A stretch of 64,000 nucleotides of DNA from Octopus vulgaris (Eukaryota). Position 1 is the stretch's first letter, and every line of letters begins with the position of its first letter. Below the pieces are notes generated by a model. The model was not told the DNA's origin. It worked only from the letters and a program-made list of their open reading frames with translations, and searched no databases. Below, piece after piece: positions 1 through 64,000 of this stretch. The stretch lies in NCBI GenBank assembly GCA_951406725.2, contig OX597815.1:1364001-1428000 (forward strand), written 5' to 3'. The position numbers and the translations under genes are program-made.

Positions 1-406
1 TGAAGACAACAAGAATAGAATGGCAATCAAAAATAGAGGTTACCACCAAAGTATGCAGCATAATTGTGGAATTTAGAGTGGACACTGGTGCAGATGTGAC
101 AGCAGTACCTGACCGGTTCTTCAGGAAGAATTCTCCAATAATAAAACCTACAAACAAAAGATTATATGGACCAGGTCAACACAAAATAAAAGTACTTGGA
201 CGTGTAGATGCCACATTGAATTACGGGAAAGCAACATCGCAACAGGAACTGTACATTGCGCAACACTTAGCTGAACCATTATTGGGTGGACCAGCAATCA
301 AAGCTCTCAATCTATTGAGTAAAATCAATATGATAAAAAGTGAAGGTCTCCAATACAAAAAAAGACTTCCCCAATGTGTTTACAGGTCGAAGGAAATTGA
401 GGTATA

Positions 407-530
407 TACCGTAAATCCTCGAGTATAATCCGCATTTTTTCCCCCAAATTTAAAGGTCAAAATCCCTAGTGCGTATTATATACGAGGTTAAAAATGAAAA
501 TTATTTTCTAAGCAATGTCCGAGTCTCTAT
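407..530. mobile_element. Possible end fragment of a TcMar/pogo-like DNA transposon
   Basis: TA-CCGTAAATCCTCGAGTATAATCCGCA resembles pogo/Tigger-type terminal repeats from memory. It interrupts the Gypsy pol frame. No partner TIR seen. Confidence 0.35.
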
Positions 531-1100
531 TTGCTATGTCTATGCCTACATCGATGGTCTGTTGTTTGCCAGTTCTAGTGCTGATGAGCATGCACAACAT
601 TTAAAGCTGCTTTTCCAACGCCTGACCCAATTCAGAGTTACAACAAATCCAGCTAAATGTGTTTTTGGATCCTCTTCACTTGTTTTCCTTGGCCACCTCA
701 TCGATGAAGTGGGTATTAGGCCTCTTCCTGAAAAAGTCCATGCTATCCAAGAACTCCCTCCTCCCACCTCGCTCCGGCAGCTTCATCGTTTCCCGGGATT
801 ATTGAACTTTTATAGACGATTTATCCCTCGCTGTTCGAAACACCTTGCTCCTCTTACTGAGCTTTTAAAAGATCGCAAGAACAAAAACGAAGCTATTTCA
901 CTCTCACCTTCCCAAATGGATGCTTTTCGAACGGTAAAGCGTGAACTTGCTCAAGCCTCGCTGTTAGCGCACCCTGTTTATGGTGCAAAGCTTTCGCTTG
1001 TGGTAGACGCATCAGATACACCGGTAGGCGCCGTGTTGCAACAGTTCCATCAAGAACATATGCAAACTTTGGCATTTTTCTCTCGGCAGCTGCTGAGAAT
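530..1100 (+). mobile_element. Gypsy RT / RNase H fragment, apparently from a second lineage
   Basis: ORF 469-1104: YAYIDGLL (degenerate YxDD), KCVFG..VFLGH, GLLNFYRRFIP, VDASDTPVGAVLQQ. It is redundant with the host RNase H that follows at 1154. Confidence 0.7.
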
Positions 1101-2083
1101 TTAGCAGAGACGACCAAACCATTCCGGGATCTACTAAAAAGACCACTTGGATATTGGACCAGCCTCAAGAAACGCTTCGGACTCTGAAGGAAAAGCTGAG
1201 CTCTGCACCAGTATGGGATGCATCGTCTTATGGCTTGGGTGGGGTACTTCTTCAGAAGGAAGGAGATGGCCGGGGACCTGTATTCTATGCATTGAAATCT
1301 CTCATTGAGACAGAGCAGAGATATGCACAGATTGAGAAGGAAGTATCAGCAGTCACAGGGTGTTGTGAGAAGTTTGCTTTACTTCTTGATAGAACTACCA
1401 AAGTTCTTGGTAGAAACAAATCACAAGCCTCTACTACTTCTGCTAAAGACTAAACGTCTCAATGGGTTGATTCCAAGAATCCAGCGTCTCCGCATGCACC
1501 TAAAGAGATTCACCTACGAGATCACACACATCGCAGGGAAAAACCTCGTTACAGCAGACACCCTATCCAGAGCTCTTGGCAGCGTACCAATGAAACAAGA
1601 ATTCCAGCAGGAGACAGAGATGTTTGTCTGTTCTTTCATAGAGACCATCTTTGTGAGTGACAAATGACTGGAGGAAATCAAGCAGAAACTAAGACCTGAC
1701 AAAATCTGTGGTCAAGTGGTCAACTTCTACAAGATGGACCACTGGCCTGAAGCAGCCACACAAGATCTGGAACCGAGACCCTTCTGGTTTGTATGGCAGT
1801 ATCTAACAGTTTATCAGGGATTCTTACTGTATCAGAGTTGACTCATCATCCCTGCAGACATCTTGGATCGTCTACATGAAGGACACCAAGGTGAGGGACA
1901 GTATTTGGTGGCCAGGCCTTTCCAGGCAAATTGCTGAGAAGACAGGAAGGTGTAGTAGAATACGAGAGAAGGAAAAGAAATATCCACCAGAACCACTACA
2001 ACCCAACCAAGTTACCTGGCTATCCGTGGCAGAAGGTAGGAATGGACTTGTTTGAATTGAAAGGACACAGGTATCTATTAGTC

Positions 2084-2695
2084 TGTAGTGATCCTATAAC
2101 GGTGCGCGCGCGCGCACCGTCCATTTTCTATTTCGCGCGTGCGAGTGTTGGTGCCTTCACCAAGGCACAGAAAGGAAAGGCCCTCTCGCGCATGCGCGAA
2201 CCACCGGAAGCACGACCCTTTTGCCTACGTGGTAGTTAGCCAAGGCAAGGGGGTCGTAGAACGTTTGACCGCTAGCAGCAGCAGCCAACGACTTGAGACA
2301 GCAGCGACTGAAGGCGACGGTCACGCATATTTTCTCTCCGTTCGAACTTGCTTCTAGCAGCACCTTACCAAAAGGCCTTTAACCAAATTGTTGCAGACCA
2401 ACATCGTCTCCATTGTTCGCCGCCATCTTTAACCCGTCCTGTTTTTAGCGGCTGAACATTGTAAATATTACAATCGATTAACTTTCAGCCTTGCGCGCCC
2501 AGAACCAAAGGGATACCAGATAACCACTTATTGTTACTGTTACCACATTAGAGAATAAAGTAGTATATATATATCTTTTACGTCTGCGTCTTGTTGTTTC
2601 TGACTGGTAGAATTCTGGATTATTAAAGCAACGGCTAGTGATTGCCTTTGTGCACCCCAAAAGTGCACGAGGATATTCACACTAAGTTCGTTACA
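2084..2695. mobile_element. Solo LTR inserted in the host integrase
   Basis: TGTAG...TTACA termini; 4-bp TSD AGTC (2080-2083, 2696-2699); internal AATAAA near 2553. Removing it rejoins RYLLV-IDYYSRW. Confidence 0.85.
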
Positions 2696-3142
2696 AGTCA
2701 TTGATTACTATTCTAGATGGAGAGAGAGATCTCATCTACAGACAACAATATCAGGCAGCATCGTTGACAATTGTAAATCAATATTTGTTAGATATGGTAT
2801 ACGAGAGGCTGTCATTTCTGATAATGATCCGCAATTCTTTCTACGCCTCACCAATAGTCCCCATTATCCACAAGGAAATGAGAAGCTGAACGTGCAGTTC
2901 AGACAGTTAAAACCCTTCCAAAACAAAAAGGCAAGTGATCCCTATATCGCACTGCTTAATTATCACAGCATTCCACCACAACATGGCAAGGGTCCTGCAG
3001 AGTTGTTGATGAAGAGGAAACTCAAGGCTCCCATGGCACAATTATTTATAAAAATGTATCCTGCCAAGAAAATGCTGAGCAATACAAAAATGCAGACTCT
3101 CAGCTCAAATTGAAACAAAAAGTCAATTTCAGTAAGTGTCAT

Positions 3143-3361
3143 TGTTACACATTCATATCTATGTGTTTGCGTATGCCAAACTACATCCCCACTCTTGGCA
3201 CTATTTTGTTAGTGAACAGTACAAACTGTGTGTAAAGTATATAATGTATTACTACACTGAATGTCGTCGTCCGTGTATCATGAATAGAAAATAAACACGT
3301 AACAATAACAATGGTTTTCAATTGGTTGTCTTTCCCATTAGAACCCAAACTACACACAACA
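3143..3361 (+). repeat. 5' LTR of nested element
   Basis: Direct repeat of 6020-6232; about 4 substitutions and one 6-bp indel counted by eye. Confidence 0.93.
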
Positions 3362-3374
3362 TGGTGGCAGCGGT
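3362..3374 (+). promoter_or_regulatory. Primer-binding site (tRNA-Leu-like)
   Basis: TGGTGGCAGCGGT immediately after the LTR, complementary to the ...ACCGCTGCCA-CCA 3' end of tRNA-Leu. Confidence 0.75.
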
Positions 3375-6019
3375 AAAAAAAGAAACGGAAACTGTGCCTT
3401 TACAACAAATCTGAAACGCAAAGAAACAGGAAATCAACAAACAAAACATGGCTTCGCCTTCGGACAACATACACGACGATCCAAGATGGCGACCCCCGCC
3501 GCCGTACAGATGAATCTACATCCGATTATGGATTGGGGCTCCGATGATATTTTGGAAGCATTTAAAAAGTTTAAACAGAAAACTCAACTAGCTTTCAAAA
3601 GTTTCCTGAAAGGCACAACTGATGATGAAAAGGTAAGCTATATCCTTTTATGGTCAGGTAATAAAGGAATAGACTTATTCAATAGCTGGGATATGTCAGA
3701 ATCGGACTGCAATAACCCAGATACACTTCTTGAGAAATTTGAAAGGCACCTAGAGCCCAGGTCGAACCATAGAATTCACAGATACGAATTCCAGGGCCTG
3801 AAACAAGACCCACAAGAAACAATTGACAATTTCCTGTCAAGACTGAAAAATGTTGCAGAGAAATGCAAATTCAAAGACAGGGAGGAGAAAATTGTAGACC
3901 AATTAATATGGGGGTGTGCCCACAAAGAAGTACAAAAATCACTAATAGGTAAGGACGCTCTCCAGTTGGTAGAAGCAGTAGACACTGCAAGATTATTCGA
4001 AGCCACTACCAAACAGATGGCCTCACTTAGCTTACAAACAAGCTCACTTGGTAGCAGTGTAGATACTGTATCTAGGCACAGGACACATACCCACAAACAA
4101 AGAACATGCCAGTACTGTGGTACAGAGCATGAATTTAATAACCGAAAAAAAATGTCCTGCATTCGGTACACACTGCAAAGGATGTGGAAAACTTAACCAC
4201 TGGAAAAAAATGTGTAGGGTAACAAAATCCCAGAGATACAAGCCCCAATTTTCAAAGAGGAGCAGAAATAGAAGAAGAGAGATACATGCACAACAACAGG
4301 AACAAAGCACCTCAGAGGAGGAATTCTTGGCAATCAGCATAATAAATGTGCATGAGATGGGAAAGGACGACCGGAAGAAACAAGATGAGGCATACACGAC
4401 AATAAGAATTGAAAAGAAGGCCGGAAGGAAAAGAACAAACATAGACTTAAGGCTGAAAATAGACACTGGGGCCCAGAGTGATATCTTGCCTGTCAGCTTA
4501 TACAAGAAGATGTTCCCAGAAAATATGACAGAAGAGGATAGGGTCAGGAAAGGAATCCTCACACCAAGTGATGTGGTCCTCACTGCGTACGGAGGTACCA
4601 GGATTCCACAACTGGGGAAAACAACGATTAGGGGGACACACAAAGGAAAACAATCAAGTGTACATTTTATGTCACAAGAACAGAAGGCCCAGCAATTCTT
4701 GGACTCGATACCTGCAAGAGGTTAAATATTGTGTCGGTCAATGCTGAAGTGAAAGCAGCTCCAAGCAGGGTTGACAGTGATATGCCTATCAAAGACCGAC
4801 CACCAATCACAAACAAACAGGAGATGGAAGGAATAAGCAGAAAGGTCCACCACATTGTAAATGTGACAACAAGAAAGCTAGCGGAAATCAAAGAGGAGAA
4901 GGAGGAAATGATATCTGGTGACATCCCAAGAAGGCCATGGCAAACTATTGGAGTAGATCTGTTCACAGAGGGCCAAGAATGGTATTTGATAATGGCCTGC
5001 TACTACTCCAAATTTCCATTTGTGAGAAAAGTGAAAGACCTGACAGCCAAAACAATCACTACAGTGGCTCGAGGACTCCTAGCAGAGCAAGGAATACCAG
5101 AGGAGATCATATGTGACAATGGAACCCAGTTCACGTCACAAGAATTCAAAAAGCTAGCCGAAGAGTATGGGTTCAATATTACAACTTCATCTCCACACTA
5201 CCCCAAAGGTCAGGGGTTTATAGAAAGACAGGTGCAGACAGTGAAGAGAACACTAGTCAAATAATGAGAGACTAAGGAAGACCCACACATGGCACTTCTT
5301 TCCCTACAAGCGACACCACTGAGAGCTGATATGAAATCCCCAGCAGAATTGCTGAATGGCAGGAAGTATAAAACTACCCTGCCAACTAAGATCCAACCTC
5401 CTATTGACCAGGAAGAGACAAGGGCAAAGCTAGCAGCCACTCAAGAACAATCACAGAGGTATTACAACAAACATGCACAATATTTACCTGAGATACTTGG
5501 AGGACAACATGTGCATACTCAAGATCCCATAACTAAAACATGGATCCCAGCAAAGGTTGTCAGTAGAGCTGAAACTCCAAGATCGTATATAATAGAAACG
5601 GAATCTGGTAGGCAGCTGAGACACAACAGGGCCCACATCCGCCCAACACCAGAGCTGTTGAGGACAACGTGTACAACACCTGCTGCATTGGTGACGACAC
5701 CCACGAATCATCACCCCAACGGGCACCAACCACCAATCAGCAGCCCAACAACACACCTCAGACACCGGTGCGAAGCACAAGATCCACCAGATGGAGAAAA
5801 AAAACATTCTGCCACCGGTTCGATACCGTTAGAGAAAAAAAAAAAAAGAAAATGAAAAGAGAAGTAACTAATTTAGTTAGACTACAAAGCAGAGGCAGAA
5901 TAATCTCACGACTTCTGCTGTAGGATTGCCACCTCAGGCTGACAATCCATGGAGCAAGGGAGACTACTCATAGTTGTCTTCACTGCCAGAAGACCCCTTT
6001 TATTTTTTTCAAGAAGGGA

Positions 6020-6232
6020 TGTTACACATTCATATCTATGTGTTTGTGTATGCCAAACTACATCCCCACTCTTGGCACTATTTTGTTAGTGAACAGTACA
6101 AAGTGTGTGTAAAGTATATAATGTATTACTACGCTGAATGTCGTCGTCCGTGTATCATGAATAGAAAATAAACACGTAACAATGGTTTTCAATTGGTTGT
6201 CTTTCCCATTAGAACCCAAACTACACATAACA
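6020..6232 (+). repeat. 3' LTR of nested element
   Basis: Preceded by a PPT and followed by TSD GTCAT. Confidence 0.93.
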
Positions 6233-6612
6233 GTCATCGAGCTAGGAGGGCATGTATGATCTTTTAATGAAGGACAACCAATTTGGGTGAAGAGACTGGA
6301 AACCAGTCCAGCCAAAGTGGGGAAAACTCTATCACCAAGGTCAGTACTTGTTGAGGCAGATTCAGGACTAATTCATCAAAACAGAAGCCATTTTCGCAAG
6401 AGAAGAGAGAAAACCAGAATTATCCACCTTACCAACCATACCCAGAGACATTCCTGAGTATTGCTGTGAAAATTCAGCAGAACATCTTGCCGAAAAAGTT
6501 GACCCACCAGAGAGCCAGTTCACTGTACACAGGGACGTCTCAAGCCAGCAGTGGTTGGAGAATTCAAACACCAAAGAAACTGTCATTATGAACTCATAAC
6601 TTGAAAGGGGAA

Positions 6613-6797
6613 TGTGGTGTTATCTCCCTTTCATTAGTCCCCTACCATTACAGGAACTCTCTAGTTTAAAAGAACACATTTGGGTCCCTGATAGTAAGAG
6701 GCCATTACTGTGTATGCTTTGCTAATAAATGGACGTATTTCACGCTGAATTCTCTTTCAAGATATTAACAAATATCGTCAACCTTCATTATACCACA
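6613..6797 (+). repeat. 3' LTR of the outer Gypsy element
   Basis: TGTGGT...ACCACA inverted termini, upstream PPT, internal AATAAA near 6724. Confidence 0.75.
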
Positions 6798-7099
6798 GTG
6801 AGATGGTAATCTTTGAGATCAGGGGTTCATGTGGGGATGAGATGAGCCAGAAGGGCAGTGACATCAACGTTCGAGGGGCCAGACCGGAACAGGAAGTGGG
6901 AGAGAGGAAGTGAGGAAAGCAAGACCAGGGTCGTCTTCTTTTGACCTGGTGTAGTTACCTGAATTAACTAGAGAGGAACAAAAGTGACTGGGAAACTGAT
7001 ATTTTAGATCAGAACAATTGGAGAGGTGCTGTTAGGACAGCCACAAAGAAAAGATGATTCAGAGCTCTGAGTTTAGAAGAGCCGATTGCAAAGGAACAA

Positions 7100-7950
7100 T
7101 TGGAACTGAAATCAACAGTGAATGTTGGATATGTATAAGACAACTTTGATGTTACAATGGGATCTTCAAACTCCACCCAGGTCACTGATGTTGTTGGTCT
7201 ATTATTACTTTTGAAAATTAAGGAAGAATTCCCTAATATCAGCAAAGGTTTGTATGGAGATGATGTGTTGTTTGCTACAAGCGATCAATAGGATAAGGAA
7301 AAGACTAATAACATTTTTAAAGCTATATAACTTAGACATCCTATTTGAAAACATCACTAAAGCTGTTCATTTTTGGCTGTAACATTAAATTTAGACAATG
7401 GCTTATTTTATCCTTACCACAAAGCCTATTAAAACCATTAATTATATCCATGCCTCGTTCAATCATTCCCAAAGTGTTATTAATGGGGTGGTCAAAAGGG
7501 TGTCATTAAGAATTTCTAACTTATCTGCAAGTGGAAATATTTTTATAACTTTACCTCCTTTTGTAATACAGAATTGAGGAAGAGAGGATTCAATAGGAAG
7601 ATACACCGTGTCAACGATACACTATTTAAAAATATATTAGGTAAACATTTTTCAAATCTTGCAAAATTAAACATTGATACTCGTTCTGTGGACGACCCTC
7701 CCACGCATCAGGTCCACCACCATAATAGAAGACACTAGAATACATTTAATTATAATAATTATTATACTGAGCAGATTAGGAACAAACTCAGCAAGGAAAT
7801 GGGAAATCATCTGGTTCACCCTCCCCCTCAGTAATCTCCCTAAATTACTTTTTAGGATTATTGACAGGAATTTCCCATTAGGCCATAAATATCCCATTTT
7901 TAATAGATCCTGTAGCTTCCCTAAATCACAACTCTGTGCCACAGGAAAGC
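7100..7950 (+). mobile_element. Penelope-like element RT remnant
   Basis: Reads FDVTMGSSNSTQVTDVVGL...GLYGDD, YIHASFNH and IIWFTLP, motifs typical of PLE reverse transcriptases; frameshifted. Confidence 0.7.
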
Positions 7951-8138
7951 TTTAGCCTACGCGATGATGGGCAAATATGGAAATTCATCAAGTCTGGTGA
8001 ATCGTAGATAAGGGATATCAGTTGGTCTGAGCAAACTGCACCCACAACAACTGGCAATACAAAAATCTTGGGAAACTAAACAAGAACAATCAGCCATCCC
8101 CTGTACATCATCGCCATCTGAAATCCAGATACAAACTG

Positions 8139-10155
8139 TTGTCCCTGAATGCCCGTAGTTTATGCAACAAGGTGCATCTTTTTGACTCTTACGTCAATAG
8201 TATCAACCCAGATTTCATCACAGTCACGGAAACATGGGCACATTCTGCACGCTGTGATGGAGTTTTCAGCATAGCCAGCTACAACCAGTTCCGCAAAGAC
8301 CGCATTAATCGCTATGGAGGGAGTGTGATGGTTTTTGTTCGATCAAATCTATCAGCAATCCCTTGTGATGATTTAAACCAATCTCAGCAGGAAGTATTTT
8401 TCTGCAATATACACATGGCCATGTCAACAATTCTGCTTGGAGTCGTTTACCGCCCCCCAAATTATCGTCAAGACGCACAGCTTTTTTATATCCTCAGAGC
8501 TGCTGCCATGAAAACAGCCACTTATGTTTATGTTGCGGGGGACTTCAATTTCCCTGAGATTGACTGGGAGGCCTTCCGTTGGCCGCAAAGTGCAGAAGAT
8601 TTCCTTGAACTGGTGCTGAATTCAAATTGGTCCCAAGTCGTTACCTCCCCCACAAGGGGTAACAACACTTTGGATCTGCTACTTACCGCTTCTCCTGAAA
8701 CAATTATCAGTGTCACTACTGAAGAACCTTTAGGTGACTCTGATCATTCCATGATCATGGCTGACTTGTCTCTGATTGGTTGTAACAAAAAACACAACCA
8801 TCTTCAAACTGCCCGCTTTGACTGGAATAAAGCAAACTGGAGGTCTTATTGTACTGACCTGCAACGCCCAAACTGGCTCGAATTTTATGCCTCTGGAGAT
8901 GTGAACACTATACTTCAGAACATTCTGAATTCAATAAGGGCGGCATGTGCAGCATCAGTGCCATGCAAGCACAAAAAACCCACCCAATAGTGCAATTTGG
9001 GAGACTGCAGCAGTCCGACTTGCCAGGAAAGAACGCCGTAATGCTGAACAGGAATACAAATTGCACAAATCAGAGAGCAACAGGAAAAAGCGCAGTGCTT
9101 GAATTCGAACAACGCATTGCAACCAACCCTGACAGCAAAGTGTTCTGGAAGTATGTGCACTCAAAGCAGAGACCTCACTCTCCAGTTGGTCCCCTTCGCA
9201 ATTCCCACACAGGACAGATTACTGGCAATCCCAAAGAATGTGCAGAAATCATTGCTGGATGCTATGCCGGCATCTTTACTGTCGAAGACCAAAATGTTCC
9301 ATCTTCATCACCACTGACATCGGACTCTATATCTTCTATGCAATTTACACCAGCAATTCTACAACGCTACCTTAAGAATAAACGCAATTATGCCTCTCCT
9401 GGTCTCGATGGTGTTACATACCTACTTCTCAAATGCGGTGGGTACTTTCTTCTAGGCTAACTTTCTCTATTCTTCCAATTCTGTCTTGACAATGGTGTTA
9501 CTCCAGAGCAGTGGAAAACTGCCAGTGTTATCCCTCTGTTCAAAAAAGGTGACCGCACATCGCCTGTCAACTATCGCCCCGTCAGTCTTACTAGCTGCAT
9601 CGCGAAACTGATGGAATCCTGTATCAGAGAAACCCTCTGGAACTTCTGGAAGTCTCACAGCCTCATCCAGCCGTCACAATTTGGATTTATTCCTAACTCC
9701 AGCTGCTGTAATCAACTCATCAAGTTTCTTGAGGACATTACCCAAATCACTGATCGCGGATTCTAGGTGGATGTTGTTTACCTGGACTTTGCTAAGGCTT
9801 TTAATTCTGTGCCACACAAAAGACTTATGGTGAAGCTCTCTGCGTTGGGCGTAAGAGACGATCTCTATAACTGGTTGAAGTCCTTTATTTTCTGCCAAAA
9901 AGAGGTTGTCACAGTTCTAGGTCAGCATTCTTCACCCTATGAGATGACATCTGGTGAACCACAGGGATCTGTTCTTAGCCCCTTTTATCTGTTGCATATG
10001 TTAATGACATAGATGCCAACTTAAAGAATGCCACAGTGCTGAAATATGCAGATGACATCAAGCTGTACCTCGAAATAAAGAGGTCAGATCCTGTACACGA
10101 TAGATCTCTATTGCAAGCAGACCTGGACACAATGCAGCAGTGGATCATGGCAAAA
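8139..10155 (+). mobile_element. Degenerate CR1/L2-group LINE ORF2 (APE endonuclease + RT)
   Basis: SLNARSL, VTETW, VYRPP, GDFN, LDLLL, SDH (APE). SPGLDG, NYRPVSLTS, YLDFAKAF, PQGSVL, KYADD (RT). Stops and frameshifts throughout. Confidence 0.9.
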
Positions 10156-11021
10156 CCTTGAAGTCATGATGACTGCCATCCTTTAACTTATAAGACTTAA
10201 TAAGTATGTGTTCTACTCAAAAATATTGAGTATCATCATCATCATCATCATTTAACGTCCGCTTTCCATGCTAGCATGGGTTGGACGGTTCAACTGGAAG
10301 CCAGAAGGCTGCACCAGGCTTCTGGCTTTCCAGACCCCTTCAGTTTAATGGTTAATCGTTGATACATATGGCTTCACATAAAAACGTGTGTATATATGTG
10401 CATATAGTGTAGATAGATAAATGATAGAAAATGGAATGAACATTTTTTTATTTACACTGTACAATGACATTAGGTGGCCAATAACTATGGACAAGCTTTG
10501 CCTAGCATTTTACGTTTCTATCTAAATCATATTTAACTGGGTGCGCGTGTGTGTATAGATAGATAGATAGATAAACAGACCGATATATATATTTAACTGG
10601 GTGTGTATATATAGATAGATAGACAGACCGATATATAGCAATATAGGGTACTATATTAGATTATCTTGGATTTTTTTGGAAACCCTTGCAACATAAAATA
10701 CCCTTTTAACAATAAAGGAAAATGAAAAAAAATCATTAATTTTGGGGACAAATTTGGAAGCTGGATAGAGTAATACAAGAGAGATATGGTAGCTCCCTGT
10801 CGTTGTGAAACATGGATATTAGTTACCAATCATTTAGTTAATTGGTTGACTAATAACAGAAATGAAAGAGAACCAATGTATGGTTCTTATTCCCATAATG
10901 ACCCTCCCAAGATACAAGGAATTTTCTTTTCTTCCATAAATATAATCAATTTTGTGTGTGTGTGTGTGTGTGTGGAAATGTTGAACGATGTAATGGTTTA
11001 AAATTAGGAGTATAATAGCAA

Positions 11022-11166
11022 GAAAAATATTCAGGGCATACCTTAACAAAAATATTCAGGGGATACCATCATCATCAGGAAAATATTCAGGGTATACCTC
11101 ATTGAAAATATTCAGGGGATACCCTAGCGAAAATATTTAAGGGATACCTTAACGAAAATATTCAGT
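11022..11166. repeat. About six ~25-bp tandem repeats (GAAAATATTCAGGGGATACC core) directly after the TK1-like stop codon
   Basis: Repeated AAAATATTCAGGG(G/C/T)ATACC with short variable linkers. Confidence 0.8.
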
Positions 11167-11169
11167 CAT

Positions 11170-11511
11170 TTATGGACTACTGAATAATTTGTTTCTATTT
11201 ACAGTAGTTTTGAAGTTAGCCAATGGTGGTGGGCTAAATGTCTCGTCTTGAGCAGGAACAGGAGCTGGATCCAATGGTTTAGTAACCTTAGGTACCAGAG
11301 GTGATGGTTTAGTAACTGGTATGTCTGCAGTTGAGTGTTCCAGAAGTGGTGTGACATTCTCTTTGAAGTTTTCTTTCAACGGACGTCTTGGAGTAAAAGA
11401 TTCATGTGGAGATTTGGCAGATCTTGAAGTGAGAGACTGATGAGGTAACTTGAAACATCTTCGACACACTGGTTCATAGTGCTTGGAGAAGCCGGAATGG
11501 TCTTCTTGAAC
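11170..11511 (-). CDS. TK1: TK1-like exon 7 (second CxxC plus Pro/Ser/Thr-rich tail with KEN and D-box motifs)
   Basis: ttccag acceptor; HYEPVCRRCFK; TPRRPLKENFKEN; stop at 11170; same frame as ORF 11170-11469. Confidence 0.85.
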   Translation of the reverse strand, partial: VQEDHSGFSKHYEPVCRRCFKLPHQSLTSRSAKSPHESFTPRRPLKENFKENVTPLLEHSTADIPVTKPSPLVPKVTKPLDPAPVPAQDETFSPPPLANFKTTVNRNKLFSSP

Positions 11512-14500
11512 CTGGAACCAGTAATTAATAAAGTAATTACGATAACTAATTAGTTAATTGGGGCACCTCCAAATTAGCCTCATATAGTTAAGGGACATCA
11601 AGCTGGTGAATCCTGTTACATCTTACCAAATTTGGTCTTAATTCTCTCAGGTTAACCAAAGACCCCCTTGAATCCATGACACAAAGTGTCTTTCTTTTAA
11701 AACATTCATCATGGTGCCACGTAAAAAGTGCTGGGGTTGGTGTCACAAAAACAAAAAACAAACATACTGATGCTGTTGCCATGTAAAAAGCATCTGTGAA
11801 GTGTTTGGGGGTTAGGAAAAGCATTCAGTTGTAGGAAAACTGCCAAACAGACGATGGAACCTAGTGTAGCTCCTGTCAAACCATCCAACCCATGCCAGCA
11901 CGGAAAACAGACGATGGAACCTAGTGTAGCTCCTGTCAAACCATCCAACCCATGCCAGCAGGGAAAGCAGACAGAAAGAAGTATTCAACCTGCACCTGTC
12001 GTAGAACAGAAGATGCGACCTGTTTGCGTAAAAAGGCAGCAGCTTGGCCGGGAATGCCTTCCTCGTCTCTGAGCTACAAACCTTCAGTTCAAGTTACATC
12101 AATCACTCTTTGGGTAAATGGTTAAAGAACAAAAGAAAGAAACTGAGGACAGAATCGCAGAAAAGCGAACTGGAGGAGACTTAGAGGTCAGCCATTAGTG
12201 AGATGGTCAGATTAGGTTTTGGTTGAGAATCTATCTGGAACATTTGCTAAGGAACTTCTGGAAGGGCAAGTTTGAGAACTCTGAGCCTACAACCTACACC
12301 AGAATAAGGGGGCAATGAAAACGGAAGTTTTTAATAAGGATGTAAAAATCATTTACTACAAACAAATATGGTAAAGGCACTGATAACAAAAGCATTCTTT
12401 GATGCCAAACTAATTCTTCAGTTGGTCACAAAAAAGAGGTAAAAAAAAAAATGTCAGGAAACCTGGACAAAAATAATTTAGGAAAATTCTTTAACTTTAT
12501 GAAAATAAAAAATTTGTGACTGAGTGGTAAGAAGCTAGCTTTCCACCCACAGAGTTTTGAGTTCAGGCCCACTGCGTGGTATTTTGGGCAAGTGTCTTCT
12601 ACTATAGCCTCAGGCCATACAAAAGGCTTGTGAGTAGATTTGGGAACTGTAAACTGAAAGAAGCCCATCGTGTGTGTCCGTGTGTCCTTGTTTGTCTCCC
12701 ACCAGTGCTTGACAACCAGTGTTGGTGTGTTTACATTCCTGTAACTTAGCAATTCAGCAAAAAAGACTGATAGAATGAGTACCAGACTTTAAAAAGTACA
12801 AGTACTGAAGTTGATTCCTTCAACTAAAATTCCTCTAGGTTGTGCCCCAGCATGGCCACAGTCAGATGACTGAAATGAGTGGAAGAAGAAAAAGAAACAT
12901 TTTACCTGAGATTCTGAGTCCCGAAAATGAGTGAAAGAGGCATTGTGTGAGCAATAAACGCAGACAGCAGACAGCTTGTCTACCCTTTCAGCATGTGAGA
13001 TTAAGGATAAGATACCCGGGTAACCCTGTTGAAGTGAAGCAAAGACAAGAACAGATTAACAAAAGAGATAAGCATCAGCAGTTCAGCTTAAGTTGGTTGA
13101 TAATCTTACATTAGTATTAAAAGATGTTTATTATTATTATCATGTGCTGGTGGCACGTAAAAAGCACCAACCGATTGTGGCCACTGCCAGCCTCCCCTGG
13201 CACATAAAAAGCACCCACTACACTCACAGAGTGGTTGGCATTAGGAATGGCATCCAGCTGTAGAAACACTGCCAGATCAGACTGGAGCCCGGTGCAGCCT
13301 CCTGGCTTCCCAGACCCCAGTTGAACCGTCCAACCCATGCTAGCATGGAAAGCAGACATTATTATTATTATTATTATTATTGTGAGTACTTCCACCCTCT
13401 GAGCAAGGGTGGAAGTACTCACAAGTAAATGTACCACACTGCATAATCCCTTTCTCATTCACATGTTCTCTTTGCAGACCTCCTTGATATAAAACAAAGG
13501 GTTTAGTTTTGCAAACCCCAATTCTATTTGATTTCCAATTAAATTGGGTCTCAATGAAATATGCTGGCCCAAGATAACAGCACTAACTGGCTCACTACGT
13601 GGACATGAGTTCAAACCTTACTAGAGACACAATGGCTAACCCGGCAGGTGTGAGTGAGTTCAATATTTACAAAAGGAATTATAGTTTTGTAATCCGGTAC
13701 AAGACATAAGACACAGTCTGTGTGGCTGTGAGAAGGACCCATACCTAAAATGTACAGAAGACATCCACAAGGGGAGACAACTGTTTCAATAACATACGAA
13801 TGAAGAAATTTACAAAAAAAAACCCATTCCATTGTTAGTTCTGCTAGCTTGAAGAAACCATCATCATTTAACATGTTTTCAATGCCGGCATGGGTTGGAC
13901 GGTTCAACAGGAGCTGTACCAGGCGCCAGTCATCTATTGTGGCAAGATTTCTATGGCTGGATGCCCTTCCTGATACCAACCACTTTACAGGGTGGACCGG
14001 ATGCTTTATACATGGCACCAGCAGTAATAAACATCCAAACCTGATCTCTGGTGGTTTAACAACAACTTACCCCTCCAACCTGTCTCAGAGACCCTGAAAA
14101 CAGTCATGGCAGCTGTGCCCCCTGACTTCAGGTTATTAAAAGTAAAAAAAAAAAACCCACCAAACTACTGTTAGCTCCCCCATTTTAGTAATAAGAAGGG
14201 ATCTAAGTGCAGCTGTTACCTTCTTCAGGTGGGTAGAGTCACGTCCGGCAACGATTACAGTTTTACCTTTGTCAGCCAAGTCATTGGAAAAAGATGCAAC
14301 GGCGTCATACTGGAATTAAAAAAAGAGCAATGAGAGAGAGAGGGAGGGAGGAGAAAGTTGGAGGAAAGGATGGAGAGAGAGAGAGGGGTGGGGAGAGAGA
14401 GAGGTGGGGAGAGATGAGAATAGAAACAAACACCCAATATTGACTGACAATCTGGAAATTATGGACAGGATTTGAACTCAAAACAAAAAGATGTTATTAA

Positions 14501-17500
14501 AAGCTACAATACATTTTATTCCCCATGCGACAATCCACCCATGCCATCACAAGCTAAAACCTCCTTCAATCACATCATTATCATTTTAATGTCCAGCTTT
14601 CTATGTCTGCATAATTCAGACAAAGTCTGTGAAGATTTTTAGCAGCCGGATGCCATTCTGTCACCAACATTTGTTTGTTTCCAAGGGAGCTAAAATTTGC
14701 CAAAGGAGGGCATGCGTGATGTGTATGAACATGTCAGTGTATATGTATGTCATCATCATCATTTAACGTCCACTTTCCATGCTAGCATGGGTTGGACAGT
14801 TCAACTGGGGTCTGGGGAGCCCGAAGGCTGCACCAGGCCAGTCAGATCTAGCAGTGTTTCTACAGCTGGATGCCCTTCCTAACGCCAACCACTCCGAGAG
14901 TGTAGTGGGTGATTTTATGTGCCACCGACACAGGTGCCAGACGAGGCTGGCGAACGGCCACGCTCGGATGGTGTTTTTATGTGCCACCGACACAGGTGCC
15001 AGACGAAGCTGGCGAAATATATATATATACACCATCCAAGCATGATCATTGCCAGAGCAGTCAACTGGCTTCCATGCCAGTGGCACATAAAAGGGCACCA
15101 TTCGAACGTGATCGTTACCAGCGTCGCCTTACTGGCACGTGTAAACAGATTCGAGCAAGGTCATTGCCAGTACCACCTGACTGGCCCTCGTGCCAGTGGC
15201 ACATAAAATCACTCACTACACTCTCGGAATGGTTGGCATTAGGAAGAGCATCCAGCTGTAGAAACTCTGCCAGATCAAGATGGAGTCTGGTGCAGCCTTC
15301 AGTCAAAATCGTCCAACCCATGCTAGCATGGAAAGCGGACGTTAAACAATGATGATGATATACACACAAACACATTATCATCATCATTTAAAGTCCATGC
15401 TGGCATGCTGCACCAGGATCCAGTCTGATCTGGTGTGGTTTTCTATGGCTGGATGCCCTTCTTAATGCCAGAGTAATGGGTGCCTTTACATGCCATTTGC
15501 GTGGCACCAGTATCTGCCGTGACTGAGATTTTGCTTGGCTTGATGGGTCTTCTTATATATATAAATAAAATATATATATATATATATATATGCAAGTAGT
15601 TGATAGCATCTGTTGCCTGGGTGACAAGTCGGATGCTCCGAAAGTGTAGCTGCAAGAATAAGAATAGCCTGGGCAAAGTTCAGAGACCTCTCACTCAGAG
15701 TAAAAGGTAGACTGTATGACGCATGTGTGTGAACAGCCCTGCTACATGGCAGTGAAACATTGGCTGTGATTGCTGAGGAGATGCGTGGGCTTGCAAGGAG
15801 TGAAGCCGATATGCTGCACTGGATGTGTGACGTCAGTGTGCATGCAAGACGGAGTGTGGGCACCCTAAGAGAGGGCTTGGACTTAGGAAGTATCAAATGC
15901 GGTGTGCAGGAGAGACAACTACACTAGTGTGGTCATGTGTTACTAATGGATGGGGACGGCTGTGTGAAGGAGTGTCACACCCTTGCAGTTGAGGGAGCCT
16001 GAAGAAGAGGTGGACCCTGGAGGACGTGGGATGAGATGGTGGAGTGTGATCTTCAGGCGTTGGGCCTAACTGAGGGAATGACGAGTGACCGAGGTCTTTG
16101 AAGGTGTACTGCGCTTGTGAGGACCTATTGAGGCGAGGTCGATGTCGTGGCTGATGGCGGTGCCACCTGATTGGCACCCATGCCAGTGGCTCGTTAAAAG
16201 CACTATTTGAGCATGATCATTGTCAGTGCCACCTGACTGGTTCCCATGCCAGTGGGACGTAAAAAGCACCATTCAAGAGTGGTCGATGCCAGGCCCGCCT
16301 GACTGGCTCCTGTGCTGGTGGCACGTAAAAAAGCACTCACTACACTCTCAGAGTGGTTGGCGTTAGGAACGGCATCCAGCTGTAGAAATTTTGCCAGATC
16401 AGATTGGAGTCTGGTGCAGCCTTCTGGCTTGGCAGCACCCAGTCAAACCGTCCAACCCATGCCAGGATAGAAAGCAGACGTTAAACGACGATGACGATGA
16501 CAATATATATATATACACACACAGACACACACACTTTGATAGGTTTCGGCCAATATTGGCTTAGGCCATATCTAACTTAATAGCACCACCTGGCAAAGTC
16601 ATTCAAATCAAGAATTGGACGACGTGGCTCACTCAAGGAGAGAGTTATTGTTTGCAGAGACATATCTGGGATTTTTTGAAGGAATTTGTCCAAAGACTAC
16701 TTAAACTTTATGGGGTCTCTTTCTGCTTTCGTAAACATACACACACACATATATATATATAATCATCGTTTAACGTTTCCATGCCGGCATGGGTTGGACG
16801 ATTGATTGAGGGCTGGCAAACCAGACGGCTGCACCAGACTCCAATCTGATCTGGCAAGGTTTCTACAGCTGGATGCCCTTCCTAATGCCAACCACTTCGT
16901 GAGTGTAATGCGTACTTTTACATGCCAGTCAGGTGGTACTGGCAACGGCCACGCTCAAATGGTGTTTTTTTATGTACCACCTGCACAGGAGCCAGTCCAG
17001 CGGCATTTGCTATGACCTCGCTCGAATGCTTTTTTCACGTGCCATTATATAAATATATAAACATATATGTGTGTGTGTGTGTGTGTATAATTTTGATAAC
17101 TTTGAAAGGTTTCGGCCAGTATAGGCCCAGGCCATGTCTAACTTAATAGCACCACCTGGTGAAGTCTATTCTTCACATATGGGGCACCATGGCCCACTAG
17201 CAAAGAGTTATTATTGTTGGGGACATATCTGGGTGCATATACCTAATTCGTTGAATGTGCCACTGAAGAAAGGGCAATTATGCCTAAAATATGCATATAC
17301 ACTCATCACCTAGCTTTCTGTCTTCAATCACATTATTTACATGGACGTATTCATATATGAAACATAGTAATTTGCGATGCTGGCTCTGAATTCTATAGAA
17401 AATGTCCAGAGATAAACTTAGAAATGTACATTATATAGCCTGTGTGTATGCCTATGTATTGTGATGACAGTACGCGATTCCTGTATAACAAGACACACAA

Positions 17501-20500
17501 AATCCATATTGCTCTTTTCTTCCTTCATAAAAGCAGCACAACACAAAACAAGATTTTCTTCCTGACATATCGCCTACATATATTTTCAATAATCACTCAT
17601 TCAGGGTCTGACCTAGGGTTAAGCAACAAGCAAGTGGTTTCACCCAACAATCATTCCTACTTACACAATGTCCATCGTCAATACCAATCACGTCGTATTG
17701 ATCAGCAAGTTCCAAGTACGTCTCCAGTGGTTTTCTTTTCGTCTGATCAATCAGTCTGAAAGTGGAAAAGAACAGTTTCGCTGTGTCACGATAAAAGACA
17801 AATAAGAATGGGGGGCAAAAGCGACAGGCTGAGTCTGGACAGAAAGGAGGGGGGGGTTAAGGGAATGATGACGATGATGACAACATACCACATGTGGCAG
17901 AAAACCCATCAAACCCATGCAAACAAGGTACAAAAAAAAAAAAAAACCGGGTGGATGATGTTAAAGCTGGTTAATTACCTTTCCGAGTCCTGTTCTATGA
18001 GAAAGCAGCGAGATTGAGCAATCTTGTACCTTTGAATGCGAAGATTCAGTTCAGTTCTGAAAATAGAAAAAAAAAAAAAAAAGTGAATAAATACTGCTTT
18101 AATATACACATAGAGGAATATATGCATATCTACACATCTTCCTTCACACACTTATGGGGCACCACCCCCTTTGTCCTTTCTCTAATATTATTACTACCCC
18201 ACACTGTTCCCTGAAGCCAAGCCCTGCCTCTGTCTCTCTCCCATCTTCCTGGTCCTGCTGAAGTAGCCAAATATTTCCTCTCTAGTAAGAGGGTTACCTC
18301 TGTCCCACTATTGTACTCTAATCTCTGTTTCATTCCTTCTCTCTGCTGAGAGGTCCTTGTCTTGTGAGCTCATGAGTGTTGGCACCACACAAAAAGCTCC
18401 CAAGCTGGTGTGACATAAAAAGCACCCAGTGTACTTTGTAATGTAGTTGTCAGTAGGAAGGGCATCCAGCCATAGAAACCATGCCAAAACAGACAATGGG
18501 AGCACGATACAGCTCTCTGACCTTACCAGCTCCTGTCAAGCCATCCAACCCATGCCAGCATGGACAACAGATGTTAAATGGTGATACACACACACACACA
18601 CACATATATAATGTGATTTTCATCACTGTTTTAATGCCCTCTTTTCCATGCTTGCATGGGTCAGATGGAGTTTATTGATGCAGATTTCCTATGGCTGGAT
18701 GCCCTTCCTGTTGCTAGCTCTCACCTGTTACCAAGCAAGGAAATACATCCCACATGGCCAAACATGTTTTCCACAGAATGTTGGAGATGAATCACATTCA
18801 TTTACAACAATTGTCTAATGTGAAAACGTGGAGAGAAACACACACAACCAGCTTCTTTCAGTTTCTGTCTACCGAATCCATTCACAATGTCTTGGTCAGG
18901 TTATGTAGTAGAAGACACTTGCCCAAGGTGTCACACATTGGGACTGAACTCAAAACCACGTGGTTGGGAAGCAAGCTTCTTACCAGACAGCCACACCTGT
19001 GCCTTGCTGTTTAACCCTTTAGCATTTAAACCGGCCAAAAGTATTCTGCCTGTTTTATGTTCAAACTGGCCAGATCTGGTCTTTCACACCAACCCTACAA
19101 TATCATTCTAAAAATTAACAGCTACCTCATCAAAATCTCATTGCTACAAGATTAATGCCTGATTAGTTCAAGGCAATTTGGATAAAAAGGGATTAATTTT
19201 GGCAGAATAATGCGAACACTAAAGGGTTAAACTACATCCCTTGCAATAGTTTGAACTTGGTAGCCAAATGCCTTGCTTTTGTTGTCTTAATGGTGTAATG
19301 AGATGACACAAACATGTTTTCAATCTGCTCATCCTTATCCTTGACTTTGTGAAACATCCATAAAGTCACAGCTACAAGGACAGAGAACCACTGGAACTGG
19401 AGAACAGTGAAATGAAGGGCCATGCTCAAGGTGTCACCTAGTCGGGGGAAATGAACGAGTCAAATCTTGTGTTGACGGAGCCAATTAAGGGCCATACACC
19501 TTTGCATGCTAAATGGAGAGAAATAATTATGGTGGATGTATTTTATGGAGCGGTAATCCATAATTATGCAGTAAGGTAGAGATGTGGTTAAAGAATTAAT
19601 TTCCCAACCATGGCTCAGTCCTGCTGCCTGGTGTGTGGAACAAGTGTTTTGTGTCCTAAGCTGACTGAAAAGCCTTGTTTGTGGATTTGGCAGACGGAAC
19701 TGAAAAAGCCCATTGTGTGTGTGTGTGTCCTTGTAACTTAGCAGTTTGGCAAAAGAGACTAATAGAATAAGTACCAAAGTTAAGAAAACAAATAAAAGTA
19801 AATACTGGGGCTGATTTGTTTGACTAAACCCTTCAAGGCAGTGCCCCAGCATGGCCACAGTCCAATGACTGAAACAAGTAAAAGATAAAAGGTATGTGCA
19901 TGTCTGTGAGTTGGGGGTCTTCTTGTCTCGACCCCACATGATGGCTGTAAATGAACACCACCATCATACAAGCGAGGTTGTTCATTTCCAGCCTTCTGTG
20001 GAAGGGCAGCCAAACGTTGAAAATCTGCCTTGACAAATTCTGTCCGTGGTTGTTAAGTGAGGATAAAGAAAAGACAACATTAGCTCATTAACTAATATAA
20101 TTCTAATTGTTTCAGTAAATAATGGGAGACAACTCTAGGCATACTTCAATCTAATTAGACTTCCTTAGCAAAACAAACTTCACTGTAATAGAGATGAGAG
20201 AATTAGGAGGTAAATGTTTCAAACCACTGCTAAAATCATCATCATCATCGTTTAACGTCTGCTTTCCATGCTAGCATGGGTTGGACAATTTGACTGAGGT
20301 CTGGCGAACCAGACTCCAATCTGATATGGCAGAGTTTCTACAGCTGGATGCCCTTCCTAACGCCAACCACTCCGAGAGTGTAGTGGGTGCTTTTACGTGC
20401 CACCAGCATGAGGGCCAGTTAGGTGGTACTGGCAACGGTCACGCTCAAATGGTGCTTTTTATGTGCCACCTGCACAGGAGCCAATCCAGTGGCACTGGCA

Positions 20501-23500
20501 ACAACATCGCTCGAATGTTTCACGTGCCACTAGCACAAGTGCTAGTAAGATGACGTGGCAATGATCACGCTCGAATGGTGTGCTTAATGTGCCATCGACA
20601 CAGAGGCCAGCTTGTTGCTCTGGCAACAATCTCACTCGTATGGTACTCTTAGCGCTCCACTAGCAACAGATGCCAGTCACCGAGTTTGATAAACAAGATA
20701 TTTTATTATATTCTTCAGTATTTTTGAAATGAATTGAAACAATGTGTTTCTCAAGAAAAGTGTTAAAAAGCATGGCCACAGCTCGTGGGCTGAAACTAGA
20801 TAAAATAAAAAAATAGACCTGGTTGTAATCACAACCAACATTCCCTTTCAGAGTCACAAAATATTCCATGAATTGTGAATAAGCGCCAACCACCAAACAG
20901 ACACACACGCCTACTAGTCACATGATGAGGGCCGTTTCCCAGGTAAACAGATTAATGTTGCAACGGCTACACACACACACAATATTCCCTCTGACAGACA
21001 AACATTTATAGACCTATTTCTTTACTACCCACAAGGGGCTAAACACAGAGGGGACAAACAAATGGATTAAGTCGATTACATCGACCCCAGTGCATAATTG
21101 GTACTTATTTAATCGACCTTTATAGACCACCAACAGTACAACTATTTGTCTACTAGTATGTTGTATTGTATCTTCTGCTGAGGAAGAAAAAGAGAAAGAA
21201 GAGGAGGAGAGGATTAGCTGTCCAATGTAACAAACTGATGCAAAAGACGTGACCAAGGGACGTGATGAATCTCAGAATGAAATCAATGTTGTTGTTGAAC
21301 TTACGTTTTTCCGCTCAACTTGGGACCAATTATCACCTGAAAAACACCAGATTCAATTAATACAAAAAAATGATGAACTGGTAAGAAATATAAAATCTAT
21401 AATATAAATTGGACGTGGGCGATTGTTGTATTCTTTCTTGTCTTGAGGTTCACAGCCAAACGGTTGGGTGGATTTGTGTGAAAAATGGCACACATGTGGA
21501 GATGGGTGCATAGATTGGAATGCAGCTTGTATTTTTTTCCTAACTCCCATACTTACCGAGAGAATTGATTAAAACTGCTTCTAATGGAATTTCCCTCGTT
21601 CTTCTGCCACTAAAACAACCAGTTGCTTAGAAGCTGTTTTCTGACAGGGTGGGGTTAGGAAATTTTCATATAGCTGGAAGCTTCATTTGAAACAGGGGAC
21701 CCGAAATGACAAGGTTGACAAATGCTGTTATAGATTATGCCTAACCGCAAACGATCACAGCCACATCACCCAAACAGACCGGGTGAAACCGGGCTTAGCT
21801 GCTAGTGACATATAGAAAAGCAATATAGAGAAATACAGAGTGAAAATATATATAATCATCATCGTTTAACATCTGTTTTCCATGCTGGCATGGGTTGGAT
21901 GGTTCGACTGGGATCTGGGAAGCCAGGAGGCTGCACCAGGCTCCAATCTGATCTGGCAGTGTTTCTACAGCTGGATGTCCTTCCTAACGCCAACAACTCT
22001 GAGACTGTAGTGGGTGCTTTTTACGTGCCACCGGCACAGAAGCCTGTCGGGCGGCACTGGCATCGGCCATGTTCAGATGGTGCTTTCTATGTATTACTGA
22101 CCTAGGAGCCAGACAGGGCAGGAGGGCTGGCATCGACCATGTTCAGATGATGCCTCTTACGTGCCACTGGCAGCACTGGCAACGACCCACGCATGAATGG
22201 TGCTTATTGCGTGCCACCAGCACGGGATCCAGTCAGATGACACTGGCATCAGCCACAACTAGAATTTCCAATTTTCATTTTGAATTGATTGAGATTCTAA
22301 TTTTGATTTTTGATTGGCGAGGTCATTGCCGGTGCCACTGGACTGGCTCCTGTGCAGATGGCACATAAAAAGCACCATTTGAGCATGGCCGTTGCTAGTA
22401 CCACCCAACTGGCCCTCGTGCTGCTGGCACGTAAAAAGCACCCACTACACTCTCGGAGTGGTTGGCGTTAGGAAGGGCATCCAGCTGTAGAAACTCTGCC
22501 AGATCAGACTGAAACCTGGTGCAGCCATCTGGTTCACCAGACCTCAGCCAAACCGTCCAACCCATGCTAGCACGGAAAGCAGACGTTAAATGATGATGAT
22601 GAATGACAGGAGACCGAGACCTTTGGAGATATGCTGTGATTGAGAGGACCCAGCAACTAAAGTGAGATTACCGCCACACATGTCTGGCCCAGTTACGAGG
22701 ACCCCTGATGCGTTTGTGTGATATGATATGCTTGAGAAGACCTGTTGAGTCAAGTAAAACCAATATCATAGCTGTGGCCAGTGCCTCCTGACTAGCTCCC
22801 CGTGCCAATGGCATGTAAAAAGCACCATCGAACGTGGCTGATGCCTGTACCCCCTGACTGGCCCCAGTGCCAGCGACATGTAAAAAGCATTATCCAAACA
22901 TGATCAAAGCCAGGCCTGCCCAACTGGCTCCTGTGCTGCTGGCGCATAAAAAAGCATCCACTCTCAGAGTGGTGGGCGTATTCTTTACCTTCGCCATATA
23001 TACAGATAGATAGATAGATATGAATAAACGGATAGGGATAGACAGACAAATAAATAGTGAAAAGTTAAAAATTTAAAATTGGGGAGGGGGTGAAATTTGA
23101 GCCCCTTATTAAACTTTATAACAGTAATTATTAAACATATTAACGTTTGTTTCTCATAGAATGGTGTACATTTACGGAGATGTATTTGCATAGCAAGTGA
23201 CTTGACCCAAGATTGTGTGCTGAAACATATTTAATGTATATTTACGGTTATTTAAGGCAAACACATTCCACTCTAATGTTTTTATCGATATTTAATTTCG
23301 ATTTGTAGATGTTTGTCGATTTACTACGATCTCTTTAAGGTAAACAAAATCAATGGGGGGGGGGGGGTTGCATATTCGTAATGTCTAATATCTAAAGTTT
23401 AGGTATTCGAAAACCCTTTTTCAAACCAATGCATTTTTCAAAGAGAGGTGCGATTCTTCATTAGCTCCGATAGATAGATAGAAAGAGATAGATAGATAGA

Positions 23501-24076
23501 TAGAGATAGATAGAAAGAGATAGATATATAGAAAGAGAGATAGATAAATAGATATAGATAGACAGAGATAGCTAGCTAGATAGAGATAGATAAATAGATA
23601 TAGATAGACAGACAGGTATGTGGTTGACGGGGTTTCTTAACACCAACAACATTAACCTGTAGAAATATAGTTTTTATATCAAAATTAGATATTTAGTTTT
23701 TTCTATATATTTCTGTCTCTTCCTAGATATATTTTTATGAAGTCGGTGTTCAGACTTGCTTCAGAACAATTTCGGTTTTGACAAATAATTTATTAATGAT
23801 AAGATATAGAGGAAGAAAAAGAATTTTAATTGAACTTATTCAAGCATTTTTATATTTATAATAGGTTTTTCTTACGTAAAAGTCTCATTCGCCTAAGCAG
23901 ATTATTTTCAAGCATTGAAATTAATGTCATCGTGGCAAAGTTTGAAAAGTTCGTTACAAATTATTTTTTCGACATTAAAAACTTTGGGTTAAGTTTGGAT
24001 AAAACAGTTAAGTAAAATATATATAATTTACCTGAATTTCCCCTCTTTTGCTCTGATTTCCTTCCAAAGAGAGCAT
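11170..24076 (-). CDS. TK1: Thymidine kinase 1 family protein, divergent (candidate pseudoenzyme); 7 exons, 265 aa
   Basis: join(24032-24076, 21305-21336, 17979-18056, 17665-17755, 14220-14309, 12906-13025, 11170-11511), all GT-AG and in frame, 798 nt. Reads RGEIQVIIGPKLSGKTTEL, DVIGIDDGHC, GKTVIVAG, KLSAVCVYC, YEPVCRRCF, colinear with TK1 motifs. May be a paralog rather than the ortholog. Confidence 0.88.
12906..13025 (-). CDS. TK1: TK1-like exon 6 (GYPGILSLISHAERVDKLSAVCVYCSHNASFTHFRDSESQ)
   Basis: caacag / gtaaa; 120 nt; first Zn CxxC. Confidence 0.88.
14220..14309 (-). CDS. TK1: TK1-like exon 5 (YDAVASFSNDLADKGKTVIVAGRDSTHLKK)
   Basis: ttccag / gtaaca; 90 nt; homologous to [30 protein letters not shown]. 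Confidence 0.88.
14748..15360. mobile_element. Inverted pair of RTE 3'-end copies (one of >20 such tails in the window)
   Basis: Consensus (CAT)n-TTTAACGTCCGCTTTCCATGCTAGCATGGGTTGGAC...CTACAGCTGGATGCCCTTCCTAACGCCAACCACTC. Other copies near 10.2, 13.2, 16.8, 20.3, 21.9, 22.4, 25.9, 27.7, 32.8, 34.0, 39.4, 39.9, 41.1, 42.3, 47.0-47.6, 56.3, 60.4 and 63.2 kb. Confidence 0.8.
15595..16500 (+). mobile_element. 5'-truncated RTE-clade LINE (ORF C-terminus + 3' UTR + GAT tail)
   Basis: ARIRIAWAKFR, KGRLYDACV, LLHGSETL; 3' UTR with ~62-bp subrepeats; ends GTTAAACGACGATGACGATGA. Confidence 0.8.
17665..17755 (-). CDS. TK1: TK1-like exon 4 (...YDVIGIDDGHC)
   Basis: ctttcag / gtaagt; homologous to VIGIDEGQF. 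Confidence 0.88.
17979..18056 (-). CDS. TK1: TK1-like exon 3 (TELNLRIQRYKIAQSRCFLIEQDSE)
   Basis: ttttcag / gtaatt; phase 2 at both ends; resembles [20 protein letters not shown]. Confidence 0.85.
19011..19230. mobile_element. piggyBac-like MITE
   Basis: TTAA-CCCTTTAG...CTAAAGGG-TTAA; related copy in opposite orientation at 42985-43180. Confidence 0.7.
21305..21336 (-). CDS. TK1: TK1-like exon 2 (P-loop VIIGPKLSGKT)
   Basis: tttttcag acceptor, gtaagt donor, 32 nt. Confidence 0.88.
23468..23612. repeat. (GATA)n-type microsatellite
   Basis: Degenerate GATA/GAGA repeats. Confidence 0.9.
24032..24076 (-). CDS. TK1: TK1-like exon 1 (MLSLEGNQSKRGEIQ)
   Basis: ATG at 24076; donor CAG|gtaaat. Confidence 0.8.
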
Positions 24077-24388
24077 TTTGAGCAAAACGGTTCTGGACGT
24101 TAAATGAGGAAGAGGCGGAAGAAGCACCGACTTTTTTGAAACTGGTTTTTAATTACCCGCCAAACGAATTGAACTTTGACCCGATTGTTTTTAAGCTGAA
24201 ATTAGCGCTCGCTTTAGAACACGTACTCATAAAAATTCGTTTCTGTGTTTTTAATTTTTATTTATAACATTAAAAAATAACACTGATATTACAACAACAT
24301 TCTTAAAGCCTGGGTTGCTCAAATACGAAACTTTTACTGTGGAGTATGTATTTTGTTGACAACGAACATTCGCTTCCTTAGCAACAAG
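24077..24388. promoter_or_regulatory. Bidirectional promoter between TK1-like (-) and CCDC96-like (+)
   Basis: E2F-like TTTGGCGGG (minus, 24156-24164); CHR-like TTTGAA (24135-24140); RFX X-box-like GCTTCCTTAGCAAC (24372-24385); YY1-like CAAGATGGC over the CCDC96 ATG. No interspersed repeats in the interval. Confidence 0.65.
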
Positions 24389-24400
24389 ATGGCAGATGAG
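24389..24400 (+). CDS. CCDC96: CCDC96-like exon 1 (MADE)
   Basis: caagATGG context, GAG|gtattg donor. Confidence 0.6.
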
Positions 24401-27400
24401 GTATTGTTATTTAAAATATTGCTTTTGAATGTATTACATACTTTACAAAGATATAATATACAGAAAATATGGATGTATACATAGATATTATCTAAAATAA
24501 AGCTAAGCGTTGTGTTAGCGAGTTTTTTTTTATTCATTGACATTTCGATTTTCTTTCTTCGATTTTGATGTTCTAACAAAATCCCCCACGGCATCGCCAC
24601 CATTACACAGCTCCCCCACTCTCTCTCTCTCTTTTTTTTTCTCAACATATTTGTACTTTATTCGTGCACACTGATGTTGCACATTCAGCAGAAAATACTA
24701 GCTTCATTTCTTTTTTGTCTTTGGAAGACATCTGCATCCAGGGGACCCTGCAGCATTGTAGTTTGTACACAGGCTGCAGATAAGAGGGGCAAATATAAAG
24801 GATGAAATCCCGTGTTTCTTCACTTTTTAAAACGATCAGCGTTTTACGAAATAATAAATAAGGAGACCATTGATGGTCCTAATTGCTAAAGAAGGGTCAA
24901 TTAAAATTGAGGGTAAAAGTGTGTGTGGGGGGGGGCGAGATAGAAGAGATAAAATGGCTGAAGGCAGGAAATAAGTAGAAAGAAAAACAAGTTTTAAAAT
25001 ATTGAATGTAAATTTGTGCCCAATTTTTAAAATTCTTATGCTTGTTTTTTTTTTTAGGCAAAAGATGTTAGTGAAGGAATGTCTGAGACTGATCCTTCTC
25101 ATGACCAAAATGAAGAACACACAGAATCTAAACAGAAGGAAGTTGGAGAAGAAGGTCATGCAGAACCTTCTGCCCCAGGTGGGACCCATTTTCATGTTCC
25201 TTAATATTTTAATCCAGATATGAAAGACAATGTTACTTATTTGACCATTGTGGGGCTGAGATGGATTTACTGGAAGGAGTGGAATGAGGGAGGTCATGGG
25301 AGCAGAAGGACCACTGGCATGTTTGGGTTGGGGGGGAGGGGTGGCTGGTATTCTGGACAGATGTTGTTAGGTTTTAGCCAGAGGTACAGGTGGGTAGGGC
25401 TCTCACAAATATATCCCAGCTGGAAAGGATCAATGCTACAAAAGGACCGTACCACAACCGTTTCATCAGACTGGTAGAATCAATAAAATTGGTTGTTACC
25501 TTGAAGTTCTGCAGAATGGTGTCTTTGGGGGAAATGCATAAAAGAAAATGATAAATCATTATTATTATTTTATTATTAGTTTGTCCAATAATATCACCTG
25601 AGAAAAGGTGGGGCATGGTGTGTCCAGCTGTGGTCAGTCAGTCCAATGCATACTCAGATGGCTCTGCCACAGGTCAGGCATTGGTGGTCTGCTGGGGCTG
25701 CAGACAAAGAGTTGACTCTGGACTTGTGCAGTTCAGGTTTTCATTGTGCTTCTGCAATCCTGTTCAACAGGAAATACAAGAAGAAACACATCTTCCACCC
25801 ACTTCATCAACCAATCACCAATTTTCCATTACATCTTATCCTTGAGAATTCCTTGACAATCATCATCGTTTAACGTCCGCTTTCCATGCTAGCATGGGTT
25901 GGACGGTTTGACTGAGGGCTGGCGAACCAGAAGGCTGCACCAGGCTCCGGTCTTATCTGGCAAAGTTTCTACAGCTGGATGCCCTTCCTAACGCCAACCA
26001 CTCTGAGAGTGTAGTGGGTGCTTTTACGTGCCACCGGCACGGGGGCCAGTCAGGCGGTACTGGCAACGACCTCGCTCGAATTAAAATATTTTCCTTGGTT
26101 TGTTGACATGCTTTGTTGACTTTTGCCCTGGTTTCATAATATGATTGATCTGCAATAGATTTGTGTATTTGTAAAAGAACAAAGGGCATTAGGGGTCTTA
26201 GGTATAATTGGCAAGGACTAACCATCAAATAAAATAATAAAATAAGTATATAAAGATAAGCATATAAAAATAAGTGTCTAAAAAATAAAAAAAAATTTCT
26301 CTCAGTAATTCTTTCCCTTAAGAGAAATTTCTTCCCCCACTTTTATTTCTCAGCAAACCCTATTTATCTCTGCCTGTTACACTAAAAACAACTGCAGGTG
26401 GCAGCAGCAGTGTTCACCAGTCAAATTTCACGCAAATGTATAGAAAGTTTTGCTATTTCTGGCCGTAGAACGGACCAAGTGACAGAACAGCTGATACAGG
26501 GAGTCTGAGATAGTTCTATGGGTTGTGGTGGCATCTGTGATCTCTGTCTGGGTTTCTGAGACGGTGGTCTTCTGACCAAAGACTTGGTTTCAATGCTTGC
26601 ACCTCAACAGACACCAATAAAGGTATCCAAGGAAACAGGGTGGTGGTAGAGAGGCATTAAACTGGGTGGGAACTACAAGGTCTGCTCATTTCCAAATGTT
26701 TCTCTCCAGACTTGGGTGAGAGTTGTGTAGAGAATGCAATGTTGTGATTGAGGAGGAATGGTCATGGAAAGCAGACCATTTTTTGTTTTATGAGAAATAA
26801 TCTTAGAAAATGGACAAAAGATGAAATAAGAACAATAATAGATCTTAGTATGATCTGTAATATGGACAGTGTAAGTTTACATGGTGATGGTGGTGGTGAT
26901 TATGACAATGGTGGTGGTGGTGGTGGTGGTGATTCTGATTTTTTTTTTCTTCTTTTCTTTCATTTTAGTTGCTGCAGAGTCGAAGCCTGACCACACAGAA
27001 GCTGAAGAAATGGCTTCTGATGCTGCAAATGTCAAAGAAATTAAAGATGAGGATGTGAGCGGCACAGTGGATGGTGCTGCTGTTCATGGTACCCCTGCTG
27101 AAGGTGCTGCAGAAGGTGCTGAAGATGATGGTGGCGGTGGTGGTGGTGGTGGTGTTGTGACGGAGGATGTTGGTGGTGGTGGTGGTGGTCATGTTGATGA
27201 GAAAACTGATGACCAATTGATAAGTCAAGAAGGAGAAAGAAAAAAGTCGGAGGCCAAAGTTGAAGCAGGTGAGGCAGAGGAGGCAGAAGAACAACCAGAC
27301 GAGCCAAAAACGACCAGCCATGTAGAGAAGGAGGAGGAGGAGGCAAAAGGCACAGAAATGACTGCAGACCAAACTGATGAAAAGCAAGTTAAAGGTAAGG

Positions 27401-28819
27401 AGGGGGAGGAGGAGGTATGGCTTAGAGTCATCAAAAAGCATTCCGCTCTTTGGGGTGGCCAGTGTTAGGAAGGGCATCCAGCTGTAAAAACCCTGCCAAA
27501 ATAGACAGTCTTCTTCCTTGCCTGTTCCTGTCAAACTGTCCAACCCATGCCAGGTTGGAAAACAGACATTAGATAATGATGATGATATATATATATATAT
27601 ATATATAAGATAAGGATAAAAAGCACCATCCAAACGTGGCCGTTGCCAGCGCCGCCTTGGCTGGCTTCCGTGCCGGTGGCACGTTGAAAGCTCCAACCGA
27701 CCGTGGCCGATGCCGGATCCCCCTGGCACCTGTGCAGGTGGCACGTAAAAAGCACCCACTACACTCGCGGAGTGGTTGGCGTTAGGAAGGGCATCCAGCT
27801 GTAGAAACTCTGCCAGATCAGACTGGAGCCTGGTGCAGCCTCCTAACTTCCCAGACCCCGGTCGAACCGTCCAACCCATGCTAGCGCGGAAAACGGACGT
27901 TAAACGATGATGATGAAGAATATAATCATAAAATGACTACATCAGTGTCCTAGTACTTAAAAATGACTGTAGAGGTAACATTAATTTTTTTTATATATAT
28001 AATTATAGTTAAGGGCTACTGGAAATGGCCAGCACCAATGTAGGTATTTGATACCTATTTCTAGCATTAGCACTGGTCATTTCCAGTTGCCCTTAACTAT
28101 AATTATATCTTTATAATTATATATGTATAAATTTATATACCATCATCATCATTATCGTTTAACGTCCGTTTTCCATGCTAGCATGATATATATATAAATC
28201 AATAAATGATGGTGGTGGGGGGGTGTTGACCGCACGTGGAGAAATGATAGGCGAGGAAAAATTATAAAAAGGCAGAATGGTAAATTGAAGGTAAATTTTA
28301 ATAAAAATGGGTGTGTGGAAAATTCCTCCTCTTCAGCAACAGCTGCTTCAGCTTGAAGACTTTCAATGACTTTCGAGTCCAGCCTGGCCAATTCTAGCAA
28401 GGCATGACCATAAGAGAAGTAGGCAGCAGCACATTGAAATGCCATCTCCCCATAGCACTTGGCCAGAATTTGACAAGATTCTTCAAATTGAGTAACAGCC
28501 ATTGGAACATCTCCGCAGATTAGATTTCTTTTACCTTGGCCCATCAAGTTCACAGCTTTTCACATCACCTCAACTCTTTCTTTACTTGGAGAGCCACTGG
28601 CAGCAGAGCTGGAGGGTTCTGCGACAGAAGACATAGCTGGTTGTGCTGGATTCTTTGACACAAACAACTTCCGGCTTCAACTGGGCTTTTGTTCCTCTTT
28701 TCCTAATTATCAGCAGGAGGTTTGGTTCGTTCCTACATCTCTCTCTCTCTCTCTCCCTCTTCCTTTATTCTCTGTGGTTTCTCGGGGACTCAAACACAAT
28801 CCAGTCTCCGGTTCCCTTT

Positions 28820-28850
<31 letters not shown>

Positions 28851-30308
28851 GGATAAGTTCATTAATTTAAAATAAAATAACGATTTTATCAAGTAGTCAG
28901 CATGGAAAAAATAACCCTCAAAGGTAATAATTATTAAAATTATAAATTAGGGTATCTACGAGATACCACCATGCTGAAGATAGCAGCCATGATCTGACTC
29001 TAAAACCACCTTAATTGTCCATATATCAACACGGAGAGATAACAAAGAGACAAGATGAAACTAGTAAAATATATATGTGTGTATATATATATATATATAT
29101 AGTGAGAGAAAGGGAGGAATTTTGATTATCCCCAGGTGGTGAGTTGTATATAAGAAATTAAAGAAGGAAAATGCACACATTTACATAGTTTTAATATAAT
29201 TTTTGATATATCTTGTATTCTTGTATTGTGTTTGTCAACAAGTTTTGCTTTTGTTGGTTTCGTGGTTGTTATCATTTAAAAACGTATTTCCTTAAGAGAA
29301 ATTATTTTTGTTGTGTGTGGAGTTTATGAATGAATGATTCAATAAGTAGAAAAATCTAAGGGGGTGTAATTGATTATCATCATTATTGTGGACAAGGGAG
29401 ATAATTGTTCATCTTTCATTAGTGGGGAGGAATATATATATACAAAAATTCAAAAACTAGATTAGTGGGGAGAAATATGTACAGTGATGGCTATATAATC
29501 GTGAATTAAAATATGTACGGAGATCAAAGTTGGTTATGTGTGCATATTTAGACATGTTCTGTATATTTCGATGAATAAATTTTCTTTATTTAAACGTTCT
29601 TGTTAAGAAATTGTATCTTTGCACCAATAAAAGGGAAAAACTGCGAAATTTGGTTTGATGTTACTTGCACATTTCTCTATATGTTCACTTAAAGGAATTT
29701 GTCTGTACTGTGGGAACTGGATCTGCTCTTTTTGTAGAGTGGTTCTCTGTCTCAATGTCATACTCGTCTGTCCTATATAGTGATGTCCACAACCCAAGCT
29801 GGTTATTACATAAATTAGATTCTCAGAGGCACAGGTGAAGTTGGTTTTAATCATGAACCTCTCTACTTGTTTGAAAAGGAAATCTGAGCCTTTAAGTAGG
29901 TTGGGGCATATTCCACAGTTTGGGTGTCCACATTTTTTAAATGTTGGTTTTGTGGTTGTTATGCAAAGCTTCACATTTGTTAGAAGATCTCTTTAGTGAT
30001 TTGTGTTGCTTTTTGCATCTGATGAATTTATGTGAAGCTTTACTCTACTTTTTGAATTTTTTTGTGTGTGGCCGAAACAGCTGTAAGATATAGTCTATAT
30101 TTATATCTATGTGTACTTATATTTATGTTCTATTATATGTATTCTACTTATTGTATAACATTACTATTTTATGTACACTGATTTAACCTGCCTTATTATG
30201 TTTAACCTTATAGTTTCTTATGTGGTGGTTTAATAAAGTATGTGATTGAGTATTATCTGGTAATTGATATTTGATTTCGATGTATTTCTCCATTTTCTTA
30301 TTTTGTAC

Positions 30309-30347
<39 letters not shown>

Positions 30348-30440
30348 CCCCCCTTCACAATAATAGCGATAATCAATTACCTCCCCTTAGACTTTTCTAC
30401 TTGTTGCAACATACTTGTTAAACAATGATGATGATGATGC

Positions 30441-30473
<33 letters not shown>

Positions 30474-33400
30474 CATATGTATACACGTGTGTGTGTGTAT
30501 CATATATCTCTGTCTGAATGGCAACCAATTTCTGTGTGTTGAAGTTGATAAAATGGTAGAATTGACAGATTCTGTAACAACTGGTTACTATGACAACACT
30601 TCCCCCATCCCCAGCAGCAGCAGACATATTATATTCCTGTGAAGAATTCCACACAATCATGGCTCAAAGCCAGATAGAGTAAAGAGCACAAGATGGAACC
30701 CAATCTGAGAACGGAATCAGAATTACTAAATTACATCAAATTCAGCTGAGAGAATTTAGCCTAAAATCAATTCTGGTGTTCTTCCTGATAGTTTTGAAAG
30801 TGAAGCCACTCCATTGTAGTCTGGTACCACATTAGATGGATTGTCTGGTTAAATGTCACCCCTGCTCTCATGTGGATTCCAAAAGAGATTATTCTCTGTG
30901 ACTTCTTCAATAATTATCCCATCTGTCTATCTTTCTTCATCATCATCATCATCATCGTTTAACGTCCGCTTTCCATGCTAGCATCAGTTGGACGATTTGA
31001 CTGAGGACTGGCGAACCAGATGGCTGCACCAGGCCCAAATCTGATTTGGCAGAGTTTCTACAGCTGGATGCCCTTCCCAACACCAACCACTTCAAGAGTG
31101 CAGTGGGTGCTTTTATGTACCACCGGCATGAGGGCCAGTCAGGTGGTACTGGTGTTGGCCATGCTCAAATAGTGTTTTTTACATGCCACCTGCACAGGAG
31201 ACCAGTCCAGCGGCAGTGGTAATGACCTCACTCAAATGTTTTTTCACGTGCCACCGGCACAAGTGTCGGTGAGGTGACGCTGGTAATGATCACATTTGAA
31301 TGGTGCTTTTTACGTGCTACCAGCACAGAAGCTGGTTTGCTGCTCTGGCAACGATCATGCTCGGATGGTGCTCTTAGCGCTCCACTAGCACGGATGCCAG
31401 TCATCGTTTTTGATTTCAATTTCACTTGCCTCAACAGGTCTTTGCAAGCAGAGTTTAGTGTCCAATGAAGGAAAGATACGCATAAGTGGGCTGGTTACAC
31501 CCCTGGCATAGGCCATAGGTTATGATCTCACTTGGCTTGCTGGGTCCCCTCAAGTACAGCATATTTCCAAAGGTCCCAGTCACTGGTCATTTCCTTGGTG
31601 AGGATTAAAGTTTGAAGGTCATGCTTCACCACCTCCTCCCAGGTCTACCTCTTCCACAGGTTCCCTCAACCTCTAGGGTGTGGCACTTTTTCACCCAACT
31701 ATCTTCATCCATTCTCGCCACATGACCATACCAGTACAAACGTCCCTCTTGCACACCATAACTGATGCTTCTTAGATCCAGCTTTTCTCTCAAGGTACTT
31801 ACACTCTGTCGAGTATGAACACTGACATTACACTCCATCGGAGCATACTGGCTTCATTTCTTGCGAGCTTATGCATATCCTCAGCAGTCACGGCCCATGT
31901 TTCACTGCCATGTAGCATGGCTGTTCATACACATGCGTCATACAGTCTGCCTTTTATTCTGAGCGAGAGGCCTTTTGTCCCTAGCAGAGGTAAGAGCTCT
32001 CTGAACTTTGCCCTGGCTATTCTTACTCTAGCAGTTACACTTTCAGCGCACCCTCCCCCGCTACTGACTTGGTCACCTAGGTAACGGAAGCTGTCAACTA
32101 TTTCTAGTTTTTCTCCCTGGAATGTGGCAGAAGTTGGTCTCAGAGCATTTTCAGTGTTTATTGCTCCTGAGCATCTGCCACATACAAAAACTATCTTCCC
32201 AGTTAACTTCCTTTGATATTGCTGCACCTCTTATGTGTCCATAGCTTACACTTGGTGCATCTTATAGAGTTTCTACCTATGCCTTTTCTACAGATCAAGC
32301 AGGGCCATCTACCTGAAGGGATTTGTGGTTTGTCTACCTTCCTACTTATTAGGACTTTGGTGTTAGCTAGGTTGACTCTAAGGCCCTTCGATTCTAATCC
32401 TTGCTTCCACTCCTGAAACTTCTCCTCCAGTTCTGATAGTGACTCAGCAATTAGAGCAAGGTCATCAGCATAGAGGAGCTCCCAGGGGCATCCTGTCTTG
32501 AATACCTCTGTTATTGCCTGGAGGACTATGATAAATAGGAGGGGGCTGAGGACTGAAACTTGGTGGACCCCAACCTCTACCTGGAATTCATCACTGTACT
32601 CGCTGCCAACCCTCACCTTACTGACAGTGTCCCTGTACATGACTTGCACAGCTCTCACTAACCATTCATATACATATATATACTTATACGTAAAAAGCAC
32701 CATCCGATCGTGGCCGTTTGCCAGCCTTGTCTGGCACGTAAAAAGCACCCACTACACTCTCGGAGTGGTTAGTGTTAGGAAGGGCATCCAGCTGTAGAAA
32801 CACTGCCAGATCAGACTGGGCCTGGTGCAGCCTTCTGGCTTCCCAGACCCCAGTTGAACCGTCCAACCCATGCTAACATGGAAAGCGGACGCTAAACGAT
32901 GATGATGATATATATATATATATATATATTCATAAATATATTGTTGAAATTCTTATAATAATTTATAAAACTAAATTTGAGATAAATCATTTTATGTAAA
33001 TAGTAATTACAACTTTAGTGTATTTAGTTTTAATATAAATTATCTGTTGCTATGTCTACATGCCTGTGTGACTTAGTGATTCAGCAAAAGAGACCAATAG
33101 AACTTACCAGGCTTTACAAAAAATAAGTAATGAGGTTGGTTTGTTCGTGCCTCAGCATGGCCACAGTCTAATGACAAGTAAAAAGAAAAAGAAAAGAAAA
33201 AGAGAAAGATAAATAAGAATCAATAAAATCAATTTCTGGTTGTTTTGTGATTTTTCTCTTTGGTTTGTTTTGGGTTGGAGGCTTTTCTTGTTAATGTTGG
33301 GAAATGTCTTCTTTAGCAGAAGGTGAAGAAGGCGAGGAAGGTAAAGAAGGAGAAGCAGCAGCAGCAGCAGCAGCTGCGGAAGAAGTTCCAACAGGAGCGG

Positions 33401-36400
33401 CAGAAACGGAAGCAGAAGAGGGCCGGCCTGAAGGAGAGAAGAAAGAGAGTGAAAAGGAAGCTGAAGAGGCGGTGATTGGATTGTTTCCAACTGAAGCTGG
33501 GGAAATGTATGCAGCAAAAGATGGTATTGTAAATATTGGTTTCTCTTACCATTCCAGTAACTTTGTAACTTGTTCGCAGCAATATTCGTTGGTGTCGAGG
33601 CTGAGCGATGTGCATTCAATGCAAAACTAAAGAGAACAACAAAACTGCAAAATATCGCATGTCAAATATGTGATATTGATTAAGATAATGAGAGAGATAT
33701 CTGTTAATTCTGGGGGATTAGACTAATATCATCATCTTTTTAAGTGTATCTCTATAGATTTCCAATCGAATTCAGAACCAGCTCTGAAAATTATGACATT
33801 TTGTACATAAATAATTCTTTTAAATAATGCAATCAAAGACAGAGAATCAAATTGTTTACATGGACACATTCATTTATGAAACATTGGCAACTTTCAGCAC
33901 TGGCTCTAAATTCTATACAAAATCATCTTCATCATCATCATCATTTAACATCCGTTTTCCATGCTAGCATGGGTTGGACGATATGACTGAGTTCTGGTGA
34001 ACCAAACTCCAATCTGATCTGGCAGAGTTTCTACAGCGGGATGCCCTTTCTAACGCCAACCACTCCGAGAGTGTAGTGGGTGCTTTTACGTGCCACCGGC
34101 ATGAGGGCCAGTTTGGTGGTACTGGCAACGGCCACACCCAAATGGTGCTTTTTATGTGCCACCTGCACAGGAGATGTTCCAGTGGCACTGGTGACGACCT
34201 CACTCAAATGTTTCACATGCCACCAGCACAAGTGCTAGTAAAGTGACGCAGGTAACGATCACCCTCGAATGGTGTGTTTAATGTGTCATCGGCACAGAGG
34301 CCAGCTTGTTGCTCTGGCAACAATCTCACTCGTATGGTACTCTTAGTGCTTCACTAGCAGCGGATGCCAGTCACCGAGTTTGATTTCGACTTTGATTTCA
34401 CTTGCCTCAACTGGTCTTCGCAAGCAGAATTTAGTGTCCAATGAAGGAAAGGCACACATAAGTGGACTGGTTACACCCCTAGCATAGGCCACAAGGTTAT
34501 GGTCACACTTGCGCTTTCCGAGTCTTCTGAAGCCCAGCATATTTCCAGAGGTCCAACTCAAAAGGATGAATGCACTACTCTGCTAGCACAAGGGACGTCT
34601 GAAGTGTTGACATGACAACCTTGAATATATTTGGTAGTTTATTATGATGGCAAAATAAAATACTGTGTTGTTCTTGCTAACAATAATACTATTCTGGGAT
34701 TTCAAGGGAGAACAGGGTGAAAATAAGTGAAATAGTATTTTAAATATTTAGTCTTGTTCTTTGCCATTTCTGATTCCTTCACCATTGTTGCTGCTGTAAT
34801 AAACTTTGAATTCCCCAACAATTTGTCCTTCTTTGTTTTTGCTGACAGCCATTAGACCTGGAACAAATGATGGATCTGGACAAGTACCAACAGAGACTCG
34901 AGGTTGGGGAAACACCAGTTGCATACGGTAATGCTTGTTGTTGTTATCGTTGTTGTTGTTTAACCTTCAGGGCAACTCTGATCAAATTGACTCATGATCA
35001 TTCCATCTATGACCATCCTGTCTTTTAGTTTTAGACACAGTATAACTAGCATCACATTGATCAATGATTTGAGTGTGAATTAAGGAAGATTTTGGTTATG
35101 GAGAGAAACTCTATTGTTCTTTAGTTCCAGGTTAGTTCTGATTAAACAGACCTATGACCAAAGACATTCTAGCCATGACCATCCTGTCTGCTTCCAACAG
35201 TGTTTTTCATCTTACATTATCCAACATGTCTTTCCTTTTTATTATCAAGACAAAGATTTAGCTGCTATTTATTGTAGCTCAAACAACATTTCTTGTTCGT
35301 TCCTTAATTTTTGAAGATGATCCAAATTCTCCGTCCAAGACATTGATGAGCAATAGACACTGCACAGCTGCTGTTCCCCTATACTCCTCCTTACACATAT
35401 CCATAAGAAGAAGACAGAGTACAACAGCGGCAATATATCTTGGTTACACACTTTGGTGACGTCCTGCCTGCCACAGCGAACATTCCAGTTGTTTGTTTGT
35501 GGTTCGAAGAGGTCTGAGATTTGATTTGTGCTGGACTCAGATTATAGTAAGGCCAGGGTTGTACCAGGTGGTCAGACTTATCCTTTTGCCTCTGATTTCC
35601 TTGACCAGTGAAAAGATGAGCCCTGACAACATTAGTTATGTCTCACTATTCTGTGAAGTATGCATCCCGCAACCATCTCACTGGCTGTTTACCCTCATAA
35701 ATCTCTATTTGGTTTCAAATTTTGGTGCAAGGCCAGCAATTTCAAGGGAGGGACCAAGCTGCATTGACCCCATAAAGTAAGAAGAAATACTGCTGTGCAT
35801 TTTGCCCCATGCACTAAAATATTTCTACCAGTTGACTCCTTCATAAACCCTATTCACATGGGGAATTTGTCACTGAATCCCTTACTGACTTTTACTTAGT
35901 TGTCTGCCCTTTTGTGCGTTGCTTGTGCTGCCCTCTTCATCTACCCCTAACTTCCTATGTAACCTATTTCTTTACTACCCACAAGGGGCTAAACACAGGG
36001 GACAAACAAGGACAGACAAAGGGATTAAGTTGATTATATCGACCCCAATGCGTAACTGGTACTTATTTAATTGACCCCGAAAGGATGAAAGGCAAAGTCG
36101 ACCTCGGCGGAATTTGAACTCAAAACGTAACGGCAGACGAAATACCACTAAGCATTTCGCCCGACGTGCTAACGTTTCTGCCAGCTCGCCACCTAACTTC
36201 CTCTGTAACCATCGAGTCACAGAGTGAGGGACCCTGTTGAGGGTTTTTCCCATGATATAGAAGCTTATTTCAAGCTAAATACTTTTGCAGTTGTCTCACT
36301 AGAAAATTGCTGTTGGTGCTGCCACCACTGCAGCCACAAAACCAAAAACTGCATCTGATGCAGGCTAATCTGGTTCTTTATCAATTTTGCAAGAATTCTC

Positions 36401-39400
36401 TCCACAACTTCCAAAACCTGATCCAGCAGGATAGAAGCACCAGACGACACTTCCCCCACTCTTTCTTTATCTCTCTCTTATCCATCTCTTTACTCTTGTA
36501 GCATTTTATCTGCAAATTTCTTCCTTTCAGACCCTTTTCTTGCTCTCTCTCCCTTAATGTCTGCCTACTCTTCCAGCCTTTTGGTAGGGGTTTTTTTCTG
36601 GTGTTTCCTTTCTTCCAATCTTTCCAAACCCCATCCCTTTTCCACCCCTGCATGCCCTCCCCCCACCTCCTCACATCTGTACTTTCCTCTCGCCCCTCCC
36701 CCAACACCTCACCTCCTCCTACTCATATACACCACAATACTTCTGCACACCCATACACTCCTTCCTGACAACCCACGCCTACTATTCCCCCCTCATAAAC
36801 ACCCTACTATACTTGCACATATGCATCCACCTCTGCTCCCTTCTTAACCCCCTAACCCTTTTTCCCCACCTAACTCTTAATCCCTCACCTCTTTTCTTTC
36901 TCTCACTGACTTTTCCTCTTTCTCATTCTTCTCCCTGCTCTTTTTCCTCTATGTGTGTGTGTGTGTCTGTGTGTCCCCACCTGATTTGACATCATGTGTT
37001 AATTGTAAAATAACCCTCATTGTCATACAAGCAGCATCATTCATCATCATCATCATCATCGTCATCATTTAATGTCTGCTTTCCATGCCAGCATGGGTTG
37101 GACAGTTTGACTGAGAACTGGCAAGATGGGAAGCTGTGCTTTCCAATATTCCGTAAGGACACATCTGGCCATAAGGGAATACTACCTTGCTTGGCAACAG
37201 GAAGGCCATCTGACTCAATAAATTCCATCCAACCCATGCATAGGAAAGTCCTCATCATCATAGTCATCATCTGTTTTCCGTGCTGGCATGGGTCGGACGG
37301 TTTCACAAGCACTTTTAAGACCAGGAGCCACACCAGGCTCCAATTGTCTGCTTTGGCATGGTTTCTATGGCTGGATGCCCTTCCTAATGTCAAGCACTTC
37401 ACAGATTGTAGACTGGGTGCTTTTTTGGCATGGCACCAGCACTGGTGCCGTTTATGCAATGTCAAAAGAACAATGATGCTGATGTTTGAAGATCTAGTTC
37501 TTTGTTGCTCCGATGTTGCCATTCTTTGTATGGCACAGGAATTGGCGGAACATGGATATAACGTTAAGACCAATTTAAAAATTAAATGCTTTTTTTTTGG
37601 TTTTTGCTTATTGTTGTTGTTGTTGTTGTTATTGTAGAAGAAGGTTCGGCACCACCAGAATTAGAGGCATATGACTACGAACAGAAAAGAGACATGTTGA
37701 TGACTCGTTACCAAGTGAGGGTCTTTTTTACTATTTGTTTTATCGTCTGTGGTGATATATGATGTGGGTGTGTGTGTGTGTGTAACAAAAGTAACCGTGA
37801 GGAATGCATGTGCCAGGTTCTGGAGTGGTCTTGGGACCATGGTGGGGGCTGAGGGCAGCTTCTTTGAATAAACTGTTATCCTCCAGCCATAATTGAGTTG
37901 ATATTTTTTGAGGTTTTAAAATACTTTTATTTTTGGATGGAATATTGTGTTTTAGAGTAAAAACTATTTGCCAACATAATGTGGAAGTCCTGGTAAGGAT
38001 GAATGTTACTGTTATTTAGCTCCAAGAAACATCGTCTCCAGCTGGTTATACAACACTGTGTCCTTATATTTTCAAACAAGGGAGTTTAGTGTCCCCACTC
38101 ACATCGAAAGCAATACCTGTGTACCAATGGTTTCTGGGTTATTTCTCTTCATCAGCACAGAATAACTGCTTGGCTAGAGATGGTGACGCTAAATACTTGT
38201 TCAAAATGTATATTTTTCAAAGTGACACACAGACACTGATCTCAAAAATAGAAAAATTATTATTTCTAAATCTTTGAACAAGAAACCTTCAGCAACAGTA
38301 CTCTAGAGTAAAGATTATTTGTCAACATAATGTGGCTGTCCTGGGGCTAAATAACAGTAACATTCATCCTAACCAGGACTGCCCCATTATGTTGACAAAT
38401 AATCTTTACTCTAGAGTTCTGTTGATCCTGAAGGTTTCTTGTTCAAAGATTTAGAAATGATTATTTTTCTTTTCCTTTTATGCAAACTTGTATGCGTTGT
38501 TGTTGTTCTTCTTGTAACTATGCATTGAACTGGTCAGCTTCATACCAAAGCTCTAGTCAACTTGAACTGACTACAACAACACTGAGAACAACATCATAAA
38601 ATACTACAGAGGATGGGGAACACTATTCAGTCACTGAACAAGCTAGAAACAGCAGCTAAATCTCTCACAGATTAAACTCCACCACCACCACCACCACCTA
38701 TTTCTTTACTTCCCACAAGGGGCTAAGCACAGAGGGGACAAACAAGGACAGACAAACGGATTAAATCGATTATATCAACCCCAGTGCGAAACTGGTACTT
38801 ATTTAATCGACCCCGAAAGGATGAAAGGCAAAGTCGACCTCGGCGGAATTTGAACTCCGAACATAGCGGCAGACGAAATACCGCTAAGTATTTCGCCCGG
38901 CGTGCTAACGTCTCTGCCAGCTTTCCACCATCACCATCACCATCATCATCATCATCCTTATTATTCATTTAACCCCCATGATCCATGCTGGCATGGGGTG
39001 GATGACTCAGTAGGGTCCTATGAGCCAGAAACTGCATCAGGCTCTGATTTGACATTGTTTTTGCAGCTGGGTGCTTACCCCGTGGCACTGGCACAAGTGG
39101 AGTCACCGTGTCACTTACTGGACTCCTGAACTGAAGTAGGGATGCAATATTGAGGAAAGTGAATTTATGCCAAGTGATGAGAAGGTCATGGATTGGACAC
39201 TGAATCCACTGGATGGTCATGAGGAGGCCACTGTCGTTTCATGTGATTGGCTGATTAAGCAACCAATCAGCATCAAGCCATCATGTGATTTGACTTTCTA
39301 AAACTTGCTCATTGAGCCCTATATAATCATCATCATCATAACATCCGCTTTCCATGCTAGCATGGGTTGGACGATTTGACTGAGGGCTGGCAAACCAGAT

Positions 39401-42400
39401 GGCTGCACCAGGCTCCAATCTTGATCTGGCAGAGTTTCTACAGCTGGATGCCCTTCCTAACACCAACCACTCCGAGAGTGTAGTGGGTGCTTTTTACATG
39501 CCTCCGGCGCAGGAGCCAGTCAGGTGGTACTGGCAATGACCTCGCTCGAATCTTTTTTATATATATAAAGGTGGTTTTCCACATGGCTCACAGGAGGGCC
39601 TGCTGTGCATACCTGCTGTTCTTACCTCGCAGGGTGACCTGCTGTGCTTGAGGATACCTATTGAGTCAAGTACATCAACATCAAAATAAAAATCAAATGG
39701 AAATTGTAGTTGTGATACCCATGCTGGTGGTACGTATAAAGCACCATCCAAAAGTGACCGATGACAGCGCTGCCCTAACTGGTGTCCATGCCGGTGGCAC
39801 ATAAAAGGCATCATCTGATGATGGCTGTTGCCAGCCTCCTCTGGCCTCTGTGCTGGTGGCACATAAAAAGCACCCACTACAGTCACGGAGTGGTTAGCGT
39901 TAGGAAGGGCATCCAGCTGTAGAAACTTTGCCAGATCAGATTGGAGCCTGGTGCAGCCTCCTGGTTTCCCAGACCCCGGTTGAACCGTCCAACCCATGCT
40001 CGCATGGAAAACAGACGTTAAATGATGGTGATGTAAAACTATACAAGTGGCACCCTCTCAACATTGGTGACCCTGACATGAGAAAGAAGGACACAGACAA
40101 CTGCATTGCTGTAGAGGAGATAACATGACCACCCTGGTTGGAAAAGGGGACAAGATAACGGTGAAATATGGACCCTCGTTGCCTTAAAAACATATCAAAT
40201 AATGTAGATAGAGGAGGTGGTCATGGCCAGAATGCCTTTGATTGTTGATCTGCTTCAATGAGGTTGACCTGGGGCTAAACAAAAACAGCAACAATCATAA
40301 TCCAACACAAGAAATCCTGATTGACATGAAAGGAAGAAGGGAAGTTGTGGCTTTCATGCAGAACAGTTTATTGTTGGATAGAGAGAAATGAAATAGAGAC
40401 TAAGAATGGAGAAAGAAAAATTTAAACAAAAGAAGAAGAAGAAGAAGAAGAAATTCGTTTTCTCCTTCCCCACCCATTGTTTTTCAAATCATTTTTCTTA
40501 CCATTTAGTTAAGGAGAGAAGCAGCTGTAGCTCTTTCTTTTAGGACCCCTGAGACTGATTAAAGGAAGAGAGGAAGGGGTCATCAAACTGGAGACCTGGC
40601 CTGATTGTTTGTAACAGAATGGACCCTGCTAAAGGTACACAAGGACCAGTTGGGTGGGGGTGGGGTATTAAACTGGACCTGAATGAATTTAGTCTACCAG
40701 CCAGGGACTCAGAACGCAAAGACATGGAACAAATACCACAAAGGACTTTGTCTGATGTTCTTACAATCATGCTGGTTCCCTGCCATGGTCTGGTACCTGG
40801 CTTTATTGACCCGTGGGTGGATTAAGGCTTAAGTTGACTTCATTTGAGTTTGAACCTACAACACTGTGATTCTTCCCCCAGCTAACATCCTTAATGATTT
40901 TGTCCTTCTTCTTCCTCCTCCCACTAACATCTCTCCCTCTCTTCTTTCCTCCCCCCCCCATACTTCATTAATATTTCCTTTTCTACCTCACCCCACCAAA
41001 CAGTTCATCTCTCCTCAGTGATGTTATCTTGCTCAAGACTTTCATCTCTGCCTCTTCTTCTTCTCAGTAATTTATTCCAGTTTCTCTCCATCATCATCAT
41101 CATCATCATCATCGTTTAACGTCCGCTTTCCATGCTGGCATGGGTTGGACGATTTGACTGAGGGCTGGCGAACCAGATGGCTGCACCAGGCTCCAATCTT
41201 GATCTGGCAGAGTTTCTACCGCTGGATGCCCTTCCTAACACCAACCACTCTGAGAGTGTAGTGGGTGCTTTTTATGTGCCACCGGCACGGGGGCCAATCA
41301 AGTGGTACTGGCAACGACCTCGCTCGAATCCTTTTACACATGCCACCGGCACAGGTGCCAGTAAGGCGACATTGGTAACGATCACGCTTGAATGGTGCTC
41401 TTTTACGTGCCACCAGCACGGAAGCCATTTGGCTGCTCTGGCAACAATCATGCTCGGATGGTGCTCTTGGCATCTTGGCACCCTACTAGTATGGGCACAA
41501 GTGCCAGTAAGGCGACGCTGGTAACGAACATGCTCGAATGGTGCCCTTTAAGTCCATCTTTGTACCATTCCATAAATGCAGGAATGAAATTCGCTTAGGG
41601 TCCACAAACCTACGTCCATTGCCACACTCCTCCCAACACAACCCCGCAAAGTTTAGCAGGTGCTCTTGCGCCCTTTGTTCCCCGGCTTAAGTACCATTCC
41701 ACATTCAACTGGCTTTTAGTAACTTCTCTAAATTCTACCATTCCAAAATGTTGGAATAATTTTGTTTATTGCAGGCTGCAATAAATGTCTTGGAGGAAAT
41801 ACAAGTTCGGAATTCCCATGTACAGCAAAAACTGGCGGAATTCTTTAAGAAGAAGAAAGCTGATGACACCCACATTGAGGCCAAAAGCACTGCAGACCAA
41901 GAGGAACGCTACCTGAAACTGATGGGTATGGGTGTCTCCTTTGTTTTTTAATCATAAGGAACCAACAGTGAACCTTGACATTGTTGGTAGAAATGCTAGA
42001 AATAACAGCCAGATCTCACTCATATCACATTGTATCATTTTTTTTTTTTTACGTCAGCATCAAAATAAAAATTCAAATGGAAATTGTAGTTAAGACATCC
42101 ATGCCGGTGACACGTAAAAAGCACCGTCCGAACAGGGCAGATACTAGCGCCACCTGACCGGCGTCCGTTTTGGTGACACGTAAAAGCACCAACCAGTCAT
42201 GGTCATTCGCAAGCCTGCTCTGGCCCCTGTGCCATTGGCACGTAAAAAACACCCCACTATACTCACGGAGTGGTTGGCATTAGGAAAGGCATCCAGCTGT
42301 AGAAACACTGCCAAATCAGACTGGAGCCTGGTGCAGCCTCCATGGCTTCCCAGACCCCGGTCGAACCGTCCAATCCATGCTAATATGGAAAAACGGATGT

Positions 42401-44498
42401 TAAATGATGATGATGATTAGTAATGTGGTATTGGGTTATTTTCATGGAACGTCATGGCTGGAACATCTGATGTGACTAACCTTGTTCTAAACAACAACTC
42501 GAACTAATTTATTTCCCAATGTCACAGATGAGAATGAGGTCAGCACAATCTCTTTGAAAGTTGCTCCTAAAACATGCCTGGTTCTCTTTTTTTAATTAAC
42601 CTCATTAAGAGGAAAAACAAAGTCAATTCTGTTAAGGTTTGAACTCACAATCTAAGGAACTGGAATTAAATACTGAAAGGTATTTGTTCCAATTCCCTAT
42701 ACCTTGTGTCCCTTCCCTTTGTTATTATTTAGCCCCAGGTTCGTCTGTCTTTACATTCTGAGTTCAAATTCCGCCAAGGTCGACTTTGCTTTTCATCCTT
42801 TCGGGGTCGATAAATTAAGTGCCAGTTGCGTACTGGGGTTGATCTAATCAACTGGCACCCAGCCCCCAAAATGTTGGGCCTTGTGCCTCGAGCAGAAAAG
42901 ATTATTTCACCCCAGATCGGTCCTGGTGTTCCAGTGCTGACCATTCCATCTTATTCTCAGGTATAAAATATTGAGCTCTACATTTTAATCCTTTAGCATT
43001 CGGATTGTTCTGTCAAATTTGTTTGCATCATCTTGTAGCTTTAAGATTTCAAATATGTGATTGTTTACTTTCAGAATGACATTGTAGGGTAGGTGTAAGA
43101 GGTCAAATGGGGTCAGTTTGAACATAAAACAGGTAGAATATTTTGGCCTTATATGGTCGGTTAAAATGCTAAAAGGTTAAACACAATTTCTGTGAATGGC
43201 ACTGCTCTTCTGAACACCATGAACTTTATTGAGTGTGCTGGGTGCATTTTATTGTAGCACCACAGCCAGTGAGGTTGCCTTCTACCCTGCACGACTAAAC
43301 AGTCCTTTCTTCTCAATGTCGAAGAAGATTATTGTTAATGCAGTTTTAGTGTTGATGAGTAATTGTCAAGGTATTTTAATTCTGTTATGTGTAGAGTTGA
43401 CTTTTGTGACTGGTTGGAGTCTGGAAATTCCTCAATAAATACTGATGAAGGTTTGCAGGAAATCACAAATTCAGATCTTTTGTTCAAAATTATAAAAGGC
43501 TGGAATAGGATGTTGTACTTGTCTGCAAGACAAAGATTACAACTTCTGGAACCATTAATGTGTGTGTATGTGTAGGGTGGGGGAGATATTCTATAATTGA
43601 TCAATTAATTTTATAATTGTTAATAATGTCATCCTTTAAACTCCAGTTCCAGTGTTCATAATAACTACACGCCCTGCTGGAGCACCCTCATCTCATTTCT
43701 TGATAGTCTTTGCCCTTTACTTGCATTCATTATCCATATTCTACTGTATTATTCATCATAGCCATGCCTCATACAATTGTCTTTCATTCAAAGATGAAAA
43801 TGTATTTGGTGCTAGCAGGGGCTGAATTTTTGCCAAACTTCCTTTTTGTCCATTCTTTCTCTGGCCCCTATGCTTCTGTAGCTCCCTCTTTCCCTGATTA
43901 AAGTCCCCAAGAAACAGAAACTATCAATTACCCCTAAAGAGCAGTCTGAGAAATTCAAATCTGTTCATTTATGTTTCCAGCACAAATAGAAGACTTACAG
44001 GAGCAAGAGGCGGCCGAAAAGGACCGGCACTACCAATATATTGAAGACCTGAAGCAGAAATGTTCCGAAAAGAAAGAGAAAGTCGACAGTGAGTTGAGGA
44101 AACTCTTTGACTTTAAGAAAGCGGTTGCTGCCTGTGCCATAAATAGCCGAACGGGTCAGCAAATACCGAAAATGGTGAGGAAATAGGGGTTGCTTTGGTC
44201 TTTGTTTTTCTACAACACATTCAACATGATTCCTAAGACAGGACGGATTCCATTTTGGAATGGTATTCGTTTGGTGAAAGGAAGATTTCATGCAATTGTC
44301 ATTGCTGTTGTCCTTATTGTCATTGCCATCATCATCGTTGTTGTCGTCATCATCATCATCATAGTCATCATCATCATCGTCATCATCATCATCATCATCA
44401 TCTTCGTCATCACTATCACCATCATCATCATCACCATCACCATCATAACCATCATCATCATCATCTACATCATTATCATCACCATTACCATCATCATC

Positions 44499-44529
<31 letters not shown>

Positions 44530-47406
44530 CCACCATCATCATCATCATCATCACCATCATCATCACCATCATCATCATCACCATCATCATCACCATCACC
44601 ATCATCATTATCATCACCATCATCATCATCACCACCACTAGCATCCCTGTAACAGCTCTCTGTGACCTGTCTTCACCATCTAACTGACATTCTAACCATG
44701 ACCATCCTGCACTGTCTTCTTATACTTTATCCAAAAGCGAGCAATCCAGCATATCCTTTGAACATGGTAGGGTGAAGTTTGTAGGAAGTTTGGCTGCTAT
44801 TTCTAGTAGGTCAAACAAATATGTAGTGGCTCCATATACACAATAACAGCAAGTGGAGGCGCAATGGCCCAGTGGTTAGGGCAGTGGACTCGTGGTCGGA
44901 GGATCGCGGTTTCGATTCCCAGACCGGGCATTGTGTGTGTTTATTGAGCGAAAACACCTAAAGCTCCATGAGGCTCTGGCAGGGGGTGGGAGCGACCCCT
45001 GTTGTACTCTTTCGCTCCAACTTTCTCTCACTCTTCCTTCCTGTTTCTTATCCCTGACTTCCTACGCAACCGCTGAGACTTGATGTGCGTTCATCCATCC
45101 GTCGATGCTTTCGGTGTCAGGGGTTGACCTGCTTTCTCTTCTGCGGGTCTTACGAATAGCAAAGGACCACGTTTTGGACTTTTCTTGAGGCGCAATCTTG
45201 CAAGCTCTGGGACGAAGACCGCTTCGCTCAACAAACAAACAAACAAACAAGCAGCAGCAGCCGTCCAAGAATTTGGGCCTGGAGATCTCCATTTCCAGCG
45301 ATTTGAGGGCCACCTCCCAGTGGTGTCGGGCGTCAACGAAGAGCCCTCGACTACAACAAGACGACCAAAGTTTTTTTTTTTTTCCAAGGTCTGGGGTCTC
45401 CAGTCCCTAAGCCCTAGACCATCACCTAATCACCCTTACCCGTCTTGTTGCTTAACAACAACAACAACAACAGCAACAACACCACTACCACCATAAACAC
45501 TATCATCACCATCACAATCACTATTATTGTATAATTTCTGTCATCACTTTGGCTATTTTCATGCCTTATGGAGCTGAGATGATGACAGCCAATTAGTGTT
45601 ACTAAGCATTTAAATCTTTCGTTACCATTTTCCTGTTGAAATACTCTATCTTTGTTTTAATTAATTTTGTAAATAATGAAGAATTTAACAAAATAATTTT
45701 ATATTACCAAATTGGTCTTCAGAAGAAAAATTAACAGGAAATTTTGACAAAAGATTTTGATTTAGATTTCGTTTTGGGATTTGGTTTGCAAGATTCTTTA
45801 TATGAGTTTGTGTGTTGAAGCATATTCTGTTGTGTCTGGGGAGAGTCATTTTCTTTTTGTGTCTTATTATGTAACACACTCACCGGTAAAATAAGAAAAA
45901 CGTGGAAATTTTACCGGTGTGTGTTTACATTATAAGACACAAAAAGAAAATGACTCTCCCCAGACACAACAGAATTTTAATTTAGATGATTTCAAAACAG
46001 GTTGTAGAACCAAAGGTGATCTGAAGCAGGTTGGCATCAAAAGGGTTATAATATATTCATTGAATTTAAAAGCTAGTGGGTATTGCATTAGTTTAATAGC
46101 ATGATAGCGGTAATTCACTGAGTTACATGTATTGTAACATGTATATTTCTTAGAAATGATATAACTTACACAGTCAGTGTTCTTTTCCAGGATGTTGAAC
46201 ACTATTTGCAAGCAGAGAAGAAGAGACAAACTGAGGTTTCAAGTATTCGGTTGGAAAATATAAAACTGAAGAACAAATTGAAGAAAAAGGAACAACAGTT
46301 GAAATCTACGGTAAGTTTGGTAGAAATGGTTGAAAAGAAGGGAATAAAAAAGAAATGGTTTCCCAGCCAAACTGTCAGGACCGTTGCCTTTCTCTCCACC
46401 AAATTTTCAGAGATGTTGCTCTTCTTCCTGCCGTGGCATCAAAGGATCTGCCTTTTTCCTCGTCCAATTTTCCAAATTGCCCTTCTGCCAGCCAAATTGT
46501 CAGGGGCATTGCCCTTCCTCTTGGGACTAAGCTATCAAGTGAAGAATTGAAAATATTGGTGGAAGCATTCTTGCTAGACACAATGGAAATTAAAGCAAAA
46601 GTTGGGAGTTGGTCTTCTCTTGTACAATTGTGGAGGCTCATGGCCTAGTGGTTAGAGCAGTGGACTCGTGGTCGAGGGATCGCGAGTTCAAATCTCAGAC
46701 TGGGCGATGTGTGTGTTTATGAGCGAAACACCTAAGCTCCATGCAGCTCCGGCAGAAGGTAATGGCGAACTTCTGCTGACTCTTTCGCCACAACTTTCTC
46801 TCACTCTTTCCTCCTGCATCTTGCAGCTCACCTGTGATGGACCAGCATCCCATCCAGGTGGGGAACCTATACGCCAAGGAAACCGGGAAACCGGCCCTTA
46901 TGAGCCAGAGATGGCTTGAGAAGGAGAAGGAAGGAACTTATACAATTGTTTCAGGAGTTCAGTTTGATCATCATCAACGTTTAACATCCATTTTCCATGC
47001 TGGCATGGGTTGGACGGTTTGACTGAGGACTGACAGGCTAGTAGGCTGCACTAGGCTCCAGTCTGATCTGGCAGTATTTCTACAGCAGGATGCCTTTCCT
47101 AACGCCAACCACTCTGGGAGTGTAGTGAGTGCATTTTATGTGCCACCAGCACAGGAAATATGTGTATACATATATATATCATCATCATCAATGTTTAACG
47201 TCCGCTTTCCATGCTAGCATGGGTTGGACGGTTTGACTGAGGGCTAGCAAACCAGATGGCTGCACCAGGCTCCAATCTTGATTTGGCAGAGTTTCTACAG
47301 CTGGATGCCCTTCCTAATGCCAACCACTCCGAGAGTGTAGTGGGTGCTTTTCATGTGCCACCGGCACAGGGGCCAGACGGGCGTTACTGGCAATGACCTC
47401 GCTCGA

Positions 47407-47438
<32 letters not shown>

Positions 47439-50400
47439 CAACCCCATGCTAGCATGGAAAGCAGACGTTAAACGATGATGATGATATATAATCATCTCAT
47501 CATCATTTACTGTCTGCCTTCCATGCTGGCATGGGTTGGATGGTTTGACAGGAGCTGGCCAGGCAGAGAACCGCACTAGGCTCCAATGGTGTGTTCTGGC
47601 AGTGTTTCTATAGTTGGATGCCCTTCCTGACGCCAACCACTCTGAGATTGTAGTGTGTGCTTTTTACGTGCCACCAGCATGGGAGCCAGTCGACAGCACT
47701 GACATCGGCCACGTTCAGAAGGTGCTTTTTACGTGCCACCGGTATGGGGAATCATCCGGGCGGCTCTGGCAGCAACCCATGCATGATGTTGCTAAATTAT
47801 TATTGCAGATTGTACACAAACATATGGCAGTGCTCCAGCATGGCCACAACCTAGGAGTAGGAACAAGTAAAGGAATGAAAGCAAATATAAGAAGTTTGGT
47901 CTTAGTATATCTGACTGTGTGGCAAGAAGTTTGCTTCCCAAGTCCATGGATCTGGTTTCAGTCCCACTGCATGGCATCTTGGGCAAGTGTCTTCTTCTAT
48001 GACCATGAGCCAGCCAAAGACTTGTGAGTGGATTTAGTAGGCGGAGACTGAAAGAAGCCTGTCATATATATATATGCATGTGTGTATGTATGTTTGTCCT
48101 CCACCACTGGTTGACAATCAGTGGTGGCGTGTTTATGGTTTTTCAGAAGATTGGAAAAAAATGTCTTCTAATGTTTTTTTTGATTGTTTACATTGGCACA
48201 TAAAAAGCACCAACCGATCGTGGCCATTGCCAGCCTCGGATGGCACCTGTGCTGGTGGCACGTAAAAAGCACCAACCGATCGTGGCCATTGCCAGCCTCG
48301 GATGGCACCTGTGCTGGTGGCACGTAAAAAGCACCAACCGATCGTGGCCATTGCCAGCCTCGGATGGCACCTGTGCTGGTGGCACGTAAAAAGCACCAAC
48401 CGATCGTGGCCATTGCCAGCCTCGGATGGCACCTGTGCTGGTGGCACGTAAAAAGCACCAACCGATCGTGGCCATTGCCAGCCTCGGATGGCACCTGTGC
48501 TGGTGGCACATAAAAAGCACCAACCGATCGTGGCCATTGCCAGCCTCGGATGGCACCTGTGCTGGTGGCATGTAAAAAGCACCAACCGATCGTGGCCATT
48601 GCCAGCCTCGGATGGCACCTGTGCTGGTGGCACATAAAAAGCACCAACCGATCGTGGGCATTGCCAGCCTCGGATGGCACCTGTGCTGGTGGCACGTAAA
48701 AAGCACCAACCGATCGTGGCCATTGCCAGCCTCGGATGGCACCTGTGCTGGTGGCACGTAAAAAGCACCAACCGATCGTGGCCATTGCCAGCCTCGGATG
48801 GCACCTGTGCTGGTGGCACGTAAAAAGCACCAACCGATCGTGGCCATTGCCAGCCTCGGATGGCACCTGTGCTGGTGGCACATAAAAAGCACCAACCGAT
48901 CGTGGCCATTGCCAGCCTCGGATGGCACCTGTGCTGGTGGCACGTAAAAAGCACCAACCGATCGTGGCCATTGCCAGCCTCGGATGGCACCTGTGCTGGT
49001 GGCACATAAAAAGCACCAACCGATCGTGGCCATTGCCAGCCTCGGATGGCACCTGTGCTGGTGGCACATAAAAAGCACCAACCGATCGTGGCCATTGCCA
49101 GCCTCGGATGGCACCTGTGCTGGTGGCACATAAAAAGCACCAACCGATCGTGGCCATTGCCAGCCTCGGATGGCACCTGTGCTGGTGGCACATAAAAAGC
49201 ACCAACCGATCGTGGCCATTGCCAGCCTCGGATGGCACCTGTGCTGGTGGCACGTAAAAAGCACCAACCGATCGTGGCCATTGCCAGCCTCGGATGGCAC
49301 CTGTGCTGGTGGCACATAAAAAGCACCAACCGATCGTGGCCATTGCCAGCCTCGGATGGCACCTGTGCTGGTGGCACGTAAAAAGCACCAACCGATCGTG
49401 GCCATTGCCAGCCTCGATGGCACCTGTGCTGGTGGCACATAAAAAGCACCAACCGATCGTGGCCATTGCCAGCCTCGGATGGCACCTGTGCTGGTGGCAC
49501 ATAAAAAGCACCAACCGATCGTGGCCATTGCCAGCCTCGGATGGCACCTGTGCTGGTGGCATGTAAAAAGCACCAACCGATCGTGGCCATTGCCAGCCTC
49601 GGATGGCACCTGTGCTGGTGGCACATAAAAAGCACCAACCGATCGTGGGCATTGCCAGCCTCGGATGGCACCTGTGCTGGTGGCACGTAAAAAGCACCAA
49701 CCGATCGTGGCCATTGCCAGCCTCGGATGGCACCTGTGCTGGTGGCACGTAAAAAGCACCAACCGATCGTGGCCATTGCCAGCCTCGGATGGCACCTGTG
49801 CTGGTGGCACGTAAAAAGCACCAACCGATCGTGGCCATTGCCAGCCTCGGATGGCACCTGTGCTGGTGGCACATAAAAAGCACCAACCGATCGTGGCCAT
49901 TGCCAGCCTCGGATGGCACCTGTGCTGGTGGCACGTAAAAGCACCAACCGATCGTGGCCATTGCCAGCCTCGGATGGCACCTGTGCTGGTGGCACATAAA
50001 AAGCACCAACCGATCGTGGCCATTGCCAGCCTCGGATGGCACCTGTGCTGGTGGCACATAAAAAGCACCAACCGATCGTGGCCATTGCCAGCCTCGGATG
50101 GCACCTGTGCTGGTGGCACATAAAAAGCACCAACCGATCGTGGCCATTGCCAGCCTCGGATGGCACCTGTGCTGGTGGCACATAAAAAGCACCAACCGAT
50201 CGTGGCCATTGCCAGCCTCGGATGGCACCTGTGCTGGTGGCACGTAAAAAGCACCAACCGATCGTGGCCATTGCCAGCCTCGGGATGGCACCTGTGCTGG
50301 TGGCACATAAAAAGCACCAACCGATCGTGGCCATTGCCAGCCTCGGATGGCACCTGTGCTGGTGGCACGTAAAAAGCACCAACCGATCGTGGCCATTGCC

Positions 50401-53400
50401 AGCCTCGGATGGCACCTGTGCTGGTGGCACATAAAAAGCACCAACCGATCGTGGCCATTGCCAGCCTCGGATGGCACCTGTGCTGGTGGCACATAAAAAG
50501 CACCAACCGATCGTGGCCATTGCCAGCCTCGGATGGCACCTGTGCTGGTGGCACATAAAAAGCACCAACCGATCGTGGCCATTGCCAGCCTCGGATGGCA
50601 CCTGTGCTGGTGGCACATAAAAAGCACCAACCGATCGTGGCCATTGCCAGCCTCGGATGGCACCTGTGCTGGTGGCACATAAAAAGCACCAACCGATCGT
50701 GGCCATTGCCAGCCTCGGATGGCACCTGTGCTGGTGGCACATAAAAAGCACCAACCGATCGTGGTCATTGCCAGCCTCGGATGGCACCTGTGCTGGTGGC
50801 ACGTAAAAAGCACCAACCGATCGTGGTCATTGCCAGCCTCGGATGGCACCTGTGCTGGTGGCACGTAAAAAGCACCAACCGATCGTGGCCATTGCCAGCC
50901 TCGGATGGCACCTGTGTTGGTGGCACGTAAAAAGCACCAACCGATCGTGGCCATTGCCAGCCTCGGATGGCACCTGTGCTGGTGGCATGTAAAAAGCACC
51001 AACCGATCGTGGCCATTGCCAGCCTCGGATGGCACCTGTGCTGGTGGCACGTAAAAAGCACCAACCGATCGTGGCCATTGCCAGCCTCGGATGGCACCTG
51101 TGCTGGTGGCATGTAAAAAGCACCAACCGATCGTGGCCATTGCCAGCCTCGGATGGCACCTGTGCTGGTGGCATGTAAAAAGCACCAACCGATCGTGGCC
51201 ATTGCCAGCCTCGGATGGCACCTGTGCTGGTGGCACATAAAAAGCACCAACCGATCGTGGCCATTGCCAGCCTCGGATGGCACCTGTGCTGGTGGCACGT
51301 AAAAAGCACCAACCGATCGTGGCCATTGCCAGCCTCGGATGGCACCTGTGCTGGTGGCACGTAAAAAGCACCAACCGATCGTGGCCATTGCCAGCCTCGG
51401 ATGGCACCTGTGCTGGTGGCACGTAAAAAGCACCAACCGATCGTGGCCATTGCCAGCCTCGGATGGCACCTGTGCTGGTGGCACATAAAAAGCACCAACC
51501 GATCGTGGCCATTGCCAGCCTCGGATGGCACCTGTGCTGGTGGCACGTAAAAGCACCAACCGATCGTGGCCATTGCCAGCCTCGGATGGCACCTGTGCTG
51601 GTGGCACATAAAAAGCACCAACCGATCGTGGCCATTGCCAGCCTCGGATGGCACCTGTGCTGGTGGCACATAAAAAGCACCAACCGATCGTGGCCATTGC
51701 CAGCCTCGGATGGCACCTGTGCTGGTGGCACATAAAAAGCACCAACCGATCGTGGCCATTGCCAGCCTCGGATGGCACCTGTGCTGGTGGCACATAAAAA
51801 GCACCAACCGATCGTGGCCATTGCCAGCCTCGGATGGCACCTGTGCTGGTGGCACGTAAAAAGCACCAACCGATCGTGGCCATTGCCAGCCTCGGATGGC
51901 ACCTGTGCTGGTGGCACATAAAAAGCACCAACCGATTGTGGCCATTGCCAGCCTCGGATGGCACCTGTGCTGGTGGCACGTAAAAAGCACCAACCGATCG
52001 TGGCCATTGCCAGCCTCGGATGGCACCTGTGCTGGTGGCACATAAAAAGCACCAACCGATCGTGGCCATTGCCAGCCTCGGATGGCACCTGTGCTGGTGG
52101 CACATAAAAAGCACCAACCGATCGTGGCCATTGCCAGCCTCGGATGGCACCTGTGCTGGTGGCACATAAAAAGCACCAACCGATCGTGGCCATTGCCAGC
52201 CTCGGATGGCACCTGTGCTGGTGGCACATAAAAAGCACCAACCGATCGTGGCCATTGCCAGCCTCGGATGGCACCTGTGCTGGTGGCACATAAAAAGCAC
52301 CAACCGATCGTGGCCATTGCCAGCCTCGGATGGCACCTGTGCTGGTGGCACATAAAAAGCACCAACCGATCGTGGTCATTGCCAGCCTCGGATGGCACCT
52401 GTGCTGGTGGCACGTAAAAAGCACCAACCGATCGTGGTCATTGCCAGCCTCGGATGGCACCTGTGCTGGTGGCACGTAAAAAGCACCAACCGATCGTGGC
52501 CATTGCCAGCCTCGGATGGCACCTGTGTTGGTGGCACGTAAAAAGCACCAACCGATCGTGGCCATTGCCAGCCTCGGATGGCACCTGTGCTGGTGGCATG
52601 TAAAAAGCACCAACCGATCGTGGCCATTGCCAGCCTCGGATGGCACCTGTGCTGGTGGCACGTAAAAAGCACCAACCGATCGTGGCCATTGCCAGCCTCG
52701 GATGGCACCTGTGCTGGTGGCATGTAAAAAGCACCAACCGATCGTGGCCATTGCCAGCCTCGGATGGCACCTGTGCTGGTGGCACGTAAAAAGCACCAAC
52801 CGATCGTGGCCATTGCCAGCCTCGGATGGCACCTGTGCTGGTGGCACGTAAAAAGCACCAACCGATCGTGGCCATTGCCAGCCTCGGATGGCACCTGTGC
52901 TGGTGGCACGTAAAAAGCACCAACCGATCGTGGCCATTGCCAGCCTCGGATGGCACCTGTGCTGGTGGCACATAAAAAGCACCAACCGATCGTGGCCATT
53001 GCCAGCCTCGGATGGCACCTGTGCTGGTGGCATGTAAAAAGCACCAACCGATCGTGGCCATTGCCAGCCTCGGATGGCACCTGTGCTGGTGGCACATAAA
53101 AAGCACCAACCGATCGTGGCCATTGCCAGCCTCGGATGGCACCTGTGCTGGTGGCACGTAAAAAGCACCAACCGATCGTGGCCATTGCCAGCCTCGGATG
53201 GCACCTGTGCTGGTGGCACGTAAAAAGCACCAACCGATCGTGGCCATTGCCAGCCTCGGATGGCACCTGTGCTGGTGGCACGTAAAAAGCACCAACCGAT
53301 CGTGGCCATTGCCAGCCTCGGATGGCACCTGTGCTGGTGGCACATAAAAAGCACCAACCGATCGTGGCCATTGCCAGCCTGGGATGGCACCTGTGCTGGT

Positions 53401-56400
53401 GGCACGTAAAAAGCACCAACCGATCGTGCCATTGCCAGCCTCGGATGGCACCTGTGCTGGTGGCACGTAAAAAGCACCAACCGATCGTGGCCATTGCCAG
53501 CCTCGGATGGCACCTGTGCTGGTGGCACATAAAAAGCACCAACCGATCGTGGCCATTGCCAGCCTCGGATGGCACCTGTGCTGGTGGCACGTAAAAAGCA
53601 CCAACCGATCGTGGCCATTGCCAGCCTCGGATGGCACCTGTGCTGGTGGCACGTAAAAAGCACCAACCGATCGTGGCCATTGCCAGCCTCGGATGGCACC
53701 TGTGCTGGTGGCACATAAAAAGCACCAACCGATCGTGGCCATTGCCAGCCTCGCCTGGCACCTGTGCTGGTGGCACATAAAAAGCACCAACCGATCGTGG
53801 CCATTGCCAGCCTCGGATGGCACCTGTGCTGGTGGCACATAAAAAGCACCAACCGATCGTGGCCATTGCCAGCCTCGGATGGCACCTGTGCTGGTGGCAC
53901 ATAAAAGCACCAACCGATCGTGGCCATTGCCAGCCTCGGATGGCACCTGTGCTGGTGGCACGTAAAAAGCACCAACCGATCGTGGCCATTGCCAGCCTCG
54001 GATGGCACCTGTGCTGGTGGCACGTAAAAAGCACCAACCGATCGTGGCCATTGCCAGCCTCGGATGGCACCTGTGCTGGTGGCACATAAAAAGCACCAAC
54101 CGATCGTGGCCATTTGCCAGCCTCGCCTGTCACCTGTGCAGGTGGCACATAAAAAGCACCAACTGATCGTGGCCATTTGCCAGCCTCGCCTGTCACCTGT
54201 GCAGGTGGCACATAAAAAGCACCAACTGATCGTGGCCATTTGCCAGCCTCGCCTGGCACCTGTGCAGGTGGCACATAAAAAGCACCAACCGATCGTGGCC
54301 ATTGCCAGCCTCGGATGGCACCTGTGCTGGTGGCACGTAAAAAGCACCAACCGATCGTGGCCATTGCCAGCCTCGGATGGCACCTGTGCTGGTGGCACAT
54401 AAAAAGCACCAACCGATCGTGGCCATTGCCAGCCTCGGATGGCACCTGTGCTGGTGGCACATAAAAAGCACCAACCGATCGTGGCCATTGCCAGCCTCGG
54501 ATGGCACCTGTGCTGGTGGCACATAAAAAGCACCAACCGATCGTGGCCATTGCCAGCCTCGGATGGCACCTGTGCTGGTGGCACGTAAAAAGCACCAACC
54601 GATCGTGGCCATTGCCAGCCTCGGATGGCACCTGTGCTGGTGGCACGTAAAAAGCACCAACCGATCGTGGCCATTGCCAGCCTCGGATGGCACCTGTGCT
54701 GGTGGCACATAAAAAGCACCAACCGATCGTGGCCATTGCCAGCCTCGCCTGGCACCTGTGCTGGTGGCACATAAAAAGCACCAACCGATCGTGGCCATTG
54801 CCAGCCTCGGATGGCACCTGTGCTGGTGGCACATAAAAAGCACCAACCGATCGTGGCCATTGCCAGCCTCGGATGGCACCTGTGCTGGTGGCACATAAAA
54901 AGCACCAACCGATCGTGGGCATTGCCAGCCTCGGATGGCACCTGTGCTGGTGGCACATAAAAAGCACCAACCGATCGTGGCCATTGCCAGCCTCGCCTGG
55001 CACCTGTGCTGGTGGCACATAAAAAGCACCAACCGATCGTGGCCATTGCCAGCCTCGCCTGGCACCTGTGCTGGTGGCACATAAAAAGCACCAACCGATC
55101 GTGGCCATTGCCAGCCTCGCCTGGCACCTGTGCTGGTGGCACATAAAAAGCACCAACCGATCGTGGCCATTGCCAGCCTCGGATGGCACCTGTGCTGGTG
55201 GCACATAAAAAGCACCAACCGATCGTGGCCATTGCCAGCCTCGGATGGCACCTGTGCTGGTGGCACATAAAAAGCACCAACCGATCGTGGCCATTGCCAG
55301 CCTCGGATGGCACCTGTGCTGGTGGCACATAAAAAGCACCAACCGATCGTGGCCATTGCCAGCCTCGGATGGCACCTGTGCTGGTGGCACATAAAAAGCA
55401 CCAACCGATCGTGGCCATTGCCAGCCTCGGATGGCACCTGTGCTGGTGGCACATAAAAAGCACCAACCGATCGTGGCCATTGCCAGCCTCGGATGGCACC
55501 TGTGCTGGTGGCACATAAAAAGCACCAACCGATCGTGGCCATTGCCAGCCTCGGATGGCACCTGTGCTGGTGTGGCACATAAAAAGCACCAACCGATCGT
55601 GGCCATTGCCAGCCTCGGATGGCACCTGTGCTGGTGGCATGTAAAAAGCACCAACCGATCGTGGCCATTGCCAGCCTCGCCTGGCACCTGTGCTGGTGGC
55701 ACATAAAAAGCACCAACCGATCGTGGCCATTGCCAGCCTCGCCTGGCACCTGTGCTGGTGGCACATAAAAAGCACCAACCGATCGTGGCCATTGCCAGCC
55801 TCGCCTGGCACCTGTGCTGGTGGCACATAAAAAGCACCAACCGATCGTGGCCATTGCCAGCCTCGGATGGCACCTGTGCTGGTGGCACATAAAAAGCACC
55901 AACCGATCGTGGCCATTGCCAGCCTCGGATGGCACCTGTGCTGGTGGCACATAAAAAGCACCAACCGATCGTGGCCATTGCCAGCCTCGGATGGCACCTG
56001 TGCTGGTGGCACATAAAAAGCACCAACCGATCGTGGCCATTGCCAGCCTCGGATGGCACCTGTGCTGGTGGCACATAAAAAGCACCAACCGATCGTGGCC
56101 ATTGCCAGCCTCGGATGGCACCTGTGCTGGTGGCACGTAAAAGCACCAACCGATCGTGGCCATTGCCAGCCTCGGATGGCACCTGTGCTGGTGGCACGTA
56201 AAAAGCACCAACCGATCGTGGACATTGCCAGCCTCGGATGGCACCTGTGCTGGTGGCACGTAAAAAGCACCCACTACACTCACAGAGTGGTTGGCGTTAG
56301 GAAGGGCATCCAGCTGTAGAAACACTGCCAGATCAGACTGGAGCCTGGTGCAGCCTCCATGGCTTCCAAGACCCCGGTCGGACCGTCCAACCCGTGCTAG

Positions 56401-56890
56401 CATGGAAAACGGATGTTAAACAATGATGATGATGACATTTGAATTTCAATCCTGCCATGGTCAACTTTGCCTTTTATTCTTTTGGTGGTGGATGGGTGGG
56501 GTTGGGGGTCGGCAAGATAAGGCACAATTCAAATTTTGGGCTTAATGGAATCAGCTAAACTCCCCAATCAAACCAGGTATGTTATAAATCTATAATTAAC
56601 GAGATTGTTGTACAGAAACTGTGACTTAAATGAACTATTATTTAATTTCCGTTTTCACTTTGTAAATATTTAGATAGTTGCTTCACCAATGTTACATATT
56701 GAAGAATTCTTTTTTTTTTTAAATGGGCTTATTTGTGTTATCTCTGTGTATTATGACGGTTGGTAGGAGGAACTTGCTGAAGGTTTGCATTTGATTGATT
56801 TTGAACAACTGAAAATTGAAAATCAAACATATAACGAAAAAATTGAAGAAAGGAATGAGGTAAATATACTACTACTACTACTACTACCAT

Positions 56891-56932
<42 letters not shown>

Positions 56933-56945
56933 CACCACCACTACC

Positions 56946-56986
<41 letters not shown>

Positions 56987-57024
56987 CACTACCACCACCA
57001 CCACCACCACTACCACCACTACTA

Positions 57025-57090
<66 letters not shown>

Positions 57091-60000
57091 TCCTTAAGGA
57101 TTACTTAACAAAAAATTGTTTATTTTCTTTTCTTCAACAAAAGATTTCCTATTCTTTGACCATCCGCCCCTCCCCTCAAATATTCTGGGCAGGGAGCAAA
57201 AGATTCATTATCTACAACCAAAGTTATTTACATTATTTACATTATTTCCATTTGATGGATATTTGTCCTCATCTTCTTTGTTTGTTGACACGTTTCGGCT
57301 GATATACTCTCCAGCCTTCATAAGGTGTCTTGGGGAAATTTCAAACCTGGGTTCTCATTCCTAAGGTATTCTTTTGATGTTGTTGTTATTATTATTATTA
57401 TTATTCAGGTCACTGCTTGGAATCGAACTTGGAATCTTGGGGTTAGTAGCCCGCACTCTTAACCACTACGCCATTTGCCTGTGGGCAATTATGGAGTGAA
57501 TTTTAGGGCATATGGCGTATGGTTAATAGCGCAGGCTACTAACCCCAAGATTCCAAGTTCAATTCCAAGCAGTGATCTGAATGATAATAATAATAATAAT
57601 AATAACAACAACAACAACATCGAAAAATACTTTAGGAATGAGAACCCAAGTTTGAAATTTCCCCAAGACACCTGATGAAGGCTGGAGGGTATATCAGCCG
57701 AAACGTGTTAACAACAAACAAGATGAGGACAAATATTCGTCAAATGTAAATAATGTAAATAATTCCTCATCTCTTAAATATAGAACTGAAAGTTATTTCA
57801 GTCAAGACCATCCAATTTCCTTAGAGGACTGGACCCTTAGGGGACACTGGACAATCAATGTTTTCTCATATGTTCCATACTTATTTAAGCCAGTAAAAAT
57901 CTGCTATTTTTAACAGCTTCATAAAAGAGGGTCAGAGTGATTGAGGTGGAAAATAGCGGCGATGAGATGCCAGGGATAGATCCTGGATCCTCGAGTTATG
58001 GAGTGAGTCAGGAGAGGAGAAGAAAGAGTTTGTTAAACAGCTGGTGGATTCTGATTAATCTCAGACAGTTCCTTGCTATTTAACTGTGTGTGTGTGGTAA
58101 TTAGCATAAAGTCAGGAAGGAATAAAGCCCTGGAAATGCCAAAGTATTTTTTCTCCCATTTTTCTGTCTTTCAGGAACTACAAAAATTAAAGAAAAAAAT
58201 CAAAAGCACTGTGGAGGTGTTGACCCATTTGAAAGAGAAATTACAGTTTATGAAGTTGGAGAATAAAATGTTGGGGGAGGAACTAAATAAAGTGGAGCTG
58301 GCCGTTGTCCAGGTAAGGAAATCAATGGGTCTCTTTGCGATTTTTGAAAAACATTTTTATATTTTTATTGTAAACAAAAACTGCTGATCATTCTATGAAT
58401 GACAAATGCTGGGATGGCTTGAAGTTCATTGTTCTTGGAGTGAATAGGATAATGGTAGTTGCCAAAATGTTGGCTGGTCATTGCGTCTGCTGTTTTTGTG
58501 TTTGGCGGCGCTCTGTCGTCTTTTGTGTCTGGTCTGATGTCTACCATCCACCATCTGAATATAAGGTGGTGGCCATGCTCAGTAAAAAGCCAAAGATGAA
58601 ATTGTTGTTAGATCTGGTTCCACACAAACTCTTAAAGAGTCAGATTTTTTCATCATCATCATCATCATCATCATCATCGTTTAACGTCCGCTTTCCATGC
58701 TAGCATGGGTTGGACGATTTTGACTGAAGGCTAGCAAACCAGATGGCTGCACCAGACTCCAATCTTGATCTGGAAGAGTTTCTACAGCTGGATGCTCTTC
58801 CTAACGCCAACCACTCTGGGAGTGTAGTGGGTGCTTTTTACGTACCACCGGCATGGGGGCCAGGCAGGCGGTATAGGCAATGACCTTGCTCGAATCTTTT
58901 TACACATGCCACCGGCACAGGTGTCAGTAAGGTGACGCTGGTAACGACCACACTCGAATGGTGCCCTTTTATGTGCCACTGGCACGGAAGCCGATTAGCT
59001 GCTCTGTCAACGATCACACTCGTATGATACTCTTTGCACCCCACTAGCATGGATGCCAGTCATCGAATTTGATTTTGATTTCACTTGCACCAACAAGTCT
59101 TTGCAAGCAGAGTTTAGTGACCAAAGAAGGAAAAGCTACACGTAAGCAGGCTGGTTATGCTCCTGGCATAGGCCACAGGTTGTGGTTTCATCTGGCTTGC
59201 TGGGTCTTCTCGAGCACAGCATATTTCCTAAAGTCTCGATCGCTAGTCATTTTCTTGGTGAGGCCAAATGTTCGAAAGTTGTGCTTCACCACTTCATCCC
59301 AGGTCTTCCTGGCTCTACCTCTTCCACAGGTTCCCTCAACCGCTAGGGTGTGGCACTTTTTCACACAGCTATCCTCATCCATTCTTGCCATATGACTTTG
59401 GTAATATTCTAGTGAATTACAATCATATTCTTGAGTTGTTCTTTTGCATCAGACATAACGATCTGGGTTGGATTTCCAAGTCACGTGTTCCTGCTCCGGT
59501 TCCATTTGGGAATCTTTGGTTTTGTTTCTCTGATTCCTTCTGTTTCTGTCATCAGGACCATACTGTTGCTATGGCAACCACCACAACTACTCTCACAACT
59601 ATTACCACCTCTGTCACTGCCAACAACAACACTACTACCACCTCTACACTCACCTATACCACTATCACTAATACCACCACCAAGAGTACTATCACCACTA
59701 CTACCACCAATACCTACACCACAAACGCCATCACCTCAACCCCAACAGCCTCTTCAATGACAACAGTCACCTGACTATTTGCTGTCAACTGGTTATGTGC
59801 CCAGCATCACCAACAATGTTAAGCATCACTTCTTTCTATACAAAATTGGTACCATGGGGAGGTACATATTTGTTTACTATGCAACATCACACTTCATGCC
59901 CAAGCATCATACTTTTCACATGAAGAGGGTAGCCCCTTGTTGCCAACAGAGATAACAGCTCCCTACACTTTTCTTAGTTTGCTAACTATGTTTTCAATGA

Positions 60001-61141
60001 GGGACATCCACCTCCTTTGCTAATTAAGTCACCCAGGTAAGAATAACTATCAGCATCTTCAGAAGAATCTTCCAAACACTTGAAAGACATCATTGTTCTG
60101 GTGTTCTTTCTGTTTACCATTCCTGTGTCGACCAGCCTCTGACCCCGCGACATCCATTGTACACCCATAAATACCTGGTATATACCACTATGTATATATA
60201 TGGGAGGTATACAGGAGTGCCTTGTCTGTATTCATGTGTATGGATGTACATAAGTGTTTGGTGTGTACCTGTGTCTATGGAAGCACATACATGCCTGGTC
60301 TGTGTCTATGGATGTATATGTGTGCTAAGTGTATACTCATGTCATCATCATCATCATCATTTAACGTCCACTTTCCATGCTAGCATGGGTTGGACGATTG
60401 ACTGAGGGCTGGTGAACCAGATGGCTGCACCAGGCTTCAATCTTGATCTGGCAGAGTTTCTACAGCTGGATGCCCCTCCTAACACCAACCACTCTGGGAG
60501 TGTAGTGGGTGCTTTTACGTGCCACCGGCACAGGGGCCAGACAGGTGGTACAGGCAATGACCTCGCTCGAATCTTTTACATATGCCACCGGCACAGGTGC
60601 CAGTAAGGCAATGTTGGTAACGATCATGCTCGAATGGTGCCCTTTTACGTGTCACTGGCACAGAAGCCAGTTGGCTGCTCTGGCAACGATCACGCTCGAA
60701 TGGTGCCTTTTAAGTACCACTGGCACGGAAACCGGTTAGCTGCTCTGTCAATGATCACGCTCGTATGGTGCTCTTTGCACCCTTGTATATAAGTGCCTGG
60801 GGTGCATCTGTATGTATACTTGAAAATGTATATAACCATGTCTGTATTGATGTATGTGTAATGAGTTGCAAACTTGTTGACCTTTACAGAAGAGGGACCG
60901 GTTGAACAACACAAAACAAGGCCGAGACTATTTGAGAAATGATAACCAGGCACTACAACGCAGCTGTGGCCTGTTGAACAACAAAACCTTGTTATATAAC
61001 TTTGAAGTGCAGAAGGACGAGAGTGAACAACTGCTCCAAGAAGTGGAGAATCTCAAGCTACGATACACAGAATTCAACATGAATTCACAGAAATTACAGA
61101 AGAAAATAGCAGCAGCCGAATATCAGAAAAGTTTATTGTAG
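24389..61141 (+). CDS. CCDC96: Coiled-coil domain-containing protein 96 (CFAP184)-like; 12 exons
   Basis: join(24389-24400, 25058-25178, 26969-27394, 33317-33471, 34849-34927, 37638-37714, 41775-41925, 43981-44174, 46191-46310, 56767-56859, 58175-58312, 60890-61141); GT-AG and phase-consistent. Acidic N-terminus, QQKLAEFFKKKK, IRLENIKLKNKL and the DUF4201 signature GLHLIDFEQLKIENQTYNEKIEERNEEL. Confidence 0.88.
25058..25178 (+). CDS. CCDC96: CCDC96-like exon 2 (acidic)
   Basis: Poly-T tag acceptor; AKDVSEGMSETD...EPSAP; phase-1 donor. Confidence 0.7.
26969..27394 (+). CDS. CCDC96: CCDC96-like exon 3 (Glu/Gly-rich)
   Basis: ttttag acceptor; within ORF 26881-27468; AAAG|gtaagg donor fits the phase of the next exon. 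Confidence 0.75.
27997..28108. repeat. Imperfect palindrome (MITE-like hairpin)
   Basis: ATAATTATAGTTAAGGGCTACTGGAAATG...CATTTCCAGTTGCCCTTAACTATAATTAT. Confidence 0.75.
28322..28634 (-). pseudogene. NASP: NASP-like histone chaperone 5' fragment with premature stop
   Basis: MSSVAEPSSS...VEVM*KAVNLMGQGKRNLICGDVPMAVTQFEESCQILAKCYGEMAFQCAAAYFSYGHALLELAR resembles NASP/N1-N2 TPR1. TGA at 28560-28562; truncated after EEE. Confidence 0.75.
29130..30410 (-). mobile_element. Penelope-like element remnant with GIY-YIG endonuclease and inverted terminal segments
   Basis: ORF 29603-29974 with CGHPNCGIC and NLIYVITSLGCGHHYIGQT; 29341-29390 is an inverted repeat of 30356-30405; hammerhead-like 3' half CCGAAACAGCTGTA near 30072. 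Confidence 0.75.
30938..32660 (-). mobile_element. 5'-truncated RTE-clade LINE
   Basis: GVHQVSVLSPLLF, ELLYADDL, FRYLG, WYGHVARM, GRGRP; (CAT)n tail near 30938. Confidence 0.88.
33317..33471 (+). CDS. CCDC96: CCDC96-like exon 4 (Glu/Ala-rich)
   Basis: tttag/cag NAGNAG acceptor; within ORF 33304-33630; gtgatt donor. Confidence 0.7.
34849..34927 (+). CDS. CCDC96: CCDC96-like exon 5 (PLDLEQMMDLDKYQQRLEVGETPVAY)
   Basis: ctgacag acceptor, gtaatg donor; needed to bridge phase 0 to phase 1. Confidence 0.65.
35964..36192 (-). mobile_element. SINE-like repeat
   Basis: GGCGAGCTGGCAGAAACGTTAG (A-box-like), GAGTTCAAATTCC (B box) and core GACTTTGCCTTTCATCCTTTCGGGGTC. Copies at 38697-38925 (-), 42745-42900 (+) and 21013-21118. 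Confidence 0.75.
37638..37714 (+). CDS. CCDC96: CCDC96-like exon 6 (EEGSAPPELEAYDYEQKRDMLMTRYQ)
   Basis: ttgtag / gtgagg. Confidence 0.75.
37950..38470. repeat. Foldback element with nested inverted repeats
   Basis: 38260-38345 is the reverse complement of 38372-38460; 37950-38020 is a further inverted copy of 38345-38415. Confidence 0.65.
38697..38925 (-). mobile_element. SINE-like repeat, second copy
   Basis: Highly similar to 35964-36192. Confidence 0.75.
41775..41925 (+). CDS. CCDC96: CCDC96-like exon 7
   Basis: ttgcag / gtatgg; QQKLAEFFKKKK...ADQEERYLKLM. Confidence 0.88.
42985..43180. mobile_element. piggyBac-like MITE, second copy
   Basis: TTAA-TCCTTTAGCATT...AATGCTAAAAGG-TTAA; internally similar to the reverse complement of 19011-19230. 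Confidence 0.65.
43440..43560 (-). mobile_element. Penelope-like endonuclease C-terminal remnant
   Basis: CNLCLADKYNI...LNKRSEFVISCK motif. Confidence 0.55.
43981..44174 (+). CDS. CCDC96: CCDC96-like exon 8
   Basis: ttccag / gtgagg; coiled coil ending AINSRTGQQIPKM. Confidence 0.88.
44325..44640. repeat. (CAT/CAC)n microsatellite
   Basis: About 300 bp of trinucleotide repeat. Confidence 0.95.
44853..45050 (+). mobile_element. tRNA-derived SINE
   Basis: A box TGGCCCAGTGG and B box GGTTTCGATTCC; second copy at 46630-46930. Confidence 0.75.
45610..46050. mobile_element. MITE-like element with an internal ~70-bp-arm hairpin
   Basis: 45822-45892 is the reverse complement of 45907-45975; degenerate TTAA-..CTTT / AAAGGG-TTA ends. 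Confidence 0.55.
46191..46310 (+). CDS. CCDC96: CCDC96-like exon 9
   Basis: ttccag / gtaagt; EVSSIRLENIKLKNKLKK. Confidence 0.9.
46630..46930 (+). mobile_element. tRNA-derived SINE, second copy
   Basis: TGGCCTAGTGG / AGTTCAAATC boxes; (AGAAGG)n tail. Confidence 0.75.
48194..56270 (+). repeat. 62-bp tandem satellite, about 130 units, embedded in an RTE 3' end
   Basis: Unit TGGCAC(A/G)TAAAAAGCACCAACCGATCGTGGCCATTGCCAGCCTCGGATGGCACCTGTGCTGG; runs directly into the RTE tail (56270-56435, ending GATGATGATGA). Confidence 0.97.
56767..56859 (+). CDS. CCDC96: CCDC96-like exon 10
   Basis: tag / gtaaat; EELAEGLHLIDFEQLKIENQTYNEKIEERNE. Confidence 0.92.
56867..57090. repeat. (CTA/CCA)n microsatellite
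   Basis: Starts about 7 bp after the exon 10 donor. Confidence 0.95.
57224..57763. mobile_element. ~540-bp palindromic element with tRNA-like heads and a hammerhead-like core
   Basis: Arms of about 250 bp around a ~27-bp spacer; partial second copy at 62405-62560. Confidence 0.75.
58175..58312 (+). CDS. CCDC96: CCDC96-like exon 11
   Basis: tttcag / gtaagg; ELQKLKKKIKSTVEVLTHLKEKLQF. Confidence 0.9.
58650..59395 (-). mobile_element. RTE LINE 3' fragment
   Basis: ARMDEDSCVKKCHTLAVEGTCGRGRARKTW plus 3' UTR and (CAT)n tail. Confidence 0.8.
60890..61141 (+). CDS. CCDC96: CCDC96-like last exon
   Basis: ttacag acceptor; KRDRLNNTKQGRDYLRNDNQALQRSCGLL...; TAG stop. Confidence 0.88.
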   Translation, partial: KRDRLNNTKQGRDYLRNDNQALQRSCGLLNNKTLLYNFEVQKDESEQLLQEVENLKLRYTEFNMNSQKLQKKIAAAEYQKSLL

Positions 61142-61211
61142 ACAACATATTCCAATGGAGTTTGTGACAGCTTTACATTAAATTCATTGAACGCAATTGT
61201 TTAAATGCTTC

Positions 61212-61254
<43 letters not shown>

Positions 61255-61529
61255 GCAGTATTTGTTTCAACCTTTTGTGCTCTGAGTTCAGATCCTACAA
61301 GGACTTTGTCTTTCAACCCTTTTTGGTTGATAATTTACCAGTCATGTACTGGGGTGAATGGCCACAGTCAAATGACTGAAACGAATAAACAAATGTTAAT
61401 GTATTAACATTGGTGTGTGTGTGTGTGTGTGTGCCTACATAAGTGCAGAAGTGTGTGTGTATGTATGTGTTTACATGTGTGGAAGTGGGTTTGTGGGGGG
61501 GGGGGGGAGTATGTATGTTATGTGTGATA

Positions 61530-61748
61530 AAGAGAAAGAGAGTGTGCATGTGTGAGAGAGAGAGAGAGAGAGACTGAGTAAGTGAGAATGTGTGTGAGAG
61601 AGAGAGACTGAGAGAGAATGTGTGTGAGAGAGAGAGAGAGAGAGACTGAGTGAGAATGTAAGAGAGAGAGAGAGACTGAGTGAGAATGTGTGTGAGAGAG
61701 AGAGAGAGAGAGACTGAGTGAGAATGTGTGTGAGAGAGAGAGAGAGGG
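61530..61748. repeat. Compound (GA)n/(GT)n minisatellite
   Basis: Repeating GAGAATGTGTGTGAGAGAGAGAGACT units. Confidence 0.85.
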
Positions 61749-62244
61749 GTTGTGAGCAAGAAGCATAGTTTTGGCCGCTCACCATTTTCAATCTGGTGCC
61801 ATCATGGCTTTACTAGTTGTGTCAAACCAGTATTTAATAAACCCACCCTGGCCCACCACTGCTCTCAACAGGTTCGCTGTCTCCTGCAATTCCACAACCA
61901 TCAAATAAAACAGCTGGAAAATCTAGTTTCTGTTGGTTTCCCCACCACCACCACCACCACAGCTATTATGACAAACTATACATTTCTTCCTCTTCTTCTT
62001 CAGCAAATATTGCCATTTATCAATATCTATTTTATTGATTAACTTAAACAAATAACTTTGTGTGTAATGTTTTGGTTGCCGTAGTTTCATCGATGCTCGT
62101 TGAATGGAGCAAGGCCTTTCATCTTCTGAATTTTTCTTATTGCTTTGACTGATGATGGTGATGATGGTGGTGGTGGTGGTGGTGGTGGTGAAGGTGACCG
62201 TGACAGTGGTTGTGGTGTTGGTGGTTGCTTGTGAGTGTGTCTGT

Positions 62245-62278
<34 letters not shown>

Positions 62279-62763
62279 AAGAGGTTAGTCCTTATGATGA
62301 TGATGATGATGATGGTGGTTATAATGTGAGTGTTCAGAGAGAAAGAGAGAGACAGACAGAAACAGGCCAGTGTTGCCTTGTGTTTTATCCTTGCACCATT
62401 CAGTTGTTATTATTATTATTATTATTCAGGTCACTGCTTGGAATCGAACTTGGAATCTTGGGGTTAGTAGTCCGCACTCTTAACCACTACGCCATTTGCC
62501 TGTGGGCAATTATGGAGTGAATTTTAGGGCATATGGCGTATGGTTAATAGCGCAGGCTACTATATACACACACACACATATATATATATATATTCTATCC
62601 CACTCTATCTCGGCATCATAATTCTACAAATGTTACACTACAATGTGACACAGAAAATATCACCCTTTTTCATATGGTTTTTGTTCTACCATTTGAATAG
62701 TGCTATGCAGACCATTGCTTGTCTTTATCTATCTATCTACCTACATAGCTACCTATCTATCTA

Positions 62764-63330
62764 TGTGTCGGTGGCACATAAAAACACCATCCGAGCGTGG
62801 CCGTTTGCCAGCCTCGTCTGGCACCTGTGTCGGTGGCACATAAAAAACACCATCCGAGCGTGGTCGTCTGCCAGCCTTGTCTGGCACCTGTGTCGGTGGC
62901 ACATAAAAACACCATCCGAGCATGGCCGTTCGCCAGCCTCGTCTGGCACCTGTGTCGGTGGCACATAAAAAACACCATCCGAGCGTGGTCGTCTGCCAGC
63001 CTTGTCTGGCACCTGTGTCGGTGGCACATAAAAAACACCATCCGAGCGTGGTCGTCTGCCAGCCTTGTCTGGCACCTGTGTCGGTGGCACATAAAAACAC
63101 CATCCGAGCGTGGCCGTTTGCCAGCCTCGTCTGGCACCTGTGTCGGTGGCACATAAAATCACCCACTACACTCTCGGAGTGGTTGGCGTTAGGAAGGGCA
63201 TCCAGCTGTAGAAACACTGCCAGATCTGACTGGCCTGGTGCAGCCTTCGGGCTCTCCAGACACCAGTTGAACCGTCCAACTCATGCTAGCATGGAGAGCG
63301 GACGTTAAATGATGATGATGATGATGATGA
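62764..63330 (+). repeat. Second small array (~6 units of ~62 bp) in another RTE 3' end
   Basis: Unit GGTGGCACATAAAAACACCATCCGAGCGTGG...CTGGCACCTGTGTC followed by the RTE tail. Confidence 0.9.
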
Positions 63331-63332
63331 TA

Positions 63333-63461
63333 TATATAAAAGTAAATAAATGGTACAACGAAGCACCGATATTTACTGGAAAATAGCGAATGTAATAAAT
63401 ACGACGCTATTTTCCAGTAAATATCGGTGCTTCGTTGTAGCATTTATTTACTTTTATGTAT
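63333..63461. repeat. Near-perfect hairpin (~56-bp arms), MITE-like
   Basis: TAAAAGTAAATAAATGGTACAACGAAGCACCGATATTTACTGGAAAATAGCG and its reverse complement, 16-nt loop, TA flanks. Confidence 0.85.
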
Positions 63462-63618
63462 AATTTTACCCTCACGGGCTATCCTTTACTAGAAAGCGAT
63501 ACTCTCGTATTGCATTACTATTTTTTATATATATATATATATATATGTGTGTTACATTTGCAGATGGCTATTTTGCCAATAAACACACACACACCAGTTA
63601 TTTGATCTTCACTTTAGC

Positions 63619-63659
<41 letters not shown>

Positions 63660-64000
63660 TGATAGTCTTACTGGAATCTGTATATTCTGTGATAAGAGAA
63701 ACAGAGAATGAAGGAGTTGCTGCTCAGGGGGAGATAATCGTTTCTTTCATCTTGTGGAAAAATCTTTTATTCAAAGAGTGAGAAGAGCCTCCACCTTTTT
63801 GCCTAGAATTCTTTTATTACTATTCTTTATTATGTATCATTTCATCTTCTTTTTCATTATATTATTATTATTATTAGTTATGTCAGAGTTCTTTTGTCTC
63901 ACAATATGTAACCTCATCATTGACTGTCTGTTTTTCAGACCCCCGCCTCTTCTCTTTGGTCTTGTCCTGTCTCAGATAAGATGGGAATGCCATGGTCAGA

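What the first reader, a model, noticed from the sequence alone, without database searches (positions are those of the whole stretch)
11170..24076. Intact TK1-family gene with a rewritten active site: candidate metazoan thymidine-kinase pseudoenzyme or neofunctionalised paralog
Seen: seven exons splice in frame without stops to 265 aa, and the ORF track misses almost all of it. Exons 2, 5 and 6 are 32, 90 and 120 nt, the sizes I recall for human TK1. Retained, in human numbering from memory: P-loop GKT, Asp97, Thr163, Tyr181 and all four Zn cysteines. Replaced: GPMF->GPKL (M28K), catalytic DEGQF->DDGHC (E98D, Q100H, F101C), AALDGTF->AGRDSTH (L124R, F128H), lasso R165F and VIGG->EDHSG. The DTRY...THD segment is about 12 residues shorter. 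Known: these residues form the thymidine pocket and catalytic base of TK1, a homotetramer, and trypanosomatid TK carries an inactive TK domain. Inference: selective loss of the substrate site with fold, splicing and degrons preserved points to a regulatory subunit or a changed substrate rather than decay. I know of no described animal example.
Basis: partly seen in the sequence, partly recalled or inferred. Interest (0 to 1): 0.85.

Follow-up and report, generated by a model that had tools for sequence, protein, structure and literature searches.

The report
Octopus thymidine kinase without thymidine pocket
Octopuses and argonauts keep an intact, spliced copy of the DNA-precursor enzyme thymidine kinase 1 that has lost nearly everything needed to hold thymidine but kept its ATP, zinc and assembly sites, so it probably now does a different, possibly non-enzymatic, job.

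Summary
Seven GT-AG exons give an intact 265-aa TK1-family protein, identical to an annotated Octopus vulgaris protein; contigs from two studies (RNA by guess) are joined at the predicted junctions. Orthologs exist in two other Octopus species and Argonauta. Loss is selective: ATP/Mg residues 8 of 8 and zinc-site residues 5 of 5 kept, thymidine-pocket/catalytic residues 3 of 19 (Argonauta 1 of 19; the known dead Trypanosoma brucei domain keeps 13 of 19). Purifying selection persists, so this is no pseudogene; A-to-I editing cannot restore the site. Corrections: M28K is confined to O. vulgaris/sinensis; Thr163 and Tyr181 are not kept in Argonauta; degenerate TK1 domains also sit in database entries of pinworms. 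Best reading (0.55): a cell-cycle-regulated, ATP-binding, tetrameric pseudoenzyme; rival (0.27): a kinase/NTPase with a new acceptor. Whether octopods also have a canonical TK1 could not be tested (no genome held); it decides between 'regulatory partner' and 'repurposed sole copy'. No activity was measured. I found no paper on it in the open-access library searched.

The parts
24157..24164 (-). E2F-consensus-like site (consensus recalled) 6 nt upstream of the furthest 5' contig end (24151)
   Evidence: one of 5 matches in the window, 8.7 expected by chance, so about 3 in 100 to fall within 200 nt; table 8 (X2 record 21). Weak.
24032..24076 (-). exon 1 coding part, 45 nt, start codon (5' UTR reaches at least 24151)
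21305..21336 (-). exon 2, 32 nt: P-loop; Lys21 and Leu22 replace M28 and F29, Lys25 = K32 kept
17979..18056 (-). exon 3, 78 nt: helix alpha1 (predicted weak-dimer interface; R38 replaced by Leu) and the shortened phosphate-binding hairpin
17665..17755 (-). exon 4, 91 nt: Walker B; Asp78 = D97 kept, Asp79/His81/Cys82 replace E98/Q100/F101 (codons 17679-17665)
   Evidence: same residues in all four octopod species
14220..14309 (-). exon 5, 90 nt: Arg105 replaces L124, His109 replaces F128; this exon is absent from O. bimaculoides isoform P0002
12906..13025 (-). exon 6, 120 nt: beta6 strong-dimer strand, zinc cysteines 134 and 137, Phe146 replaces R165
   Evidence: (Pfam TK 9e-07 for this exon alone)
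11170..11511 (-). exon 7 coding part, 342 nt: degenerate lasso, Tyr164, zinc cysteines 168 and 171, then a disordered 94-aa tail with a D-box-like RxPL, two KEN motifs, six S/T-P sites and a C-terminal KLF motif; stop codon 11172-11170
10700..11169 (-). 3' UTR, covered by the spliced contig X9 record 22 to the edge of the stretch laid; nearest AATAAA at 10452

Best explanation
A TK1 pseudoenzyme. In the octopod stem lineage the molluscan TK1 gene (the locus itself or a copy) went through a burst of change that removed the catalytic Glu98 and rebuilt or dissolved the thymidine pocket, hairpin and lasso, while selection kept the P-loop/Walker-B site, the zinc site, both tetramer interfaces, the exon structure and degron-like motifs. 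It therefore most likely no longer phosphorylates thymidine and is no longer inhibited by dTTP, still folds, binds zinc and Mg-ATP, forms a dimer of dimers, is made in proliferating cells and destroyed through APC/C, and acts through protein contacts. SHOWN: sequence changes, their sharing among four species, continuing constraint, spliced contigs. MODELLED: fold and tetramer. INFERRED: loss of activity, ATP binding, cell-cycle control, non-catalytic role. Two sub-cases: repurposed sole TK1 with thymidine salvage left to TK2/dNK-type kinases (about 0.33 of the 0.55), or inactive partner of an unseen canonical TK1, as in trypanosome pseudodimers (about 0.22).
For:: of 47 columns invariant in 49 canonical metazoan-type TK1s the window protein keeps 25; by class ATP/Mg 8 of 8, zinc 5 of 5, interface 8 of 9, thymidine/catalysis 3 of 19; Argonauta 8/8, 5/5, 6/9, 1/19; the T. 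brucei N-terminal domain, reported inactive (PMC5098729 and PMC9190010, passages; identity of P0008), keeps 13 of 19. Fisher p 3e-6 (classes chosen by me after seeing alignments, from passages of PMC8757434 and PMC7694900, plus recall). Glu98 is the catalytic base and its Ala mutant in T. brucei fails to rescue. Lasso differs between Octopus and Argonauta and models at pLDDT 51 against 95-98 for the core, as expected if nothing is clamped there. Constraint: Octopus = Argonauta at 60 of 81 canonical-conserved against 35 of 75 variable columns, p 0.0006; about 8 stops expected if neutral, none seen. TK1 fold (TM 0.90 to human TK1). Homotetramer model score 0.90, best of 3 controls 0.01, runs agree in at least 94% of contacts, pLDDT at least 81; the mark was reached by 21 of 30 paired and 0 of 23 single microbial proteins, 7 of 16 animal pairs; like complexes are solved, so the pass may be from memory. 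KEN/D-box-like motifs; human TK1 KEN is an APC/C-Cdh1 degron. Enzyme-independent roles of mammalian TK1 are reported (second-hand, passages of PMC13104274).
Against: No activity or binding was measured. E98D alone is not proof: 19 of 175 other domains have Asp there, and three single-domain proteins (P0105, P0129, P0136) combine it with a largely intact pocket (the set is biased towards octopod-like sequences). Nine derived residues around Walker B and beta5 are identical in Octopus and Argonauta, which a new active site would also give. No partner protein is known. The D-box-like RxPL is missing in Argonauta, and R39 and R42 of alpha1 change there. The E2F-like site is near chance level.
Confidence: 0.55

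Rival explanations
1. Neofunctionalised enzyme: a kinase or NTPase with a new acceptor. The intact P-loop and Asp78 bind Mg-ATP, Asp79 serves as base, and His81, Cys82 and Arg105 shape a new, more polar or anionic acceptor site open to solvent because hairpin and lasso are reduced.
For: ATP/Mg residues 8 of 8 in both lineages at 63% core identity. Residues 70-84 are identical in all five octopod sequences, and derived D79, H81, C82, Y83, D84, G104, R105, S107, Y114 are shared 9 of 9 with Argonauta against 35 of 75 at variable columns (set picked after the fact). Very long stem (6.9 changes per column) before the octopod split.
Against: Over all 31 derived positions Octopus = Argonauta at only 16, no more than background (p 0.67). 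The same changes recur in degenerate halves of tandem TKs (DDGH in P0012, P0020, P0250; AGRD in P0012, P0014, P0015), which looks like an easy path of degeneration. His68 is deleted, Arg60 lost or shifted, D58 lost in Argonauta. The dead T. brucei domain also keeps 7 of 8 ATP/Mg residues. No other family resembles it (a blank that proves little).
Confidence: 0.27
2. Still a (weak) thymidine or deoxyuridine kinase and the working TK1 of octopods, with compensating changes.
For: Databases name it thymidine kinase (automatic names). No canonical cephalopod TK1 was named among the best 120 of 7838 hits. Squid embryos incorporate BrdU in a 10-minute pulse (bioRxiv 10.1101/2021.10.28.466353, passages), so cephalopods have thymidine salvage. 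Some natural TKs carry E98D.
Against: 16 of 19 pocket residues lost in the window, 18 of 19 in Argonauta, far more than in a domain reported inactive; 15 of 15 named gastropod and bivalve TK1s keep all four motifs. BrdU data are from a squid, not an octopod, and TK2/dNK-type kinases can do this step (recalled).
Confidence: 0.08
3. A gene under relaxed selection on its way to loss, or a transcribed pseudogene.
For: Fast evolution: 63% core identity Octopus-Argonauta against a mean of 77% among 15 gastropod and bivalve TK1s; in-frame deletions keep occurring; M28K is recent; O. bimaculoides models include exon-5-less and alternative-end isoforms.
Against: Intact frame in four species with about 150 corrected substitutions between Octopus and Argonauta, chance of no stop about 0.0002 if neutral; significant constraint; losses cluster in one functional class; spliced contigs in two studies.
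Confidence: 0.06

Closest known systems
Human and canonical molluscan TK1 (Pfam PF00265; PDB 1xbt, 1w4r, 2orv, 2wvj)
   Same: Fold (TM 0.87-0.90, 38% identity), seven exons (for human), P-loop, Asp97, four zinc cysteines, predicted dimer-of-dimers, KEN-bearing tail; nests among molluscs in the tree without P0022 (91/82, not starred).
   Different: Catalytic Glu98, most thymine-pocket residues, His68, the hairpin (12 residues shorter) and the lasso are gone; evolves several times faster.
Inactive TK domain of the Trypanosoma brucei tandem TK (and the degenerate second half of Giardia TK)
   Same: TK1 fold with P-loop and zinc site kept and Glu98 replaced (Asn in P0008); reported to stabilise the active domain and raise substrate affinity (PMC9190010, passage citing Ranjbarian 2012, which I could not read).
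   Different: Those are fused to an active domain in one chain; the octopod protein stands alone in the window and in four species (one of several Argonauta models is fused to an FN3 gene, P0178, probably read-through). The octopod pocket is far more eroded (3 and 1 of 19 against 13 of 19). No active partner is shown.
Degenerate TK1 domains in database entries: pinworms Enterobius vermicularis (P0036) and Syphacia muris (P0194), Trichomonas/Histomonas/Anaeramoeba tandems, unnamed single-domain P0022
   Same: E98D, loss of lasso glycines and R165 with ATP and zinc sites kept.
   Different: Independent origins; the pinworm and protist forms are tandem fusions; P0022 (57-58% identical to three unnamed crustacean-type TK1s) also loses D97. 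None was found described in the papers searched, and I did not search for them by name.

Membership tests
TK1 (type II thymidine kinase) structural family | Profile match to PF00265 over the whole domain | tested here: met
   104.8 bits, cut-off 20.6, profile 1-176
TK1 (type II thymidine kinase) structural family | RecA-like alpha/beta domain plus zinc/lasso domain | tested here: met
   model core pLDDT 95-98, best matches human TK1; four cysteines kept
TK1 (type II thymidine kinase) structural family | Dimer-of-dimers assembly | tested here: inconclusive
   model supports (0.90 against 0.01) but may recall solved TK1 tetramers; interface residues 8 of 9 kept
Active TK1 enzyme (EC 2.7.1.21) | P-loop Lys32/Ser33 and Walker-B Asp97 | tested here: met
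   8 of 8
Active TK1 enzyme (EC 2.7.1.21) | Catalytic base Glu98 | tested here: not met
   Asp79 in all four octopod species; Glu invariant in 49 of 49 canonical sequences; not restorable by A-to-G editing
Active TK1 enzyme (EC 2.7.1.21) | Thymine pocket (M28, F101, L124, F128, F133, T163, R165, Y181) and lasso 172-177 | tested here: not met
   3 of 19 pocket/catalytic positions kept, 1 of 19 in Argonauta
Active TK1 enzyme (EC 2.7.1.21) | Measured ATP-dependent thymidine phosphorylation | not testable with these tools
   needs recombinant protein
Trypanosome-type pseudo-TK domain | TK1 fold lacking catalytic residues | tested here: met
Trypanosome-type pseudo-TK domain | Fused in tandem to an active TK domain | tested here: not met
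   single domain in P0001, P0003, P0004, P0005; no second TK in the window (tblastn); the 'longer' search with exon 7 found only 265 and 236 aa forms (weak)
Trypanosome-type pseudo-TK domain | An active TK1 partner exists in the same organism and is modulated | tested here: inconclusive
   no genome held; no cephalopod named among best 120 of 7838, a weak test
Pseudogene | Stops or frameshifts, no splicing, no constraint | tested here: not met

The most novel reading that the evidence does not exclude
This is the only TK1 locus of octopods: the lineage gave up cytosolic TK1 catalysis altogether, left thymidine salvage to another kinase family, and yet has kept the TK1 protein under selection since before the Octopus-Argonauta split, either as a catalytically dead ATP-binding tetramer or with a new acceptor. 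It would be a natural separation-of-function mutant showing that TK1 has an ancient second job.
Probability: 0.35. Interest if true: 0.8.

Novelty: new variant of a known kind. Interest (0 to 1): 0.6.

Why it matters
TK1 is one of the slowest-changing salvage enzymes in animals (gastropods and bivalves share about 77% of the core) and a clinical proliferation marker whose enzyme-independent roles are claimed from cancer cells only. A free-standing TK1 that has lost the thymidine site but is kept by selection offers a clean test of such roles, or a new enzyme activity on the TK1 scaffold. It also warns that octopus 'thymidine kinase 1' annotations, and expectations about BrdU/EdU labelling or nucleoside-analogue activation in octopus cells, may be wrong.

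Tried and rejected
Genome-wide search for a second TK1: not possible, no genome held. Indirect tries: mixed-profile search, 7838 hits, best 120 listed, 15 named gastropods/bivalves and no cephalopod, but the octopod proteins themselves fell below the cut, so weak; tree of 76 proteins shows no separate cephalopod-like canonical branch among unnamed rows; JGI metagenome scan gave 5 loci, all with Glu-type Walker B and no octopod motif; earlier findings: nothing relevant. Supplements of seven cephalopod papers searched for thymidine kinase/KITH/tk1: none in six (one PDF unreadable; I did not open the file lists, so they may not hold full annotations), one 'tk1' row without sequence for the squid Idiosepius. 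No RNA holder listed on record: the 20 holders are 'RNA by guess' or unknown. Many introns are repeats and gave only noise; table 5 did not show the exon joints (391 rows hidden), so junctions were read from table 8. RNA editing as a rescue: none of ten key codons can reach the canonical residue by A-to-G, and the eight listed coding differences in contigs miss the active site (50 rows of differences were hidden, but exon 4 and 5 counts leave no room). First tree joined octopods to P0022 by long branches; without it they nest in molluscs, unstarred. dN/dS not computed: no coding DNA for other species. Atlas search without PF00265 gave no usable hit. Weak tblastn hit in intron 1 (E 0.44) is chance. 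Ranjbarian 2012 not held. Search for a paper on TK1 absence in Drosophila gave nothing usable, so that precedent is recalled only.
Full report
1. What is in the sequence. On the minus strand between 24076 and 11170 lie seven exons of 45, 32, 78, 91, 90, 120 and 342 nt, all introns GT-AG with pyrimidine-rich acceptors, giving 265 codons and a stop. Only exon 7 falls in a long ORF. Searching with exon 7 found a 265-aa protein identical to my translation, CAI9716853.1 of Octopus vulgaris. The gene is thus annotated, but only as 'thymidine kinase, cytosolic-like'. It matches Pfam TK over the full profile and human TK1 at E 2.5e-27.

2. It is spliced. Twenty public runs from eight studies hold the last exon; none is on record as RNA. 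I laid 4 of the 24 listed. In X9 (study P3) one 1528-nt contig carries exon 1 at letters 1-99, exon 4 at 208-298, exon 5 at 299-389, exon 6 at 390-510 and exon 7 with 3' UTR at 511-1317; the 110 letters between exons 1 and 4 equal exons 2 plus 3. In X1 (study P1) a 1014-nt contig shows the same joins, with 155 letters before exon 4, the sum of exons 1-3 (table 8). X2 and X14 gave exon-bounded pieces only. That these runs are RNA is the tool's guess; a processed DNA copy is not formally excluded, though the runs are of transcriptome size. The eight listed coding differences are four silent and four outside the active site, two of them matching O. sinensis. A-to-G editing, common in cephalopods (recalled), cannot turn any of ten key codons back to the canonical residue.

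3. It is shared by octopods. Orthologs: O. sinensis (99%), O. bimaculoides (90% core) and Argonauta hians (63% core). All carry Asp-His-Cys-Tyr at human 98, 100, 101, 102 and, where exon 5 is present, Arg at 124. M28K is limited to vulgaris/sinensis; T163 and Y181 are lost in Argonauta; the lasso differs between the genera. An exhaustive profile search of 1.84 billion representatives gave 5658 hits; among the best 150 only P0002 and P0005 are of this type. A squid or cuttlefish form could hide inside either cluster, so the state in ten-armed cephalopods is unknown. Fifteen of 15 named gastropod and bivalve TK1s are canonical. In a 76-row tree the octopods join the degenerate P0022 by long branches; in a 24-row tree without it they nest in molluscs (91/82, not starred) on a stem of 6.9 changes per column, against 0.03-0.3 elsewhere. 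The tail shares a D-box-like RxPL with 8 of 9 gastropods and a terminal LF motif with 14 of 15 molluscs. So the gene descends from molluscan TK1 after a burst of change.

4. The loss is selective. Of 47 columns invariant in 49 canonical sequences the window protein keeps 25. Using residue roles from passages of PMC8757434 (Glu98 as base; F128, V172, V174, G176, D58, R165, Y181, F133, F101, M28, R60 at thymidine and transition state) and PMC7694900, completed from recall and fixed after I had seen the alignments: ATP/Mg 8 of 8, zinc 5 of 5, interfaces 8 of 9, thymidine/catalysis 3 of 19; Argonauta 8, 5, 6 and 1. The T. brucei N-terminal domain, reported inactive (passages of PMC5098729 and PMC9190010), keeps 13 of 19. 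Against this: Asp for Glu98 occurs in 19 of 175 other domains, three of them single-domain with a mostly intact pocket, and Arg60 may be shifted rather than lost.

5. It is under constraint. Octopus and Argonauta agree at 60 of 81 columns conserved in canonical TK1 but 35 of 75 variable ones (p 0.0006). About 150 corrected substitutions separate them; a neutral sequence would have gained some 8 stops (a rough estimate). The derived residues as a whole are not specially conserved (16 of 31, p 0.67), but the nine around Walker B and beta5 are all shared.

6. Models. AlphaFold2 with 73 sequences gives a confident core, a weak hairpin (62) and lasso (51) and a disordered tail; the best matches are human TK1 chains, TM 0.87-0.90. 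Four copies of residues 8-176 fold into a dimer of dimers through alpha1 (22-41, 132-141) and beta6 (118-131): score 0.90, best control 0.01, contacts agree at least 94%, pLDDT at least 81; calibration 21 of 30 pairs, 0 of 23 single chains, 7 of 16 animal pairs; solved TK1 tetramers exist, so this may be memory.

7. Regulation. The tail has two KEN motifs (one in Argonauta, none in 15 other molluscs), an RxPL and six S/T-P sites; the human KEN box is an APC/C-Cdh1 degron. An E2F-like site sits 6 nt from the furthest 5' contig end, weak evidence alone. In the squid Idiosepius a gene annotated tk1 is listed with cell-proliferation genes (PMC11202396, one passage and two supplement rows); no sequence was seen.

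8. How it most likely works. Best reading (0.55): thymidine kinase activity is gone; a zinc-stabilised, Mg-ATP-binding tetramer is kept for a non-catalytic, cell-cycle-linked role, either as the repurposed only TK1 (0.33) or as inactive partner of a canonical copy (0.22). Mammalian TK1 is reported to have enzyme-independent effects (second-hand, PMC13104274 passages). Main rival (0.27): a new acceptor, with Asp79 as base and His81/Cys82/Arg105 as determinants; against it, the same substitutions recur in degenerate halves of protist tandem TKs and the lasso is unconstrained. Residual TK (0.08) and decay (0.06) fit poorly. Everything about activity and binding is inference.

9. The open point. 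No genome was held, so a canonical octopod TK1 could not be sought directly. None is named among the best 120 of 7838 hits, where 15 other molluscs are; this is a weak hint towards a sole copy. Squid embryos take up BrdU (bioRxiv 10.1101/2021.10.28.466353, passages), so salvage exists in cephalopods, but TK2/dNK-type enzymes can supply it, as recalled for Drosophila (not confirmed).

10. Known or new. It belongs to the TK1 fold family and fails the tests for an active TK1. Dead TK1 domains are known in T. brucei and Giardia as fusions. Database entries show more: pinworm tandems with E98D second domains (P0036, P0194), many protist tandems, and the unnamed single-domain P0022. What differs here is a free-standing, much more deeply remodelled protein fixed across an animal clade. 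Searches for thymidine kinase with octopus (17 papers, 15 listed), cephalopod (5 of 5), squid/cuttlefish (15 of 886 listed) and mollusc evolution (25 of 899 listed) showed no paper on it, judged from titles and abstract starts; subscription journals and bioRxiv supplements were not searchable and could hold a description. Verdict: real, new variant of a known kind, interest 0.6.

Noticed in passing
window 28305-28559, minus strand: An uninterrupted stretch matching the first TPR region of human NASP (phmmer E 7.6e-17 to 7v1m), lying antisense inside what seems to be an intron of the neighbouring gene; retrocopy fragment or nested gene.
   Followed up: partly
window 24389 onward, plus strand; exons near 26875-27468, 33295-33630, 46122-46550, 56767-57108, 58055-58387: A CCDC96/CCDC113-type gene (PF13870) with acidic exons; a possible start codon about 310 nt from the TK1-like start suggests a head-to-head arrangement. 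Start and exon links not verified; useful as synteny marker.
   Followed up: partly
window 48194-56271: Tandem array of a 62-nt unit, 130 copies, 98% matches, open in three frames on the minus strand for long stretches; the unit resembles part of the interspersed repeat that fills the introns.
   Followed up: partly
P0178 (Argonauta hians GAB1598181.1): One 2536-aa model fuses the TK1-like domain to an FN3-rich, thioredoxin-bearing protein; no FN3 exons in this window. Probably read-through or a model error, but it names the downstream neighbour.
   Followed up: partly
P0036, P0194: Pinworms Enterobius vermicularis and Syphacia muris encode tandem TK1 proteins whose second domain has E98D and a degenerate lasso, an animal parallel to the trypanosome pseudodimer.
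   Followed up: partly
P0022: Unnamed single-domain TK1 with D97N, E98D, F101R and no lasso glycines, 57-58% identical to canonical P0021/P0196/P0201 that branch near crustacean sequences; possibly a second, independent animal pseudo-TK1.
   Followed up: partly
P0012, P0015: Unnamed tandem TKs in which both domains look degenerate, with Arg at the L124 position as in octopods.
   Followed up: no
P0002, P0004 (O. bimaculoides): Annotated isoforms lacking the 30 residues of exon 5, or ending without exon 7.
   Followed up: no
window 454-9766: Broken retroelement remains: RT/RNase H pieces at 454-1104 and an endonuclease domain at 8031-8990, with gag- and integrase-like pieces between (by eye).
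   Followed up: no
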